From positions 3,000,001-3,032,000 of the forward strand of contig OY759724.1 of assembly GCA_963662715.1 (NCBI GenBank): 32,000 nt of DNA, written 5' to 3'. The notes beneath the pieces were generated by a model. That model saw only the letters and a program-made list of their open reading frames with translations, did not search any database and was not told the origin of the DNA. The DNA is from Candidatus Omnitrophota bacterium (GTDB lineage: Bacteria; Omnitrophota; Gorgyraeia; Zapsychrales; JANLHA01). The translations under genes were made by a program, and so were the position numbers. Of this stretch, positions 1 through 32,000 are shown in pieces; position 1 is the stretch's first letter, and each line of letters begins with the position of its first letter.

Positions 1-513
1 CAGGATTTATCCTTAAGCAATCCGGTCTGGGAATCACTCATTTATGCGCCGGCTTGGGCTGCGAGTGAGGCTAAATCAGCTAATGAAAGTATTGTCGATA
101 CTACGGGAACATACGTGTTTAGGTGCATAACCGCAGGTACGACCGGAACAGCAGAGCCTGTTTGGGATACGGCCGCTGTCGGCAACCAGACTACCGATAA
201 CGGAGTATCGTGGGTATACCTCGGTGAAACCGCAAAAAAGAGACAGTATGTCAACCGGTTGCGTGTGGCATTCTTTATTCCCACAGTAAACAGTACAACA
301 TCCGTTGTGGATTGGTTCCTTACTCCGCTGGAATCGATTGCCGTTCAGTCTCCGGTTGTTTTTAATGATCCTTCCATAACACCGGGTTTGCGTAAGGTGT
401 GCGCCTATGCCTTTCTAAACGGGAATAATTCTTCATTGAGGATACTCAGCAATACGGTTGAGACTGTGGATATGCATTTTGGAGCGAATCATGTTACCCT
501 TTATCTTCGTTAG
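1..513 (+). CDS. Hypothetical protein, 5'-truncated at the window edge, with a tail-fibre-like Thr/Gly-rich motif
   Basis: Frame 1 is open from nt 1 with no stop before TAG at 511-513, so the listed ATG at 115 is probably internal. The motif YVFRCITAGTTGTAEPVWDTAAVGNQTTDNGVSWVY resembles the AGTSG..EP.W....DG.V.W repeats I associate with phage tail-fibre / host-specificity proteins. This is recognition only, with no search done. Confidence 0.45.
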   Translation, partial: QDLSLSNPVWESLIYAPAWAASEAKSANESIVDTTGTYVFRCITAGTTGTAEPVWDTAAVGNQTTDNGVSWVYLGETAKKRQYVNRLRVAFFIPTVNSTTSVVDWFLTPLESIAVQSPVVFNDPSITPGLRKVCAYAFLNGNNSSLRILSNTVETVDMHFGANHVTLYLR

Positions 514-680
514 GGAATACAGAGATAGAAAAGATCAAAAAGGCATACAAAAAATGCAGGAGAGGTTCGGGGCGGCACGACAGAAGATTTCTTTATTGAC
601 GGTCTCCATAAGGATGACGTTGTGTTAAAGGATTTGTCTGGCGAGAGAATTATAGGTTGAGAACGGAGGGGAAGGACGCG

Positions 681-2105
681 ATGAAAAAGACCGTGAAAAA
701 ATCACCAGGACATTCAAAAGGATTATTTCGGCGCCGTTGGCGCCGGCCGCTGGCCGTGGCCGTGCATGACGGAACGGCATGGACTATGACGATTTTATCT
801 CTGTCGGGCGGACAGTGGCGTGCGGGTGCGCCGGTGGAATGCGATTCACGCAACGGGCGTCAGATCCCGAGAGTCCTTCTTGATGCCGCAGCGCAGTCCG
901 GTGTGCGTCGTCTGCGTCTGCTGTTGAGCGGTGATCCGCGGATTTTTTCGATCGAAGCGCATCATGAGCTTTTTCCGGAGGAATTGCAGTCCGCTTTGCG
1001 TTTTGAGGCCAAAGGGGAACTTGGCGCGGATGCCGAAGATATGCGGTTTGCCGCCGCACTGGTCTCACAATACGATATGGGCGCCGGGCGTCAGGATGTC
1101 CTGACAGCCGGGTTCGCCATTGAAAGTCTTGAGCAGTTTGCCGCTAACGCCCAGCGGGCCGGACTTGATTTTGAATCTGCCGGCGCTCTGGAATCCGCTA
1201 TTTTAAAATGGCATTCGTCACGCTCGCCGGAAAAGCGGCTGTTGTTCGTTCGAGAGAAAACGAGTTTTTATGTTGTTCCGGCCGATAATGCGCAGCCGTT
1301 TTGGGTGACAACCCTGCCGTTGGGTTTGGACGCTTTGCATGATCCTGTTGCCAGGGAGCGCGCGAAACGGGCGCATGAACGCCTAGCCGCGCACAAGACC
1401 TTACCTTTGTGTGTCGTCATCGCCGGAAATGGAAAGAAAGAGAAGTGTTTAGAAATAGAACCGCTGTTGGGCGGGGCCAGGGATATTGATATCATATCCT
1501 TGAAAGACATGCTATCCGAAGTCGTGTCTTGTGCCGCTTATGTACGGGAAAGCGGGCTTGATTCGCCTTGTGGGCTGATCGGCCTTCCTCCGGCTCCCCG
1601 CGATCCGCACCGGCACGGCACAGTGATCTTTTTTTTCATCCTTTTGATGACGTTGGGATGGATCGTCTTTCAGCGGCAGGCATATATTCAGAAAATCAAC
1701 CGGGCCCAACAGAGCCTGGAGAGATGGGAAGACCTTCAAACACAACGCCAAACAGCAAAAACTTCAGCCGGGAATTTGCGCGATCAGCTTGACCGTCAAC
1801 GTGCCGGTTTGCGTTTGCTGTCCAAACACCAGCCGCTTCCCCGCGGGATATTAACTATTCTTGACGCTGTCGCCCGTCATATGCCGGAATATTCACGGCT
1901 TGAATCGATCCGTCAGATAGAAGACGGTTTGGAAATCACAGGTATTACCCGTTGGCAGGAAGGGCTGTCTCAGTTGGATGAAGGGTTGCGGAAGGCTGCG
2001 GCGGCGGAAGGTTTGAGACGGGAATTCGGCGGACTGGAAACCATGGAAGATTCCGGCGTACAGCGTTTCCGTTTTATTGTGCGCGCCCCGGAGGTGTTGC
2101 CATGA
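681..2105 (+). CDS. GspL-like assembly-platform protein (cytoplasmic PilM-like domain, one TM segment, PilN-like coiled-coil periplasmic domain)
   Basis: ATG at 681 follows GGAGGGGAAGGA; the ORF track starts at TTG 657. About 300 aa of soluble N-terminal region precede a single hydrophobic segment (GTVIFFFILLMTLGWIVF). A Q/R-rich coiled coil and a C-terminal alpha-beta region follow. The stop overlaps the next start (ATGA at 2102-2105). Context is a pilB/pilC/secretin operon. Confidence 0.55.
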   Translation: MKKTVKKSPGHSKGLFRRRWRRPLAVAVHDGTAWTMTILSLSGGQWRAGAPVECDSRNGRQIPRVLLDAAAQSGVRRLRLLLSGDPRIFSIEAHHELFPEELQSALRFEAKGELGADAEDMRFAAALVSQYDMGAGRQDVLTAGFAIESLEQFAANAQRAGLDFESAGALESAILKWHSSRSPEKRLLFVREKTSFYVVPADNAQPFWVTTLPLGLDALHDPVARERAKRAHERLAAHKTLPLCVVIAGNGKKEKCLEIEPLLGGARDIDIISLKDMLSEVVSCAAYVRESGLDSPCGLIGLPPAPRDPHRHGTVIFFFILLMTLGWIVFQRQAYIQKINRAQQSLERWEDLQTQRQTAKTSAGNLRDQLDRQRAGLRLLSKHQPLPRGILTILDAVARHMPEYSRLESIRQIEDGLEITGITRWQEGLSQLDEGLRKAAAAEGLRREFGGLETMEDSGVQRFRFIVRAPEVLP

Positions 2106-4051
2106 AACGGGAATTACAGCGGGCTGTTCAAGGCTGGAAAAAAGAATTCGTGATGTTTTGGGGGCGTTTTAACGCCTTTCAACGCATTGTCATCGGCATT
2201 CTTTTGGCCATGGTTTTGGTGTACGCCGCGCGCGTAAAACTGCTGGATCCCATGCGCCGGGAGGTTGAAAAGGTTCATAAAACTTTGGAGGATGAAGGGG
2301 TGCCGGCTGTGATACCGACGCCTGAGCGGGATGATGAGATACAGCAGGACTTGCTGCGTATAGAGAATTTTGAGGAGAACATCAAAGAGGAAGCTGCTGA
2401 GAAGGGAAGGGCGGAAGCTCAAACATCTTATCGTTTAAACGCGGGGCCAGCGGATGCGCAGGCGGCTTTGATCGCCTTGGCCACCAAAAGCGGATTACGC
2501 GTACACGAAAACCGCTCTGTTGAGGTTGAGACACAAACGCGTGTGCCTCACGCGGCCTTTGCTTGTGAATTGCGGGGGGCCTTGTTTACATCTATTTTCC
2601 GGTTTCTTAACGCGTTTTCCTCCGAACCGTATTTATGGGAATTGGATCAGATTTCCCTGGAATTACTAGATCAAAAATCGACAGCTTCTGTTTCTGGGGT
2701 TTATCAACCCCCTGTGTTATCGCTGCGATTCCTTTTGCGGTTTTATATATATGGTAAAGAGACTACTGATGATCAGGAAGCTGATCAGGTTAAGGCCGAC
2801 CATATTGAAAATGTTTCTGCTGTTGATGAGCAAAATGAGCCATATATAAAAGAAACTGACGATGATCAGAAAATTGATCAATTTGAAGCTGACTATGTCG
2901 ATGGTGTCTCTGATGATGATAAAGAAGGTGAAGCCGTGCCGGACCGTACCGGTGAAACCTTTTACGTGTACCGTAAAAACAATTGGCTGGAAAATCAGTT
3001 TATCCCGTCAGGGTGGATGGGAGATATTCACAGCCTGTCATTCAATAACTGGTTTATTCCCGATCATTCCGTGGACGCGACGTATGTTGAGATAACATAC
3101 AACCCTGAAAGATTAAAGCAAGAAGGCTGGGCGGGTATTTACTGGCAGTCTTCTGAAAATAATTGGGGGGCCAGAAAATCGGGATATGATTTGCGGGGAT
3201 ACAATAAATTGATCTTTTCCGCCAAAGGCGCCAAGGGAGGGGAAGTTATTACCAAAGTCAAAGTCGGCGGAATAATAAAAGACAATATGACCGGAAAAAC
3301 GTTTGATTATCCTGATTCATTGGACACGGGCAAAGGGCCTATACGCCTCAGCGCCCGGTGGCAGGAATATTTTATCAATCTCGCTGGCAAAGACCTCTCC
3401 TATGTGAACGGCGGATTTGCGCTGATATTTAGCAAGGAACACACCGGGTCAACACAGACAATTCATATCGGTAATATCCGTTATGTTTACGATCCCGGCC
3501 TGACCGCGGAAGATGATTCGTTGAGTTTTCCGTTTCATGTTTATACAGATTACGGGGCTCTTGACAACCATTTTGTCCCCTCGGGATGGATGCCGGGTTC
3601 CTTGGTGAAAGATTTAAAGATGGATACCAATTGGATAGAGAATCCCTACAGGGGTGAGAGCTGTATAAAAATTGAATACAGAAACAATTCCGGAATCCGA
3701 TGGGCCGGCATTGCCTGGCAGGAGCCGGCGAATAACTGGGGAGCCGTGGCGGATGCCGGCTATAACCTGCGGGGAGCGAAAAAGCTCACTTTTTGGGCGA
3801 AAGGTGAACAGGGCGGAGAAATCATCAATGAATTTAAAGTGGGCGGATTAATAAACGGCGCTTATCCGGATTCGGGCAGCGCGAGCATCTTTCATATTCA
3901 GTTAACAGACCAATGGAAAAAATACGAAATCAACTTGCACGGCACTGATCTTTCGCACGTGATCGGCGGTTTTGGTTTTTCAACAAGCATAGATAATAAT
4001 GATCCTGACGGAGTCGTTTTTTATATTGATGAAATTAAATATGAGGATTAA
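2102..4051 (+). CDS. PilO/GspM-like membrane-anchored protein carrying an acidic repeat linker and two tandem beta-sandwich (carbohydrate-binding-like) modules
   Basis: An N-terminal TM segment (IVIGILLAMVLVYAA) is followed by a charged coiled coil, as in PilO/GspM. An acidic D/E/Q linker follows, then two homologous modules of roughly 165-180 aa. Shared module signature: F.VY......N.F.PSGWM ... WAGI.WQ...NNWG....GY.LRG..KL.F.AKG..GGE.I...KVGG ... W..Y.INL.G.DLS.V.GGF. Module 1 is about 2960-3500 and module 2 about 3527-4048. Confidence 0.55.
   Translation: MKRELQRAVQGWKKEFVMFWGRFNAFQRIVIGILLAMVLVYAARVKLLDPMRREVEKVHKTLEDEGVPAVIPTPERDDEIQQDLLRIENFEENIKEEAAEKGRAEAQTSYRLNAGPADAQAALIALATKSGLRVHENRSVEVETQTRVPHAAFACELRGALFTSIFRFLNAFSSEPYLWELDQISLELLDQKSTASVSGVYQPPVLSLRFLLRFYIYGKETTDDQEADQVKADHIENVSAVDEQNEPYIKETDDDQKIDQFEADYVDGVSDDDKEGEAVPDRTGETFYVYRKNNWLENQFIPSGWMGDIHSLSFNNWFIPDHSVDATYVEITYNPERLKQEGWAGIYWQSSENNWGARKSGYDLRGYNKLIFSAKGAKGGEVITKVKVGGIIKDNMTGKTFDYPDSLDTGKGPIRLSARWQEYFINLAGKDLSYVNGGFALIFSKEHTGSTQTIHIGNIRYVYDPGLTAEDDSLSFPFHVYTDYGALDNHFVPSGWMPGSLVKDLKMDTNWIENPYRGESCIKIEYRNNSGIRWAGIAWQEPANNWGAVADAGYNLRGAKKLTFWAKGEQGGEIINEFKVGGLINGAYPDSGSASIFHIQLTDQWKKYEINLHGTDLSHVIGGFGFSTSIDNNDPDGVVFYIDEIKYED
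2759..2911 (+). repeat. In-frame 60-nt acidic repeat, two copies with 93-nt period
   Basis: ETTDDQEADQVKADHIENVS (2759-2818) and ETDDDQKIDQFEADYVDGVS (2852-2911) align at both the nucleotide and peptide level. Confidence 0.7.
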
Positions 4052-4082
4052 TTATGCATATTTCAAATGAGGCAAAAAAATA

Positions 4083-5537
4083 ATGAGTAAGGACCGCACG
4101 ATTGACTTGTCTAAAGTGGTGATCTCGGATGAGGCGTTATCACGTCTACCCGCTCGGTTGGCACGCCGCTTCGGGATTTTACCAGTCGCATTGGATGGCG
4201 ACACCCTGACGGTCGTTCAAACGAATCCCGATGATCTCCTGGGTCCTATGCAGATTGAAGGGCAGCTGGGGTTAAGGATTCTTACGGTGCCTGCAACGCG
4301 CCCCACCGCAGTTGGACGCGCTATTGAGCGTTACTATAGCGGACCGACAGCGGACGCGACCTCAACGGGGCTGGATGTTCTCGAACATCTGGTCAACCGC
4401 GCCATTCAAATACACTGTTCCGATATTCATCTGGATCCGGAAGAAGGTGTCGGTCTTGTCCGTATGCGCGTGGACGGCATGATGCGTGTTATTAGCGAGT
4501 ATCCGTTGGATTTTTTGAGCAATCTTGTCGCCGCTGTTAAAGTCGCTGCCAAGCTTGATATTTCGGAAAGCCGTGCGCCTCAGGACGGACAGATGGAAAT
4601 CGAAAGCCTTGGGGAATCCGTGGTTATGCGTGTGGCTGTAATTCCGACGGTACATGGAGAGAAGGTCACGCTGCGTATCCTGGCGACCGCCGCGGTTTCT
4701 GAAGAGCTCGACCGGCTGGATTCGCTGGGTATGAACGAATCGCATTACAAGACATTTTGCTCCGCACTCGATCAGTCCCATGGAGTTATTCTTCTTTCTG
4801 GCCCCACGGGAAGCGGTAAGACGACCACGCTTTATGCCGCTCTGCGCCAGTTGCGCAAAAGCGGTAGCCGGCACATTATCAGCATAGAAAATCCCGTGGA
4901 AGTCCCTCTGCGGGGGGTCAATCAGCTTCAGATTGATGGGGAGCGAATCACTTTTGCCAAGGCGCTGCGCAGTGTTTTGCGGCATGACCCGGATGTGATC
5001 ATGATCGGAGAGATTCGTGATGTGGAAACGGCTGATATCGCGATCAAGAGTGCGCTGACCGGGCATATTGTCTTGGCGACACTGCATGCCAACAGTTCTG
5101 TATCAGTCATTACCCGTCTGCTTAATCTCGGGGTCAGCGCTGAAATGGTCGCGTCCACGTTGCGTTTAGTGATCGCTCAACGCCTGGTGCGCCGTCCGTG
5201 TCCGCATTGCGTGGACTGGGAACCGGTCGGGGAATCGCTTCGTGACCAATTCGGATGGGCTCAAGACGCTCCCTTGAAAGTTCCTCACGCGGTCGGATGT
5301 CCGCTGTGCGGCCAGCTCGGATACGCGGGACGCACGGGACTCTATGAAATGATTCCGGTGGACCGTATGTTGCGTGATTTGATCGTGACGGGGGCCTCTG
5401 AGGATATTATGGCCGATGCTGTTTTTAAACGCAAGGGTGCGATGACATTGATGAGCGATGGCGCAGCTAAGATCGCAGCCGGCCTGACGACGCCGGAAGA
5501 AGTGAGGCGTGTTACATTTCTTGGGGAAGGCTTCTGA
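4083..5537 (+). CDS. GspE/PilB-family secretion/pilus-extension ATPase
   Basis: Walker A GPTGSGKTTT, Asp box IISIENPVE, Walker B DPDVIMIGEIRD, His box TGHIVLATLHAN, and the tetracysteine motif CPHC...CPLC. There is an N-terminal T2SSE_N-like domain. The stop overlaps the next start (TGATG at 5535-5539). Confidence 0.9.
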   Translation: MSKDRTIDLSKVVISDEALSRLPARLARRFGILPVALDGDTLTVVQTNPDDLLGPMQIEGQLGLRILTVPATRPTAVGRAIERYYSGPTADATSTGLDVLEHLVNRAIQIHCSDIHLDPEEGVGLVRMRVDGMMRVISEYPLDFLSNLVAAVKVAAKLDISESRAPQDGQMEIESLGESVVMRVAVIPTVHGEKVTLRILATAAVSEELDRLDSLGMNESHYKTFCSALDQSHGVILLSGPTGSGKTTTLYAALRQLRKSGSRHIISIENPVEVPLRGVNQLQIDGERITFAKALRSVLRHDPDVIMIGEIRDVETADIAIKSALTGHIVLATLHANSSVSVITRLLNLGVSAEMVASTLRLVIAQRLVRRPCPHCVDWEPVGESLRDQFGWAQDAPLKVPHAVGCPLCGQLGYAGRTGLYEMIPVDRMLRDLIVTGASEDIMADAVFKRKGAMTLMSDGAAKIAAGLTTPEEVRRVTFLGEGF

Positions 5538-6781
5538 TGGCTAGATATGTTTATACTGCACATACTGCCGGTGGACGGCGGACAGGAACCCTTGAGGCCG
5601 ATTCGGAGAATGCGGCCCTGCAAAGACTGCGTGCGCAAAAGGTCACTGTTTTGGATCTGCGGATGGCATCTGCGGCGGGAGAAGATGACGCAAGGAATGA
5701 AGAGCTATTCAGATTGGATATTTTTCAGCGATGGCCGATCCGGGCACAAGACCTGGAGTTAATTCTGCGTCAGACCGGTTCGTTGCTGCATAGCGGTGTT
5801 CCGATCATTACCGCACTGACAGCCATTGCCCGTACATGTCCCGCGAGGGCGGCCCGTGCATTGAATCTTGTTTCGCAGGAGGTGCGCAAAGGTAAGCCAT
5901 TCAGTAAGGCGTTGGGCTCCTGCATGCCGGGTTTGGACCGCGTGACCCTGGGATTGATCAGTGTCGGTGAAGCCAACGGAACGCTTGATGAGATGTGCCG
6001 GTACTCCGCTAATTTGATGGAACGAGCCCGCAAATTGCGCGCTCAGATGATTGAGACATTTACTTATCCGGCCATTGTGATCCTTGGTGCCATGGGAGTC
6101 GGTTATTATATGGTTCGTCATGTTTTCCCGGTTGTCATGAAGTTTATTGAGGGAAGCGGACGGAAGGCGGCTGTTTTGCCGTTGCCGACACGCATGGTGA
6201 TAGCACTTGATGGTTTTTTATCGACTTATGGAATTTTTATCCTTTTAGCGCCGGTTGTATTGGCGATTGTTATCATGGCCTTGCGCAAATATCCGCGTTC
6301 GGGTGAAATCGTCGATGCCTTGGCGCTTAAAATTCCGTTATTAGGGGGGGCATTTTGTTTTCACGCAAACACAATGTGGTGCCGGACTCTGGGATCCATG
6401 CTGTCGGGTGGGTTAGATGTTCTGGCGGCAGTTGATTTGACGCAGGCAACCATGAACAACTGGGTGTATGCTCTTGAACTCGGATCTATAAAAGACACTA
6501 TCCGTAACGGCCGCAGCCTGGGGGACAGTATCGGCGCAAGCCGGCTTGCCCAATTAAACCCTATGGCACATACGATGATCAGTGTCAGCGAACAGGGCGG
6601 ACGGCTGGCGGAAAGTTTGATTGAAGCCGCGGAGTTTTCCCAGGATCAATTGAACAGGCGCGTTGAGTTGTTGAGCAGTATTGTCGAGCCGGCGATCTTG
6701 CTGATTGTCGGAGGTTTTGTCGGATTGGTTTATTTCGGATTTTTTATGGCCATTTATTCGGCCACGCGCTCGGCGTTGTAG
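5537..6781 (+). CDS. GspF/PilC-family inner-membrane platform protein
   Basis: 414 aa with two repeated cytoplasmic helical domains and three hydrophobic segments (PAIVILGAMGVGYYMV, FILLAPVVLAIVIMAL, PAILLIVGGFVGLVYFGFFMAIY). It sits immediately after the ATPase gene. Confidence 0.85.
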   Translation: MARYVYTAHTAGGRRTGTLEADSENAALQRLRAQKVTVLDLRMASAAGEDDARNEELFRLDIFQRWPIRAQDLELILRQTGSLLHSGVPIITALTAIARTCPARAARALNLVSQEVRKGKPFSKALGSCMPGLDRVTLGLISVGEANGTLDEMCRYSANLMERARKLRAQMIETFTYPAIVILGAMGVGYYMVRHVFPVVMKFIEGSGRKAAVLPLPTRMVIALDGFLSTYGIFILLAPVVLAIVIMALRKYPRSGEIVDALALKIPLLGGAFCFHANTMWCRTLGSMLSGGLDVLAAVDLTQATMNNWVYALELGSIKDTIRNGRSLGDSIGASRLAQLNPMAHTMISVSEQGGRLAESLIEAAEFSQDQLNRRVELLSSIVEPAILLIVGGFVGLVYFGFFMAIYSATRSAL

Positions 6782-6817
6782 TATTTGGAAATGATATTGA
6801 AAACAGGAGGAAAAGAG

Positions 6818-7258
6818 ATGACAGTCTTGAAGAACAAAGGCATTTTTATGATCGGCCTGTTTGCCACGGCATCGTTGTTTATATGTAATGGGTTTTCAAT
6901 GGCGCAGGAAGCAAAGACGGCTGATCCGTTAAATAACCCGTTTGAGATGCGAGGAGATGAGGGATTTGTCAACGCCGGACTTGTTAATCTTCCGGCGGGA
7001 ATACGCGTTCTGGGGATCCTGGCGCCGAAAGGACGCGATCCCGTCGGTGTGATCGAAATACCCGGAATGCCCAATGTCTATTTTGTTAAATCCGGCGATG
7101 TGATCCAGGTGGAATTTAACGAGCATGGGAATAAGAAAGTTGCGGGCGCAACGGTCGCTCCGCAGCGGCAGATTTATTTACTTGTGCAATCTGTCACGTC
7201 AGACGAAATTGTTATCGCGCCGCAAACCCGTCCGCAGGAGACGCGGATTTACCGTTAG
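6818..7258 (+). CDS. Small secreted protein, possibly a PilP/GspC-like secretin-docking component
   Basis: ATG at 6818 lies 7 nt after AGGAGG. Signal peptide MTVLKNKGIFMIGLFATASLFICNGFSMAQEA. The beta-rich C-terminus and the position directly upstream of the secretin gene suggest the role. The function is inferred from position only. Confidence 0.4.
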   Translation: MTVLKNKGIFMIGLFATASLFICNGFSMAQEAKTADPLNNPFEMRGDEGFVNAGLVNLPAGIRVLGILAPKGRDPVGVIEIPGMPNVYFVKSGDVIQVEFNEHGNKKVAGATVAPQRQIYLLVQSVTSDEIVIAPQTRPQETRIYR

Positions 7259-7348
7259 GGAAAAACAAACGGGGTATATCTCCTACGCATGGCGGGCGCA
7301 GCATATGTTCGACTAACTCATAAAACGTATTTTTTACAGGAGGTTATT

Positions 7349-9265
7349 ATGCGGTTAAAACAATATAAAAAAAATACCGGGAACGGTTTCCGGCATGGAG
7401 ATCTTTTTGACTCTGGCCGAACCCGCCGAAGGCCGGAGATAATCCGGTATGGGATGATTCTGCTGGTCATAGCGGCGGTATCGCGAGTTTTTATCCCGGC
7501 AAATTCCGTTTCCGCCCAGGCGCCATCGCCGGTCATTGAGTCGGTTTTTGCCAGGGGCATGACTTTGCGGGATTTCACTGAACTTTTGACGCGCGGATTT
7601 GGCGCTGAGTGGAAAGTGTTGGTCAGCGAGAAAGCCGGTGATCGGAAAATCCGTTTTTTTATGGCTGACGCGGGAGTTGAGGAAACCTTGCAGGCGCTGT
7701 GCACATCCTATGGGCTCTGGTACCGGCGTTCATCCGACAGCGGGATCATCCAAATCATGACACTGGAGGAATACCGCGAAAGCATTAATTTATACGCCGA
7801 TGAACTGGTTGAGGTGGTTCCGGTGCTTTATCCGTCGCCTGAAGAAATCGGCGATTCTCTGGCACGCCTGTTTCAGGACCGTGTGGTGTGGGATCCGCCG
7901 TCGGAAGATGTTGGGAACGATATCACGCGTATTGAGGATGCCCTTGACCGCATGGATACAATCGCTAATCGCGCGACACTGGTGGACACGGAAGGAGAAT
8001 CGTGGACCTCCGGAAGCTCGAGTACAGATCGATATGAAAGACAAAGCTATTCGAACTGGCGTACTGACCGATACGGAAGGCGGACATATGATGACCGCGA
8101 CCGCGGGGCAAGCGACACGCACAGCGTTGATGATGTTGTTTCCAGCCGCGAGCAGGAGATGGCCGTGCGACAGAAAGAGGTTTCCCCGCTGGAATTCTTT
8201 GAGAAGGAGAGGGCTTCCCGCCCCGGCCTGGTGTATGTTTCGGCGGCGCCGATGGCTAACGCGCTGGTCTTGCGTTCCAGTGACGCAAAATCGCTGAAGC
8301 TTGTCAAACGGGTCATTAATGAACTGGATAAACCGAAACCCCAGGTATTGCTTGAGGTCAAGGTGCTGGAAATAACGCTGTCAGATGAACAGGCACGCGG
8401 CGTGGACTGGCTGTTCCGAAAAGAACGCGGAGACGACATTATAAGCGGGGGGATGTCGAGAGGGATTACCTCTACACCGGGGGATCTGATCGAATCGTCC
8501 GACATAACCACACTGGTTATGCAGGGGGAAGGCCTTGATCCGATGGCTGCTGTGTTTAATGTCGTCAGTGATAATGTGCGCGCGCGTCTGCAGCTTTTGC
8601 AGGAGGAGAACCGTGTTAAGGCACTGGCAACCCCCACACTCCTGGTGTCGGACAATGAGGCTTCACGGATTTTTATCGGAAGTGAAGTCACTGTGCTCGA
8701 AAAAGTTGAGACAACTACCACGACAACCACCACCAGTACCACCACCGAGAAAGAGGGTAATACTTCTGTTACCGCTCCGCGCAAGCGTATCGGGACCACC
8801 TTGCTGATCACACCCAAGATCCATGCTGATCGCACGGTGACCATCCGTATTCTGCAGGAAACCACCGCACTTGGGGACGAACGCTCTGTTTCCTATGGCT
8901 CCTCTGACGAAGACGGAGGATTTCTTTCTCAGGATGTGGAAGAAACGTCCGTGACAACCACTGTTATGGCAAGCGATGGGCATACCATTGCTATTGGGGG
9001 ATTGATCCAAGAAGAGCATGGTTATCAGGAATCTGGCATTCCCGGGCTCATGCACATTCCTGTTTTAGGCAATCTTTTTAAAAAGACGGTCAAATCCAAG
9101 ACGCGCACAGAACTGCTCGTTTTGATACAGCCGCGTGTTTTACTGGCTCCGGGTGAGGCTGACAGCGCGTCACGCGCGTTTATTGAGAAAGCCAGCCGCC
9201 ACTCCGATATATTGCTACCCTCACCGCACGCTGAGGATGAAAGGCAGGAACCCAATGCCCCGTGA
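7349..9265 (+). CDS. Secretin (GspD/PilQ family outer-membrane channel)
   Basis: ATG at 7349 follows AGGAGG. Secretin-domain signatures: LLEVKVLEITLSDEQARGVDW, ALATPTLLVSDNEASRIFIGSEV, GIPGLMHIPVLGNLFKKTVKSKTRTELLVLIQPRVL. An N-terminal hydrophobic anchor/signal is present. Confidence 0.85.
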   Translation: MRLKQYKKNTGNGFRHGDLFDSGRTRRRPEIIRYGMILLVIAAVSRVFIPANSVSAQAPSPVIESVFARGMTLRDFTELLTRGFGAEWKVLVSEKAGDRKIRFFMADAGVEETLQALCTSYGLWYRRSSDSGIIQIMTLEEYRESINLYADELVEVVPVLYPSPEEIGDSLARLFQDRVVWDPPSEDVGNDITRIEDALDRMDTIANRATLVDTEGESWTSGSSSTDRYERQSYSNWRTDRYGRRTYDDRDRGASDTHSVDDVVSSREQEMAVRQKEVSPLEFFEKERASRPGLVYVSAAPMANALVLRSSDAKSLKLVKRVINELDKPKPQVLLEVKVLEITLSDEQARGVDWLFRKERGDDIISGGMSRGITSTPGDLIESSDITTLVMQGEGLDPMAAVFNVVSDNVRARLQLLQEENRVKALATPTLLVSDNEASRIFIGSEVTVLEKVETTTTTTTTSTTTEKEGNTSVTAPRKRIGTTLLITPKIHADRTVTIRILQETTALGDERSVSYGSSDEDGGFLSQDVEETSVTTTVMASDGHTIAIGGLIQEEHGYQESGIPGLMHIPVLGNLFKKTVKSKTRTELLVLIQPRVLLAPGEADSASRAFIEKASRHSDILLPSPHAEDERQEPNAP

Positions 9266-10340
9266 TCTTGATAATCTTTTGGATGAACTGGTGGCGTTGA
9301 ACGGCAGCGACCTGCACCTTGCCGTCGGCAATCCTCCCGTGTTCCGGGTGCATGGTTATCTTCAGAGGCTCAACGGACATGACGAACCATTAGGCCCGGA
9401 AATCATCGCTTCGATGGTCGCCGGGGTTGTCAGCGAAGACGCATTCGACCGTTTGCGTCACACCGGGGAACTTGACGCCGCTTTTGAAAGGCCCGACGGC
9501 ACCCGCCTGCGTATCAATGCTTACCGGCAGCAGGGTGAATTCGCTGTTGCTATTCGGCTTCTGCCCAATCGTTTTTTTAAACTGGAGGAGTTGGGGATTA
9601 ATGTCAATTTTCTGAAGAAGATCTGCGGACTGCCTTCGGGGCTGGTTCTTGTGACAGGAACAACCAGCAGCGGGAAATCCACGACCATTGCCAGCATTGT
9701 CAATGAAATCAATAAGACCCGGGCTTGTCATATCCACACTATTGAGGACCCGATCGAGTATCGGCACCGCAGTCTGAAATCTTTTGTGACTCAACGTGAA
9801 ATCGGGCGTGATACAGCCAATTTCTCCGAAGCCCTGCGCCGCAGTATGCGGCAGGACCCGGATGTGATCGTTGTCGGTGAAATGCGAGACTTGGAGACCA
9901 TGTCGGCAGCGTTTGCTTTAGCCGAGACCGGACATCTCACCTTTGCCACCCTGCACACCGCTGATGCCATTCAGACCATATCCCGTGTGATAAGCGCGTA
10001 TCCTGCTGATCATCAGGCGCAGATCCGTGTGCAAATGGCTTCAACCTTGCAGGTGGTCATCTGCCAAAAACTGATCCCGTGGCAAAACAAAACGGGGCGT
10101 TCGCTCGCCGCCGAGATTCTGTTCTCCACGCCCAGTGTGCGCGCGATGATCCGTGAGGAAAAGACTCATCAGATGAGGACAGCCATTCAAACCGGCGCTG
10201 AACACGGCATGCAGACTCTTAATCAATCGCTTCTCGCACTGCTCGCCGAGGGCCGGATCGACGAAGCGGCCGCGATGCATTACAGCGAGGATAAAGCCAA
10301 TATGAAAAATGAAATGGAGCATTTGAAGCATGAAAATTAA
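9255..10340 (+). CDS. pilT: PilT-type pilus retraction ATPase
   Basis: The start MPRDLDNLLDELVALNGSDLHL overlaps the secretin stop by 11 nt. Walker A GTTSSGKST, Asp box IHTIEDPIEY, Walker B DPDVIVVGEMRD, His box TGHLTFATLHT. At 361 aa it is a typical PilT size. The 9135 start in the ORF track adds a non-homologous extension. Confidence 0.9.
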   Translation: MPRDLDNLLDELVALNGSDLHLAVGNPPVFRVHGYLQRLNGHDEPLGPEIIASMVAGVVSEDAFDRLRHTGELDAAFERPDGTRLRINAYRQQGEFAVAIRLLPNRFFKLEELGINVNFLKKICGLPSGLVLVTGTTSSGKSTTIASIVNEINKTRACHIHTIEDPIEYRHRSLKSFVTQREIGRDTANFSEALRRSMRQDPDVIVVGEMRDLETMSAAFALAETGHLTFATLHTADAIQTISRVISAYPADHQAQIRVQMASTLQVVICQKLIPWQNKTGRSLAAEILFSTPSVRAMIREEKTHQMRTAIQTGAEHGMQTLNQSLLALLAEGRIDEAAAMHYSEDKANMKNEMEHLKHEN

Positions 10341-10866
10341 TTTTAAAACATGGTTAAAAATTATCCTTTCGATCATTGTATTTTTTATTTCGTTTTATTC
10401 TGTGAGAAGTTTGCTAAATGATAATTTGAAACATGAAGATTTTCAGTTTCAGAATCCGGCGATCGGGATAGCTGTCCCTTCCGTAAAACTGGCAGAGCCT
10501 GATGCGCAAGAGGTGGATTTAAGAGAACTGATCAAAGGGCAAAAAGCGATTATTTTTTTCTGGTCGTCAGCATGTCCGCATTGTGTAAAGGCTATTGAAC
10601 GCCAGGATAAGCAGGAAAAAGAATTGGCAGCTAAAGGGATTAGGTTCCTTTCCATTAATCAAGGAGAGGAGATCGGCAGAATTCAACAATTTTGGGAAAG
10701 GAAAAAACTGGAAGGGGACTTTTGGGTTGATATAAATAACACGTTACCTTCCATCTTGAAAATTGTGGGAGTTCCGTCTTATTACTTTGTGAATGAAAAA
10801 GGGGTCATTGTGATGGTAGAACACAAATTAACTAAAGGAATGATAAAATATTTCATGAAACTTTAA
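10330..10866 (+). CDS. Membrane-anchored TlpA/ResA-like thiol:disulfide oxidoreductase (thioredoxin fold)
   Basis: N-terminal anchor LKIILSIIVFFISFY and the redox motif WSSACPHC. It has the usual TlpA-family length and layout. The ATG overlaps the last 11 nt of pilT. Confidence 0.75.
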   Translation: MKINFKTWLKIILSIIVFFISFYSVRSLLNDNLKHEDFQFQNPAIGIAVPSVKLAEPDAQEVDLRELIKGQKAIIFFWSSACPHCVKAIERQDKQEKELAAKGIRFLSINQGEEIGRIQQFWERKKLEGDFWVDINNTLPSILKIVGVPSYYFVNEKGVIVMVEHKLTKGMIKYFMKL

Positions 10867-10903
10867 AATCACCTTCATTGATGATGACAAACGAGATACG
10901 AAA

Positions 10904-10917
10904 GGGGACAGGCCCCC
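10904..10917. repeat. GGGGACAG(G/T)CCCC palindromic motif, copy 1 (variant)
   Basis: GAAAGGGGACAGGCCCCC lies 38 nt after the stop at 10866 and is followed by ATAATAAAC. Confidence 0.5.
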
Positions 10918-11011
10918 ATAATAAACTATGTTATCAGTTTGTACCCTTTTCAATTTCCGTCAACCATCCCACCTTGATTTTCATATTATAAGAGAGTATA
11001 ATCGCAACATC

Positions 11012-11123
11012 ATAAAGAATGTTTTTCTCTGCCCCTACGGATGACCGATGGTACCGAAAAAGGACGGTAATGGAAAATATCGCTAAGGCATTGGAGAAAC
11101 AGGGAGTTGTTACTCTAAAATAA
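11012..11123 (+). repeat. Mini-ORF module copy A (degenerate first ORF, intact second ORF)
   Basis: (I)KNVFLCPYG-TGA at 11012-11044 has no ATG. The conserved core GATGACCGATGGTACCGAAAAAGGACGG follows. The second ORF is MENIAKALEKQGVVTLK (11070-11123). Confidence 0.7.
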
Positions 11124-11230
11124 CGAAAAGATGATCTCATAAATGCCTGGGGGAAAATTACTGCTCAGAATTTGAGACTGCTTGGAATGAAATGCCCAAA
11201 GCAACTTATCAATAAGGATGGCATAAATCA

Positions 11231-12643
11231 ATGGGATCAGAAGACGTGAAATTGTTAGAGAAAGGAAAGGAACTCATGTACATATCTCCTAGGAGTAATA
11301 GACCGGCTGAAAACAGTTCAGGTTTAATGAATAGCTTAGTGATGGGGAACTCATCAAAAGTTGTAGGCTGTTTTCTTACCTTTGTTATGTTGGGGCTTCT
11401 GTGTCTTCCACCACAGCAGATTGCTGAGGCCCGTCAAGTTATGAAAGAAGGAAAATTTACCATTGATATCAACGATGACTTCCAATGTGGCGAAGAAGCC
11501 GAGTTAACGATCACGGTTCCGGACCGCAGATTTTTTAAGGGTGACCCGCGACACATCCGGGTCTTAATCGGGAACGTACGGGGGCCTCTGAGTGAAGAAT
11601 GTGGTCAATATGCCTTTAGAAGTGTCAAAATCATCGGCAAAGAAGGCGACGTCCAGGTTTTTTCAGGGTCTGCCCAAAAAAGTGAAAGTTGGAAGATTGT
11701 CAGTGACAATGCTGATGATCAAGGGGAGCAACATGATGGGCAAGAGCCTGATGTCAGAATCAAATTCCGCCTTCCAAACAGTTCCGCCGGTATTGACTAT
11801 GCAGGAACCTGTCAAAGAAACCCTATTATCCCGTTAAAACCGGTGTATTACAATAATGCGGATGCGGCTTTGAGCAAACCGGCCACAATGAGAGATTATC
11901 GTGTTGTCGCGCCGTTGATTGCTGAACAGTATCTATCAGCGTGCCCCGGCACGGAAACCATTGACTTCTCACTCAACCCCATTCCCGAAGGATATGTCTG
12001 TGTCAGCGGGTTCCTCTGTTATTTGAATTGGTCTGCACAGAATCCAAAGGAAGTCATGACCGCAGAATTTAAAAGAAAACCAAGGCTTAAGGACTACGAT
12101 GATGTTATTCAAGCTTTTGCAGAAGGGAATTTTGATATCCTTCGTGAGTATAAAGAATTCAATCATCTTTTTCATAATGATTTTGCCGAGAGATATACAG
12201 ACATTTGTAGAGACCATGTTGACAGTACGGTCACTTTTGAAATTGAGAGCATTCAAACCCGATACAATTCAGATGGCTTCGTTGAAAGTAAAAACAAGGT
12301 AGGGCCGACGGTCCACATCCATATTGACGAGAATTTTGCAAAGCGATACAAGGCGTTTTACGGTCCTAATAAAGCCTGGGGTGCGCTTTTATTAATGAAC
12401 CGGGTTGTTGATCAGAGGTCTCGCCGTCCCGGATCTGCGGGTATGATCAAAGGTGTGAGCTATTTTATCGATAATTTAAACCAAATTGATCAATTTCTAT
12501 CGAAGGGTTGCACAACGGAAAAAGTGCGCACGGTTTACGATAATATCGACCGTTTTTATCGCCATCAACCACCTGTGAAGGCCGAAAAGGAAGGGGAAAA
12601 AAGGAAGGGGACAGTCCCCGCTAAGGGACAGGGCAACCTTTAG
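11231..12643 (+). CDS. Hypothetical secreted protein (no family recognised)
   Basis: Long ORF. The hydrophobic signal-like segment VVGCFLTFVMLGLLCLPPQQIAEA suggests the real start may be an internal ATG (11276, 11327 or 11342). I recognise no catalytic motif. Confidence 0.55.
   Translation: MGSEDVKLLEKGKELMYISPRSNRPAENSSGLMNSLVMGNSSKVVGCFLTFVMLGLLCLPPQQIAEARQVMKEGKFTIDINDDFQCGEEAELTITVPDRRFFKGDPRHIRVLIGNVRGPLSEECGQYAFRSVKIIGKEGDVQVFSGSAQKSESWKIVSDNADDQGEQHDGQEPDVRIKFRLPNSSAGIDYAGTCQRNPIIPLKPVYYNNADAALSKPATMRDYRVVAPLIAEQYLSACPGTETIDFSLNPIPEGYVCVSGFLCYLNWSAQNPKEVMTAEFKRKPRLKDYDDVIQAFAEGNFDILREYKEFNHLFHNDFAERYTDICRDHVDSTVTFEIESIQTRYNSDGFVESKNKVGPTVHIHIDENFAKRYKAFYGPNKAWGALLLMNRVVDQRSRRPGSAGMIKGVSYFIDNLNQIDQFLSKGCTTEKVRTVYDNIDRFYRHQPPVKAEKEGEKRKGTVPAKGQGNL
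12607..12619. repeat. GGGGACAGTCCCC palindromic motif, copy 2
   Basis: Perfect GGGGAC-A-GTCCCC inside the last 37 nt of the 11231-12643 ORF. A half-copy GGGACAGGGC lies 5 nt downstream. Confidence 0.6.
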
Positions 12644-12666
12644 GCAATGACATCTGGGAGGGATTC

Positions 12667-14028
12667 ATGACGAACACAAAAGGATTCTTCAATAGTTTGG
12701 CCGGCAAACTGGCCGCAAAATTCAAGAAATCGCGCTGTGCCTTTTGCTCAAAGATACTGCCGGAGGAAGGGCTATCGAATCGACTTTTTAAAGAAAATTT
12801 GGTGCGGAAGATGAAGGACAGTTTGGGGGAACCTCAGCGGCCCCCACATGCTATCCAAGAGGGTGCTCCTCAATGGCTGGTGTGTACTTCCTGTTTTGAT
12901 AAGTTTGTCAACACCCAACAGATTTGCGGTGCTTGCCGGCGGCCTGTGCCACCAACGGAAGGGTACGTATTGCCGGCTAAAAAGGTTGTCACCAAAAATT
13001 ATTTCTGGAGGATGTATTTCTCAAATCCCCTTCCGTATGTCCCCGCGACCACCTATCAAGGGGGAGCCATCACAAATTTTGACGCCATTTACCGTTACGT
13101 GGTGGGGCAGCAGGCTAGTTGGCTTATATGCGAAACGTGCTATAAGACATTGGGAAGCCCGTTTGACTCGGCCAGAGCTGATGCCAAAAAGTGGTGGGGG
13201 GCCGGGCGGAAAAGCGATCATGTCAAGGAAGCCGGCCCGGTCCCGGTCGAGGATGCTGTCGAGCCGGCCACAAAGGGATTTTATCTTGTCTACAGGAAGC
13301 CTTCCGTTGGTCTTTGGATAAATGCCTCGTCCAAGCCTAATGAAGCCTTACCCCAAGAGGAGTTTAATGAAATTTGTCCTCTGATCGAAGATCTTGCCAC
13401 TAAAAGCCTCGGCACCGTTCTCGGAAGCGACCCATATTTTTCATTAAGACGTCTGGGTAAACGCGTCGTACCTTACTTGACAAAGGTCATCGATTATCCC
13501 AATTATGAAATAGCAGAAAAAGCTGTTAAACTTTTAGGGGAAGTCGGGGGGAAAGAGGCTATTCCTGTACTTCAAAAAGTTGTGGAAGACTGTAATATTT
13601 GGGAAGTCCGCAAAGCCGCTTTGACCGGCCTTGCACAAATTAAAAAAATAGACGACGAAACTCTCCCCTTGGACACCGAGTGCCCTTATCAACAAATTTC
13701 CGAAGTCTGGACCGCAGTCATTCAGGGCCGAAAGCAGCTCTATACCCCGAACACTATTTATGAATACGGCACGAGAACTATGGAACGTATGCCAAAGCTG
13801 ATGATTGAATCTGAGAAGATGCGGTCACGGATGTGGGCTATGCTGGCCGAACTTATATATATCGGTTTAAACGCTTCTTGGGATAGGGATATTCGGACCA
13901 TAAAACATTGCCCTCAAGCTGGAAAATGTATGGAAGAAGCATTGCGCTGCGACCCCCAAGGGGAAAATGTGGAAATGTGGAATCAATTTCTTAAAGCATA
14001 TACAATCACATGTGGGGACAGTCCTTAA
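12667..14028 (+). CDS. Hypothetical cytoplasmic protein with duplicated Cys4 zinc-ribbon-like units and HEAT-like repeats
   Basis: CAFC...WLVCTSCFDKF and CGAC...WLICETCYKTL form two CxxC...CxxC units with a shared WL(V/I)C.(S/T)C(F/Y).K motif. The central stretch VVPYLTKVIDYPNYEIAEKAVKLLGEVGGKEAIPVLQKVVEDCNIWEVRKAALTGLAQI resembles HEAT/PBS-lyase repeats. Confidence 0.6.
   Translation: MTNTKGFFNSLAGKLAAKFKKSRCAFCSKILPEEGLSNRLFKENLVRKMKDSLGEPQRPPHAIQEGAPQWLVCTSCFDKFVNTQQICGACRRPVPPTEGYVLPAKKVVTKNYFWRMYFSNPLPYVPATTYQGGAITNFDAIYRYVVGQQASWLICETCYKTLGSPFDSARADAKKWWGAGRKSDHVKEAGPVPVEDAVEPATKGFYLVYRKPSVGLWINASSKPNEALPQEEFNEICPLIEDLATKSLGTVLGSDPYFSLRRLGKRVVPYLTKVIDYPNYEIAEKAVKLLGEVGGKEAIPVLQKVVEDCNIWEVRKAALTGLAQIKKIDDETLPLDTECPYQQISEVWTAVIQGRKQLYTPNTIYEYGTRTMERMPKLMIESEKMRSRMWAMLAELIYIGLNASWDRDIRTIKHCPQAGKCMEEALRCDPQGENVEMWNQFLKAYTITCGDSP
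14014..14024. repeat. GGGGACAGTCC motif, copy 3 (truncated right arm)
   Basis: It lies in the last five codons (CGDSP-stop) of the 12667-14028 ORF. ...GAATAATAAAC follows, as for copy 1. Confidence 0.45.
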
Positions 14029-14063
14029 GAATACCTAAGAATAATAAACTTAAAGGAGAATTC

Positions 14064-14729
14064 ATGAAATTCTCATTTGTATTTATTGTAATCATGTTAT
14101 TGAGCTCCAACGTTTATGCCCAAAGTAACCTCGCCTCATCCAAGAAGCCGAATATTATGGAGGTTATTTTGTTTTTGAATGCCAATCAAGCCAATAATGG
14201 CTCTGCCAGTTTTAAAGCAGATCATGATAAAAAAACTTTGGAATATTTCGATCAAGATGGGAGGTTGATAGAGAAATCTTATATCAATGAAAGCAACGAT
14301 ATTGTCACCCAGAAATATGACAAAGAAGGGGGAATTATATCGGAAACAAAAATCACAGAGGAATCCATTTTAGCACAAAATAAGAAGAGGAAAGATGACC
14401 ATAAAAATAAAGTGGTCCCCGGATTGATCGCCAAATTGTCCGTCATGGCTAAAGCCGCAGAGCGTTACGCAAAAGATCATGATGGCCGATTTCCCCAACA
14501 AATGAATGAGCTTGTTGGCGCTCAGCCGCCATACTTAAGTGAATGCTTTTGCGATGACCAAACCCCAACATATCGAATAGTTTGTGACATTAATGAAGCT
14601 GGTTATCACTTTAAGGCCAACGCACTCTGGTCACATCTTGAATCCTATGTAATGGTAAACGGCGAAAAGTTAACGACAGTACCGCCCCAGAGACCAACAT
14701 ACGAGAAGTCTACATCAACGTGCAAATAA
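14064..14729 (+). CDS. Hypothetical secreted protein; the C-terminal half weakly resembles the GspG/pseudopilin globular domain
   Basis: ATG at 14064 lies 5 nt after AAAGGAG. Signal peptide MKFSFVFIVIMLLSSNVYAQS. The segment LIAKLSVMAKAAERYAKDHDGRFPQQMNELVG resembles the pseudopilin pattern a...l..Y..DnG.yP....eLv, but there is no N-terminal prepilin methylation motif. The resemblance is recognition only. Confidence 0.5.
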   Translation: MKFSFVFIVIMLLSSNVYAQSNLASSKKPNIMEVILFLNANQANNGSASFKADHDKKTLEYFDQDGRLIEKSYINESNDIVTQKYDKEGGIISETKITEESILAQNKKRKDDHKNKVVPGLIAKLSVMAKAAERYAKDHDGRFPQQMNELVGAQPPYLSECFCDDQTPTYRIVCDINEAGYHFKANALWSHLESYVMVNGEKLTTVPPQRPTYEKSTSTCK

Positions 14730-14743
14730 ATTTTGAAGGGGAA

Positions 14744-14756
14744 GAGGACAGTCCCC
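14744..14756. repeat. GAGGACAGTCCCC palindromic motif, copy 4
   Basis: GAAGGGGAAGAGGACAGTCCCCAATAA begins 15 nt after the stop at 14729. Confidence 0.55.
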
Positions 14757-14829
14757 AATAAGTTGCGAACCAAGGGAAAAAGATTAAAGAAATTGGTCAT
14801 TAATACTACAAATACAGGACTGCTATTTT

Positions 14830-15783
14830 ATGAGAGCCAAATCACAGGAACTCCTCGATTCATTAGCCGATGAAACTTCCGTTTTTATACAGACCCATGA
14901 CTTTCCGGATCCTGATGCTGTTGCGGCCGCATTCGGACTCCAATATTTTTTGAAAGAAAAAGGAACGGCATCCACCATTCTCTATGAAGGTGAACTCCAA
15001 ACAAATCCGATCGGAAGAATGGTCAAAGATCTTGGTATTGTCATGCAAAAAACGGGTGAGATAAATCTAAAGAAAAAAGACGGCATTATACTTATTGATG
15101 GGTGTAAGGGCAATGAAAATGTAACCAATGATACAGGAAAAGTTCTGGCGGTCATCGATCATCATTTAGGCAAGGAGCCAGCAGACGTTCCGTTTCTCGA
15201 CATCAGGAGTGATTACGGTGCGTCATCAACAATTATTTCTCATTATTTGAAGGAAAGTGGGGTTGTTCTGACACCCTATGTAGCCACAGCTTTATCAATC
15301 GGCATTCATGTCGATACCGGTTCTTTGCGCAGGAGGGTTCATCTCAAAGACATCGAAATGCTTTCCTTTTTGCAAGATAAGAGTGACAACAACTTATTGG
15401 GATCAATATTACGTAATAATGTTTGCCAAGAAGATCTTCATATTTATAAAAAGGCTTTAAAAAATGTCAAAATCAGTGATCGTTTCGCATTTTATTACCA
15501 TCCTGGAGAATGCGCGCAAAATCTTTTGGGCATACTTGCTGATTTCTTTTTGTCTGTAAAAGAAATCAATTTCGTAGTGCTTTGCGCGCAAAGTAACGGC
15601 AAAATCATTTTCTCGGTGCGCAGTGAAAACCCCGAGTGGAATGCGGCGTTTATCATCAAAAGTGTTCTCCGAGGATTGGGTGCCGGAGGAGGACATCAAG
15701 ACATGGCTGGGGGAGCCATCAAAGATCCCTCTTCATTTAATGAGAAAGAGCTTTATGAAAAATTTCTGAACCATATAGATTAA
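14830..15783 (+). CDS. DHH/DHHA1-family phosphoesterase (NrnA-like nanoRNase / pAp or cyclic-dinucleotide phosphodiesterase class)
   Basis: Family motifs appear in order: HDFPDPDAV (DxD), LIDG, VIDHH (DHH), HVDTGS, and the C-terminal GGGHQDMAGG (DHHA1 GGGH). Confidence 0.8.
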   Translation: MRAKSQELLDSLADETSVFIQTHDFPDPDAVAAAFGLQYFLKEKGTASTILYEGELQTNPIGRMVKDLGIVMQKTGEINLKKKDGIILIDGCKGNENVTNDTGKVLAVIDHHLGKEPADVPFLDIRSDYGASSTIISHYLKESGVVLTPYVATALSIGIHVDTGSLRRRVHLKDIEMLSFLQDKSDNNLLGSILRNNVCQEDLHIYKKALKNVKISDRFAFYYHPGECAQNLLGILADFFLSVKEINFVVLCAQSNGKIIFSVRSENPEWNAAFIIKSVLRGLGAGGGHQDMAGGAIKDPSSFNEKELYEKFLNHID

Positions 15784-15794
15784 GCTCAATACTT

Positions 15795-15900
15795 ATGAAA
15801 AAAAATTATTTAAAAATTTACGGCTGACCGATGGTACCGAAAAAGGACGGCAATGAAAAATATCGCCAAAGCATTGGAAAAGCAAGGGATATGTAATTAA
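15795..15900 (+). repeat. Mini-ORF module copy B
   Basis: MKKNYLKIYG-TGA (15795-15827) starts 11 nt after the DHH stop. The conserved core CTGACCGATGGTACCGAAAAAGGACGG follows. The second ORF is MKNIAKALEKQGICN (15853-15900). Confidence 0.8.
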
Positions 15901-15936
15901 AAAAAACTTATAAACTCACATTAACTAGGAATTGAT

Positions 15937-16365
15937 ATGCGACAAAAATTCAACCTCATTACCCTCGGCGTAAAAGACATACAAAAATCCATAAATTTTT
16001 ATGAGAAAGGTCTCGGCTGGAAAAGGTCGCCTGCGAGTCTAGATGATCTTATTCTTTTTCCCTTAGGAGGAATTGTTTTGGCGCTCTATCCGCGGAAGCT
16101 TTTGGCTGATGATATAACCTTAAAAGACTTGCCAACAGGGTTTTCTGCTGTAACTATTTCTTATAATGCAAAGGATGAAAATGAGGTGAATGAGGTTCTC
16201 GGGCAGGTAGAGCAACTTGGAGCAACCATTCTCAAACCCGCTCAGAAAGCATTTTGGGGTGGATACAGCGGATATTTTAAGGATTTGGACGGGCATTTAA
16301 TTGAAGTTGCATATAATCCATTTTGGGAGTTTGATAATAACGACAATCTTAATTTGCCATTATGA
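15937..16365 (+). CDS. VOC-family (glyoxalase / bleomycin-resistance fold) protein
   Basis: 142 aa. The N-terminal LITLGVKDIQKSINFYEKGLGW and C-terminal GYFKDLDGHLIEVAYNP are typical paired beta-alpha-beta-beta-beta VOC signatures. Confidence 0.75.
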   Translation: MRQKFNLITLGVKDIQKSINFYEKGLGWKRSPASLDDLILFPLGGIVLALYPRKLLADDITLKDLPTGFSAVTISYNAKDENEVNEVLGQVEQLGATILKPAQKAFWGGYSGYFKDLDGHLIEVAYNPFWEFDNNDNLNLPL

Positions 16366-16408
16366 AAATTTGTGACGGGATTGCTGCTATAATATAAAGA
16401 AATAAGCT

Positions 16409-17035
16409 ATGGATAAGAAACATCAAGTGGAGAATATTGATATTCTAAAAAAATTTGGAGACTACTACACTGCAAGTGAACGTACATTTATTATGGGCAT
16501 TGATAAAAAATTTACGTCTCATTTTGCTGAACGATTCAAGAATTTTGTCGTTTTAGAAACATGCACTGGGGGAGGATTTACTACCATATCTCTTGCGAGA
16601 ACAGCAAAGCATGTCATTACATTTGAAATTGATCGATCCATACAAGAAGATGCCGCCCAAAATATAAAGAAAGCAGACCTATCCGACAGGGTTACTTTGA
16701 TAAATGGAAATATTCTGAATCAAAATTTAATAGAAAATCTCCCGCCTATAAATAGCGCATTTCTTGATCCTGATTGGGCTGTAACTGGACCAGATCACAT
16801 CTATCGATTCACAAATTCGAATACAAATCCTCCAGCAGATGTATTGCTCAATAAAATTTTTATAATTACTAATAATGTTGCCTTAGTTTTACCCCCGTTT
16901 ATTGATATCAAAGAACTAGAAGGATTACCAGAGCACGAGCTTGAACAACTCTACATGGGGGACTCCTTAGAACTTTATTGTCTTTATTTTGGAAAACTCA
17001 TAAAAACCATTGGTAAAACAACCTTTAGAATATAA
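16409..17035 (+). CDS. Class I SAM-dependent methyltransferase (resembles the cap guanine-N2 / Methyltransf_15 type)
   Basis: Motif I VLETCTGGGFTTISLA, acidic motif II ITFEID, and AFLDPDW, which resembles the (S/D)PPW substrate motif. The subfamily call is tentative. Confidence 0.65.
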   Translation: MDKKHQVENIDILKKFGDYYTASERTFIMGIDKKFTSHFAERFKNFVVLETCTGGGFTTISLARTAKHVITFEIDRSIQEDAAQNIKKADLSDRVTLINGNILNQNLIENLPPINSAFLDPDWAVTGPDHIYRFTNSNTNPPADVLLNKIFIITNNVALVLPPFIDIKELEGLPEHELEQLYMGDSLELYCLYFGKLIKTIGKTTFRI

Positions 17036-17048
17036 TTTAGCGTAAAAC

Positions 17049-17196
17049 ATGAAGAAAATATTTCTAAAAATCTACGGCTGACCGATGGTACCGAAAAAGG
17101 ACGGTCATGGAAAATATTGCCAAGTCATTGGAAAAGCAAGGGATAGAAGCTAAATTGTTGAAATTTAGTGACTCAAAATACTCCTATGAAAATTAG
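17049..17196 (+). repeat. Mini-ORF module copy C (best preserved)
   Basis: MKKIFLKIYG-TGA (17049-17081) starts 13 nt after the preceding stop, followed by the conserved core. The second ORF is MENIAKSLEKQGIEAKLLKFSDSKYSYEN (17107-17196). It overlaps the ATG of the next gene (17186) by 11 nt. Confidence 0.8.
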
Positions 17197-18238
17197 AAAA
17201 ATTAAAGATGAAGACATAAATGCAGTGGTAGAACTATGGTACGAAGTTTCACTTGAAGCACATAGTTTCGTTCCCTCGGAATATTGGAAAAAGAATAAAG
17301 AAGCAATGGCTACGAAATATCTGCCGAATTCAGAAACCTATTTAGCCCTTCAAAAGGATACGATTGTTGGGTTTATTACCATGGTCGATAATTATCTTGC
17401 AGCCATTTTTGTCTCTTCGGATATGCAGGGTCGCGGAATCGGCACAGAATTATTAAATCATATAAAAGATCACAGAAATTTGATTCAATTAAAAGTTTAT
17501 AAAAAGAACTCAAAAAGCGTAAATTTTTACATCAAACAAGGATTTCAATTATTTGCTGAAGAGACGGAAGAAGTAACAGGAGAAATAGAGTGTTTAATGA
17601 AGTGGAAGAAATTGAACATGAAAGATGAAACAAAATTATTCTACGATTTAACTGCAGAAAAAACGGCAGATGAATGGTATCAGAATGATATTCTCCTGCC
17701 AACAATAAAAGAATTCGCGTCCTTACTGCCAGAAGCACCTCGAGTATTGGATTTAGGCTGCGGCCCGGGGCATGAAAGCAAAAGGTTGGCATCCCTCGGA
17801 GCCGACGTAATCGGTATAGATTACAGTAGTGAATGCATTCGTATTGCCAAAGAACGTTGTCATGAATGTGAATTCAAACTCATGGATTTTCGCCATCTTG
17901 ATGGTAGTCTTGGCCGATTCGACGGTGTATTTGCCAGCGGGTCGTTAATTCATATCACTCCGGCTGATCTGTCAGATGTTCTTAAAAACATCGCAGCCAT
18001 ATTAAAACAAGACGGTTTTCTTATAATGATTCTTCAGGATGGAGAGGGCATCCATGAAAAATACAGCAATCTTGAAGTCAGTGGCAAAATCTTAAGACGA
18101 CCGGTTTATTGCTATGCAAAAGATCATTTGATTAAGATTTCTTCGAGATCTAATCTCGAGTTTATAAAAGAAGGGCTTTTGGATAAAAACCTCTATGCGG
18201 ATAATTGGAGAAACCATATATTCAAGCGGATAAAATAA
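17186..18238 (+). CDS. GNAT acetyltransferase fused to a class I SAM methyltransferase
   Basis: The N-terminal half has the GNAT motif A region IFVSSDMQGRGIGTELL. The C-terminal half has methyltransferase motif I VLDLGCGPGHESKRLA and GIDYS. I chose ATG 17186 (MKIRKIKDEDINAV...) over the GTG at 17168 in the ORF track. Confidence 0.75.
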   Translation: MKIRKIKDEDINAVVELWYEVSLEAHSFVPSEYWKKNKEAMATKYLPNSETYLALQKDTIVGFITMVDNYLAAIFVSSDMQGRGIGTELLNHIKDHRNLIQLKVYKKNSKSVNFYIKQGFQLFAEETEEVTGEIECLMKWKKLNMKDETKLFYDLTAEKTADEWYQNDILLPTIKEFASLLPEAPRVLDLGCGPGHESKRLASLGADVIGIDYSSECIRIAKERCHECEFKLMDFRHLDGSLGRFDGVFASGSLIHITPADLSDVLKNIAAILKQDGFLIMILQDGEGIHEKYSNLEVSGKILRRPVYCYAKDHLIKISSRSNLEFIKEGLLDKNLYADNWRNHIFKRIK

Positions 18239-18268
18239 TTATAAAGTAATTTAAAAAAAGGAAGAAAG

Positions 18269-18559
18269 ATGCCTGTTTATTTGGTTGTTGAAACTAAAGA
18301 GATTCTGAATAAAGCTACGTATAGCGAGTATATTCAGAAAGTGCCGCCAACTGTCCAAGCATTCGGCGGTGAGTATTTGGCCCGCGGAGGACAAGTCAAG
18401 GTCATCTCAGGGGATTGGAGCCCCGAACGCCTTATTGTTGTTAAATTTGGCTCTATGGATACCTTAAACTCCTGGCTCAATTCTCCAGAATATTCTGCAA
18501 TTGCCTCTTTGCGTGAACAATCCGCTAAGACAAACGCTATCGTGGTGGAAGGCGTCTAG
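18269..18559 (+). CDS. DUF1330-family protein
   Basis: 96 aa with the family pattern Y..Y......V..FGGEYLARGG.......W.PERLIVVKF.S.....W..SPEY......R. An SD (AGGAAG) lies upstream. Confidence 0.75.
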   Translation: MPVYLVVETKEILNKATYSEYIQKVPPTVQAFGGEYLARGGQVKVISGDWSPERLIVVKFGSMDTLNSWLNSPEYSAIASLREQSAKTNAIVVEGV

Positions 18560-18563
18560 AAAT

Positions 18564-18711
18564 ATGACAAAAAAGGTTTATCTTAAAGTATACGTCTGAC
18601 CGATGGTGCCTAAAAAGGACGGCAATGGAAAATATTGCTAAGGTGCTGAAAAAACAGGGAATAAAGATAAAATCGCTGAATTTCAACGACTCCAAAAATA
18701 AGGGGAAATAA
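18564..18711 (+). repeat. Mini-ORF module copy D
   Basis: MTKKVYLKVYV-TGA (18564-18599) starts 4 nt after the DUF1330 stop. The core is CTGACCGATGGTGCCTAAAAAGGACGG. The second ORF is MENIAKVLKKQGIKIKSLNFNDSKNKGK (18625-18711). Its TAA overlaps the ATG of the next gene (TAATG). Confidence 0.8.
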
Positions 18712-19475
18712 TGAAGAAACAATGGTATGAATCATTATTCGAAGATTACGCTCACAAATACGATAAGGAATGTTTTGTTCAAGGCACGATCGGCGAATGC
18801 GATTTTATTGAAGATGAGATAAACCACGTAAAATCCTTAAAGATTATCGATATCGGTTGTGGGACAGGAAGGCATTCTATTGAACTTACTAAAAGGGGAT
18901 ACAACGTGACCGGGGTTGACCTTTCTGATAATCAAATTAAAAGGGCAAGGGAAAAGGCGCAAGAGGCAGGGGTGGCCATCGACTTCCAAACAAAAGATGC
19001 CCGTAATCTTCCGTTTGAAGGTGAATTTGATCTGGCTATTATGTTGTGTGAAGGCGGATTCTCTCTTATGGAAACAGATGAGATGAACTTTGAAATCCTC
19101 AAGAATGCAACAAAAGCGTTGAAAGATAAAGGCAAATTCATTTTTACCACATTAAATGGGTTATTCCCGCTGTTTCATTCTGTCAAGGAATTTTATGAGT
19201 CGGCGCAGAAAGAGGGGCAATCCCAATGTAAGGATTGTTCCTTTGATCTGATGACATTCCGCGATCACAATACCGTTGTCTTTGAAGATGATGCGGGAAA
19301 TAAAAAAGAATTAAAATGCCATGAACGCTATTATGTGCCCAGTGAGATAACGTGGCTTTTAAAGACGCTGGGGTTTAAGAAAATCGGCATCTTTGGCGCA
19401 AAGCTCGGGGCATACTCAAGAAACGACAAATTGACAATCGACGATTTTGAAATGCTTGTTGTCGCGGAAAAATGA
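18711..19475 (+). CDS. Class I SAM-dependent methyltransferase
   Basis: Motif I IIDIGCGTGRHSIELT, then VTGVDLS and the post-I acidic residue. 254 aa. Confidence 0.8.
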   Translation: MKKQWYESLFEDYAHKYDKECFVQGTIGECDFIEDEINHVKSLKIIDIGCGTGRHSIELTKRGYNVTGVDLSDNQIKRAREKAQEAGVAIDFQTKDARNLPFEGEFDLAIMLCEGGFSLMETDEMNFEILKNATKALKDKGKFIFTTLNGLFPLFHSVKEFYESAQKEGQSQCKDCSFDLMTFRDHNTVVFEDDAGNKKELKCHERYYVPSEITWLLKTLGFKKIGIFGAKLGAYSRNDKLTIDDFEMLVVAEK

Positions 19476-19574
19476 TAGAAGATACGAAAAAAATATACCT
19501 TCGAACATTTGGTTGACCGTACGTATCACTACGGTGAAATATTTTTGAGGCTGATATGCGCTTTAAGTGATTGA
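19472..19574 (+). repeat. Mini-ORF module copy F (divergent downstream half)
   Basis: MIEDTKKIYLRTFG-TGA (19472-19516). Its ATG overlaps the methyltransferase stop (ATGA). The +1 frame after the stop reads DRTYHYGEIFLRLICALSD (19515-19574). Confidence 0.65.
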
Positions 19575-19705
19575 TTATCAGTTAGTTATACTGATAAAAT
19601 AAATGAAATAATATAAAAAGTTATATATTACAAAATTGTAATTTTTCGGTCATGTTAATTTAATTTTTGCCTATTATCATGTATGAATAAACCAATTTAT
19701 AAATT

Positions 19706-20383
19706 ATGAAAATATTATTAGTTGAAGACGATAAGCAAACAGCTCAATTTATACTTAATGGATTAACCCAACAGGGTTATGCCGTTCAGCATGCCGAAAA
19801 TGGTTTGGATGGATTACATTTCGCCGAAGTTGAAAAGTATGATGTGGCTATAGTCGACATAATGATGCCAGAGCTTGACGGTTTAAGCATGATTGAAAAA
19901 CTCCGAAATAAGAAAATTATGCTGCCAGTCATAATATTGAGCGCAAAAAGCGACGTTTCCGATAGGGTCAAAGGACTTCAAAAAGGCGGCGATGATTATT
20001 TAGTAAAACCTTTTTCCTTCAGTGAATTATTGGCCAGAATCCAAGCTATCCTTCGCAGATCTTTTTCCAGGCCAGGCATTACTTCATTTCAAATTGGAGA
20101 TTTGAAATTGGATTCAATCAAACGAAAAGTCTATCGGCAAGATAAAGAAATCTTCCTTCCCGTTGGCGAATTCATATTACTTGAATATCTTATGCAAAAT
20201 GCGGGAAGAGTAGTATCAAAGACTATGATTATTGAAAATGTTTGGGATTATAATTTTGATCCAGAAACTAATGTCATCGAAGCACGCATGAGCCGTTTAA
20301 GAAACAAAATTGATAAACCATTTAAGAAAAAACTCCTTCATACCGTCAGAGGATTTGGATATGTTCTGGAAGAAAAAGAATAG
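19706..20383 (+). CDS. OmpR-family response regulator
   Basis: The receiver domain has MKILLVEDD and VAIVDIMMPELDG. The C-terminal winged-helix domain has RMSRLRNKID....LLHTVRGFGYVLE. Confidence 0.9.
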   Translation: MKILLVEDDKQTAQFILNGLTQQGYAVQHAENGLDGLHFAEVEKYDVAIVDIMMPELDGLSMIEKLRNKKIMLPVIILSAKSDVSDRVKGLQKGGDDYLVKPFSFSELLARIQAILRRSFSRPGITSFQIGDLKLDSIKRKVYRQDKEIFLPVGEFILLEYLMQNAGRVVSKTMIIENVWDYNFDPETNVIEARMSRLRNKIDKPFKKKLLHTVRGFGYVLEEKE

Positions 20384-21788
20384 CATTTTCCATTCCGTTG
20401 TTTTTCGTCTTTCCCTATGGTATGCCCTCTTTTTTTCAATAGCGGCCATTCTTGTCTTTTTTATAAGTAAATCGATCCTATCTTCTGATCCCACCAAAAT
20501 TATTGATTATGAATTGCTGCATGATTCTCAAGAGTACAAAAATGAATTCTTGAGAAGAAATATAGAAGAAATGATTGAAGAACTTCATAAAGAAGCTTCT
20601 GAAGAAGGATTGGGGAGAGTTTTTTATAGGCTTTTATCCTCTGATTATACAGAAATTAGCTCTTCCAATTTAAATCAATGGAATCATTTAGACTTAAATA
20701 AACTTAAAAATTTAGCCAAATTGTCTTCTCAAAAAGATGTTGTTTTTGAAACACTGACCTACGAAAACAATCAACTCAATACCAGAGTTATCAGCAGAAA
20801 AATCGGAAATGGCAACTATATTTTACAAATCGGATTTATCATTCAGAACAACCAAGCCCTCATGGAAAGTTTTAGATATTGGATCTTCTGGATTTTTATT
20901 GCCCTTTTAGTTTGCGGGATCATTTTGGGCTGGTGGATAATGCAAAAAACTATGTCCGGGGTAAAAAGAGTTGCAGAAACAGCTGTGAAAATAGGGAAAG
21001 ACGGATTAGTCCATAGAGTTGAAACGAAAAATGAAGGGACAGAGATAGATAATCTTGCTGAAGCATTTAATAATATGCTAAATCGGATAGAAAAATTAAT
21101 GTCGGAATTAACAGATATAACTAATAACGTAGCTCATGATCTAAGAACACCAATAACTCGCATACGGGGTATAGCAGAAACATCATTGAAAAATAATGCT
21201 AATTCTCATTCAAACGATGAGAGCTACTCAATTATTATCGAAGAGTGTGACCGGCTTGTTTATCTTGTTAACACCATATTAGAAATTTCCGAAATTCAGG
21301 CTGGAATAAAAAAGTACGATCAAACAAACATTGAAATAATTGATCTTGTTGAAAGAGGTTGTGATATTTTTCAGCCTGTTGCAGAAGATAAAAATATAAA
21401 ACTAAAATTTGAAGGACAAAAAACGCCGATTTATATTCAAGGAAACATGAATAATTTGCAAAGGGCAGTTTCTAACCTATTAGATAATGCCATAAAATTC
21501 ACTCAAGAGAACGGAGAAATTTTAGTCAGGGTAACTAAATCTGGGCACCAAGCGTTAATTTCGTTTAAAGACACGGGCATTGGCATTAAACAGGAAAATA
21601 TAAAACGTATTTTTGAAAAATTTTTCAGAGTACAATCAAGCCGGTCAACCCCAGGAAATGGATTGGGCTTAAGTTGGGCGCAATCCATTATTTCCACAAT
21701 GAATGGAAAAATTACAGTGCAAAGCGAACTTGGCACAGGAAGCACCTTCATCATCCACATTCCTCTTTATTCCACAACATTACAATAA
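20361..21788 (+). CDS. Sensor histidine kinase (two TM segments, HAMP, HisKA, HATPase_c)
   Basis: H-box NNVAHDLRTPIT, N-box LLDNAIKFT, G1 FKDTGIGI, G2 GNGLGLS. ATG 20361 (MFWKKKNSIF...) overlaps the regulator's 3' end by 23 nt. The ORF track starts earlier, at 20310. Confidence 0.85.
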   Translation: MFWKKKNSIFHSVVFRLSLWYALFFSIAAILVFFISKSILSSDPTKIIDYELLHDSQEYKNEFLRRNIEEMIEELHKEASEEGLGRVFYRLLSSDYTEISSSNLNQWNHLDLNKLKNLAKLSSQKDVVFETLTYENNQLNTRVISRKIGNGNYILQIGFIIQNNQALMESFRYWIFWIFIALLVCGIILGWWIMQKTMSGVKRVAETAVKIGKDGLVHRVETKNEGTEIDNLAEAFNNMLNRIEKLMSELTDITNNVAHDLRTPITRIRGIAETSLKNNANSHSNDESYSIIIEECDRLVYLVNTILEISEIQAGIKKYDQTNIEIIDLVERGCDIFQPVAEDKNIKLKFEGQKTPIYIQGNMNNLQRAVSNLLDNAIKFTQENGEILVRVTKSGHQALISFKDTGIGIKQENIKRIFEKFFRVQSSRSTPGNGLGLSWAQSIISTMNGKITVQSELGTGSTFIIHIPLYSTTLQ

Positions 21789-21873
21789 TGTAATCTACCT
21801 ATCAGTTTTTCATAATTTTATAATGATATACTTTTCGCATTAAAAAGAAACGTAAGATGTGTAATGACCCTAG

Positions 21874-22665
21874 TTAAGCAAGGATTTTTTTGTGTAGATC
21901 GAGTTCTTTGTTAATCCATCTTTTGTAAAACTCTTCAGGCGTAGCGAAGAATAATGCCTGATGAGGGAAATCGGTGTTGTAATCGTTGATCCAACGCTTG
22001 AAGTCATCTTGAAGATCAAATGGGTTGTCCCATTCATTGATCCAAATGAAATCTTCTTTGATTCTGCGGATGACGCGTTCGGTGTCAGCATTGCCTTTGG
22101 GGTTGGACCAGGTTGAGAAGATCTGCTTGATGCCGGCCAGTGAACAATTAAGCCTGAAGCGCCCGCTGGTGGGCTGACAGCCATTGTCCGAGATCAGGTG
22201 CAGGTCATGATTCAGTGTGTCTTTGATGCCGTTTGGGAATCGGTTGTTGATGGCCATTTCCAGGGCATCCAGCCAGTCATCAGTCTTTGACTGGATGTTG
22301 AGGCTATAGCCGATAATTTCTTTGGTATACCAGTCTAGGACGATGGTCAGATAGAACCAGCCCCAGGTCGCCAGTTTGATTTTTGTCATATCGATACCCC
22401 AGAATTGATTGGGGTGAGAAGCTCGTGGTTTCCGGCGGAGGTTGCCACGCTTGGCCTTCAAGCGATCGTTGGGTTGAACCGTTAATTGATTTTCTTGCAT
22501 GAGGCGTTGGACACAATTTTTGCCAATTTTGTAATGTTTACGGTTGTTTAAATAGGCCCAGACTGAACGGTATCCCCAGAGGGGATGTTGCTTTTTAATT
22601 TGTCGGATTTTGACTAAATGTTTTTGGTCTTGTTCGATACGCTTTAGAGAACGGCGTCTTTTCAT
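21874..22665 (-). CDS. IS3-family transposase OrfB (DDE / rve integrase core)
   Basis: WGIDMTKIKL (first D), LISDNGCQPTS (second D) and NPKGNADTERVIRRIKEDF (E) in the typical order. It lies in the -1 frame relative to orfA. Confidence 0.85.
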   Translation of the reverse strand: MKRRRSLKRIEQDQKHLVKIRQIKKQHPLWGYRSVWAYLNNRKHYKIGKNCVQRLMQENQLTVQPNDRLKAKRGNLRRKPRASHPNQFWGIDMTKIKLATWGWFYLTIVLDWYTKEIIGYSLNIQSKTDDWLDALEMAINNRFPNGIKDTLNHDLHLISDNGCQPTSGRFRLNCSLAGIKQIFSTWSNPKGNADTERVIRRIKEDFIWINEWDNPFDLQDDFKRWINDYNTDFPHQALFFATPEEFYKRWINKELDLHKKILA

Positions 22666-22967
22666 AACTCGTACTCGTTTTTTTTTAGTTCAACGGTCAA
22701 GTCGCCGATGATGCGTTTGAGTTTGGCGTTTTCTTTTTCAAGACGTTGCTCTTTCTGGGACTGTTGTTTGATGTCAAAGGCCATATGGCATTCTTTGAGG
22801 AACTGGTCGCGCCATTTGTAATATTGGGTTTGGCCAATTTGGTATTTGTTACAAAGTTTACTGATGTCGATTTTCCCGCTGAGGCCTTCAAGCACGATTT
22901 GGGTCTTTTGTTGGCTGGTCCATTGGCGTTTTTTCATGGGAATTGGGCTCCTTTCCTTGGAACTCAA
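22662..22967 (-). CDS. IS3-family transposase OrfA (HTH plus leucine-zipper-like coil)
   Basis: RQWTSQQKTQIVLEGLSGKIDISKLCNKYQIGQTQYYKWRDQF is an IS3/IS911-type HTH. A C-terminal coiled coil ends at the slippery A run. ATG 22937 is an alternative start. Confidence 0.8.
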   Translation of the reverse strand: MSSKERSPIPMKKRQWTSQQKTQIVLEGLSGKIDISKLCNKYQIGQTQYYKWRDQFLKECHMAFDIKQQSQKEQRLEKENAKLKRIIGDLTVELKKNEYEL

Positions 22968-23036
22968 TTCTACACCATTTGTTTAAATTTGTTAACTAGG
23001 GTCACTATAGATGTTTCTAAAATGAAAGGAGTATTT

Positions 23037-23828
23037 ATGTTTGGTAAAAAACTGTATGTAATCCTTTTTGCGTTTATGAGTTTTGTTTTTACGCAAAAAT
23101 GCGTCGAAGCATCTGAACTCTTCGACAATGTTTTAAGTTCAGTAACAGAGGAGTTGAAAAAAGTAGAAGATGGAGCAGTGGGGATTGGAGTTATGTATGA
23201 AACTTCACCATATAAAGGTGCTGATGATGAAGTTATGCCCGTGCCAATGGTTATGGGAGAATACAAAAATTTCTTCATTGAAGGGACCGAATTTGGTTAC
23301 AAAATTATTAAGAATGACGATTGGGAGTTATCTGCAATCCTGGGCCCTCGTATGGATGGGTATGAAGCAAGCGATAGTACAGATTTAGCAGGAATGAAGG
23401 AACGCAAGAATTCCTTTGATGGTGGTGCAAAATTAGAATGGGATGCAAAGATTTTTGAATTAGAGGTGTCTGTTTTGGCTGATTTGGCAAACAACCATCA
23501 AGGACAGGAAGTTGAATTTGAACTTTCAAAAGAGTTTTTGGGCGGGTTTTTAACGCCTTATGTAGGCGTGACATGGCTCAGCAAAGATCTGGCAAATTAC
23601 TACTACGGAGTCAGGTCATCAGAAGCACGGTCAGGACGACCTGCTTACACCGCAGATAGCTCTTTTAATCCCGCTGCTGGGGTGCGCATAGTTTATCCAA
23701 TTAATGAAAAATGGGCGATTTTTAGTGATTTTGAATATGAAATATTGGATTCCAATATTAAAGATTCACCAATTGTCGATCAAGATGGATTGTTTTCATC
23801 AATGTTTGGAGTAGTTTACCAATTCTGA
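23037..23828 (+). CDS. MipA/OmpV-family outer-membrane protein
   Basis: ATG at 23037 lies 5 nt after AAAGGAG. Signal peptide MFGKKLYVILFAFMSFVFTQKCVEA. The family pattern is SPYKGADDEVMPVPMVMGEYKNFFIEG..FGYK ... GPRMDGYEASDS..LAGM.ERK.SFDGG, with a terminal aromatic residue (YQF). The 22746 start in the ORF track runs back into the IS element. Confidence 0.75.
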   Translation: MFGKKLYVILFAFMSFVFTQKCVEASELFDNVLSSVTEELKKVEDGAVGIGVMYETSPYKGADDEVMPVPMVMGEYKNFFIEGTEFGYKIIKNDDWELSAILGPRMDGYEASDSTDLAGMKERKNSFDGGAKLEWDAKIFELEVSVLADLANNHQGQEVEFELSKEFLGGFLTPYVGVTWLSKDLANYYYGVRSSEARSGRPAYTADSSFNPAAGVRIVYPINEKWAIFSDFEYEILDSNIKDSPIVDQDGLFSSMFGVVYQF

Positions 23829-23835
23829 TTACAAA

Positions 23836-26800
23836 ATGATGAAAACATTCTTTGAATTCTTTGCAAGAAGAACCCTCCTTGCTAATTTAATATCGATTAT
23901 GATTGTTCTTCTGGGGATAGGTTCTCTGCTCACGATTAAACGTGACAGCTATCCTCATGTTGATTTCGGAGAAGTTTTAATCGAAACATCCTACCCTGGA
24001 GCTTCACCCGAGGATGTTGAAATCAACATTACGAATAAGATCGAAAACGAGTTAAAAAGCGTTACGGGGATAAAAAATTTCACTTCCGTATCAATAGAAG
24101 GCGTCTCGCTCATTACTGTTATCATTGATCCGACAGTCCGGGACATGAAAAAAGTGAAAAATGATGTCCGGGATGCCGTCAACCGTATCAAAGATTGGCC
24201 CCGAGAGATTGAAAATTTTCCTTTTATTGAAGAGTCAAATTCTGCAACGTTTCCAATTATGGAAGTCGCCCTTTCAGGAGAGATGCCTTACAGGGATCTT
24301 TATCAAACAGCTAAACTACTAAAGAAAAAGCTGGAAAATCTTCCGGAAGTTTGCCGAATCAATGAATATGGATATCGAGCGAGAGAAATTCATATCGAAC
24401 TTGCCCCGGAAAAAATCAAAGATTATCAAATCCCAATAAATTGTATTAAGACAGCCATCCAAAAAAGAAACATCCGCTCCACGGCGGGAAATTCAGAATC
24501 ATTAACTGATAATAAAAATATCACCATTTCATCTCAATTCAGCAGCCCTTCTGAAGTTGGCGATGTAATCATTCGGAACTCATATGATGGCCCTCTTATC
24601 AGATTGCATGACCTTGCTGTTATTGAAGATGATTTTGAAAAAGCACAGACCCTCTCGCGTGTTAACGGGATATCTTCCATTTCCTTTGAAATAATAAAAG
24701 CTGAGTCTGCCGATATTTTAAGAGCCGTAGAATCTGTCAAAAAAGTCATCAAAGAATCAAAGGAGATTACGTCCGCAGGACTAAAGATATCTATTGCCAA
24801 TGATTCCTCTCATTATGTCAGAAATCGTCTTAATATTGTACAAAGAAACGCCGTCTTGGGCCTTATCTTTGTCATTTTACTACTGCGGATCTTTATGAAT
24901 GCAGAAACATCTTTTTGGATTGCCGCAGGAATTCCTATATCTTTGTTAGGGACGATTTATTTGATGCCTTTTTTTAATGTTTTCTTGGATAGTCTCTCCT
25001 TGAGCGCCATGATTATGGTAATCGGTATCATCGTCGATGATGCTATTATTATCAGTGAAAATATTTATAAACATAGGGAGCAGGGCAGTCCTCCGCTCAA
25101 GGCCACAATAAGCGGCATTCAGGAAATTTTTTGGCCTGTCCTCACAACCGTCCTGACAACCTTTTTCGCCTTTGTTCCCATGTTTTTTATGGAAGGTCTT
25201 TTTGGGAAATTTGTCACGGTTATTCCCTTGGTGATAACGTTGGCGTTATTCATATCCCTGATTGAATCATTTATAGCGCTTCCAGCGCATCTTCAACATG
25301 GATTGCGAAAACATAGGGGAGCACGACATTCAAAAAACAAATTACAATATTTAAAAGCAGTATATTTCTCGCGGATGAAACAAATATTGAAATTCCGGTA
25401 TATGGTTGTTTTTATTTTTATTATTGTCTTTGGAGTAACCCTACATTTCGGATTGACCCGCCTCAAGACGATACTTTTTCCGGATAAAATGGCAGAGGAG
25501 ATTTCAATCACGGCACAACTTCCCCAAGGATCCAGCCTGCAACACACATCTCAGAAATTCTCGGAGATTGAGCAAATTATAGCCCGCTTACCTAAAACCG
25601 AACTGAGTTCTTTTGTTACGCGAATCGGTGAAGACGAGTTTTCTGATATCAAAATTAAAAATCATGGATACATGATATTGTTTCTAACGCCTTTTAGCGA
25701 ACGGAAACGCAGCGCTCAGGAAATTGTTGAAGAGCTTCGAAAATCCACACGCCAATTGAAAGGCTTTGAAAATATTTCTTATTTCATAGAAACCGGCGGC
25801 CCTCCCGATGGAAAACCCGTTGAAATCTGCATCGTGGGAAGCAATGATACGATACGAAAAAAACTCGCCGATGATGTTGTTTCCTTTTTAAATACACTTA
25901 AAGGAGTCAAAGATATTACCCGTGACGATAAAATCGAACAAGGCCTGATTGAACTGGACATAGATTACCTTCAACTGGAAAGGTTCGGTTTAACTGTTGA
26001 AAATATTGCATCAAACGCCCGCATCGCCTATGAAGGAGAAGTTGTCACCAAAGTCAGATATGGGGATGAGGACGTTAATTTCAGGCTTTTGTTCAATAAA
26101 AACTCCGATGACAATCCTGATCGACTCGAAAACCTCCTGCTGGCAAATAACCAAAATAAACTTATTGAGTTAAACAAGGTCGCCAAATTTAAACACACAA
26201 AAGGTCAAAGCCTCTATCAGCATCATAACGGTCAAAGGGCAGTCAAAATCGAAGCAGACGTTTTTCAAGACATCATGACTCCTGATGACGTGATGGATTT
26301 AGTAGAGAATAAATTCAATCTTGACAGAGACTATCCCGGGACAAAATTTATAAAAGAAGGCGAGATCTTTGAAACAGAGCAATCTTTCAAAAGCCTGTTC
26401 CTGACCATGATCATCGCATTGACCGGGATTTATTTCCTTTTAATTGTCTTGTTCAATTCTTTAACACAGCCTCTTATTGTCATGGCAGCCATCCCTTTTG
26501 GTATTTTCGGTGTCATTCTTGCTTTTTTACTTCACAAAGAACCTTTAAGCTTTATCGCGTTGCTTGGCGCCATCGGGTTAACGGGTGTTGTTGTCAATGA
26601 TTCCCTCGTTCTTGTCAGCCATTTAAATCAAATCAAAAAAAGTTCACCTGCAGGACTTTCCATCATCGACATTGTTGCCCAAGGATCTTCCGACCGGTTA
26701 AGGGCAATCATTATGACAACAGTTACTACCGTAGGAGGACTTATTCCGCTTGCGTACGGATGGGGAGGATCCGACCCCTTTATGGCTCCCATGGCATTGT

Positions 26801-28398
26801 CCATGAGTTACGGATTATTGATCGGAACCCCTTTGACATTACTGATCACCCCTTGTTTGTACCTAATGCTACATAATCTGTCTGAGAAAACCAAAATCCG
26901 AATAAGGCAAAAAAGGCAACGCATTCTGACGAAAAGAAAAAATAGACGAATGCTTTCTTTACTGCTTGTTGTCTTTATTGGGCTTTTTACAATCTCGACT
27001 GAAAGTAACAGTTCGGAATCACCTTTGACAATAAACAATACCTCAACAGAGGGAGAAAACAAAAAGATTCTTTCCTTCGACTCATATATCAAAATTGTCA
27101 CGGATAAGCTACCTGAGCTCAAAAAGAATAGAATCGCAGTTGAACGATCTAGAAATTCTGTTTATGCGGCTTCTGCCGTTGACGATTTATCTTTTCATGG
27201 TGAATTTAAATATAACGAAAATGACGAGTATTCTGATGAATATCCTGCCCAGTCTTCCCGGGTTAATGGTTACACGGCAAATATGGCCATGAGGAGAACA
27301 ATCTCTAAAAGCGGGAGCAGGATAGCTGCCGGCATTGAATATGCAAACTCGTCGGACGCATCCGTTGACAACGGGCGACGGTATCACACCCCTACGGTCT
27401 TTGTTCAAATCACACAACCTATTTTAAAAAATATTTTCGGCATGGCCGACCGGTTCGCAAAAAATGATGCCCAGATGCAACTGGCTATTGATGAAATTCG
27501 CCGGAAAGAAAGCGACGAAAGTGACATGAGTTATTATCAAAAATTATATTTTAATTGGATCACCTGTTATAAACATCTCCATTATTTAAAACAATGCATG
27601 ACGAACGCTGAAAAGCTTCTTGCGGACACAAAAGAAAAACTGAGCTCCGGACTTGTTGACAATGATGAACTCCAGGAGGCGGAAGCTTCTTTACTATTAT
27701 ATCAGGAACAATATCATGAAGAAGAAATTATCCATAACGCAATACTGTCTGAATTGGACATCTTTTTTGATACGAATAAATACTTGCCCCAACTTCATGA
27801 ATTTGAAAAACAGTTTGAGCAATTACTTTCGTTCCATTATGAATTTGTCCCTTTTACAGATACAAGCGCCAGTGAGATTTATGCCTTAATGAACAAAAAA
27901 CTCAATAACAGCAGGAAAGTCTATGCCAACAATCTTCTTCCGGAAATCAATCTGGTCGGTCAATACAGCAATAAGTCGACGGATCATAATTTTTCTAATG
28001 CTTTAGATAATATGCAAGATGAAGATTACTATATCGGACTCAATGTCACTATTCCTTGGGAGAACAGAAAGGCGAAAAGTGCATTAAAGAATATCCTTTT
28101 AGATATTGATGACCTCAAGATTGATTACGACCTTTCCAAGAATGAATATTTAAAAAGCTTGAAAAATTTACAAAGACTAATTAAAGGCAAAAAAAGAATA
28201 TTACAAGTAAAAGAAAACTTACTGAAATCATTAGAATCAAAGTATAATACTGAGAAAAAGAAACTCATGCATGCTCGCTTGGATTTGCGTCACATTATTG
28301 ATACTGAGAATGAAATCGCTTCAGAGCAAATAGAAATCATTAATATAAAAAATGAGATTATCGTGTTAAACATAGACTATTCAAATTTAACAAATTAA
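23836..28398 (+). CDS. RND efflux permease (AcrB/CzcA superfamily, about 1038 aa) continuous in frame with a TolC-like outer-membrane-factor domain (about 480 aa)
   Basis: This is one uninterrupted 1520-aa ORF. The N-terminal part has the RND layout of 12 TM segments and two large periplasmic loops. After the last TM comes a basic stretch KTKIRIRQKRQRILTKRKNRR, then a hydrophobic segment MLSLLLVVFIGLFTIST with an in-frame ATG at 26950. A domain follows with OEP/TolC-like helical repeats and strands (LPEINLVGQYSNKS..., YYIGLNVTIPWENRKAK). Confidence 0.75.
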   Translation: MMKTFFEFFARRTLLANLISIMIVLLGIGSLLTIKRDSYPHVDFGEVLIETSYPGASPEDVEINITNKIENELKSVTGIKNFTSVSIEGVSLITVIIDPTVRDMKKVKNDVRDAVNRIKDWPREIENFPFIEESNSATFPIMEVALSGEMPYRDLYQTAKLLKKKLENLPEVCRINEYGYRAREIHIELAPEKIKDYQIPINCIKTAIQKRNIRSTAGNSESLTDNKNITISSQFSSPSEVGDVIIRNSYDGPLIRLHDLAVIEDDFEKAQTLSRVNGISSISFEIIKAESADILRAVESVKKVIKESKEITSAGLKISIANDSSHYVRNRLNIVQRNAVLGLIFVILLLRIFMNAETSFWIAAGIPISLLGTIYLMPFFNVFLDSLSLSAMIMVIGIIVDDAIIISENIYKHREQGSPPLKATISGIQEIFWPVLTTVLTTFFAFVPMFFMEGLFGKFVTVIPLVITLALFISLIESFIALPAHLQHGLRKHRGARHSKNKLQYLKAVYFSRMKQILKFRYMVVFIFIIVFGVTLHFGLTRLKTILFPDKMAEEISITAQLPQGSSLQHTSQKFSEIEQIIARLPKTELSSFVTRIGEDEFSDIKIKNHGYMILFLTPFSERKRSAQEIVEELRKSTRQLKGFENISYFIETGGPPDGKPVEICIVGSNDTIRKKLADDVVSFLNTLKGVKDITRDDKIEQGLIELDIDYLQLERFGLTVENIASNARIAYEGEVVTKVRYGDEDVNFRLLFNKNSDDNPDRLENLLLANNQNKLIELNKVAKFKHTKGQSLYQHHNGQRAVKIEADVFQDIMTPDDVMDLVENKFNLDRDYPGTKFIKEGEIFETEQSFKSLFLTMIIALTGIYFLLIVLFNSLTQPLIVMAAIPFGIFGVILAFLLHKEPLSFIALLGAIGLTGVVVNDSLVLVSHLNQIKKSSPAGLSIIDIVAQGSSDRLRAIIMTTVTTVGGLIPLAYGWGGSDPFMAPMALSMSYGLLIGTPLTLLITPCLYLMLHNLSEKTKIRIRQKRQRILTKRKNRRMLSLLLVVFIGLFTISTESNSSESPLTINNTSTEGENKKILSFDSYIKIVTDKLPELKKNRIAVERSRNSVYAASAVDDLSFHGEFKYNENDEYSDEYPAQSSRVNGYTANMAMRRTISKSGSRIAAGIEYANSSDASVDNGRRYHTPTVFVQITQPILKNIFGMADRFAKNDAQMQLAIDEIRRKESDESDMSYYQKLYFNWITCYKHLHYLKQCMTNAEKLLADTKEKLSSGLVDNDELQEAEASLLLYQEQYHEEEIIHNAILSELDIFFDTNKYLPQLHEFEKQFEQLLSFHYEFVPFTDTSASEIYALMNKKLNNSRKVYANNLLPEINLVGQYSNKSTDHNFSNALDNMQDEDYYIGLNVTIPWENRKAKSALKNILLDIDDLKIDYDLSKNEYLKSLKNLQRLIKGKKRILQVKENLLKSLESKYNTEKKKLMHARLDLRHIIDTENEIASEQIEIINIKNEIIVLNIDYSNLTN

Positions 28399-28446
28399 AT
28401 TTCATATGTATCCTGTGAGATAGGACAGGAAGGAAAACAGTTGAGA

Positions 28447-28803
28447 ATGAATACAAGACAAATTCTTTATTGGAGTCCAAGAATACTATGCATTCTTTTT
28501 ACGATATTTTTAAGTCTCTTTGCGTTGGATGTATTTAGTGAAGGTTATAATTTCACAGATACCGTTGTTGCCTTGTTTATGCATTTGGTGCCAACCTTTA
28601 TTATTCTAATTGCGTTGGCAGTTGCCTGGAAAAAAGAGGGAGTAGGTACGGTGATTTTTATTGCTTTTTCGTTATTTATTTTGATTATGAGCCGCGGTGA
28701 AAGCTGGATTATATCCGGGCCACTATTTTTTATAGGCACTCTTTTTTTATTAAATTGTATATATAAACATCATGTTCGTTCATCTGAATTTTCGAACAAA
28801 TGA
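28447..28803 (+). CDS. Small integral membrane protein (about four TM segments), family not recognised
   Basis: 118 aa from ATG 28447. Hydrophobic segments: ILCILFTIFLSLFAL, VVALFMHLVPTFIILIALAVAW, VGTVIFIAFSLFILIM and ISGPLFFIGTLFLL. Confidence 0.6.
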   Translation: MNTRQILYWSPRILCILFTIFLSLFALDVFSEGYNFTDTVVALFMHLVPTFIILIALAVAWKKEGVGTVIFIAFSLFILIMSRGESWIISGPLFFIGTLFLLNCIYKHHVRSSEFSNK

Positions 28804-28846
28804 ATGAATATGATGTTTAGGTGAAATTTGGAGTTTGCAACATATT

Positions 28847-28955
28847 ATGAATAAACAAGATACAATAACAATTTTCTTGAGAACCTACGGCTGACCGTAT
28901 GGCCAAGTTCCGCACGATGATTTTGAAGGTTTTGAGTATGATGTATGAGGAATAA
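28847..28955 (+). repeat. Mini-ORF module copy E (divergent downstream half)
   Basis: MNKQDTITIFLRTYG-TGA (28847-28894) starts 43 nt after the preceding stop. TACGGCTGACCG is conserved. The +1 frame reads DRMAKFRTMILKVLSMMYEE (28893-28955). Confidence 0.65.
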
Positions 28956-29045
28956 ACTTATATAATTTTATATAGTTGGAAATATAAGATTAGCCTTTCA
29001 TAATGCCGCATTTTGTTGTATTTATAGCTTCCTATTTAAAAACGG

Positions 29046-29092
29046 GTTACCTAACCTAACAAACAGGTAAATTATTTATTCTGTTAGGTAAC
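29046..29092. repeat. Perfect 10-bp inverted repeat with a 27-nt spacer
   Basis: GTTACCTAAC (29046-29055) and GTTAGGTAAC (29083-29092) are followed by an A/T-rich run. It could be a hairpin or an operator. Confidence 0.5.
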
Positions 29093-29230
29093 TTATTAAA
29101 AAAATTTTTAACAAAAAATAATCAAAGATCAAAATACGTTATAGCTTTAGTATTTCGGCAAAAGTAACCGATGTAAACAGTCTGGATTGATAAATGTTTA
29201 ATGGGTGATCCAAATTTCGAAAATTCATAC

Positions 29231-29258
29231 TTGACAAGTAAAATGTAAGTGATATCAT
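29231..29258 (+). promoter_or_regulatory. Candidate sigma-70-type promoter for the Fur-family gene
   Basis: TTGACA (29231-29236), a 16-nt spacer, then TATCAT (29253-29258). AGGAG lies upstream of the ATG at 29301. This is sequence match only. Confidence 0.4.
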
Positions 29259-29300
29259 TTAATTGAAAGTGAAAACCATTTGCATTTAGGAGAAAAGTGA

Positions 29301-29780
29301 ATGCCAAGAAGACATAGAAGAGGACATGCGTGGTGGCATGGTAAATTTCAAGGATATGGATATAAAATCACAGCTAGCCGTGAAATTGTTTTTGGTATAT
29401 TAGCAGGATCTGAAAAACATTTGAGTGCCGAGGATATTTATATTAAAGCGCATGCGATGAATCCTGCTATTGGTATGACGACAATATATCGCACTTTGGA
29501 TATTTTAACAGAAATGAGGTTAGTTAATAAATTTGATTTTGGTGATGGTCGGGCAAGATACGAGTTAACGGAAGGCCCAAAAGGAGCCCTTCATCACCAT
29601 CATCTGATTTGCACATCATGTAACAGGGTAATTGATTATACAGATTTTATTGATGAAGAGGTCGAACTTTTGACAAGAACAGAGAAAGGTCTAACTGGAA
29701 AATATAATTTTAAAATTTTTCATCATTTAATTCAGTTTTATGGTTTATGTGATAAATGTCAAAAAGGTCAGGATAATTAA
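29301..29780 (+). CDS. Fur-family metalloregulator (Fur/Zur/PerR class) with an atypical basic/aromatic N-terminal extension
   Basis: Winged-helix part ITASREIVFGILAGSEKHLSAEDIYIKAH......GMTTIYRTLDILTEMRLV. Metal sites HHHHLICTSCNRV and GLCDKC (two CxxC pairs). The extension is MPRRHRRGHAWWHGKFQGYGYK. Confidence 0.8.
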   Translation: MPRRHRRGHAWWHGKFQGYGYKITASREIVFGILAGSEKHLSAEDIYIKAHAMNPAIGMTTIYRTLDILTEMRLVNKFDFGDGRARYELTEGPKGALHHHHLICTSCNRVIDYTDFIDEEVELLTRTEKGLTGKYNFKIFHHLIQFYGLCDKCQKGQDN

Positions 29781-29792
29781 TTTTTTTTATTT

Positions 29793-29811
29793 TTTAATGA
29801 TAATGGTTGTC
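29793..29811. promoter_or_regulatory. Fur-box-like operator upstream of the DUF5320 gene
   Basis: TTTAATGATAATGGTTGTC matches the classical GATAATGATAATCATTATC consensus at about 14 of 19 positions by hand alignment. It contains the 7-1-7 core TGATAAT-G-GTTGTCA and ends 22 nt before the ATG at 29833. Confidence 0.45.
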
Positions 29812-29832
29812 ATTTACAATTAGGGAATTTTA

Positions 29833-30321
29833 ATGCCAAATTTTAACGGGACAGGACCAAAAGGAACAGGTCCTTTAACAGGTCAAGGGATGGGATATTG
29901 TGTCGTTAAAGTGGATAAAGATAATTTAATAACTGAACAAGGTATTGGAAAGGAGGTGGACGATATGCCAAGAGGAGACAGAACAGGACCTTCTGGATTA
30001 GGGCCTATGACAGGGCGTGGTGCGGGTTATTGCGCCGGTTATTCTGTGCCAGGATTTATTAATCCAATTTCAGGTAGAGGTAGTGGATTTGGATTCGGAC
30101 GCGGCTTTGGCAGAGGACGCGGCTTAGGTCGTGGTTTTGGCTGGCGCGGAGCTGGTTATCCTTATGCCTATGGGAGTCCTTATCCTGCGGTTCCTTATGC
30201 GCCAGAAATGACCCCTCAACAAGAAACAGATATGTTGAAAGGTCAGGCTAAGGTTATGCAGGACGAAATTAATGCTATCAATGAACGTATAAAAGAATTA
30301 GAGTCCAACTCAAAATCTTAA
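29833..30321 (+). CDS. DUF5320-family protein with a duplicated N-terminal G-rich motif
   Basis: The canonical DUF5320 pattern MPRGDRTGPSGLGPMTGRGAGYCAGY...GRGFGRGRGLGRG... with a C-terminal coil (LKGQAKVMQDEINAINERIKELE) starts at an internal ATG (29965) preceded by AGGAGGTG. The 44 aa before it (MPNFNGTGPKGTGPLTGQGMGYCV...) are a second copy of the N-terminal motif. Confidence 0.75.
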   Translation: MPNFNGTGPKGTGPLTGQGMGYCVVKVDKDNLITEQGIGKEVDDMPRGDRTGPSGLGPMTGRGAGYCAGYSVPGFINPISGRGSGFGFGRGFGRGRGLGRGFGWRGAGYPYAYGSPYPAVPYAPEMTPQQETDMLKGQAKVMQDEINAINERIKELESNSKS

Positions 30322-30341
30322 ACAATACAGGAAAATGCAAG

Positions 30342-30393
30342 ATAGGTGGAAATAGGCGAAAATGGTTTATTTCCACCTATAACCTCATTTTTT
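30342..30393 (+). terminator. Rho-independent terminator after the DUF5320 gene
   Basis: A perfect 13-bp stem, ATAGGTGGAAATA (30342-30354) with TATTTCCACCTAT (30368-30380), encloses a 13-nt loop. A T run (CATTTTTTA) follows within 10 nt. Confidence 0.75.
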
Positions 30394-30538
30394 ATGGAGA
30401 ATAAAATTTAATAATAGTCTCCGATGGGGTATTTTTTAATTTTCGTTATTAATATAAGTATTTTGTAGCATATTTAACGAAATCAACAAATATATTTTGA
30501 AATGTTTTGAACAAGTATCATTAATGGGGGAAATATAA

Positions 30539-30712
30539 ATGGCAGTTAAAATCGATAATGATAAATGTACAGGATGCGGTGCTTGTGTCGATATCTGCGG
30601 TGTTACTGCTATAACAATAGAAAGCAATAAGGCCGTTGTAAGTGAAGAATGTGTTGAGTGTGGCGCATGCATTAGTCAGTGTCCTAATGAAGCAATATCG
30701 TTTTCAAATTAA
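30539..30712 (+). CDS. Small 2x[4Fe-4S] ferredoxin (57 aa; below the ORF-track cutoff)
   Basis: Hand translation gives MAVKIDNDKCTGCGACVDICGVTAITIESNKAVVSEECVECGACISQCPNEAISFSN. It has two CxxCxxCxxxC(P) cluster motifs. The stop TAA is at 30710-30712. Confidence 0.85.
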   Translation: MAVKIDNDKCTGCGACVDICGVTAITIESNKAVVSEECVECGACISQCPNEAISFSN

Positions 30713-30724
30713 GGAGGTGTGCAT

Positions 30725-31135
30725 TTGAAAGTTGCTATTTCGACTGATAATAATTTCGTATCGGCTCATTTTGGTAGATGTCCGTCTTTTACGATCATTG
30801 ACTTAGAAGATGGAAAAGTTGTGAAACAAGAAACTATTGATAATCCCGGTCATGAGCCAGGTTTAATCCCAAAACTTCTCAACGATAAAGGAGTCCAGTG
30901 CATTATTGCCGGTGGTATGGGAATGCAAGCAACTGGCTTTTTTCAGAAATACGGCATCGAGACTGTCGTTGGTATACAAGGAATAATAAGTGACGTTGTC
31001 AAAAAATTGCAAGATGGAACATTGGAAGGCGCCGAAAGCCTTTGCAAACCAGGTGATGGAAAAGGCTATGGATTAGATAAAACAGTGTGTGATCACCCAC
31101 ATGAAGAGGGTTGTGAGCATGAAGGAGGTGAGTAA
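30725..31135 (+). CDS. NifB/NifX-like (dinitrogenase FeMo-cofactor-binding fold, PF02579-type) protein with a Cys/His-rich tail
   Basis: MKVAISTDNNFVSAHFGRCPSFTIIDLEDGK...IIAGGMG is the family signature. The C-terminal tail is CKPGDGKGYGLDKTVCDHPHEEGCEHEGGE. TTG 30725 lies 7 nt after AGGAGG and is preferred over GTG 30719. Confidence 0.75.
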   Translation: MKVAISTDNNFVSAHFGRCPSFTIIDLEDGKVVKQETIDNPGHEPGLIPKLLNDKGVQCIIAGGMGMQATGFFQKYGIETVVGIQGIISDVVKKLQDGTLEGAESLCKPGDGKGYGLDKTVCDHPHEEGCEHEGGE

Positions 31136-31503
31136 TGAAAATCTGCATAACATCTGAAGGAAATAATTTCGACTCAAAAGTAGATCAGCGTTTTGGAAGG
31201 TGCCAATATTTTATTTTTGTAGATACAGACACTTCTGAATTTGAGGCTGTTCAAAATCAAAATGTTGACGGTATGGGTGGTGTTGGCGTTCAATCCGGTC
31301 AGCTTATGGCCGAAAAGCAAACCAAAGTTATTATTACGGGGAAAGTCGGTCCTAATGCATCTCAGACTTTAGAATCAGCAGGCATTGAAATTATTCTTGA
31401 TGTTGATGGCACTGTTAAAGACGCGCTTGAACGCTTCAATAAGGGGGAACTTAAGGTTACTAAAGGACCAAATGCAGGTGAAAAAGCAGGGCTAAACAAT
31501 TGA
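31135..31503 (+). CDS. NifB/NifX-like (PF02579-type) protein, second paralogue
   Basis: MKICITSEGNNFDSKVDQRFGRCQYFIFVDTDT...VIITGKVGPNA. The start overlaps the preceding stop (TAATG). Confidence 0.75.
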   Translation: MKICITSEGNNFDSKVDQRFGRCQYFIFVDTDTSEFEAVQNQNVDGMGGVGVQSGQLMAEKQTKVIITGKVGPNASQTLESAGIEIILDVDGTVKDALERFNKGELKVTKGPNAGEKAGLNN

Positions 31504-31518
31504 TGCCGTATTTAAACA

Positions 31519-31917
31519 ATGATAGAGAAAAAGATTTATTATCACGATACAGATGCCATTGGCATTGCTTATCACGCTTCTTATTTAAAAATTTTAGAAG
31601 AGGATAGAACTGAATTTTTTGAATCACAAGGAATTTCGGTTAAAGAGTTGCATAAAAGTGGCAAGCATTTTGTTATTAAAGATTTATATATTCGATATAA
31701 GCATCCTGCCAAATTTGGTGACGTAGTTGTTTGTGATTCGAGTATTAGAAAAATAACAGCAGCTCAAATTTTCTTTTCCCAAAAAATATTTAATAAAGCG
31801 AATAATGCCCTTCTTGTCGAAGCGGATATTATTTTAGTTATCGTCAATGAACAGTTGCATCCTGTGTTAATACCGGAAAATATAAATTCGTTATTATTAA
31901 ATGAAGTAATAACTTAA
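31519..31917 (+). CDS. Hotdog-fold acyl-CoA thioesterase (4HBT / YbgC-like)
   Basis: YYHDTDAIGIAYHASYLKILEEDRTEFF matches the YbgC/4HBT N-terminal catalytic Asp region. At 132 aa it is a typical size. Confidence 0.7.
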   Translation: MIEKKIYYHDTDAIGIAYHASYLKILEEDRTEFFESQGISVKELHKSGKHFVIKDLYIRYKHPAKFGDVVVCDSSIRKITAAQIFFSQKIFNKANNALLVEADIILVIVNEQLHPVLIPENINSLLLNEVIT

Positions 31918-31931
31918 TCAGGAGGTGCAAA

Positions 31932-32000
31932 ATGCCAGGTGGTGATGGAAGAGGTCCAACAGGACAAGGTCGTGGTTTTGGCGGAGGGAACCCGGGGCCA
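31932..32000 (+). CDS. Second DUF5320-like protein, 3'-truncated at the window edge
   Basis: ATG at 31932 follows GGAGGTG. It reads MPGGDGRGPTGQGRGFGGGNPGP..., the same N-terminal motif as the 29965 start. Confidence 0.6.
   Translation, partial: MPGGDGRGPTGQGRGFGGGNPGP

Follow-up and report, generated by a model that had tools for sequence, protein, structure and literature searches.

The pilus operon and the fusion gene

The window, a 32,000-nucleotide stretch of genomic DNA, carries an operon for a type IV pilus (T4P) or type II secretion system (T2SS)-like machine, all of it on the plus strand. At 657..2105 lies a gene for a 482-aa GspL-like inner-membrane platform protein of the PilM/PilN type, which matches Pfam PilN weakly over aa 401-475 (E 1.6e-3) and is 45% identical over 460 aa to the product of the gene in the same position in Kiritimatiella glycovorans. 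Its stop overlaps by 4 nt the start of the fusion gene (2102..4051; 649 aa, ATG start), in which a PilO/GspM-like part is joined through an acidic linker to two modules resembling carbohydrate-binding modules (CBMs). The initial annotation had placed a 649-aa gene in the PilO/GspM position, and the open reading frame is confirmed there, directly 3' of the PilN/GspL-type gene and ahead of GspE. The GspL-like protein is the presumed partner of its product.

The end of the fusion gene and the start of the GspE/PilB-type assembly ATPase (4083..5537; Pfam T2SSE 4e-111 and MshEN; 73% identity to a K. glycovorans protein) are 31 nt apart. The GspF/PilC platform protein follows (5537..6781; Pfam T2SSF 2.4e-44, NCBIfam GspF 2e-66), and then a conserved 157-aa protein in the PilP/GspC position (6785..7258), which had no significant match in a Pfam search and is 53% identical to a 161-aa K. 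glycovorans protein in the same position. The operon closes with a secretin (7289..9265; Pfam Secretin 2.3e-39) and a PilT-type retraction ATPase (9135..10340; NCBIfam pilT_fam, 407 bits against a cut-off of 319), whose true start is probably nearer 9255. This order is identical in the loci L004, L005 and L087, the last from K. glycovorans. Within the window there are no glycan-related genes outside the pilus operon and no glycosidase near the fused modules.

The PilO/GspM-like N-terminal part

Residues 1-215 (2102..2746) are a PilO/GspM-type subunit, as judged from the AF2 model, Foldseek, a family profile and the K. glycovorans orthologue. This part comprises a basic N-terminus (aa 1-27, with 6 K/R and 2 D/E), a transmembrane helix at about aa 28-47, coiled-coil helices up to aa 107 and a ferredoxin-like core at aa 116-215. 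The transmembrane segment and coiled coil proposed at the outset are borne out by a Kyte-Doolittle peak at aa 29-47 (best 19-residue window, beginning at aa 29, mean 2.25) and by the AF2 model (pLDDT 94.6), which has helices at 25-64 and 78-107 and an alpha-beta-beta/alpha-beta-beta core at 116-215. The protein is accordingly predicted to be a bitopic inner-membrane protein with a cytoplasmic N-terminus and a periplasmic coiled coil.

The assignment to PilO/GspM holds in both profile and structure searches. The top PDB matches found by Foldseek are PilO structures (3jc8_Oa, E 5.3e-6; 2rjz, TMt 0.58-0.65; 5uvr, TMt 0.69, rmsd 2.9). Next in rank come the PilO-like Amuc_1100 and the periplasmic domains of GspL. 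A profile built from 68 subfamily sequences matches Myxococcus xanthus PilO (3jc8_Oa) with E 9e-6. Pfam recognizes PilO in 8 of these 68 members (best 2.1e-4), T2SSM_b in 3 (8.4e-16) and T2SSM in 2 (4.1e-8). The window protein itself falls below every Pfam PilO or T2SSM threshold, with no match at E<=1 to PF04350 (PilO), PF04612 or PF10741 (T2SSM).

PilO and GspM form heterodimers with PilN and GspL and are required for pilus assembly. The window protein shares with them (3jc8 chain O, 2rjz and 5uvr for PilO) the place after a PilN/GspL-type gene, the predicted N-in bitopic topology, the coiled coil and the ferredoxin-like periplasmic core, but it is three times longer, owing to its C-terminal acidic tether and two beta-sandwich modules. 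An unfused 218-aa orthologue in K. glycovorans (CP010904, L087:7348-8004) is 48% identical across the whole PilO-like part and occupies the same operon position between genes that are 45-73% identical to those in the window; it ends, however, at the point where the linker of the window protein starts, and has no modules.

The acidic linker

The linker (aa 216-284; 2747..2953) contains 24 D/E in 69 residues, with a net charge of -18 and a GC3 of 0.26. It is presumed to be disordered; its last 10 residues, the part of it included in the AF2 modeling, have low pLDDT. The duplicated acidic repeat first noticed at 2759-2818 and 2852-2911 is real and proved to be longer, a tandem duplication of a 31-aa (93-nt) unit at 2759..2944 (units 2759-2851 and 2852-2944). 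Its ungapped BLOSUM62 self-score is 79, whereas 2000 shuffles that preserved the composition gave 27 +/- 5.5 and never reached 79. The units are identical at 56 of 93 nt, too diverged for a DNA repeat finder to detect. Identity between the window protein and its relative P0002 is 46% in the linker, 71-81% in the folded parts and 71-75% in the modules, a pattern that points to purifying selection on the folded parts and fast evolution of the linker.

The CBM-like modules

Module 1 (about aa 285-465; 2954..3496) and module 2 (about aa 475-649; 3524..4048) are 38% identical to each other (E 3e-33), in agreement with the initial description of two homologous W/G/N-rich modules. AF2 models the pair with pLDDT 91.5 and pTM 0.78, each module being a beta-jelly-roll sandwich of about 170-180 residues, the fold of CBM30 and CBM11. 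The best single-domain matches in Foldseek are CBM30 (TMt 0.63-0.68; Clostridium thermocellum Cel9D-Cel44A, 1wmx, 1wzx and 2c24), CBM8 (0.63) and CBM11 (0.59-0.60; 1v0a and 6r3m), which upholds the earlier reading of the modules as CBM-type beta-sandwiches. Two outcomes had been named at the outset as refuting that reading, a fold for the modules that does not bind carbohydrate and an N-terminal part unlike PilO/GspM in profile searches; the searches favored the reading on both counts. TM-scores of 0.6-0.68 at 13-16% identity indicate a common jelly-roll fold. As to the more specific guess of a CBM11/CIA30-like fold, CBM11 was recovered and CIA30 was absent from the top 50 fold matches.

At the level of sequence the similarity to CBM30 and CBM11 is sub-significant, and the Pfam and PDB profile searches do not place the window modules in either family as defined in CAZy or Pfam. 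The window protein matches no Pfam or NCBIfam model, and the modules have no Pfam match at E<=1; membership in a CBM family is therefore not established. A two-module profile searched against PDB sequences returned zero matches, and with a single-module profile a nanobody chain came first (E 0.16), ahead of the CBM30 structures 1wmx and 2c24 at a non-significant E of 0.4. The motifs L.F..KG..GGE and T..W..(Y/V).I.L are common to the single-module profile and CBM30, and Pfam CBM30 (PF21582) is weakly matched by 12 of 73 family members (best E 7.4e-5). The Pfam searches suggested in the initial annotation were empty for the window protein and positive for some of its relatives, with T2SSM_b, T2SSM and PilO on the N-terminal side and, weakly, CBM30 on the other. 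Given the absence of a Pfam, NCBIfam or two-module PDB match, the link to CBM30 rests on fold and on sub-threshold sequence signals.

In CBM30 and CBM11 an aromatic-lined surface cleft binds the beta-glucan chain. All 68 positions invariant in the 73-sequence family alignment, 14 Trp/Tyr among them, are retained in the fused copy, and the motifs quoted in the initial annotation (SGWM, WAGI.WQ..NNWG and KL.F.AKG..GGE) coincide with columns that are invariant or almost so. A 461-aa relative, P0030, retains module 2 alone (63% identity to module 2, 40% to module 1).

BtSGBP-B (7kwb), a beta(1,3)-glucan binder with tandem CBM-like domains (PMC7974029), ranks second overall among Foldseek matches to the two-module model (E 1.7e-8). 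The overall TM-score is low (0.23) because the domains are oriented differently. In Bacteroides, SGBP-B proteins are encoded with a GH158 in beta(1,3)-glucan utilization loci (PMC7974029). The modules resemble them in being duplicated CBM-like beta-sandwiches that are membrane-tethered through long flexible linkers. BtSGBP-B differs in being an outer-surface lipoprotein with an Ig-like spacer, in having CBM4 rather than CBM30 as its nearest CBM, and in showing no detectable sequence similarity to the modules (10-13% identity).

Free-standing relatives in Omnitrophota

The two modules (aa 275-649) are 51-68% identical to a free-standing protein of about 385-400 aa (e.g. P0003, P0010 and P0106) that occurs in no fewer than 569 species genomes, almost all of them with an Omnitrophota label, and is conserved across that phylum at 44-79% identity (tblastn). 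This tandem-module family is unnamed and has no Pfam model. The window copy has both modules in the fixed order of the family along with its invariant columns; what it does not have are the signal peptide and the glycosidase-like flanking genes. Where it carries a PilO part, the free protein has a signal peptide or lipobox, and where it lies in a pilus operon, the free gene lies between GH158-like genes near a sugar ABC importer.

The free gene sits downstream of that importer, and in 75 of 79 loci it has a TPR and glycoside hydrolase (GH)-like gene upstream and a GH-like gene downstream; a solute-binding protein and two permeases are also present in 53-56 of the 79. Among the proteins seen, the modules were never fused to an enzyme, unlike CBM30 and CBM11. 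The likeness of the flanking genes to GH158, a family of clan GH-A, is partial and moderate: their products match the GH158 structures 9oro (7.9e-12) and 6pal (5.3e-6), as well as the Pfam models GH2_C, GH72 and Glyco_hydro_cc. Members of GH158 itself act as beta(1,3)-glucanases (PMC7157763, PMC13195107). Judging by these neighbors and by the fold, the free Omnitrophota protein most plausibly uses its tandem modules to bind a glycan substrate of the beta-glucan type, like SGBP-B.

It could instead be argued that the modules are not lectins and that these beta-sandwiches serve as spacers or bind other proteins (the secretin, the 157-aa protein, pilins or a secreted substrate, for instance). The linkage to glycosidases in Omnitrophota would then reflect a different, non-binding role. 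The jelly-roll also matches non-lectins in the Foldseek search (reelin repeats, meprin MAM domains and Cry toxin domains), the window protein lacks significant CBM family membership by sequence, and the unusual phylum-wide conservation would fit a protein with fixed partners better than a typical CBM. We nevertheless consider this unlikely, if worth keeping in mind, since three independent weak signals converge on CBM30, the tandem CBM-like layout with GH158-like neighbors mirrors the SGBP-B and 1,3GUL arrangement of Bacteroides, and many Trp/Tyr are invariant.

Distribution and origin of the fusion

The fusion is carried by four assemblies only, that of the window and three others. The fused frame of L005 is 648 aa long and 73% identical, that of L088 is 71% identical and broken off at a contig end, and that of L004 is 461 aa long with one module. 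A mis-assembly, or a frameshift joining the PilO gene to an unrelated downstream gene, could explain why the GC content of the modules (0.45-0.46) is unlike that of the neighboring pilus genes (0.52-0.55). Such an origin is extremely unlikely, because a continuous frame recurs at this place in the operon in three further, independent assemblies, one of them with the one-module variant; in addition, a 3.36-Mb contig has the protein on record, and its folded parts are under purifying selection. The architecture is as unusual as initially supposed: when the PilO-like subfamily is clustered, only 2 of its 77 representatives are long, and the other full-length members have 191-303 aa.

In a neighbor-joining tree (midpoint-rooted, without support values) the fused clade is nested within the module family as sister to P0003-P0007, and synteny on the P0003 and P0004 contigs is of the Omnitrophota type. 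As the fused copies are nested in the free family, transfer followed by fusion is likely. The GC content of the closest Omnitrophota genes (0.45) resembles that of the modules, although this is a weak argument for transfer because the remainder of the window has a still lower GC content. The GspE of the window is closest to that of Kiritimatiella (73%), and Omnitrophota are absent among the named proteins in its top 120 matches, most of which are nameless. From these comparisons the host appears to be Kiritimatiellota-like, an uncultured relative of Kiritimatiella, and the modules most likely reached its PilO gene by horizontal transfer from Omnitrophota. Both points go beyond the initial annotation: the modules are likely a captured copy of a phylum-wide Omnitrophota protein, residing in a Kiritimatiellota-like host.

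Proposed function

We propose, with a probability of roughly 0.6, that the fusion protein is a PilO/GspM-type alignment subunit whose Omnitrophota-derived CBM-like modules hold a beta-glucan-type glycan near the pilus machine in the periplasm. In the inner membrane it would be the alignment subunit of a machine that resembles a type IV pilus and has a PilT retraction ATPase. In a small clade, a PilO protein of about 215 aa would have acquired tandem CBM30/CBM11-like modules at its periplasmic C-terminus, linked to it by a strongly acidic, presumably disordered tether of about 70 residues. With an N-in/C-out topology both modules would be periplasmic, attached by a long tether to the base of the machine, and could there hold glycan close to it. 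The ligand would more likely be a beta-glucan-type poly- or oligosaccharide than peptidoglycan.

The initial annotation had also considered tethering to peptidoglycan. On such a reading the modules would bind the cell's own peptidoglycan, or some other immobile glycan of the envelope, and would thereby hold the inner-membrane platform in place or in line beneath the secretin. Elements of the AMIN, LysM and GspA/GspB type anchor other pilus and secretion machines to the wall, and accessory periplasmic binding elements are found on machine components as the AMIN domains of PilQ and in the LysM-bearing TsaP and FimV. We know of no such element, whether in GspB/OutB, PilQ or TsaP/FimV, that is located on PilO/GspM; these elements also have other folds, and their ligand is peptidoglycan. 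GspB/OutB is reported to link the secretin to both the inner membrane and peptidoglycan, which makes it a precedent for a wall-anchoring accessory on a T2SS/T4P part; it is an inner-membrane-anchored periplasmic element that has a linker and binds through its C-terminal region (PMC9239104). The modules of the window protein are likewise predicted to be periplasmic, and their tether of about 70 residues could reach the wall. Against this, searches of Pfam and NCBIfam gave zero matches to known peptidoglycan-binding families, the closest folds are CBMs of the beta-glucan/xylan type, and close relatives, K. glycovorans among them, have the same machine without the modules. The free relatives, moreover, sit between GH158-like genes beside a sugar importer, and not among wall-remodelling genes. 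As the evidence stands, a ligand of the beta-glucan type is more probable than peptidoglycan, and we regard a role as wall anchor as unlikely.

PilO-type proteins adjoin the site of pilin entry, and pilin glycosylation is common. The modules, which would be tethered at exactly that site, might recognize the glycan of glycosylated pilins or pseudopilins that are pooled in the inner membrane, and so gather these subunits at the assembly platform. This seems very improbable, as genes for glycosyltransferases or oligosaccharyltransferases are absent from the operon in the window, L005, L004 and L087, and the free homologues are tied to glycosidases and sugar import, not to pili.

A more ambitious form of the beta-glucan reading is a periplasmic ratchet, in which the pilus would bind an extracellular beta-glucan-type polysaccharide, PilT-driven retraction would pull the chain through the secretin, and the modules would capture it and block back-sliding. 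ComEA plays the same ratchet role for DNA in natural competence. We offer this as a speculative and quite improbable extension. The combination of a small inner-membrane T4P/T2SS part with a flexible acidic tether and two CBM-like domains is in any case a rare layout, and if the ratchet were true, the machine would take up polysaccharide by pilus action, in a phylum whose members are specialized in degrading glycans.

Genomic context of the fusion gene

The fusion gene (positions 2102-4051, plus strand) has an ATG start, encodes 649 amino acids, and forms one plus-strand operon with its neighbors. Its start overlaps the stop of the preceding gene (657-2105, plus strand), which encodes a GspL-like protein of 482 aa, and a GspE/PilB ATPase gene (4083-5537, plus strand) begins 31 nt 3' of it. 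These are followed, on the same strand, by genes for GspF/PilC (5537-6781), a conserved 157-aa protein with no significant Pfam match (6785-7258), a secretin (7289-9265), and a PilT-family ATPase (ending at 10340; score 407 bits, cut-off 319). Positions 1-513 hold the C-terminus of a protein of approximately 407 aa, which comes after pseudopilin-like genes in a related contig.

The GspL-like protein shows a weak PilN match in its periplasmic, C-terminal end, and Pfam recognizes nothing across its cytoplasmic part of approximately 320 aa, which suggests that the PilM/GspL-type domain has diverged in this lineage. The 157-aa protein is 53% identical to a 161-aa protein of Kiritimatiella glycovorans encoded in the same position, between GspF and the secretin, and may represent an undescribed family of PilP/GspC-type connectors.

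At about position 10300 the GC content drops sharply: it is 0.52-0.56 in the pilus operon (657-10340) and 0.34-0.41 in most of the remainder of the window, and one of these two blocks may have a foreign origin. In this remainder, an IS element (21874-22967, minus strand) with a 263-aa rve-family integrase (HTH_21 and rve domains) and a small overlapping upstream ORF sits between a two-component system and an RND locus. AcrB-type RND transporters and TolC-like outer membrane proteins are normally separate proteins; here one 1520-aa ORF (23836-28398, plus strand), preceded by a MipA-domain gene (22746-23828), encodes a complete AcrB-type transporter (Pfam ACR_tran, aa 5-1013, E 1.4e-172) with a C-terminal TolC-like OEP domain. 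Two tandem small genes at 30719-31503 (plus strand), each with a dinitrogenase FeMo-cofactor-binding-like domain (Nitro_FeMo-Co), come after a Fur-family regulator and a DUF5320 gene.

The PilO/GspM-like N-terminal part

The fusion protein itself reaches no curated family threshold: its 649 residues matched nothing in Pfam or NCBIfam, even at E<=1, and a word-indexed search for homologues of the first 220 aa returned one protein only. Finding the family required an exhaustive HMM search, in which a four-sequence profile of the N-terminal part was compared with 1.84 billion representative proteins and 77 members were recovered. Against PDB sequences the four-sequence profile gave a chance hit only. 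The profile of a 68-sequence alignment of the family matches Myxococcus xanthus PilO (3jc8 chain O, E 9e-6, profile positions 76-212), and aligned members match Pfam T2SSM_b (best E 8.4e-16), T2SSM (4.1e-8), and, in eight cases, PilO (best 2.1e-4).

The AF2 model of the N-terminal 215 residues built on this alignment (mean pLDDT 94.6) consists of an N-terminal helix, a long helix that contains the sole hydrophobic segment (aa 29-47), a further coiled-coil helix, and, at aa 116-215, an alpha-beta-beta/alpha-beta-beta core. In a Foldseek search of the PDB, PilO structures came out on top, namely 3jc8_Oa (E 5.3e-6), 2rjz, and 5uvr (TMt 0.69, rmsd 2.9 A), followed by the PilO-like Amuc_1100 and periplasmic domains of GspL proteins. 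The initial annotation had called this part of the protein PilO/GspM-like, and position, predicted topology, profile and fold all back that call. By fold and context the protein belongs to the PilO/GspM class, and it would work like PilO/GspM.

PilO/GspM proteins are, to our knowledge, generally seen as small structural components that carry no accessory domains. Literature searches on PilO with carbohydrate-binding modules or domain fusions, in which retrieval for "PilO" was swamped by unrelated words, found no such architecture described, nor did searches on pili in Omnitrophota and Kiritimatiellota, and no description of lectin-like modules on PilO/GspM was found. Long members are rare in the PilO-like family: its 77 representatives include just two, P0002 at 648 aa, whose cluster contains the window protein, and P0030 at 461 aa. 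The other full-length members span 191-303 aa.

The acidic linker

Residues 216-284 connect the PilO/GspM-like part to the C-terminal modules and include 24 Asp/Glu among 69 residues, with a net charge of -18. The acidic repeat reported earlier is real, and consists of a 31-aa unit in tandem (2759-2851 and 2852-2944) with a self-alignment score of 79; shuffled linkers score 27 +/- 5.5, and none of 2000 shuffles reached 79. Because only 56 of 93 bases are identical between the two units, a DNA repeat finder detected nothing within the gene, and the repeat is visible at the protein level only. Between the window protein and P0002 the linker is 46% identical, whereas the PilO part is 81% and the modules 71% and 75% identical. 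The folded parts are therefore maintained while the tether evolves freely, a pattern of sequence change that fits a flexible spacer.

The two C-terminal modules

That the protein ends in two homologous modules, as first proposed, is borne out by their mutual alignment (38% identity, E 3e-33). The AF2 model of aa 275-649, built on 73 sequences, has a mean pLDDT of 91.5 and a pTM of 0.78 and shows two all-beta domains. Among Foldseek matches that cover a whole single-domain target, the best are CBM30 (1wzx, 1wmx, 2c24; TMt 0.59-0.68, most chains 0.63-0.68), CBM8 (7t7y; 0.63) and CBM11 (1v0a, 6r3m; 0.59-0.60), the last being the family guessed in the initial annotation. Second overall in this search was BtSGBP-B (7kwb, E 1.7e-8), a surface glycan-binding protein that a Bacteroides beta(1,3)-glucan locus encodes and in which long linkers carry a duplicated pair of CBM-like domains (PMC7974029); the fusion protein resembles SGBP-B in layout only.

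Sequence comparisons lean in the same direction, but weakly. A two-module profile found no match among PDB sequences at E<=10. With a single-module profile, CBM30 chains rank second and third (E 0.4) behind a nanobody chain (E 0.16), and the motifs L.F..KG..GGE and T..W..(Y/V).I.L are common to this profile and CBM30. Pfam CBM30 is matched, weakly, by 12 of 73 relatives (best E 7.4e-5). The modules would work like CBM30 and CBM11, but they are not assignable to either family because their sequences fall short of what membership calls for. The fused copy retains all 68 invariant family positions, including 14 Trp/Tyr; examples of the invariant Trp/Tyr are the W of SGWM and the W/Y of GWAGIYWQ and NNWG.

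Free-standing relatives in Omnitrophota

Searching with the full-length protein yielded over 100 matches, about 370-434 aa long, that align to just the C-terminal 56% of the query, with identities of 51-68%; most of those carrying a name are named Candidatus Omnitrophota. They consist of a signal peptide or lipobox followed by two modules in the same order as in the fusion, and the family has no Pfam model of its own. With one genome counted per species, at least 569 genomes contain a relative of this tandem-module gene, and almost all of them bear an Omnitrophota label.

The best 79 of these loci share a common synteny, and are labelled Omnitrophota or, mostly, "uncultured Planctomycetia/Planctomycetales"; a few are labelled only "bacterium", and one is an archaeal MAG. 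The cassette (L001-L003 and L006-L084, for example L001:4497-12512) comprises a solute-binding protein, two ABC permeases, a TPR+GH158-like protein, the tandem CBM-like protein, and a second GH158-like protein. In 75 of the 79 loci the tandem-module gene is flanked by genes for a TPR+glycosidase-like protein of approximately 750 aa and a glycosidase-like protein of approximately 420 aa, and in 53-56 the solute-binding protein and both permeases lie just upstream; most exceptions are contig ends. Both glycosidase-like proteins have Pfam matches (GH2_C, GH72, Glyco_hydro_cc), and their best PDB matches are GH158 enzymes (9oro, E 7.9e-12 and 5.3e-6; 6pal). GH158 enzymes are beta(1,3)-glucanases (PMC7157763, PMC13195107).

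Many of the MAGs labelled "uncultured Planctomycetia" show the Omnitrophota synteny of the cassette. In the MAG labelled "Methanosarcinales archaeon", the contig with the cassette (L045, JAIWAR010000050.1) has the full bacterial synteny, with Band7, PurU, solute-binding protein, permeases, GH, tandem module and GH, and is probably mis-binned.

Host affinity and origin of the fusion

The GspE protein of the window shares 73% identity with that of K. glycovorans and 50-62% with proteins from Planctomycetota and Lentisphaerota; its best 120 matches are mostly unnamed, and the named ones include no Omnitrophota. The K. glycovorans chromosome (CP010904) has the same operon, in which the GspL-like and 157-aa proteins have counterparts of 45% and 53% identity. 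In place of the fusion stands a 218-aa protein that is 48% identical end to end to aa 1-218 of the window protein and stops where the linker begins. An Omnitrophota host, assumed since all homologues of the modules come from that phylum, was rejected on the basis of the GspE search and this operon comparison.

The fusion is confined to a small uncultured clade. It was found, with its place in the operon unchanged, in four independent assemblies: the window; L005 (JGI 3300005077; 73% identity, GspE 95%); L088 (SRR32456884), which the end of its contig truncates (71% identity across 382 aa, GspE 86%); and L004 (SRR32456876), with a single module (GspE 81%). The L004 module is the counterpart of module 2, to which it is 63% identical, versus 40% to module 1. 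A relative without the extension, P0121 (225 aa), is 52% identical. P0121, L004 and the two-module copies therefore form a natural series with zero, one and two modules. The L004 protein (P0030, L004:1735-3120) keeps only module 2 and has a linker of another kind, rich in Lys/Glu/Ala.

In a neighbor-joining tree computed without support values, the fused copies form one clade nested within the free-standing family, sister to the free-standing homologues P0003-P0007. The P0003 and P0004 contigs show a typical Omnitrophota neighborhood (GH-like, Memo, DUF1844, DHquinase, peptidase M24, EF-P and BCCP genes), with a TonB-like gene in one of them. The modules were probably transferred between phyla and then fused to a component of the machine. 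In the simplest history, the mature part of an Omnitrophota gene would have been transferred into a Kiritimatiellota-like host and joined through a linker to the 3' end of its PilO gene, and module 1 would later have been lost in one lineage. The GC content of the modules (0.45-0.46) is close to that of the nearest Omnitrophota genes (0.45) and below that of the adjoining pilus genes (0.52-0.55); it is weak evidence for transfer, because the window past 10.3 kb is lower still. L004, the two-module L088 and a close free-standing Omnitrophota homologue (L086) were sequenced in one study (adjacent SRR numbers), and putative donor and recipient lineages therefore both occur among its samples.

Possible function of the fusion

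From the architecture, homologies, predicted folds, distribution and conserved gene neighborhoods we infer how the fusion might act. An N-in/C-out topology would place the linker and modules in the periplasm, where the modules would bind a glycan, most likely of the beta-glucan type. Two observations lead to this proposal: the modules are predicted to fold like CBM30, CBM11 and SGBP-B, and the free form is encoded alongside GH158-like genes and a sugar importer. Fold alone does not prove lectin function, since Foldseek searches with the modules also return MAM domains, reelin repeats and Cry toxin domains. A non-lectin, protein-binding role is possible, and we rate it as unlikely. If the modules do bind glycan, the leash to PilO would raise the local concentration of the ligand around the pilus base.

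AMIN and LysM domains serve as accessory wall-binding elements on other parts of pilus and secretion machines. GspB/OutB is also such an element (PMC9239104). Anchoring of the machine to peptidoglycan by the modules, as the initial annotation suggested, is possible but in our estimate unlikely, and nothing points specifically to peptidoglycan. Glycan binding by the modules could also, by analogy with ComEA, act as a periplasmic ratchet for pilus-driven polysaccharide uptake. This idea is attractive in a phylum of glycan specialists and for a machine equipped with PilT, and we give it very little weight.

If the modules are lectin-like, the inner membrane platform itself can gain a ligand-binding function, and the fusion offers a compact case for how pilus and secretion machines couple to envelope or substrate glycans. 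The modules also define an unannotated domain family, which may matter more than the fusion itself, and the conserved cassette points to processing of a beta-glucan-type glycan as a core trait of the poorly understood and largely uncultured Omnitrophota.

What the first reader, a model, noticed from the sequence alone, without database searches (positions are those of the whole stretch)
15795..19574. Six-copy family of translated mini-ORF modules separating the accessory genes
Seen: the copies lie at 11012-11123 (A, degenerate), 15795-15900 (B), 17049-17196 (C), 18564-18711 (D), 19472-19574 (F) and 28847-28955 (E). In the five intact copies (B-F) the module begins 0-43 nt after the stop of the preceding gene, and F overlaps that stop as ATGA. 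Degenerate copy A lies about 145 nt downstream of its preceding stop. The first ORF is 10-15 codons and ends (Y/F)-L-(K/R)-(I/V/T)-(Y/F)-G-TGA. The peptides are MKKNYLKIYG, MKKIFLKIYG, MTKKVYLKVYV, MNKQDTITIFLRTYG and MIEDTKKIYLRTFG. The conserved Leu is encoded by tta, cta, ctt, ttg, ctt and ctc in the six copies. The basic residue is encoded by aaa, aga or cga. That substitution pattern fits a translated sequence rather than a plain DNA repeat. In copies A-D the stop is followed by a nearly invariant 27-nt core, CTGACCGATGGTACCGAAAAAGGACGG. This core supplies an AAGGA Shine-Dalgarno 5 nt before a second ORF, M(E/K)NIAK(A/S/V)L(E/K)KQG(I/V).... The copies of this ORF differ mostly at third codon positions (gct/gcc, aag/aaa, ttg/ctg, gag/gaa, cag/caa, gga/ggg). 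The C and D tails still align (I..K.L.F.DSK). In C and D the second ORF runs into the start of the next gene: an 11-nt overlap at 17186-17196 and a TAATG overlap at 18709-18713. Inference: this may be a shared translated leader/trailer that chains translation from one accessory gene to the next. Alternatively it may be the junction (att-like) sequence of serially acquired gene cassettes whose gene-fragment arms diverged in different donors. I do not recognise it as any named repeat, riboswitch, leader peptide or attC class.
Basis: partly seen in the sequence, partly recalled or inferred. Interest (0 to 1): 0.85.

Follow-up and report, generated by a model that had tools for sequence, protein, structure and literature searches.

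The report
Relic miaB starts joining gene cassettes
The repeated "mini-ORF modules" are leftover copies of the first ~30 codons of the tRNA-modification gene miaB; they sit at the seams between blocks of accessory genes that were inserted one after another at the start of that gene, forming an integron-like array in a probable Omnitrophota genome.

Summary
It is not an attC site, a REP/MITE, an Rfam family or a selenocysteine signal.

Each module is a broken copy of the 5' end of miaB, a methylthiotransferase gene with a UPF0004 N-terminal domain:
- ORF1 corresponds to miaB codons 1-10.
- The invariant TGA sits exactly where miaB has its first iron-sulfur cysteine codon. Relatives have TGG there, and intact genes have TGC or TGT.
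- A shared 7-nt gain shifts the frame.
- ORF2 is the following miaB helix, read from a new ATG exactly 25 nt after the TGA.

Copy F starts with the same ATGA overlap on the methyltransferase stop codon as the intact miaB does in genome CP070655.1. Similarity to that gene is lost abruptly at the cysteine codon.

Related Omnitrophota contigs carry the same modules between unrelated cargo genes. In three arrays (L006, L022, L028) the last copy is an intact miaB. Left and right arms assort independently.

I conclude that the modules are junctions of serial insertions at the miaB 5' end. The mini-ORFs probably also couple translation into the cargo genes. The recombinase is unknown, and no miaB lies within this window.

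The parts
10974..11002 (+). Best promoter-like site (TTGATT-17-TATAAT), just upstream of copy A. Possible start of transcription for the array.
   Evidence: It is a consensus match only, and the number of sites in the region is not above chance.
11012..11123 (+). Module A. Degenerate left arm without ATG (..NVFLCPYG), TGA at 11042-11044, 25-nt spacer, ORF2 at 11070-11123 (MENIAKALEKQGVVTLK*).
   Evidence: family HMM E=3.8e-17.
11231..15783 (+). Cargo unit 1: 470-aa unknown protein, HEAT-repeat protein, 239-aa unknown protein, DHH/DHHA1 phosphoesterase.
15795..15900 (+). Module B. ORF1 at 15795-15827 (MKKNYLKIYG*), TGA at 15825, core, ORF2 at 15853-15900 (MKNIAKALEKQGICN*).
15937..17035 (+). 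Cargo unit 2: glyoxalase-family protein (15937-16365) and a 208-aa methyltransferase (16409-17035).
17049..17196 (+). Module C. ORF1 at 17049-17081 (MKKIFLKIYG*), TGA at 17079, core, ORF2 at 17107-17196. ORF2 overlaps the next gene's ATG (17186) by 11 nt.
17186..18559 (+). Cargo unit 3: GNAT-methyltransferase fusion ORF (to 18238) and a DUF1330 protein (18269-18559).
18564..18711 (+). Module D. ORF1 at 18564-18599 (MTKKVYLKVYV*), TGA at 18597, core with 2 substitutions, ORF2 at 18625-18711. The ORF2 stop overlaps the methyltransferase ATG (TAATG).
18711..19475 (+). Cargo unit 4: 254-aa class I SAM methyltransferase. It is 85-91% identical to more than 120 homologs, most of the named ones from Omnitrophota. 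In relatives it lies directly or closely upstream of miaB-miaA-hflX.
19472..19574 (+). Module F. The left arm MIEDTKKIYLRTFG (19472-19513) starts with an ATGA overlap on the methyltransferase stop. It is orthologous to the intact miaB start of L022. TGA at 19514. The right arm has a hairpin plus T-run (19516-19535) and an ORF2 equivalent without ATG (19542-19574).
   Evidence: 36/40 and 29/40 identity to L022 upstream of the Cys codon, 6/28 after it.
19706..28803 (+). Cargo unit 5 (between F and E): response regulator, histidine kinase, an IS3-family element on the minus strand, MipA, an RND-OEP fusion pump and a DUF7670 protein.
28847..28955 (+). Module E. ORF1 at 28847-28894 (MNKQDTITIFLRTYG*), TGA at 28892, ORF2 equivalent MILKVLSMMYEE* at 28917-28955.
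   Evidence: E=9e-13.

Best explanation
Each module is a paralogous relic of the 5' end of miaB, the gene for tRNA-i6A37 methylthiotransferase. It covers about the first 30 codons.

Anatomy of a module:
- The left arm (ORF1) is the miaB translation start plus codons 1-10, the beta-strand (V/I)(F/Y)(I/L)(K/R)T(F/Y)G.
- The codon that follows is miaB's first iron-sulfur cysteine codon (TGC/TGT). It is changed to TGA in all six window copies and to TGA or TGG in relatives.
- The right arm carries a 7-nt gain and then the miaB alpha-1 helix, read in the +1 frame from a new ATG exactly 25 nt after the TGA/TGG. This is ORF2.

The modules are the seams of an array of gene blocks that were inserted serially at the 5' end of miaB. 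Each block brings a right arm at its head and a working miaB start at its tail. After an insertion, the previous miaB start is stranded upstream and fused to the newcomer's right arm, which produces a module. The newcomer's tail then becomes the new start of miaB. Left and right arms therefore assort independently, with the break at the cysteine codon.

Shown: the homology to the miaB 5' end, the array architecture in relatives, and the breakpoint.

Inferred: the insertion mechanism, which I take to be site-specific and integron-like or IS200/IS605-like, with an unidentified recombinase. Also inferred: the two mini-ORFs are translated and pass ribosomes by termination-reinitiation and coupling from the preceding gene, through ORF1 and ORF2, into the first cargo gene. 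Short ORFs in integron attI/attC sites work this way.
For: 1. F is a miaB start. In L022 (CP070655.1) the 88%-identical methyltransferase is followed by an intact miaB whose ATG overlaps the methyltransferase stop (ATGA). That miaB begins MKEDKKKVFIKNFGCQMN. Window F has the same ATGA overlap and begins MIEDTKKIYLRTFG-TGA. Nucleotide identity is 36/40 and 29/40 upstream of the Cys codon and 6/28 downstream.

2. A table of 20 sequences in register shows that module left arms and four intact miaB starts share the same peptide with free third-position variation. Thr uses 4 codons, Gly 4, Arg 6 and Leu 6.

3. MAFFT places one 7-nt gap in the intact miaB sequences relative to every module. All 13 complete frameshifted modules, from five genomes, have 25 nt between the TGA/TGG codon and the ORF2 position. 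Of these, 11 have ATG there.

4. Arrays in relatives:
- L022: relic1 (Cys intact) - spermine-synthase-like gene - module - methyltransferase - intact miaB - miaA - hflX.
- L028: methyltransferase - relic i - cation ATPase - module ii - Y1_Tnp/AbiE toxin-antitoxin genes - module iii - 283-aa ORF - intact miaB - miaA - hflX.
- L006: module - methyltransferase - TrmO - GIY-YIG - miaB.

5. Modules also lie between unrelated cargo genes. In L017 one sits between a C_GCAxxG gene and a Transpeptidase gene. In L001 there are two: a right arm with truncated left arm after a radical SAM gene, and a partial module at the contig end after a hydrolase gene, with an ATGA overlap.

6. An HMM built only from modules recovers all four distinct intact miaB 5' ends in 339 kb (E=4.5e-4, 0.36, 0.41, 0.68). 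Only one apparently unrelated hit appeared up to the E=1 cut-off (E=0.85).

7. Mosaic arms. L028 relic i and module iii share about 95 nt of identical left flank and diverge exactly after TTCGGnTG. The right arm of relic i is 26/28 identical to that genome's own miaB.

8. The core is more conserved than the arms both within the window and between L006a and L017, which carry different cargo (25/28 against about 55-65%).

9. The array starts where GC falls from 50-55% to 31-47%.

10. Precedents. Islands that replace the 5' end of dusA leave a remnant 5' end (PMC4482086). ORF-11/17/18 in attI1 and short ORFs in attC couple translation into cassettes (PMC8876359).
Against: - No intact miaB, recombinase, GIY-YIG or Y1_Tnp gene lies in the window. 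The array here cannot be shown to end in miaB, and the source genome could not be fetched.
- Profile tests of frame-corrected module peptides against Pfam UPF0004 are only weak (E=0.06-0.17, some with the stop replaced by Cys). A PDB search did not return MiaB or RimO.
- The left arms of B, C and D have I/V where MiaB has a well-conserved Thr, and D has V for Gly. They may never have served as a working MiaB start.
- A-D are closer to each other than to any module elsewhere. They may have multiplied inside this lineage by duplication or homologous recombination rather than arriving from different donors.
- No circular or empty-site forms were observed.
- Translation of the mini-ORFs is not shown. 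ORF1 of B and C lacks a Shine-Dalgarno sequence.
Confidence: 0.7

Rival explanations
1. Dedicated translated regulatory leader. The two mini-ORFs form a leader that senses some signal, or simply chains translation. It has spread as a regulatory module in front of accessory genes. Its resemblance to miaB reflects only its distant origin.
For: - The ORF2 ATG and the 25-nt spacing are kept across five genomes while the spacer sequence differs.
- ORF2 shows third-position-biased variation (5/1/9).
- The ORF2 stop overlaps or abuts the next start codon in window C and D, L004a/L006a, L028iii and L017.
- ORF1 starts 0-13 nt after the preceding stop in most copies.
Against: - No conserved alternative RNA structure was found.
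- E and F have no coupled downstream gene, and F lacks the ORF2 ATG.
- Arrays in relatives end in an intact miaB, and arms are mosaic with a breakpoint at the Cys codon. A regulatory leader alone does not explain either point.
- ORF1 conservation is equally seen in real miaB genes.
Confidence: 0.15
2. Inert pseudogene debris. Local segmental duplications and gene conversion around miaB scattered 5' fragments. The fragments have no role in mobility or expression.
For: - A is degenerate, D has G->V, and F lacks the ORF2 start.
- L028 relic i looks like a plain partial duplicate that was partly converted by the resident miaB (26/28).
- Within the window, A-D are each other's closest relatives.
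Against: - The same module architecture lies between unrelated cargo genes in different genomes.
- The core is conserved above the arms in two independent comparisons.
- The ATG at +25 is retained in 11 of 13 modules although the arms are only about 55-65% identical.
- Placement is always precise, directly after a stop codon and directly before a start codon.
Confidence: 0.12
3. Integron cassette array in which the modules are attC sites.
For: The cargo is small, co-oriented and promoterless-looking, of typical cassette kinds (glyoxalase, GNAT, methyltransferases, DUF1330). Repeats lie between the genes.
Against: - No RYYYAAC/GTTRRRY core sites on either strand of any copy.
- No long imperfect hairpin: single-strand DNA minimum free energy is -6.5 to -13.8 kcal/mol, z from +0.1 to -2.3.
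- No conserved pairing.
- No IntI in the window. The only integrase-like gene is an IS3 rve transposase.
Confidence: 0.02
4. Recoding signal. The in-frame TGA encodes selenocysteine or is read through or frameshifted, so that ORF1 and ORF2 together make one small thioredoxin-fold-like protein.
For: - TGA-C is invariant in all six copies.
- The two core substitutions in D are synonymous in the ORF1 frame read through the TGA.
- The fused peptide has a beta-alpha-beta pattern, with weak NlpA/UPF0004 hits.
Against: - The same codon is TGG in relatives and TGC/TGT in the parent gene.
- There is no SECIS-like hairpin.
- TGA is an ordinary stop for 8 of 26 long ORFs in the window.
- No homolog of the fused peptide was found among 5.8 billion proteins.
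Confidence: 0.01

Closest known systems
Genomic islands and prophages that integrate into the 5' end of dusA and replace it (Farrugia et al. 2015, PMC4482086). That paper also lists a MiaB-like rimO as a mobile-element target in Polaromonas.
   Same: The target is the 5' end of a tRNA-modification gene. The incoming DNA supplies a new 5' end, so the gene stays intact. A remnant 5' end is left at the far side of the insert.
   Different: - No DusA-type tyrosine integrase, or any integrase, lies next to the junctions.
- The inserts are 1-6 compact co-oriented genes rather than 30-50 kb islands.
- Many inserts are stacked, giving an array of remnants.
- The remnants share a specific lesion: Cys codon changed to TGA/TGG, plus 7 nt and a new ATG.
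Integron cassette arrays, and the short ORFs in attI1 (ORF-11/17/18) and in attC sites that couple translation into cassettes (review PMC8876359).
   Same: Co-oriented, mostly promoterless cargo is separated by a repeated junction. The junction is a hybrid of two partners. A 10-18 codon ORF spans the crossover, and its stop is supplied by the incoming partner. Termination-reinitiation into the cargo is the proposed role.
   Different: There is no attC hairpin, no R/L core boxes and no IntI. The junction is derived from a protein-coding gene start. The array is anchored in, and must regenerate, a housekeeping gene.
IS200/IS605-family (Y1 HUH transposase) elements and RAYT/REP systems.
   Same: In L001/L002 and L028 a right arm is followed by ORF2, a GC-rich hairpin and then a Y1_Tnp gene. 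In L028, Y1_Tnp pseudogenes run directly into left arms. Insertion is orientation-specific, at a short fixed sequence, and makes no target duplication.
   Different: No Y1_Tnp gene or remnant lies in the window. Other lineages have a small GIY-YIG gene at that position instead. Restoration of a target gene by the element's right end is not a described property of this family, to my knowledge.
Leader-peptide and upstream-ORF control of methyltransferase or resistance genes (erm, cat, tna-type attenuation).
   Same: Short ORFs lie immediately upstream of, and overlap, the start of a methyltransferase gene.
   Different: No alternative hairpins sequester the Shine-Dalgarno sequence or form a terminator. 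The same module precedes unrelated genes. The peptide is a gene fragment.

Membership tests
Relic or paralog of the miaB (UPF0004 methylthiotransferase) 5' end | Sequence continuity with an intact miaB start in the same genomic position | tested here: met
   Window F against the L022 methyltransferase/miaB junction: same ATGA overlap, 36/40 and 29/40 nt identical up to the Cys codon.
Relic or paralog of the miaB (UPF0004 methylthiotransferase) 5' end | N-terminal motif (V/I)(F/Y)(I/L)(K/R)T(F/Y)G followed by the Cys of GCQMN | tested here: met
   The motif is present in all left arms. The Cys codon is replaced by TGA/TGG, so the copy is a relic and not a functional gene. B, C and D have I/V for Thr.
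Relic or paralog of the miaB (UPF0004 methylthiotransferase) 5' end | Significant profile match to Pfam PF00919 | tested here: inconclusive
   E=0.06-0.17 for frame-corrected peptides, against 4.7e-21 for a real MiaB N-terminus. A module-only DNA HMM does hit all four intact miaB starts (best E=4.5e-4).
5'-end-replacing integrative islands (dusA type) | Remnant 5' end distal to the insert, and an intact target gene with a new 5' end proximal to it | tested here: inconclusive
   Met in relatives L006, L022 and L028. In the window no miaB lies within 32 kb.
5'-end-replacing integrative islands (dusA type) | Island-encoded tyrosine integrase adjacent to the attachment site | tested here: not met
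   No integrase lies next to any module in the window or in the 28 loci fetched (many of them near-duplicate contigs). Only an IS3 rve gene, Y1_Tnp genes or GIY-YIG genes were found.
Integron attC site | R''/R' core sites RYYYAAC ... GTTRRRY | tested here: not met
   No match on either strand of any of the six copies.
Integron attC site | Imperfect long hairpin of the single strand | tested here: not met
   Minimum free energy -6.5 to -13.8 kcal/mol, z from +0.1 to -2.3. The consensus fold is -7.25 kcal/mol, with one pair showing a compensatory change.
Integron attC site | IntI integrase and attI at one end of the array | tested here: not met
   Pfam scans of the 28 largest ORFs of the window found none.
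Rfam RNA families (riboswitch, leader, other) | Match at the gathering score | tested here: not met
   0 matches in the 32-kb window.
Bacterial selenocysteine site | In-frame UGA followed by a SECIS hairpin, with Cys/Sec homologs | tested here: not met
   No hairpin. Homologous positions are TGG or TGC, and the downstream frame is not conserved.
IS200/IS605-type element ends | Y1 HUH transposase with subterminal hairpins at the ends | tested here: inconclusive
   Seen next to modules in L001/L002 and L028. Absent from the window. Cleavage sites cannot be tested with these tools.
Translational-coupling short ORF (integron ORF-11-like) | A short ORF with its own start whose stop lies on or near the start of the next gene | tested here: met
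   Overlaps in window C (11 nt), window D (TAATG), L004a/L006a (ATGA) and L028iii. In L017 the ORF2 stop is separated from the next ATG by 6 nt.
Translational-coupling short ORF (integron ORF-11-like) | Demonstrated effect on cargo translation | not testable with these tools
   Needs reporter fusions or ribosome profiling.

The most novel reading that the evidence does not exclude
Omnitrophota carry a previously undescribed cassette platform anchored in the start of miaB. In this reading:
- Mobile gene blocks insert at the first cysteine codon of miaB by a site-specific reaction that does not use an integron integrase. Candidates are a Y1 HUH transposase or a GIY-YIG nuclease acting in trans.
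- Each block regenerates the miaB start with its own tail.
- Each block leaves a hybrid junction that doubles as a two-mini-ORF translational coupler for the cargo.
- The window's six modules would be non-autonomous cassettes of this system.
Probability: 0.3. Interest if true: 0.85.

Novelty: new variant of a known kind. Interest (0 to 1): 0.7.

Why it matters
It turns an unexplained "translated repeat" into something traceable: the modules are time-ordered scars of gene acquisition at one housekeeping gene.

If the insertion proves to be site-specific, this would be a cassette-accretion system outside the integron paradigm, in a poorly known, largely uncultured phylum. It would have two notable features:
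- The incoming DNA repairs the target gene it interrupts.
- The junction is built to express the cargo.

The architecture also gives a simple search key for cassette arrays in metagenomes: miaB-like start, then TGA/TGG, then 25 nt, then ATG. Such arrays also cause assembly breaks: one related contig ends inside a module.

Tried and rejected
**Searches that found nothing**
- Exact-pattern scans of genome contigs, metagenome contigs and viral contigs with the 27-nt core and with a degenerate ORF2 pattern all returned 0 hits. The modules in relatives are too diverged for exact patterns.
- A fused-module protein alignment against 5.8 billion proteins found nothing at E<=10.
- Pfam and NCBIfam scans of ORF1, ORF2 and fused variants gave only weak, inconsistent hits: NlpA (E=0.016-0.06), Cdd1 HhH, Hpr and YycF. 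The ideas they prompted, a thioredoxin/ArsC/Grx fragment or a periplasmic-binding-protein fragment, were dropped.
- A PDB profile search found no MiaB or RimO.
- Rfam found nothing.

**Readings considered from the sequence and rejected**
- Selenocysteine, +1 frameshift of the prfB type, and T4 gene-60-like bypassing. The frames do not fit, there is no SECIS, and relatives have TGG/TGC at the position.
- attC, rejected.

**Limits on data access**
- The source contig (3.36 Mb) could not be fetched although its proteins are indexed.
- The methyltransferase cassette is not generally flanked by modules. L003, L009-L016, L017-L021 and L023-L027 have none next to it, so the module is not simply a leader of the methyltransferase.
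- No GIY-YIG, Y1_Tnp, TrmO, DsrE or miaB homolog lies in the window.

Full report

Yes. The 27-nt core occurs four times with at most 2 mismatches, at 11041, 15824, 17078 and 18596. None were found in 100 shuffles. An independent repeat search returns the same four copies as a 127-nt family, and a 31-nt family that adds copy E.

Reading and translating the six places confirms every peptide, the invariant TGA-CCG, the six Leu codons, the ATGA overlap of F, and the overlaps of ORF2 with the next gene in C and D.

Among A-D the first 13 ORF2 codons vary at codon positions 1/2/3 in 5/1/9 columns. The 28-nt core is 24-27/28 identical. The left arms are 50-80% identical and the right arms 72-90%.

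**2. What it is not.**

- No Rfam family matches at the gathering score.
- There is no conserved RNA fold. The consensus energy is -7.25 kcal/mol, with one pair showing a compensatory change.
- There is no attC-like hairpin on either DNA strand. Minimum free energy is -6.5 to -13.8 kcal/mol and z runs from +0.1 to -2.3.
- No RYYYAAC/GTTRRRY boxes are present.
- No integron integrase is present. The only integrase-like gene is an IS3 rve transposase at 21874-22665.
- Exact-pattern scans of the genome, metagenome and viral collections, and a protein search with the fused module, found nothing.
- The source genome is a 3.36-Mb contig whose proteins are indexed, but its DNA could not be fetched.

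**3. The lead.**

The methyltransferase between copies D and F (18711-19475) has more than 120 homologs at 85-91% identity. Nearly all that carry a name are from Candidatus Omnitrophota metagenome-assembled genomes. The window is therefore probably from an Omnitrophota genome, although this is an inference.

I fetched the contigs of ten of these homologs, which gave 28 loci, many of them near-duplicate contigs (339 kb including the window). Several loci carry the same two mini-ORFs:
- L004a/L006a: MAKQ(V/I)FIRTFG-W-(T/P)VAGL.. followed by MTRLAEAILGSKQ..*, with the stop overlapping the methyltransferase ATG.
- L004b: a copy directly after a GIY-YIG gene.
- L017-L020: MLRKVYIHTFG-W-PVAGL** followed by MRSLAEAVVGE*. 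This copy sits between a C_GCAxxG-family gene and a Transpeptidase-family gene, and ORF1 starts 4 nt after the preceding stop.
- L001: a partial copy at the contig end with an ATGA overlap on a hydrolase stop. A second copy has a truncated left arm and is followed by ORF2, a hairpin and a Y1_Tnp gene.
- L022 and L028: further copies.

**4. Identity: the 5' end of miaB.**

The ORF1 peptide is the N-terminal beta-strand of MiaB-type methylthiotransferases. Intact genes in the fetched loci begin:
- MKVFVKTYGCQMNERDSE.. (L006)
- ..TVFIKTFGCQMNERDSE.. (L003)
- MKEDKKKVFIKNFGCQMNEADSE.. (L022)
- MSKKVFLRTFGCQMNERDSE.. (L028)

The module's TGA or TGG sits exactly on the Cys codon of GCQMN.

The clearest single case is copy F. 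In L022 (CP070655.1, a 1.14-Mb contig) the methyltransferase stop overlaps the miaB start as ATGA. The window has the same overlap, and F reads MIEDTKKIYLRTFG against MKEDKKKVFIKNFG. Nucleotide identity is 36/40 and 29/40 up to the Cys codon and 6/28 beyond it.

MAFFT places one 7-nt gap in the intact genes relative to every module. All 13 complete frameshifted modules, from five genomes, have 25 nt between the TGA/TGG codon and the ORF2 position, against 18 nt in intact miaB. Of these, 11 have ATG there.

ORF2 (MENIAKALEKQGIE in the window) reads like the Pfam consensus of the following helix, sEimaglLekaGye. That consensus is quoted from my own recollection.

A DNA HMM built only from modules recovers all four distinct intact miaB starts in 339 kb (E=4.5e-4, 0.36, 0.41, 0.68). 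Only one apparently unrelated hit appeared up to the E=1 cut-off.

Profile tests at the protein level are weak. PF00919 scores E=0.06-0.17 after frame correction, and the PDB search returned no MiaB. I therefore rest the homology claim on the DNA continuity, the motif and the genomic context.

**5. Architecture in relatives.**

- L022: relic1 (a 50-codon ORF..LRVLLRTFGCQMNDRDSEALLGLFLEG.., Cys intact and in frame) - spermine-synthase-like gene - module - methyltransferase - intact miaB - TPR/SPOR gene - miaA - hflX.
- L028: methyltransferase - Y1_Tnp pseudogene - relic i - cation ATPase - module ii - Y1_Tnp - AbiEi/NTP_transf_8 - Y1_Tnp pseudogene - module iii - 283-aa ORF - intact miaB - miaA - hflX.
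- L006: module - methyltransferase - TrmO - GIY-YIG - miaB.

The general pattern is a stack of cargo blocks separated by miaB-start relics, with the working miaB at the end.

The arms are mosaic. L028 relic i and module iii share about 95 nt of identical left flank, including the 3' end of the Y1_Tnp pseudogene, and part exactly after TTCGGnTG. The right arm of relic i is 26/28 identical to that genome's own miaB.

L006a and L017 carry different cargo. They share 25/28 of the core but only about 55-65% of the arms. This is the same pattern as A-D in the window.

**6. Reading of the window.**

GC falls from 50-55% (type IV pilus/T2SS genes, 1-10 kb) to 31-47% from about 10.3 kb onward. Copy A lies 145 nt after the redoxin gene and just behind the best promoter-like site of the region, 10974-11002.

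The order is:
- A
- unit 1 (unknown protein, HEAT protein, unknown protein, DHH)
- B
- unit 2 (glyoxalase, methyltransferase)
- C
- unit 3 (GNAT-methyltransferase fusion, DUF1330)
- D
- unit 4 (the conserved methyltransferase)
- F
- unit 5 (two-component system, IS3 element, MipA, RND-OEP pump, DUF7670)
- E
- FUR and further genes, to the end of the window

F carries a hairpin plus T-run at 19516-19535. No miaB, GIY-YIG, Y1_Tnp, TrmO or DsrE homolog lies in the window. The array may continue beyond 32 kb.

**7. Mechanism.**

What is shown:
- The modules are miaB 5' relics.
- They separate cargo blocks.
- Arrays in relatives end in an intact miaB.
- Left and right arms recombine at the Cys codon.
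- The region just after the breakpoint is the best-conserved part.

What is inferred:
- Each block has the form (right arm - cargo - left arm) and inserts at the Cys codon of the resident miaB.
- After insertion, the stranded resident start fused to the new right arm forms a module.
- The block's own left arm becomes the new miaB start. This would explain why left arms keep a MiaB-like peptide with free synonymous change, without requiring selection on a mini-peptide.
- It would also explain why the stop or Trp codon is always at the Cys position.

The enzyme is unknown. Candidates seen next to junctions in relatives are Y1 HUH transposase genes and small GIY-YIG genes. In L001 and L028 the order is right arm, ORF2, GC-rich hairpin, then Y1_Tnp, and Y1_Tnp pseudogenes run into left arms. 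Homologous recombination between modules is an alternative way for units to move and multiply. It could account for A-D being each other's closest relatives.

The 7-nt gain can be read as a tandem heptamer. It is TGGCCGA-TGGCCGA, perfect, in L028 ii, and TGGCCGG-TGGCAGG in L006a and L017. Whether this arose by slippage or is a footprint is unknown.

**8. Are the mini-ORFs used?**

Several features suggest that the right arm has been kept as a translation coupler:
- The ORF2 ATG at +25 is conserved in modules whose arms are only about 55-65% identical.
- ORF2 variation among A-D is biased to the third codon position.
- The window-type core has an AAGGA 5 nt before the ATG.
- In TGG-type modules the ORF1 stops lie 4-7 nt before the ORF2 ATG.
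- The ORF2 stop frequently overlaps or abuts the cargo start.

Under this model, ribosomes that load on the miaB start, or arrive from the preceding gene, terminate and reinitiate on ORF2 and then on the cargo. This is what ORF-11/17/18 in attI1 and short ORFs in attC do in integrons (PMC8876359). It is inferred, not shown. E and F have no coupled gene, and ORF1 of B and C lacks a Shine-Dalgarno sequence.

**9. Comparison with known systems and novelty.**

[quoted passage not shown] That paper also cites a MiaB-like rimO as a mobile-element target.
- The array form and the junction ORFs resemble integrons.
- The hairpin plus Y1_Tnp ends resemble IS200/IS605 elements.

None of these families fits on its defining features: there is no integrase, no attC, and no Y1 gene in the window.

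Two full-text searches returned nothing relevant on this topic. The terms were Omnitrophota with gene cassettes, and miaB with integration site.

I rate the finding as a new variant of a known kind. It is gene accretion at the 5' end of a conserved gene, with regeneration of the target. There is a real chance, about 0.3, that it is a distinct cassette platform.

**10. Verdict.**

- The first alternative is plausible as a secondary function.
- Confidence in the best explanation is 0.7, and interest is 0.7.

Noticed in passing
window 10904-10917, 12607-12619, ~14013-14023, 14745-14757: The GC-rich palindrome GGGGACAG(T/G)CCCC recurs at the 3' ends of the redoxin gene and of three genes of cargo unit 1. 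These may be REP-like elements or terminators. Similar GC-rich hairpins follow ORF2 in L001 and L028, next to Y1_Tnp genes.
   Followed up: partly
window 1-32000: There is a sharp compositional break. GC is 50-55% over the type IV pilus/T2SS genes (1-10 kb) and 31-47% from about 10.3 kb to the end. The module array lies in a large low-GC accessory region.
   Followed up: partly
window 18711-19475; L003, L006, L022, L028: The 254-aa class I methyltransferase is unusually conserved: 85-91% amino-acid identity across more than 120 clusters, mostly Omnitrophota, plus one Hadarchaeaceae and one Proteobacteria bin. It is repeatedly linked to miaB-miaA-hflX, TrmO and DsrE, which suggests a role in tRNA modification.
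   Followed up: partly
window 21854-23015 (minus strand): An IS3-family element lies between the histidine kinase and MipA genes: orfA at 22662-22967 and the rve orfB at 21874-22665, bounded by 24-nt inverted repeats.
   Followed up: no
window 23836-28398: A single 1520-aa ORF combines an AcrB-type RND transporter (residues 5-1013) with a C-terminal outer-membrane-factor (OEP) domain. This is an unusual fusion.
   Followed up: no
window 17186-18238: A single ORF combines a GNAT acetyltransferase domain with a class I methyltransferase domain.
   Followed up: no
window 11125-11248: The frame of copy A's ORF2 continues after its TAA as RKDDLINAWGKITAQNLRLLGMKCPKQLINKDGINQWDQKT*. It gives a weak helix-hairpin-helix (Cdd1) hit at E=0.07 and may be a fragment of the cargo that once followed A.
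   Followed up: partly
L003 8865-9146, L004 4980-5273, L006 9296-9574, L017 155-472; L028 2229-2611, 5597-6199, 7995-8286; L001 7469-7981: Small GIY-YIG nuclease genes directly precede miaB starts or relics in L003, L004 and L006 (the L017 copy precedes a TMEM175 gene). Y1_Tnp (IS200/RAYT-like) genes and pseudogenes directly adjoin modules in L028 and L001. These are candidate drivers of the insertions.
   Followed up: partly
L028 5494-5507; L006 7923-7936; L017 10164-10177: The 7-nt gain of the modules appears as a tandem heptamer at the former Cys codon. It is TGGCCGA-TGGCCGA (perfect) in L028 and TGGCCGG-TGGCAGG in L006 and L017. This may be slippage or an insertion footprint.
   Followed up: no
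L001 11048-11080: The contig of GCA_028715965.1 ends inside a module, as expected if the module is a multi-copy repeat that breaks short-read assemblies.
   Followed up: no
L022 6790-6942: An apparently young relic of the miaB start, with the Cys codon intact and the helix in frame (a 50-codon ORF), lies upstream of a 947-aa spermine-synthase-like gene. It shows that not all relics carry the TGA/TGG plus 7-nt lesion.
   Followed up: partly

What the first reader, a model, noticed from the sequence alone, without database searches (positions are those of the whole stretch)
15937..19475. Integron-like cassette cargo without attC sites or an integrase
Seen: five small unrelated enzyme genes lie on one strand with very short spacers. 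They are a VOC/glyoxalase, two SAM methyltransferases, a GNAT-methyltransferase fusion and a DUF1330 protein. The repeated module groups them into units of one or two genes. Established knowledge: GNAT, VOC/glyoxalase, DUF1330 and methyltransferase genes are recurrent cargo of chromosomal integron cassette arrays, and in those arrays a single attC type repeats between cassettes. Here the repeat is not an imperfect palindrome. I find no RYYYAAC / GTTRRRY core pair, and no tyrosine recombinase gene lies in the window. Inference: this could be a different, undescribed way of accreting accessory genes, or simply a regulon built by duplicating a leader.
Basis: partly seen in the sequence, partly recalled or inferred. 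Interest (0 to 1): 0.6.

Follow-up and report, generated by a model that had tools for sequence, protein, structure and literature searches.

The report
Gene units joined by miaB-start remnants
A run of small accessory genes is stitched together by repeated copies of the first ~35 codons of the tRNA-modification gene miaB. This looks like the footprint of genes inserted one after another at the start of miaB, an integron-like way of collecting genes that uses neither attC sites nor an integron integrase.

Summary
The five genes are as described. No attC core pair, conserved hairpin or recombinase gene (only an IS3 transposase) was found.

The repeat occurs six times in the window, not three: four type-1 copies (11013, 15795, 17049, 18564) and two diverged type-2 copies (19472, 28815).

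Each copy is a remodelled miaB 5' end:
- a short ORF mimics the MiaB N-terminus and stops at TGA in place of the GCQMN cysteine codon;
- a Shine-Dalgarno site follows;
- a second short ORF (MENIAKALEKQGI) abuts or overlaps the next gene's start in two of the four type-1 copies.

The same junction flanks the same cargo families (205-aa methyltransferase plus DUF1330; 253-aa methyltransferase) in unrelated metagenome contigs. In two contig families the array ends at an intact miaB-type gene. In another, a large-serine-recombinase element sits at that point and carries the miaB start.

Best reading (about 0.5): promoterless units accreted at a miaB 5' attachment site, with the junctions also acting as translation couplers. 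Main rival: a leader duplicated for co-regulation.

This is a new variant of known 5'-end-targeting islands (dusA type) and tandem SCC-like accretion. The window holds no intact miaB and no recombinase.

The parts
10974..11002 (+). Sigma-70-like promoter (TTGATT, 17 nt spacer, TATAAT) just upstream of the first junction copy. Candidate promoter for the whole co-oriented array.
   Evidence: 10 of 12 matches, the best in the region; sequence.
11013..11123 (+). Junction c0 (type 1). The miaB-like pre-core is degenerate and has no in-frame start. TGA at 11042-11044, SD AAGGA at 11060, uORF2 at 11070-11123 (MENIAKALEKQGVVTLK*).
11231..15783 (+). Unit U0, four genes: unknown 470 aa, HEAT-repeat 453 aa, unknown 239 aa, DHH/DHHA1 317 aa.
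15795..15924 (+). Junction c1 (type 1). uORF1 at 15795-15827 (MKKNYLKIYG*, TGA), SD at 15843, uORF2 at 15853-15900 (MKNIAKALEKQGICN*).
15937..17035 (+). Unit U1: VOC/glyoxalase (15937-16365) and class I methyltransferase (16409-17035).
17049..17196 (+). Junction c2 (type 1). uORF1 at 17049-17081 (MKKIFLKIYG*), SD at 17097, uORF2 at 17107-17196 (29 aa). uORF2 overlaps the next gene's ATG (17186) by 11 nt, and that gene has no SD of its own.
17186..18559 (+). Unit U2: GNAT-methyltransferase fusion (17186-18238; the 'MTase205' domain starts at 17618) and DUF1330 (18269-18559). Standalone MTase205+DUF1330 pairs occur behind the same junction in L006-L008 and L106.
18564..18711 (+). Junction c3 (type 1). 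uORF1 at 18564-18599 (MTKKVYLKVYV*) starts 4 nt after the DUF1330 stop. SD at 18615. uORF2 at 18625-18711 (28 aa); its TAA overlaps the next ATG (TAATG).
18711..19475 (+). Unit U3: 254-aa UbiE/TehB-like methyltransferase, 77% nt identical to the MTase253 next to MTase205 in L009.
19472..19570 (+). Junction c4 (type 2). uORF1 at 19472-19516 (MIEDTKKIYLRTFG*, TGA) overlaps the methyltransferase stop (ATGA). Core is GGTTGACCGTACG. A terminator-like hairpin lies at 19516-19535. SD GAGG is followed by the tiny uORF2 at 19556-19570 (MRFK*).
28815..28955 (+). Junction c5 (type 2). uORF1 at 28847-28894 (MNKQDTITIFLRTYG*, TGA), SD GAAGG, uORF2 at 28938-28955. About 69% identical to L106 3455-3585, including the sequence upstream of the ATG.

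Best explanation
The module is a junction (att-remnant) element, not an attC site and not a structured RNA.

Anatomy (shown). Its left part, the 'pre-core', copies the first 10-15 codons of a MiaB-type methylthiotransferase gene up to the conserved Y/F-G-C-Q-M motif. The copy ends at a core, GG(C/T)TG(A/C/G)CC(G/A)GATG. The part after the core is a remodelled continuation of the same gene:
- 7 nt are added;
- the Cys codon is TGA (also TGG or TGC in other contigs);
- a Shine-Dalgarno site and a new ATG open a second short ORF, ME(N/K)IAxAL. This ORF is homologous to MiaB residues SE(V/I)(V/I)AGLL.
- The second ORF stops on or next to the start codon of the following gene in c2 and c3 (and in L006 and L009). 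In c0 and c1 it stops 36-110 nt upstream.

Origin (inferred). Promoterless units of one to several co-oriented genes were inserted one after another by site-specific recombination at this core in the 5' end of miaB. Each incoming unit carries a replacement miaB start at its far end. Each leaves the displaced old start in front of itself.

Function (inferred). The displaced start has been kept because it lets the unit be transcribed from the upstream promoter and translated by coupling to the short ORFs.

The window's array. It runs from the promoter at 10974 through c0 to c4 (about 11.0-19.6 kb) and perhaps on to c5 at 28.8 kb. It has lost, or never had, its terminal miaB. It was probably acquired horizontally.
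For: 1) The module is miaB-derived.
- A conceptual uORF1+uORF2 peptide hits Pfam UPF0004 positions 1-30 (E 0.015-0.023).
- L006's uORF1 is MKKNKFFLVTYGCQMVTL*, and its intact miaB starts MKKKVYLKVWGCQMNVRDSEVVAGLL.
- All pre-core variants fall within the natural range of the N-termini of 120 MiaB homologues, the named ones mostly from Omnitrophota.
- An HMM built only from four intact miaB 5' ends gives, as its top four hits in the window, exactly c2, c0, c1 and c3. All four end at the ATG of GCQ-M.

2) The same junction occurs elsewhere, with the same and other cargo.
- L006-L008: junction | MTase205 DUF1330 | intact miaB - YfiO/SPOR - miaA.
- L009: junction | MTase205 MTase253 transpeptidase | intact methylthiotransferase.
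- L106: at least three junctions, plus one type-2 copy and one orphan pre-core. They bound an AbiE-like pair, a 377-aa unknown, MTase205+DUF1330+2 more, and a TPR+PIN unit.
- L107: a 39-aa in-frame version lies between cargo blocks upstream of miaB.
- L090: a decayed copy lies after MTase253.

3) Homology breakpoints fall at the core.
- The W-L006 alignment runs from MTase205 through the DUF1330 stop into the next pre-core, and stops at ...GATG.
- Every pre-core in the window starts from a 4-nt overlap to 43 nt after the stop of the preceding gene, as miaB does in L006.

4) The site is used by a recombinase.
- In L108-L110, a 568-aa large serine recombinase (with HTH_17 and a primase-polymerase) ends inside the miaB pre-core. 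miaB stays intact in its own frame.
- An 81%-identical recombinase in an IMG/VR contig is followed by the same pre-core...LLRTFGCKM, and then by non-miaB DNA. That is what a non-integrated (attP-type) copy of the site would look like; the contig was not shown to be a free or circular element. Divergence begins right after GATG.

5) The region upstream of miaB is variable while the downstream side is syntenic.

6) The junction has expression features.
- SD and ATG are invariant in 9 junctions.
- Of 15 variable sites in uORF2's first 13 codons, 9 are at third positions (p=0.03). Ile, Ala and Leu codons vary synonymously across genomes.
- TAATG, ATGA or 11-nt stop/start overlaps occur.
- A promoter-like site precedes c0 and a terminator-like hairpin lies in c4.

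7) Precedent: dusA islands replace the 5' end of dusA and leave a remnant 5' end (PMC4482086).
Against: - No intact miaB or remnant of its body is in the window (tblastn). No recombinase is there either.
- No recombinase is seen in the L006, L009, L106 or L107 fragments.
- Junctions cluster by genome, not by cargo. Post-cores within the window are 76-85% identical, against about 58% across genomes. That fits local duplication or concerted evolution as well as it fits accretion.
- L006 and L106a share a specific pre-core as well as a post-core. This is not predicted by a simple crossover at the core.
- The part after the core is itself miaB-like over about 50 nt. Large serine recombinases normally share only a short core between attP and attB. 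Hybrid attL/attR sites are also poor substrates for further integration, so the recombinase behind the small units may be of another kind.
- The recombinase link rests on one element family.
- Exact-pattern scans of the genome and metagenome collections found no other copy of the window-type core.
- No presence/absence polymorphism between close relatives could be examined.
Confidence: 0.5

Rival explanations
1. A duplicated translational or regulatory leader, with no mobility. An ancestral partial duplication of the miaB start produced a two-uORF leader. That leader was then copied in front of several operon segments, so that they share one mode of translational control or coupling.
For: - SD, ATG and the uORF2 peptide are conserved with a codon-like substitution pattern.
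- Stop/start overlaps occur, and cargo genes in c2, L006 and L009 lack their own SD.
- Leaders are most similar within a genome.
- MTase205, MTase253 and DUF1330 recur next to miaB, which could mean a functional link with MiaB.
Against: - The cargo behind junctions also includes an AbiE-like pair, PIN, TPR, VOC, DHH and a two-component system plus efflux pump. These have no plausible shared pathway.
- Pre-cores are attached to the stop of the upstream gene, and homology breaks at the core.
- A recombinase element sits at the same point.
- Orphan and decayed copies exist.
Confidence: 0.27
2. Inert scars. The whole low-GC block was transferred or inherited as one piece. The junctions are decaying miaB 5' pseudogene fragments left by old insertions in a donor lineage, with no present function in recombination or expression.
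For: - c0 has lost the uORF1 start. c0 and c1 have truncated uORF2. The L106 type-2 copy is frameshifted and L090's copy is decayed.
- No miaB or recombinase is in the window.
- GC is 35-44% from 10.3 kb onward, against 52% in the secretion-system genes.
- The host core gene looks like Kiritimatiella or another PVC-group bacterium, whereas the pre-cores match the N-termini of Omnitrophota-type MiaB proteins and the cargo's named homologues include Omnitrophota MAGs among other anaerobes.
Against: - The 36 nt before uORF2 vary at 8 of 36 sites, and six of those eight lie in its outer ~9 nt. The 27-nt core pattern differs at only three positions across the four copies. The uORF2 coding part varies at 15 of 39 sites, mostly synonymously. 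Neutral decay would not give that pattern.
- The derived architecture (7-nt insertion, SD, ATG) is shared across genomes whose cargo is only about 72% identical.
Confidence: 0.15
3. A short selenoprotein or recoded micro-protein. The in-frame TGA at the cysteine codon is read as selenocysteine, or bypassed by a +1 frameshift. The result would be a 30-50-aa MiaB-N-terminus-like peptide encoded before each unit.
For: - The TGA in all six window junctions and in L106a aligns with TGC (Cys) in L006, L106b and intact miaB.
- The frame after TGA keeps P-M-V and a Leu-stop with synonymous Leu codons in L006, L009 and L106.
- L107 has a single uninterrupted 39-aa ORF.
Against: - The same codon is TGG (Trp) in L009, L106c and L107.
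- No conserved hairpin follows the TGA.
- TGA terminates ordinary genes in the window, for example at 16365 and 19475.
- The frame after TGA is not conserved between the window and the other contigs.
Confidence: 0.03
4. A classical integron array with cryptic attC sites, or a riboswitch repeated before each unit.
For: The repeat lies in 5' UTR position.
Against: - No R''/R' core pairs.
- No conserved hairpin on either strand.
- No intI.
- No Rfam family matches at E<=10.
- The repeat precedes the genes rather than following them.
Confidence: 0.02

Closest known systems
dusA-specific genomic islands and prophages (Farrugia et al. 2015, PMC4482086)
   Same: - The target is a conserved stretch in the 5' end of a tRNA-modification gene.
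- The inserted element supplies a new 5' end, so the gene stays intact.
- The displaced original 5' end remains as a remnant at the other boundary.
- The boundaries are semi-conserved direct repeats.
- The paper also lists a MiaB-like gene (rimO) as a target of a mobile element in Polaromonas.
   Different: - dusA islands are large single elements that carry their own DusA-type tyrosine integrase, and their att repeats are about 21 bp.
- Here the units are 1-4 genes with no integrase and are stacked in tandem.
- The repeat is about 100 nt and has been remodelled into two short ORFs coupled to the cargo.
- The only recombinase seen at the site (in L108 and L111) is a large serine recombinase.
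SCCmec-type composite islands at rlmH (orfX) (own knowledge, not tested here)
   Same: - A large serine recombinase targets the end of a conserved RNA-modification gene without destroying it.
- Successive elements accrete in tandem.
- Recombinase-less 'pseudo-SCC' cargo units are bounded by repeated att sequences.
   Different: - SCC targets the 3' end of the gene.
- Its repeats are 15-20 bp and have no role in expression.
- Its units are kilobases long and carry their own promoters.
Integrons: attI/attC cassette arrays with a Pc promoter; the short ORF in attI1 enhances translation of SD-less cassettes (own knowledge)
   Same: - Co-oriented, mostly promoterless small units lie behind one promoter.
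- One repeat type sits at each junction, and the repeats are homogeneous within a genome.
- The cargo is of accessory, toxin-antitoxin or enzyme type.
- A short ORF at the junction helps translation.
   Different: - There is no IntI and no attC hairpin or core sites.
- The repeat lies 5' of each unit and derives from a protein-coding gene.
- The insertion point is inside a housekeeping gene.
Leader-peptide or uORF translational coupling, such as erm/cat attenuators and coupled operon genes (own knowledge)
   Same: - A short ORF with its own SD lies upstream of the regulated gene.
- Stop and start codons overlap.
- The leader peptide sequence is conserved.
   Different: - No alternative hairpins are conserved.
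- The same leader precedes unrelated genes.
- The leader is a fossil of another gene's start.

Membership tests
Integron | An IntI tyrosine recombinase gene next to the array | tested here: not met
   Pfam scans of the window's main ORFs (overlapping and shadow ORFs of >=90 aa were not scanned) find no Phage_integrase or IntI domain. Only IS3 rve and HTH_Tnp_1 are present. DNA beyond the window could not be fetched.
Integron | attC sites: imperfect palindromes with R''(RYYYAAC)/R'(GTTRRRY) cores between cassettes | tested here: not met
   No core pair 40-160 nt apart on either strand in 10800-19800. The consensus fold of the repeats is -8 kcal/mol or weaker with no covariation. IntegronFinder's attC model itself was not available.
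Integron | A promoter reading into co-oriented promoterless cassettes | tested here: inconclusive
   TTGATT-17-TATAAT lies at 10974-11002, before the first junction. Junctions c1-c4 follow the previous stop codon by at most 13 nt. Transcription was not measured.
Islands inserted in the 5' end of a tRNA-modification gene (dusA type) | A remnant of the target gene's 5' end at the island boundary | tested here: met
   Pre-cores match MiaB N-termini, and the miaB 5' DNA HMM hits all four type-1 junctions, ending at the GCQ-M codon.
Islands inserted in the 5' end of a tRNA-modification gene (dusA type) | An intact target gene, with an element-supplied 5' end, at the other boundary | tested here: not met
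   No miaB body is in the window. The feature is met in related loci L006-L008, L009 and L108-L110.
Islands inserted in the 5' end of a tRNA-modification gene (dusA type) | A cognate integrase at the island end | tested here: not met
   None in the window, L006, L009, L106 or L107. A large serine recombinase, not a DusA-type tyrosine integrase, is present in L108-L112.
Islands inserted in the 5' end of a tRNA-modification gene (dusA type) | Excision to a circle and restoration of the target | not testable with these tools
   This needs raw reads or PCR.
SCC-like tandem accretion | Several units in tandem, each bounded by the same att-derived direct repeat, some lacking the recombinase | tested here: met
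   Six junctions bound five units in the window. L106 has at least three junctions plus one type-2 copy and one orphan pre-core.
Riboswitch or structured cis-regulatory RNA | A conserved secondary structure with covariation, or a match to a described family | tested here: not met
   Rfam gave 0 hits at the gathering threshold and at E<=10. RNAalifold over 9 junctions gave -0.96 kcal/mol, 3 pairs and no compensatory change.
uORF / translational-coupling leader | A conserved SD and start, coding-type substitution pattern, and stop/start overlap with the main gene | tested here: met
   GGA and ATG are invariant in 9 copies. Of 15 variable sites, 9 are at codon position 3 (p=0.03). Overlaps occur in c2, c3, L006 and L009. 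Function was not measured.
Selenoprotein gene | In-frame TGA aligned with Cys in homologues, plus a SECIS hairpin downstream | tested here: not met
   The TGA aligns with TGC, but also with TGG. No conserved hairpin follows it.

The most novel reading that the evidence does not exclude
PVC-group and Omnitrophota bacteria may have a cassette system of their own.
- Promoterless units of 1-4 genes are inserted by a site-specific recombinase into codons ~10-14 of miaB, at the DNA that encodes the Fe-S ligand motif GCQM.
- Each unit brings a fresh miaB start.
- Each displaced start has been turned into a two-uORF translation coupler.
- The resulting array works like an integron, with one promoter, many swappable cassettes and genome-specific junctions, but without IntI or attC.
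Probability: 0.3. Interest if true: 0.85.

Novelty: new variant of a known kind. Interest (0 to 1): 0.66.

Why it matters
If the accretion reading is right, it shows a second, independent route to integron-like gene collections. The route reuses the most conserved codons of a universal housekeeping gene as the landing pad, and turns the displaced gene start into the expression signal for the newcomer.

That would have three consequences:
- It would explain clusters of small accessory genes in poorly studied phyla (Omnitrophota, Kiritimatiellota-like bacteria) that integron finders cannot see.
- It would give a simple sequence signature for finding such arrays: a MiaB N-terminus with a stop at the Cys codon, then an SD, then ME.IA.AL.
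- It would point to a recombinase/att pair with a near-universal bacterial target.

Even under the rival reading it is a clear case of a gene's 5' end being reused as a portable translational leader.

Tried and rejected
- Riboswitch or structured RNA: no Rfam hit and no conserved fold on either strand. A 7-bp hairpin joining the first ATGG to the uORF2 start is seen in L106a, L006 and L009, but it is not kept in the window copies (judged by reading alignment A6).
- attC sites: none.
- Operator for the neighbouring OmpR-type regulator: direct GGAAAA repeats were noted, but the 3-nt periodic substitution pattern and the cross-genome conservation fit coding better. Not pursued.
- Glutaredoxin, ArsC or Thioredoxin_3 origin of the peptide: Thioredoxin_3 appeared only after I edited a second Cys into the sequence (protein 6). 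Weak DsbE hits were far below cutoff. Dropped in favour of UPF0004/MiaB, which is backed by DNA collinearity.
- Relation to the adjacent redoxin gene 10330-10866: no similarity.
- Exact-pattern scans for the window-type core in genome contigs, metagenome contigs and viral contigs gave only chance hits in unrelated coding DNA.
- The look-up of encoding contigs does not hold the window's own contig, so flanks beyond the window could not be read.
- MTase relatives in viral contigs and in plasmids were only generic methyltransferases of at most ~41% identity.
- Literature searches for methylthiotransferase+DUF1330 and for Omnitrophota+integron gave nothing relevant.
- Some MTase205 homologues have no junction: L090-L099, where the gene overlaps an upstream lipase gene, and L100-L105.

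Full report
**Observation**

- VOC/glyoxalase, 15937-16365.
- A class I methyltransferase with weak RsmD/Erm-like similarity, 16409-17035.
- A GNAT + Methyltransf_25 fusion, most likely starting at ATG 17186, ending at 18238.
- DUF1330, 18269-18559.
- A UbiE/TehB-like methyltransferase, 18711-19475.

A 127-nt direct repeat precedes the first, third and fifth gene. The core pattern has zero chance expectation.

The repeat is more widespread than reported:
- A fourth copy lies at 11013-11123, before an unknown 470-aa gene.
- Two diverged 'type-2' copies lie at 19472-19570, overlapping the stop of the last methyltransferase, and at 28815-28955.

The negative statements also hold:
- No R''/R' attC core pair.
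- No conserved hairpin on either strand.
- No Rfam match, even at E<=10.
- No recombinase among the window's main ORFs, apart from an IS3 transposase pair on the other strand.

**Anatomy of the module**

Each type-1 copy has four parts.
- uORF1 is a short ORF: MKKNYLKIYG*, MKKIFLKIYG* or MTKKVYLKVYV*. In c1-c3 it begins 4-13 nt after the previous gene's stop and ends at TGA.
- About 30 nearly invariant bases follow (TGACCGATGGTACCGAAAAAGGACGG), containing an AAGGA Shine-Dalgarno site.
- uORF2 is a second short ORF. Its first 13 codons (MENIAKALEKQGI) are conserved, with changes mostly at third positions: 9 of 15 variable sites, p=0.03. The upstream 36 nt vary at only 8 sites.
- uORF2 ends 36-110 nt before the next gene in c0 and c1. 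In c2 it overlaps the next ATG by 11 nt, and that gene has no SD. In c3 it ends in a TAATG overlap.

Type-2 copies have the same layout with different sequence. A sigma-70-like promoter precedes c0. A terminator-like hairpin lies in c4.

**What the module is derived from**

Homologues of the methyltransferase domain of the fusion ('MTase205', about 70% identity) exist as standalone 205-aa proteins. Their contigs gave the key.
- In L006-L008 and L106, MTase205 is followed by DUF1330. In L009 and L090 it is followed by a 253-aa methyltransferase that is 77% nt identical to the window's last gene.
- So the window's genes are recurrent linked sets, not arbitrary ones.
- Directly upstream of MTase205 in L006, L009 and L106 lies a homologue of the module with the same two-ORF layout.

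In L006, uORF1 reads MKKNKFFLVTYGCQMVTL*. That is the signature start of MiaB/RimO methylthiotransferases. A conceptual uORF1+uORF2 peptide weakly hits Pfam UPF0004 positions 1-30.

Intact genes of that family lie just downstream of the cargo.
- In L006 the order is MTase205 - DUF1330 - miaB (MKKKVYLKVWGCQMNVRDSEVVAGLL) - YfiO/SPOR - miaA.
- In L009 the order is MTase205 - MTase253 - transpeptidase - methylthiotransferase.

The L006 gene is MiaB of Candidatus Omnitrophota by its named homologues. All pre-core variants in the junctions fall within the natural spread of 120 MiaB N-termini.

An HMM made only from four intact miaB 5' ends returns c2, c0, c1 and c3 as its four best hits in the 32-kb window. 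Every match stops at the ATG of GCQ-M.

Beyond that point the junction has 7 extra bases, which create the stop, SD and ATG arrangement. uORF2 (MENIAKVLKKQG) then aligns with MiaB residues SEVVAGLLQQEG.

The Cys codon of GCQM is TGA in all six window copies and in L106a. It is TGC in L006 and L106b, and TGG in L009, L106c and L107.

**Evidence that junctions mark insertion boundaries**

- The window-L006 alignment is collinear from MTase205 through the DUF1330 stop and into the following pre-core. That pre-core is c3 in the window and the intact miaB start in L006. The alignment ends at ...GATG.
- L106 carries at least three junctions, one type-2 copy and an orphan pre-core. They separate an AbiE-like pair, an unknown 377-aa gene, MTase205+DUF1330+two more genes, and a TPR+PIN unit.
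- L107 (MiaB 77% identical to L006's) has a different cargo set upstream of miaB, with one junction-like 39-aa ORF inside it.
- A third relative has yet another set, ending in MTase253 right before miaB.
- The downstream side (miaB-YfiO/SPOR-miaA) is conserved in all of these.
- In L108-L110, a 568-aa large serine recombinase with an HTH_17 protein and a primase-polymerase lies immediately upstream of miaB. Its last ~120 nt overlap the miaB pre-core in another frame, so the pre-core belongs to the element.
- An 81%-identical recombinase in an IMG/VR contig is followed by the same pre-core (...LLRTFGCKM) and then by unrelated DNA. That is what a non-integrated (attP-type) copy of the site would look like; the contig was not shown to be a free or circular element.
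- The integrated and non-integrated forms diverge right after GATG. This is the same point where homology between the arrays breaks.

**Interpretation**

The most economical reading is that the miaB 5' core is an attachment site. Incoming units bring a replacement miaB start and displace the old one, and repeated insertion builds an array. The displaced starts persist because they provide translation initiation, and read-through from one promoter, for promoterless cargo.

This is what dusA-specific islands do at the 5' end of dusA: they replace the 5' end and leave a remnant. That paper also cites a MiaB-like gene as a known target (PMC4482086). The tandem, recombinase-less units recall SCC composite islands (my own knowledge).

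What is new is the cassette-like scale of the units and the conversion of the remnant into a two-uORF coupler.

**What is shown and what is inferred**

Shown:
- the copies and their anatomy;
- their miaB ancestry;
- their recurrence at unit boundaries in unrelated contigs;
- the breakpoints at the core;
- a recombinase element at that point;
- the absence of attC, intI and RNA structure.

Inferred:
- that the small units were inserted by site-specific recombination;
- that the junctions act in translation;
- that the window's array was acquired horizontally.

The last inference rests on three things. GC is 35-44% from 10.3 kb onward, against 52% in the secretion genes. The host core gene is closest to Kiritimatiella and other PVC bacteria. 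The pre-cores match the N-termini of Omnitrophota-type MiaB proteins, and the cargo's named homologues include Omnitrophota MAGs among other anaerobes.

**Weaknesses**

- The window has neither miaB nor a recombinase.
- Junctions are more alike within a genome than between genomes. Local duplication or concerted evolution would also give that pattern.
- L006 and L106a share the pre-core as well as the post-core.
- About 50 nt after the core are still miaB-like, more than a serine-recombinase att site needs. Hybrid sites are poor substrates for such enzymes, so the enzyme for the small units is unknown.
- The recombinase link rests on one element family.
- No close relative could be compared. 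The only one found (82% nt identity) ends at window position 9767.
- The large collection scans and the context look-ups were exhausted, so the survey is small.

**Verdict**

It is a new variant of a known kind rather than something without precedent.

Noticed in passing
window 11042, 15825, 17079, 18597, 19514, 28892 (TGA codons): All six junctions in the window, type 1 and type 2 alike, carry TGACCG where miaB has TGCCAG (Cys-Gln). Other contigs have TGC, TGG or TGA there. The uniformity within one genome, despite diverged flanks, could mark a recombination overlap region or selection for early termination of uORF1.
   Followed up: partly
proteins P0147, P0154, P0156, P0215, P0246, P0247, P0253, P0255, P0257: Nine of 120 MiaB gene calls (the named ones mostly Omnitrophota) start exactly at the Met of GCQ-M-N. 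The one examined (P0154, L108) is a mis-call caused by an overlapping serine-recombinase gene. The others may hide the same arrangement, or a TGA at the Cys codon.
   Followed up: partly
L090 4001-8511 (also L091, L092): MTase205 and MTase253 sit next to ArsR-type HTH, two ArsP_1 permeases and a Thioredoxin_3 protein. This suggests the two methyltransferases may act on arsenic or another metalloid or thiol compound. They also give TehB/TPMT-like Pfam hits.
   Followed up: no
window 21874-22967, minus strand: An IS3-family element (HTH_Tnp_1 ORF plus rve ORF) is the only minus-strand gene pair in the window. It is inserted between the histidine kinase and a MipA gene. The transposase belongs to a 26-member 90% cluster seen in many metagenome contigs.
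   Followed up: partly
window 23836-28398: A single 1520-aa ORF joins a complete AcrB-type RND pump (residues 5-1013) to an outer-membrane efflux protein (OEP) domain (residues 1357-1520). This is an unusual fusion.
   Followed up: no
window 10330 onward versus 657-10340: GC content falls from about 52% in the type II secretion / type IV pilus genes to 35-44% from the redoxin gene (10330) to the end of the window. Every gene except the IS is on the plus strand.
   Followed up: partly
window 17186-18238: The GNAT-methyltransferase fusion is rare. Nearly all of the 120 best homologues are standalone 201-299-aa methyltransferases. Only one other full-length fusion (P0101, 41% identity) was listed. 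The GNAT part sits between the junction and the usual MKDETKL start of MTase205.
   Followed up: no
window 12667-14028: A HEAT-repeat protein whose N-terminal half carries several CxxC pairs (zinc-ribbon-like). It has no family assignment beyond the HEAT repeats. It lies in unit U0 with a 470-aa protein that matches no Pfam or NCBIfam model.
   Followed up: no
L107 2994-3113: A junction-like sequence forms one uninterrupted 39-aa ORF (MKEVFVCTCGWPMATFGEKPSGRIARAIVENVLRSQGLL*). Its linker is 2 nt longer than in the window (9 nt longer than miaB), which keeps it in frame. It may be an ancestral or alternative form of the junction.
   Followed up: partly

What the first reader, a model, noticed from the sequence alone, without database searches (positions are those of the whole stretch)
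23836..28398. RND pump and TolC-like factor in one 1520-aa ORF, with no membrane-fusion (adaptor) gene
Seen: there is no stop codon between the RND permease part and the TolC-like part. The junction reads ...LMLHNLSEKTKIRIRQKRQRILTKRKNRR-MLSLLLVVFIGLFTIST-ESNSSE.... This is a strongly basic stretch, then a hydrophobic segment that could be either a 13th TM helix or the signal peptide of an independently initiated protein. The in-frame ATG is at 26950, with no convincing SD upstream. The gene upstream is a MipA-like outer membrane protein, not an HlyD/MFP adaptor, and none follows. Established knowledge: tripartite RND systems need a periplasmic adaptor, and their three parts are separate polypeptides. 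Inference: this is either a covalently tethered pump-channel protein or a nested-gene arrangement. Either way the adaptor is missing locally.
Basis: partly seen in the sequence, partly recalled or inferred. Interest (0 to 1): 0.6.

Follow-up and report, generated by a model that had tools for sequence, protein, structure and literature searches.

The report
RND pump fused to TolC-like channel
One 1520-codon gene encodes a complete drug-efflux pump followed by a complete outer-membrane exit channel that keeps its own export signal; the same fusion arose independently in other bacteria, and these pump-channel pairs have no linked adaptor gene.

Summary
ORF 23836-28398 (1520 aa) joins a full-length AcrB-type RND permease (residues 1-1038) in frame to a full-length TolC-family outer-membrane factor (OMF) precursor (1039-1520). 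No HlyD-type adaptor gene lies anywhere in the 32 kb. M1039 aligns with the first residue of stand-alone homologues of about 480 aa, so the hydrophobic junction is the OMF's own signal peptide. One extra A in the A6 run at 26937-26942 would restore a 1036-aa RND, a TAG stop, 4 nt and the ATG, so the fusion is one nucleotide from the usual two-gene layout. It is a singleton, and an assembly error cannot be excluded, but 75 other homopolymer runs of 6 nt or more sit in intact ORFs. The same architecture occurs independently in at least two other lineages. One is a clade whose members are only 44-52% identical and have no Met at the junction. My best reading is a real, recent fusion translated as a polyprotein, with the internal signal peptide exporting the OMF part and probably cleaved by signal peptidase I. 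A permanent tether is geometrically unlikely. OMF+RND pairs without a linked adaptor gene are a family-wide pattern, mostly in Spirochaetota.

The parts
19706..20383 (+). OmpR-type response regulator (Response_reg + Trans_reg_C)
   Evidence: Pfam
20310..21788 (+). Sensor histidine kinase (HAMP, HisKA, HATPase_c). The ORF as listed starts at TTG 20310; the true start is probably near 20380.
   Evidence: Pfam; ORF list
21854..23015 (-). IS3-family insertion sequence with 24-nt terminal inverted repeats; orfA 22662-22967 and orfB 21874-22665. It lies between the kinase gene and the MipA start.
   Evidence: Inverted repeats; rve/HTH_21; HTH_Tnp_1
23022..23828 (+). MipA/OmpV-family outer-membrane protein with an N-terminal signal peptide. 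It ends 7 nt before the RND start.
   Evidence: Pfam MipA E 1.6e-55; NCBIfam OmpV; start and signal peptide
23836..26949 (+). RND permease module (residues 1-1038): complete AcrB/MdtB-type pump including its basic cytoplasmic tail
   Evidence: ACR_tran profile 1-1021/1021; NCBIfam RND_permease_2; end-to-end alignment to MdtB, MexK, CmeB, MexB and AcrB; tail length within the relatives' range
26881..26949 (+). Basic cytoplasmic tail SEKTKIRIRQKRQRILTKRKNRR (residues 1016-1038). In the fusion it serves as the positively charged region ahead of the hydrophobic segment.
26937..26945 (+). A6 homopolymer followed by an out-of-frame TAG. One extra A gives ...KRKK-stop, a 1036-aa RND.
26950..27000 (+). 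Signal-peptide-like segment MLSLLLVVFIGLFTIST (residues 1039-1055). The ATG aligns with the N-terminus of stand-alone homologues. Small residues fit the -3/-1 rule (TIS|T or IST|E).
27001..27063 (+). Low-complexity linker (ESNSSESPLTINNTSTEGENK...), disordered in the model
   Evidence: AF2 pLDDT below 50 for module residues 14-35
26950..28398 (+). TolC-family outer-membrane factor module (residues 1039-1520, 482 aa): a complete protomer
   Evidence: Pfam OEP; family profile vs TolC 1ek9 E 1.8e-8; AF2 pLDDT 88.6; Foldseek hits only OMFs at probability 1.00; stand-alone homologues of 470-483 aa
28441..28803 (+). DUF7670 small protein, 43 nt downstream; possibly co-transcribed, role unknown
   Evidence: Pfam

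Best explanation
The ORF is a genuine but evolutionarily recent in-frame fusion of two formerly adjacent genes: a complete RND permease and a complete TolC-family OMF precursor. It was created when a one-base loss in an A-run removed the RND stop codon. The RND C-terminus is cytoplasmic. Its basic tail (KRKNRR) followed by the OMF's own signal peptide therefore has the correct topology to start export of the 460-residue OMF part across the inner membrane. Signal peptidase I then most likely cuts after the small-residue site (TIS|T or IST|E). The mature products would be the usual two proteins, made in the 1:1 ratio that a 3:3 RND:OMF complex needs. Internal initiation at ATG 26950 may add more OMF. 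The pump belongs to a widespread family of OMF+RND gene pairs that have no linked periplasmic adaptor gene. Here it sits behind a two-component system and a MipA/OmpV-type outer-membrane protein, an arrangement that in Pseudomonas and Vibrio senses cationic peptides and switches on RND efflux. Shown: the domain content, the completeness of both modules, the 1-nt relation to a two-gene layout, the recurrence and conservation of such fusions elsewhere, and the absence of linked adaptors. Inferred: translation as one chain, cleavage by signal peptidase, direct or adaptor-in-trans assembly, and the regulatory link.
For: Both modules are complete. M1039 aligns with residue 1 of stand-alone homologues of 470-483 aa, which carry classical signal peptides. 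Adding one A gives a 1036-aa RND, TAG, 4 nt, then the ATG. Independent natural fusions share the layout of basic tail, hydrophobic core of about 10-12 residues, then an AXA-like site. P0227, P0272 and P0273 are 44-52% identical over their full length and have no Met at the junction. P0248 has identical DNA in two runs, no homopolymer at its junction, and stands alone between opposite-strand genes. The window's RND module is 51-55% identical to unfused pumps but 30-37% to fused ones. Its OMF module is 35-38% identical to stand-alone proteins but 22-24% to fused ones, so the window is a separate event. In P0248 and P0273 only about 3 residues separate the AXA-like site from the first conserved OMF element, which is far too short for a tether from the inner membrane. 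In the window, 75 other homopolymer runs of 6 nt or more lie in intact ORFs. Adaptor-less context. MipA/OmpV with a two-component system controlling RND efflux: PMC10936184 and PMC12012098.
Against: The window's fusion is a singleton. No relative above 55% identity exists with which to compare the junction, no reads are available, and the junction lies in an A6 run, the commonest place for assembly indels. Retention of the ATG and of an out-of-frame stop 4 nt upstream is what an artefact would also look like. No cleavage-site predictor or proteomic data were available, so cleavage is inferred from motif conservation and geometry only. From ATG 26950 the signal peptide has no Lys or Arg in its N-region, which is unusual for an independent precursor, so the two-gene ancestor is not a textbook case either. 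An adaptor may be encoded elsewhere in the genome.
Confidence: 0.5

Rival explanations
1. Assembly or sequencing artefact. The true genome has A7, so there are two ordinary genes: a 1036-aa RND ending KRKK-TAG, and an OMF starting 4 nt later.
For: One extra A restores a canonical layout with an RND length inside the relatives' range of 1002-1062 aa. The fusion is a singleton in 5.8 billion proteins. L012's unfused RND also ends ...AAA AAA TAA.
Against: 75 other homopolymer runs of 6 nt or more, including runs of 7-9 nt, lie within intact ORFs in the same 32 kb, and no other gene looks frameshifted. That gives a rule-of-three upper bound of roughly 4% error per run. Lys/Arg-rich tails inevitably contain A-runs, and an out-of-frame stop within a few codons of the ATG is not rare by chance. 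The same fusion is clearly real in other lineages.
Confidence: 0.15
2. Nested gene. The long ORF is real, but functional OMF is made mainly by independent initiation at ATG 26950 inside the RND-OMF message, and the read-through fusion is a minor or useless by-product.
For: The ATG is retained exactly where stand-alone homologues start. Lack of an SD is not an objection, because many genes in the window have none.
Against: From this ATG the signal peptide has no basic N-region. The fused clade has no Met at the junction, yet keeps the architecture through 44-52% divergence, so the polyprotein route must work. No promoter or RNA structure stands out at the junction. This rival can coexist with the best explanation.
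Confidence: 0.15
3. Recent inactivating mutation. The fusion is real, but the product is misassembled or degraded, so the locus is decaying.
For: It is a singleton. An IS3 element is inserted directly upstream of the operon. The cassette is absent from the Fur locus of a related genome.
Against: Both modules are intact over 1520 codons with no further lesions. The topology is permissive, and the same fusion has been fixed elsewhere.
Confidence: 0.1
4. Permanently tethered pump-channel. The hydrophobic segment is a 13th transmembrane helix and the OMF stays covalently attached to the RND, replacing the adaptor.
For: The topology is formally compatible (basic tail inside, hydrophobic segment, periplasmic OMF). 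There is no linked adaptor.
Against: The hydrophobic cores are only about 10-12 residues long and are followed by helix-breaking and small residues, as in signal peptides. The OMF N-terminus feeds a short strand and helices that lead up to the barrel strands. By the published sizes of TolC and AcrB, which I cite from memory, that is over 100 A from the inner membrane. The linker is about 22 residues in the window and about 3 in P0248 and P0273. Stand-alone homologues are ordinary secreted precursors.
Confidence: 0.05
5. Programmed -1 ribosomal frameshift at A_AAA_AAT. A slip reads TAG at once and yields RND alone, while the unshifted frame yields the fusion, setting a ratio as in dnaX.
For: The heptamer fits X_XXY_YYZ, and the -1 frame has TAG immediately after it.
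Against: There is no downstream stimulatory structure (fold z-score 0.16) and no SD-like stimulator upstream. The other fusions have different junctions. A-rich heptamers are expected in a Lys-rich tail.
Confidence: 0.03

Closest known systems
Tripartite HAE1-type RND efflux systems (AcrAB-TolC, MexAB-OprM, MdtABC-TolC)
   Same: The pump module aligns end to end with MdtB, MexK, CmeB, MexB and AcrB and keeps the TM4 Asp-Asp pair. The channel module has the TolC/OprM fold.
   Different: The two parts are in one ORF. There is no HlyD-family adaptor gene in 32 kb, nor next to the relatives. TM10 has Asn-Asp where MdtB has Lys-Asn. The OMF model has an extra beta-hairpin in repeat 1.
Borrelia burgdorferi BesABC (spirochaete RND system with a hairpin-less adaptor)
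   Same: It is a spirochaete-type efflux system in which the adaptor is reduced and direct RND-OMF contact has been proposed (PMC4446572). The window's OMF family is mostly from Spirochaetota.
   Different: BesA still exists as a gene in the operon. Here no adaptor gene is linked at all, and the RND and OMF are fused.
Other natural RND-OMF fusion proteins found here (P0227/P0272/P0273 clade; P0248)
   Same: The order is the same: complete RND, short basic tail, signal-peptide-like segment with an AXA-type site, complete OMF. None has a linked adaptor, and TetR lies upstream in two of them.
   Different: Module identities of only 22-37% to the window point to independent origins. Three of the four have no Met at the junction, and their linkers are shorter. 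The window still carries the ATG and a stop one base out of frame.
Bradyrhizobium FbcH cytochrome b/c1 polyprotein (recalled from memory; not found in the held library)
   Same: A polytopic inner-membrane protein with a cytoplasmic C-terminus is fused to a periplasmic partner through that partner's signal peptide, which is cleaved after export.
   Different: It is an unrelated protein family, and cleavage is demonstrated there but only inferred here.
carRS-ompV-virK (V. cholerae) and ParRS-mipBA (P. aeruginosa) envelope-stress modules
   Same: A two-component system plus a MipA/OmpV barrel is linked to induction of an RND pump (PMC12012098, PMC10936184). The window has RR, HK, MipA and the pump in one row.
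   Different: In those systems the pump is encoded elsewhere. Here an IS3 element separates the kinase from MipA. No function has been tested.

Membership tests
RND permease, AcrB/HAE1-like (Pfam PF00873 ACR_tran) | Full-length match to the family profile, about 1000 aa | tested here: met
   Residues 5-1013 match profile positions 1-1021 of 1021, E 1.4e-172. RND_permease_2 scores 542 bits, below NCBI's subfamily cut-off of 1250, so this is a divergent clade.
RND permease, AcrB/HAE1-like (Pfam PF00873 ACR_tran) | 12 transmembrane helices with two large periplasmic loops and a cytoplasmic C-terminus | tested here: inconclusive
   Hydropathy peaks cluster at residues 8-37, 331-544 and 850-1013, with loops at about 38-330 and 545-849. 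The alignment to solved pumps is colinear. No dedicated topology predictor was run.
RND permease, AcrB/HAE1-like (Pfam PF00873 ACR_tran) | Proton-relay residues: TM4 Asp-Asp and TM10 Lys (AcrB D407, D408 and K940, from memory) | tested here: inconclusive
   TM4 VDDA is present. TM10 reads GVVVNDS where MdtB has GIVKKNA, so Lys is replaced by Asn-Asp. This holds across the clade, fused and unfused.
Outer membrane factor, TolC family (Pfam PF02321 OEP) | Two OEP repeats in a protein of about 450-500 aa | tested here: met
   OEP E 1.9e-18 in two stretches. The family profile hits TolC, ST50 and CusC with E down to 5e-9.
Outer membrane factor, TolC family (Pfam PF02321 OEP) | TolC fold: long alpha-helical barrel helices plus beta-barrel strands in each repeat | tested here: met
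   AF2 pLDDT 88.6, with helices at 162-232 and 373-440 and strands in both repeats. The top 44 Foldseek hits are all OMFs, at probability 1.00 and TM-score 0.6-0.75. Repeat 1 has four strands instead of two.
Outer membrane factor, TolC family (Pfam PF02321 OEP) | N-terminal Sec signal peptide (or lipoprotein signal) on a separate precursor | tested here: inconclusive
   The signal-peptide-like segment is present and aligned with those of stand-alone homologues. It is internal to a 1520-aa ORF and lacks its own basic N-region.
Classical tripartite RND efflux operon | Linked HlyD-family periplasmic adaptor (MFP) gene | tested here: not met
   No HlyD domain was found in any ORF of the window. 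None was found in the flanks tested for relatives. An adaptor elsewhere in the genome is not testable here.
Classical tripartite RND efflux operon | Pump and channel are separate polypeptides | tested here: not met
   A single ORF with no stop between the modules. Whether the mature proteins are separate is not testable with these tools.
Programmed -1 frameshift site | Slippery heptamer plus a downstream stimulatory structure | tested here: not met
   The heptamer A_AAA_AAT is present, but the downstream fold is no better than shuffled sequence (z-score 0.16).

The most novel reading that the evidence does not exclude
RND-OMF polyproteins are a real and recurrent gene architecture. The chain is made as one piece, the OMF half is exported through an internal signal peptide, and the resulting RND and OMF trimers assemble into a working trans-envelope pump by direct docking, with no periplasmic adaptor anywhere in the genome. 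That would be a two-component alternative to the tripartite paradigm, widespread in Spirochaetota and several candidate phyla.
Probability: 0.2. Interest if true: 0.85.

Novelty: new variant of a known kind. Interest (0 to 1): 0.55.

Why it matters
RND efflux pumps are a main cause of intrinsic multidrug resistance, and current structural models make the periplasmic adaptor indispensable for linking pump to channel. A family in which the pump and channel genes are paired, and sometimes fused, with no linked adaptor offers a natural test of whether direct RND-OMF docking can work. The fusions also show how a secreted partner can be attached to the cytoplasmic end of a membrane protein and still reach its destination. 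For annotation, such 1500-aa ORFs should not automatically be split as errors or be labelled simply as RND permease.

Tried and rejected
1. The word-indexed homologue search with the C-terminal part alone found one weak hit; the exhaustive search was needed.
2. An exact look-up of the window's protein in the contig index failed, and cluster look-ups gave no names, so the organism stays unidentified. The genome-contig scan did not return the window's own genome.
3. The 30-sequence alignment was too divergent for a locus scan; a 5-sequence alignment worked.
4. The roughly 390-aa genes upstream of OMF-RND pairs looked like adaptors by size but are AraC regulators. The 255-283-aa and 375-aa downstream genes are not adaptors either.
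5. A scan of metagenome contigs for the exact junction with a variable A-run found nothing.
6. Programmed frameshifting was considered and dropped for lack of a stimulatory structure.
7. Promoter and terminator scans were at background level.
8. Base composition does not mark either module as foreign.
9. The Fur-linked relative L066 lacks the cassette, so it gives no junction to compare.
10. Literature searches found no description of RND-OMF fusions and no paper on the FbcH precedent in the held library. These searches are limited, so absence is weak evidence.


Full report
OBSERVATION. The ORF list gives 23836..28398 on the + strand, 1520 aa, with an ATG start. Pfam finds ACR_tran over residues 5-1013, covering profile positions 1-1021 of 1021 (E 1.4e-172). 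It also finds OEP in two stretches, the best at 1357-1520 (E 1.9e-18). The upstream gene is MipA/OmpV (E 1.6e-55; NCBIfam OmpV). I scanned every ORF of 100 aa or more in the 32 kb, and none carries an HlyD/MFP domain.

BOTH MODULES ARE COMPLETE.
- The 119 best relatives of the whole ORF are unfused RND pumps of 1002-1062 aa and at most 55% identity.
- These relatives end 6-35 residues after the conserved PCLY motif. The window's 23-residue basic tail before M1039 fits that range.
- The nearest solved structures (MdtB, MexK, ZneA, CmeB, MexB, AcrB) align end to end.
- For the C-terminal 482 aa, an exhaustive HMMER search of 1.84 billion representatives found 526 relatives. The closest are stand-alone proteins of 470-483 aa with up to 38% identity (E 2.6e-94). 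They align from their residue 18-34 to query residue 26-42.
- In the multiple alignment, M1039 lines up with their initiator Met, and the hydrophobic segment lines up with their signal peptides.
- A family profile hits TolC 1ek9 at E 1.8e-8.
- An AlphaFold2 model has mean pLDDT 88.6 and pTM 0.76, with 68-71-residue helices and barrel strands in both repeats.
- Foldseek returns only outer-membrane factors (TolC, CmeC, CusC, OprM, VceC and others) at probability 1.00 and TM-score 0.6-0.75.
The hydrophobic junction is therefore the signal peptide of a complete OMF precursor, not a leftover or an extra RND helix.

ONE NUCLEOTIDE FROM TWO GENES. The junction DNA is ...ACG AAA AGA AAA AAT AGA CGA ATG.... 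An A6 run (26937-26942) directly precedes an out-of-frame TAG. Inserting one A gives a 1036-aa RND ending ...ILTKRKK-TAG, then 4 nt, then ATG 26950. The fusion is therefore explained by loss of one A from an A7 run, either in the organism or in the assembly. The missing SD carries no weight, because many genes here, including the RND start, lack one.

IS IT AN ARTEFACT? I could not obtain reads, and the protein is a singleton on a 3.36 Mb contig.
- Against an artefact: 75 other homopolymer runs of 6 nt or more (14 of length 7, two of 8, one of 9) lie inside intact ORFs in this window, and no gene looks frameshifted. That gives a rule-of-three upper bound of roughly 4% error per run.
- For an artefact: the retained ATG and the nearby out-of-frame stop are what an error would leave.
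- A scan of metagenome contigs for the junction with a variable A-run found nothing.
I put the artefact reading at about 0.15.

THE SAME FUSION EXISTS ELSEWHERE. Two of the 150 best representatives are long: P0227 (1544 aa) and P0248 (1499 aa). A profile search with the three fusions added P0272 (1547 aa) and P0273 (1493 aa).
- P0227, P0272 and P0273 are 44-52% identical to one another over their full length, so in that clade the fusion has persisted through long divergence.
- Their junctions have no Met before the hydrophobic segment: KRGKRT-IVPIFIVGMLLTATALHA|QNT, WKKRK-IPVIVVLLSVLGTGGLYA|QTN, FSKK-IILIFVFLFFAGSAFS|EVL. Nested initiation cannot explain them.
- P0248 (PCLYLMMMSPPSTGSRPVTAATATILLCLAAPAPLQA|ANE) occurs on contigs from two sequencing runs with 8,500 identical bases. 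Its junction is GC-rich with no homopolymer, only two codons after the conserved PCLYL. The gene stands alone between opposite-strand genes.
- P0272's contig was seen in three samples.
- The window's RND module is 51-55% identical to unfused pumps but 36-37% to the clade and 30% to P0248. Its OMF module is 35-38% identical to stand-alone proteins but 22-24% to fused ones. The window is therefore a third, independent event.
- None of 47 loci from GTDB species representatives is fused. Fusion is thus rare but recurrent.
- The RND-then-OMF gene order that allows fusion is itself rare: L012 is the only unfused example I saw.

HOW IT MOST LIKELY WORKS.
- Established knowledge: the C-terminus of AcrB-type pumps is cytoplasmic.
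- A basic tail followed by a hydrophobic segment is the correct orientation for a start-transfer signal that exports what follows.
- In all five fusions the hydrophobic core is only about 10-12 residues long. It is followed by small or helix-breaking residues that obey the -3/-1 rule, at the same place as in stand-alone precursors such as SVYA|A, MLSA|G and AWA|E. This looks like a cleavable signal peptide rather than a stable membrane helix.
- Geometry points the same way. In the model the chain after the signal peptide enters a short strand and two short helices that lead up to the barrel strands. By the published sizes of TolC and AcrB, which I cite from memory, that is well over 100 A from the inner membrane in an assembled pump.
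- The spacer is about 22 disordered residues in the window and only about 3 residues in P0248 and P0273.
- I therefore infer a polyprotein that is cut by signal peptidase I. That would give the usual two mature proteins in a 1:1 ratio and make the fusion nearly neutral, which would explain why it recurs.
- The precedent I recall is the Bradyrhizobium FbcH cytochrome b/c1 precursor. I could not find it in the held library.
- Cleavage is inferred, not shown.
- Internal initiation at ATG 26950 may contribute in the window. However, from that Met the signal peptide has no basic N-region, whereas the fusion supplies KRKNRR.
- A dnaX-like -1 frameshift at A_AAA_AAT is formally possible but has no stimulatory structure (z-score 0.16).

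THE MISSING ADAPTOR IS A FAMILY TRAIT.
- Near the closest RND relatives there is either a 484-aa OMF-like gene 10 nt upstream and no adaptor (L004, L005), or no partner at all (L001-L003). Those 484-aa proteins are distant homologues of the window's module (E 2e-11 and 1e-9).
- A genome scan with the OMF family returned 54 loci, mostly Spirochaetota and Leptospirales MAGs.
- In 24 of the 47 surveyed loci the OMF gene is adjacent to an RND gene, almost always in the order OMF then RND.
- The genes of about 390 aa upstream are AraC regulators (nine of nine tested).
- Other flanking genes are TetR regulators, a methyltransferase, an ABC ATPase, a MatE transporter or unrelated.
- In 10 loci the RND is followed at once by opposite-strand genes.
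- The flanks of the fused genes likewise hold TetR or unrelated genes.
- The other common context is a short HlyD adaptor (266-302 aa), a MacB/FtsX permease, an ABC ATPase and then the OMF. The family can therefore work with an adaptor in ABC-type systems.
- Whether RND pairs borrow an adaptor in trans or dock directly cannot be decided without whole genomes.
- Borrelia BesABC, with its hairpin-less adaptor, is the nearest described case (PMC4446572).
- I found no paper describing RND-OMF fusions. The search was limited.

CONTEXT IN THE WINDOW.
- The gene order is response regulator (19706-20383), histidine kinase (to 21788), IS3-family element (21854-23015, 24-nt inverted repeats), MipA/OmpV (23022-23828, with its own signal peptide), then the fusion 7 nt later, then DUF7670, then Fur.
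- In P. aeruginosa, MipA acts with ParRS as a polymyxin (co)sensor that induces MexXY-OprA (PMC10936184).
- In V. cholerae, carRS-ompV-virK senses antimicrobial peptides and raises vexAB expression (PMC12012098).
- By analogy, which is inference only, this locus may be a self-contained sensor-plus-pump cassette. The IS now separates the kinase from MipA.
- A related genome keeps Fur-DUF5320 but has other genes upstream, so the cassette is not ancestral at this position.

VERDICT. In the window the fusion is one base away from an ordinary gene pair and may be recent or, less likely, an error. As a class, RND-OMF polyproteins with an internal signal peptide and no linked adaptor are real and, as far as I could find, undescribed. 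I rate it a new variant of a known kind, with interest 0.55.

Noticed in passing
window 21854-23015: An IS3-family insertion sequence (24-nt inverted repeats, orfA and orfB on the minus strand) lies between the histidine kinase gene and MipA. It ends 7 nt before the MipA ATG, so it may uncouple the two-component system from the pump operon or supply an outward promoter.
   Followed up: partly
window about 27187-27420 (OMF module residues 80-157): The AF2 model shows four long beta-strands in repeat 1 but two in repeat 2. The family profile's first 173 positions correspond to only about 92 residues of TolC. This suggests an extra beta-hairpin per protomer across the whole family, which might give a wider barrel or a plug.
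   Followed up: partly
window 26587-26604 (RND residues 918-923): TM10 reads GVVVNDS where MdtB has GIVKKNA. By my recollection of AcrB K940, the proton-relay Lys is replaced by Asn-Asp. The motif is shared by fused and unfused members of this RND clade, and the TM4 Asp-Asp pair is kept.
   Followed up: partly
L009, L011, L013, L014, L017, L020, L021, L023-L025, L027, L029, L033: A recurrent Spirochaetota cluster: a short HlyD-family adaptor (266-302 aa), a MacB/FtsX permease (about 410 aa), an ABC ATPase (about 228 aa) and an OMF of the same family. L012 combines this cluster with AraC-RND inserted before the OMF.
   Followed up: partly
L001-L003: The two closest RND relatives (54-55% identity) have no OMF or adaptor nearby. 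A Chalcone_3-like gene and a 129-aa gene of unknown function lie upstream instead.
   Followed up: no
window 4083-10340 versus 14830-31917: There is a sharp compositional difference. The type II secretion / type IV pilus-like cluster (PilB/GspE, PilC/GspF, secretin, PilT-like) is 53% GC, while the rest of the window is about 34-46%.
   Followed up: no
window 17168-18238: A single ORF combines a GNAT acetyltransferase domain (residues 45-135) with a SAM-dependent methyltransferase domain (178-290). It is another two-domain fusion and was not examined.
   Followed up: no
window 28441-28803: A small DUF7670 gene lies 43 nt after the OMF stop, on the same strand and possibly in the same transcript. 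It has weak membrane-protein-like hits only.
   Followed up: no
window 29301-31503; L066 10001-11034: The Fur-DUF5320 pair is conserved in a related 592 kb contig from sample ERZ21869602, the same sample as the closest RND relative P0003. In the window it is followed by two Nitro_FeMo-Co (NifB/NifX-like) genes. Upstream synteny is broken.
   Followed up: partly
L006 about 5810-5850: The junction of the P0227 fusion also has an A8 run and an out-of-frame TAG just before its hydrophobic segment, although that fusion is conserved in diverged relatives. A-runs next to out-of-frame stops are therefore a by-product of Lys-rich tails and not in themselves a sign of error.
   Followed up: partly
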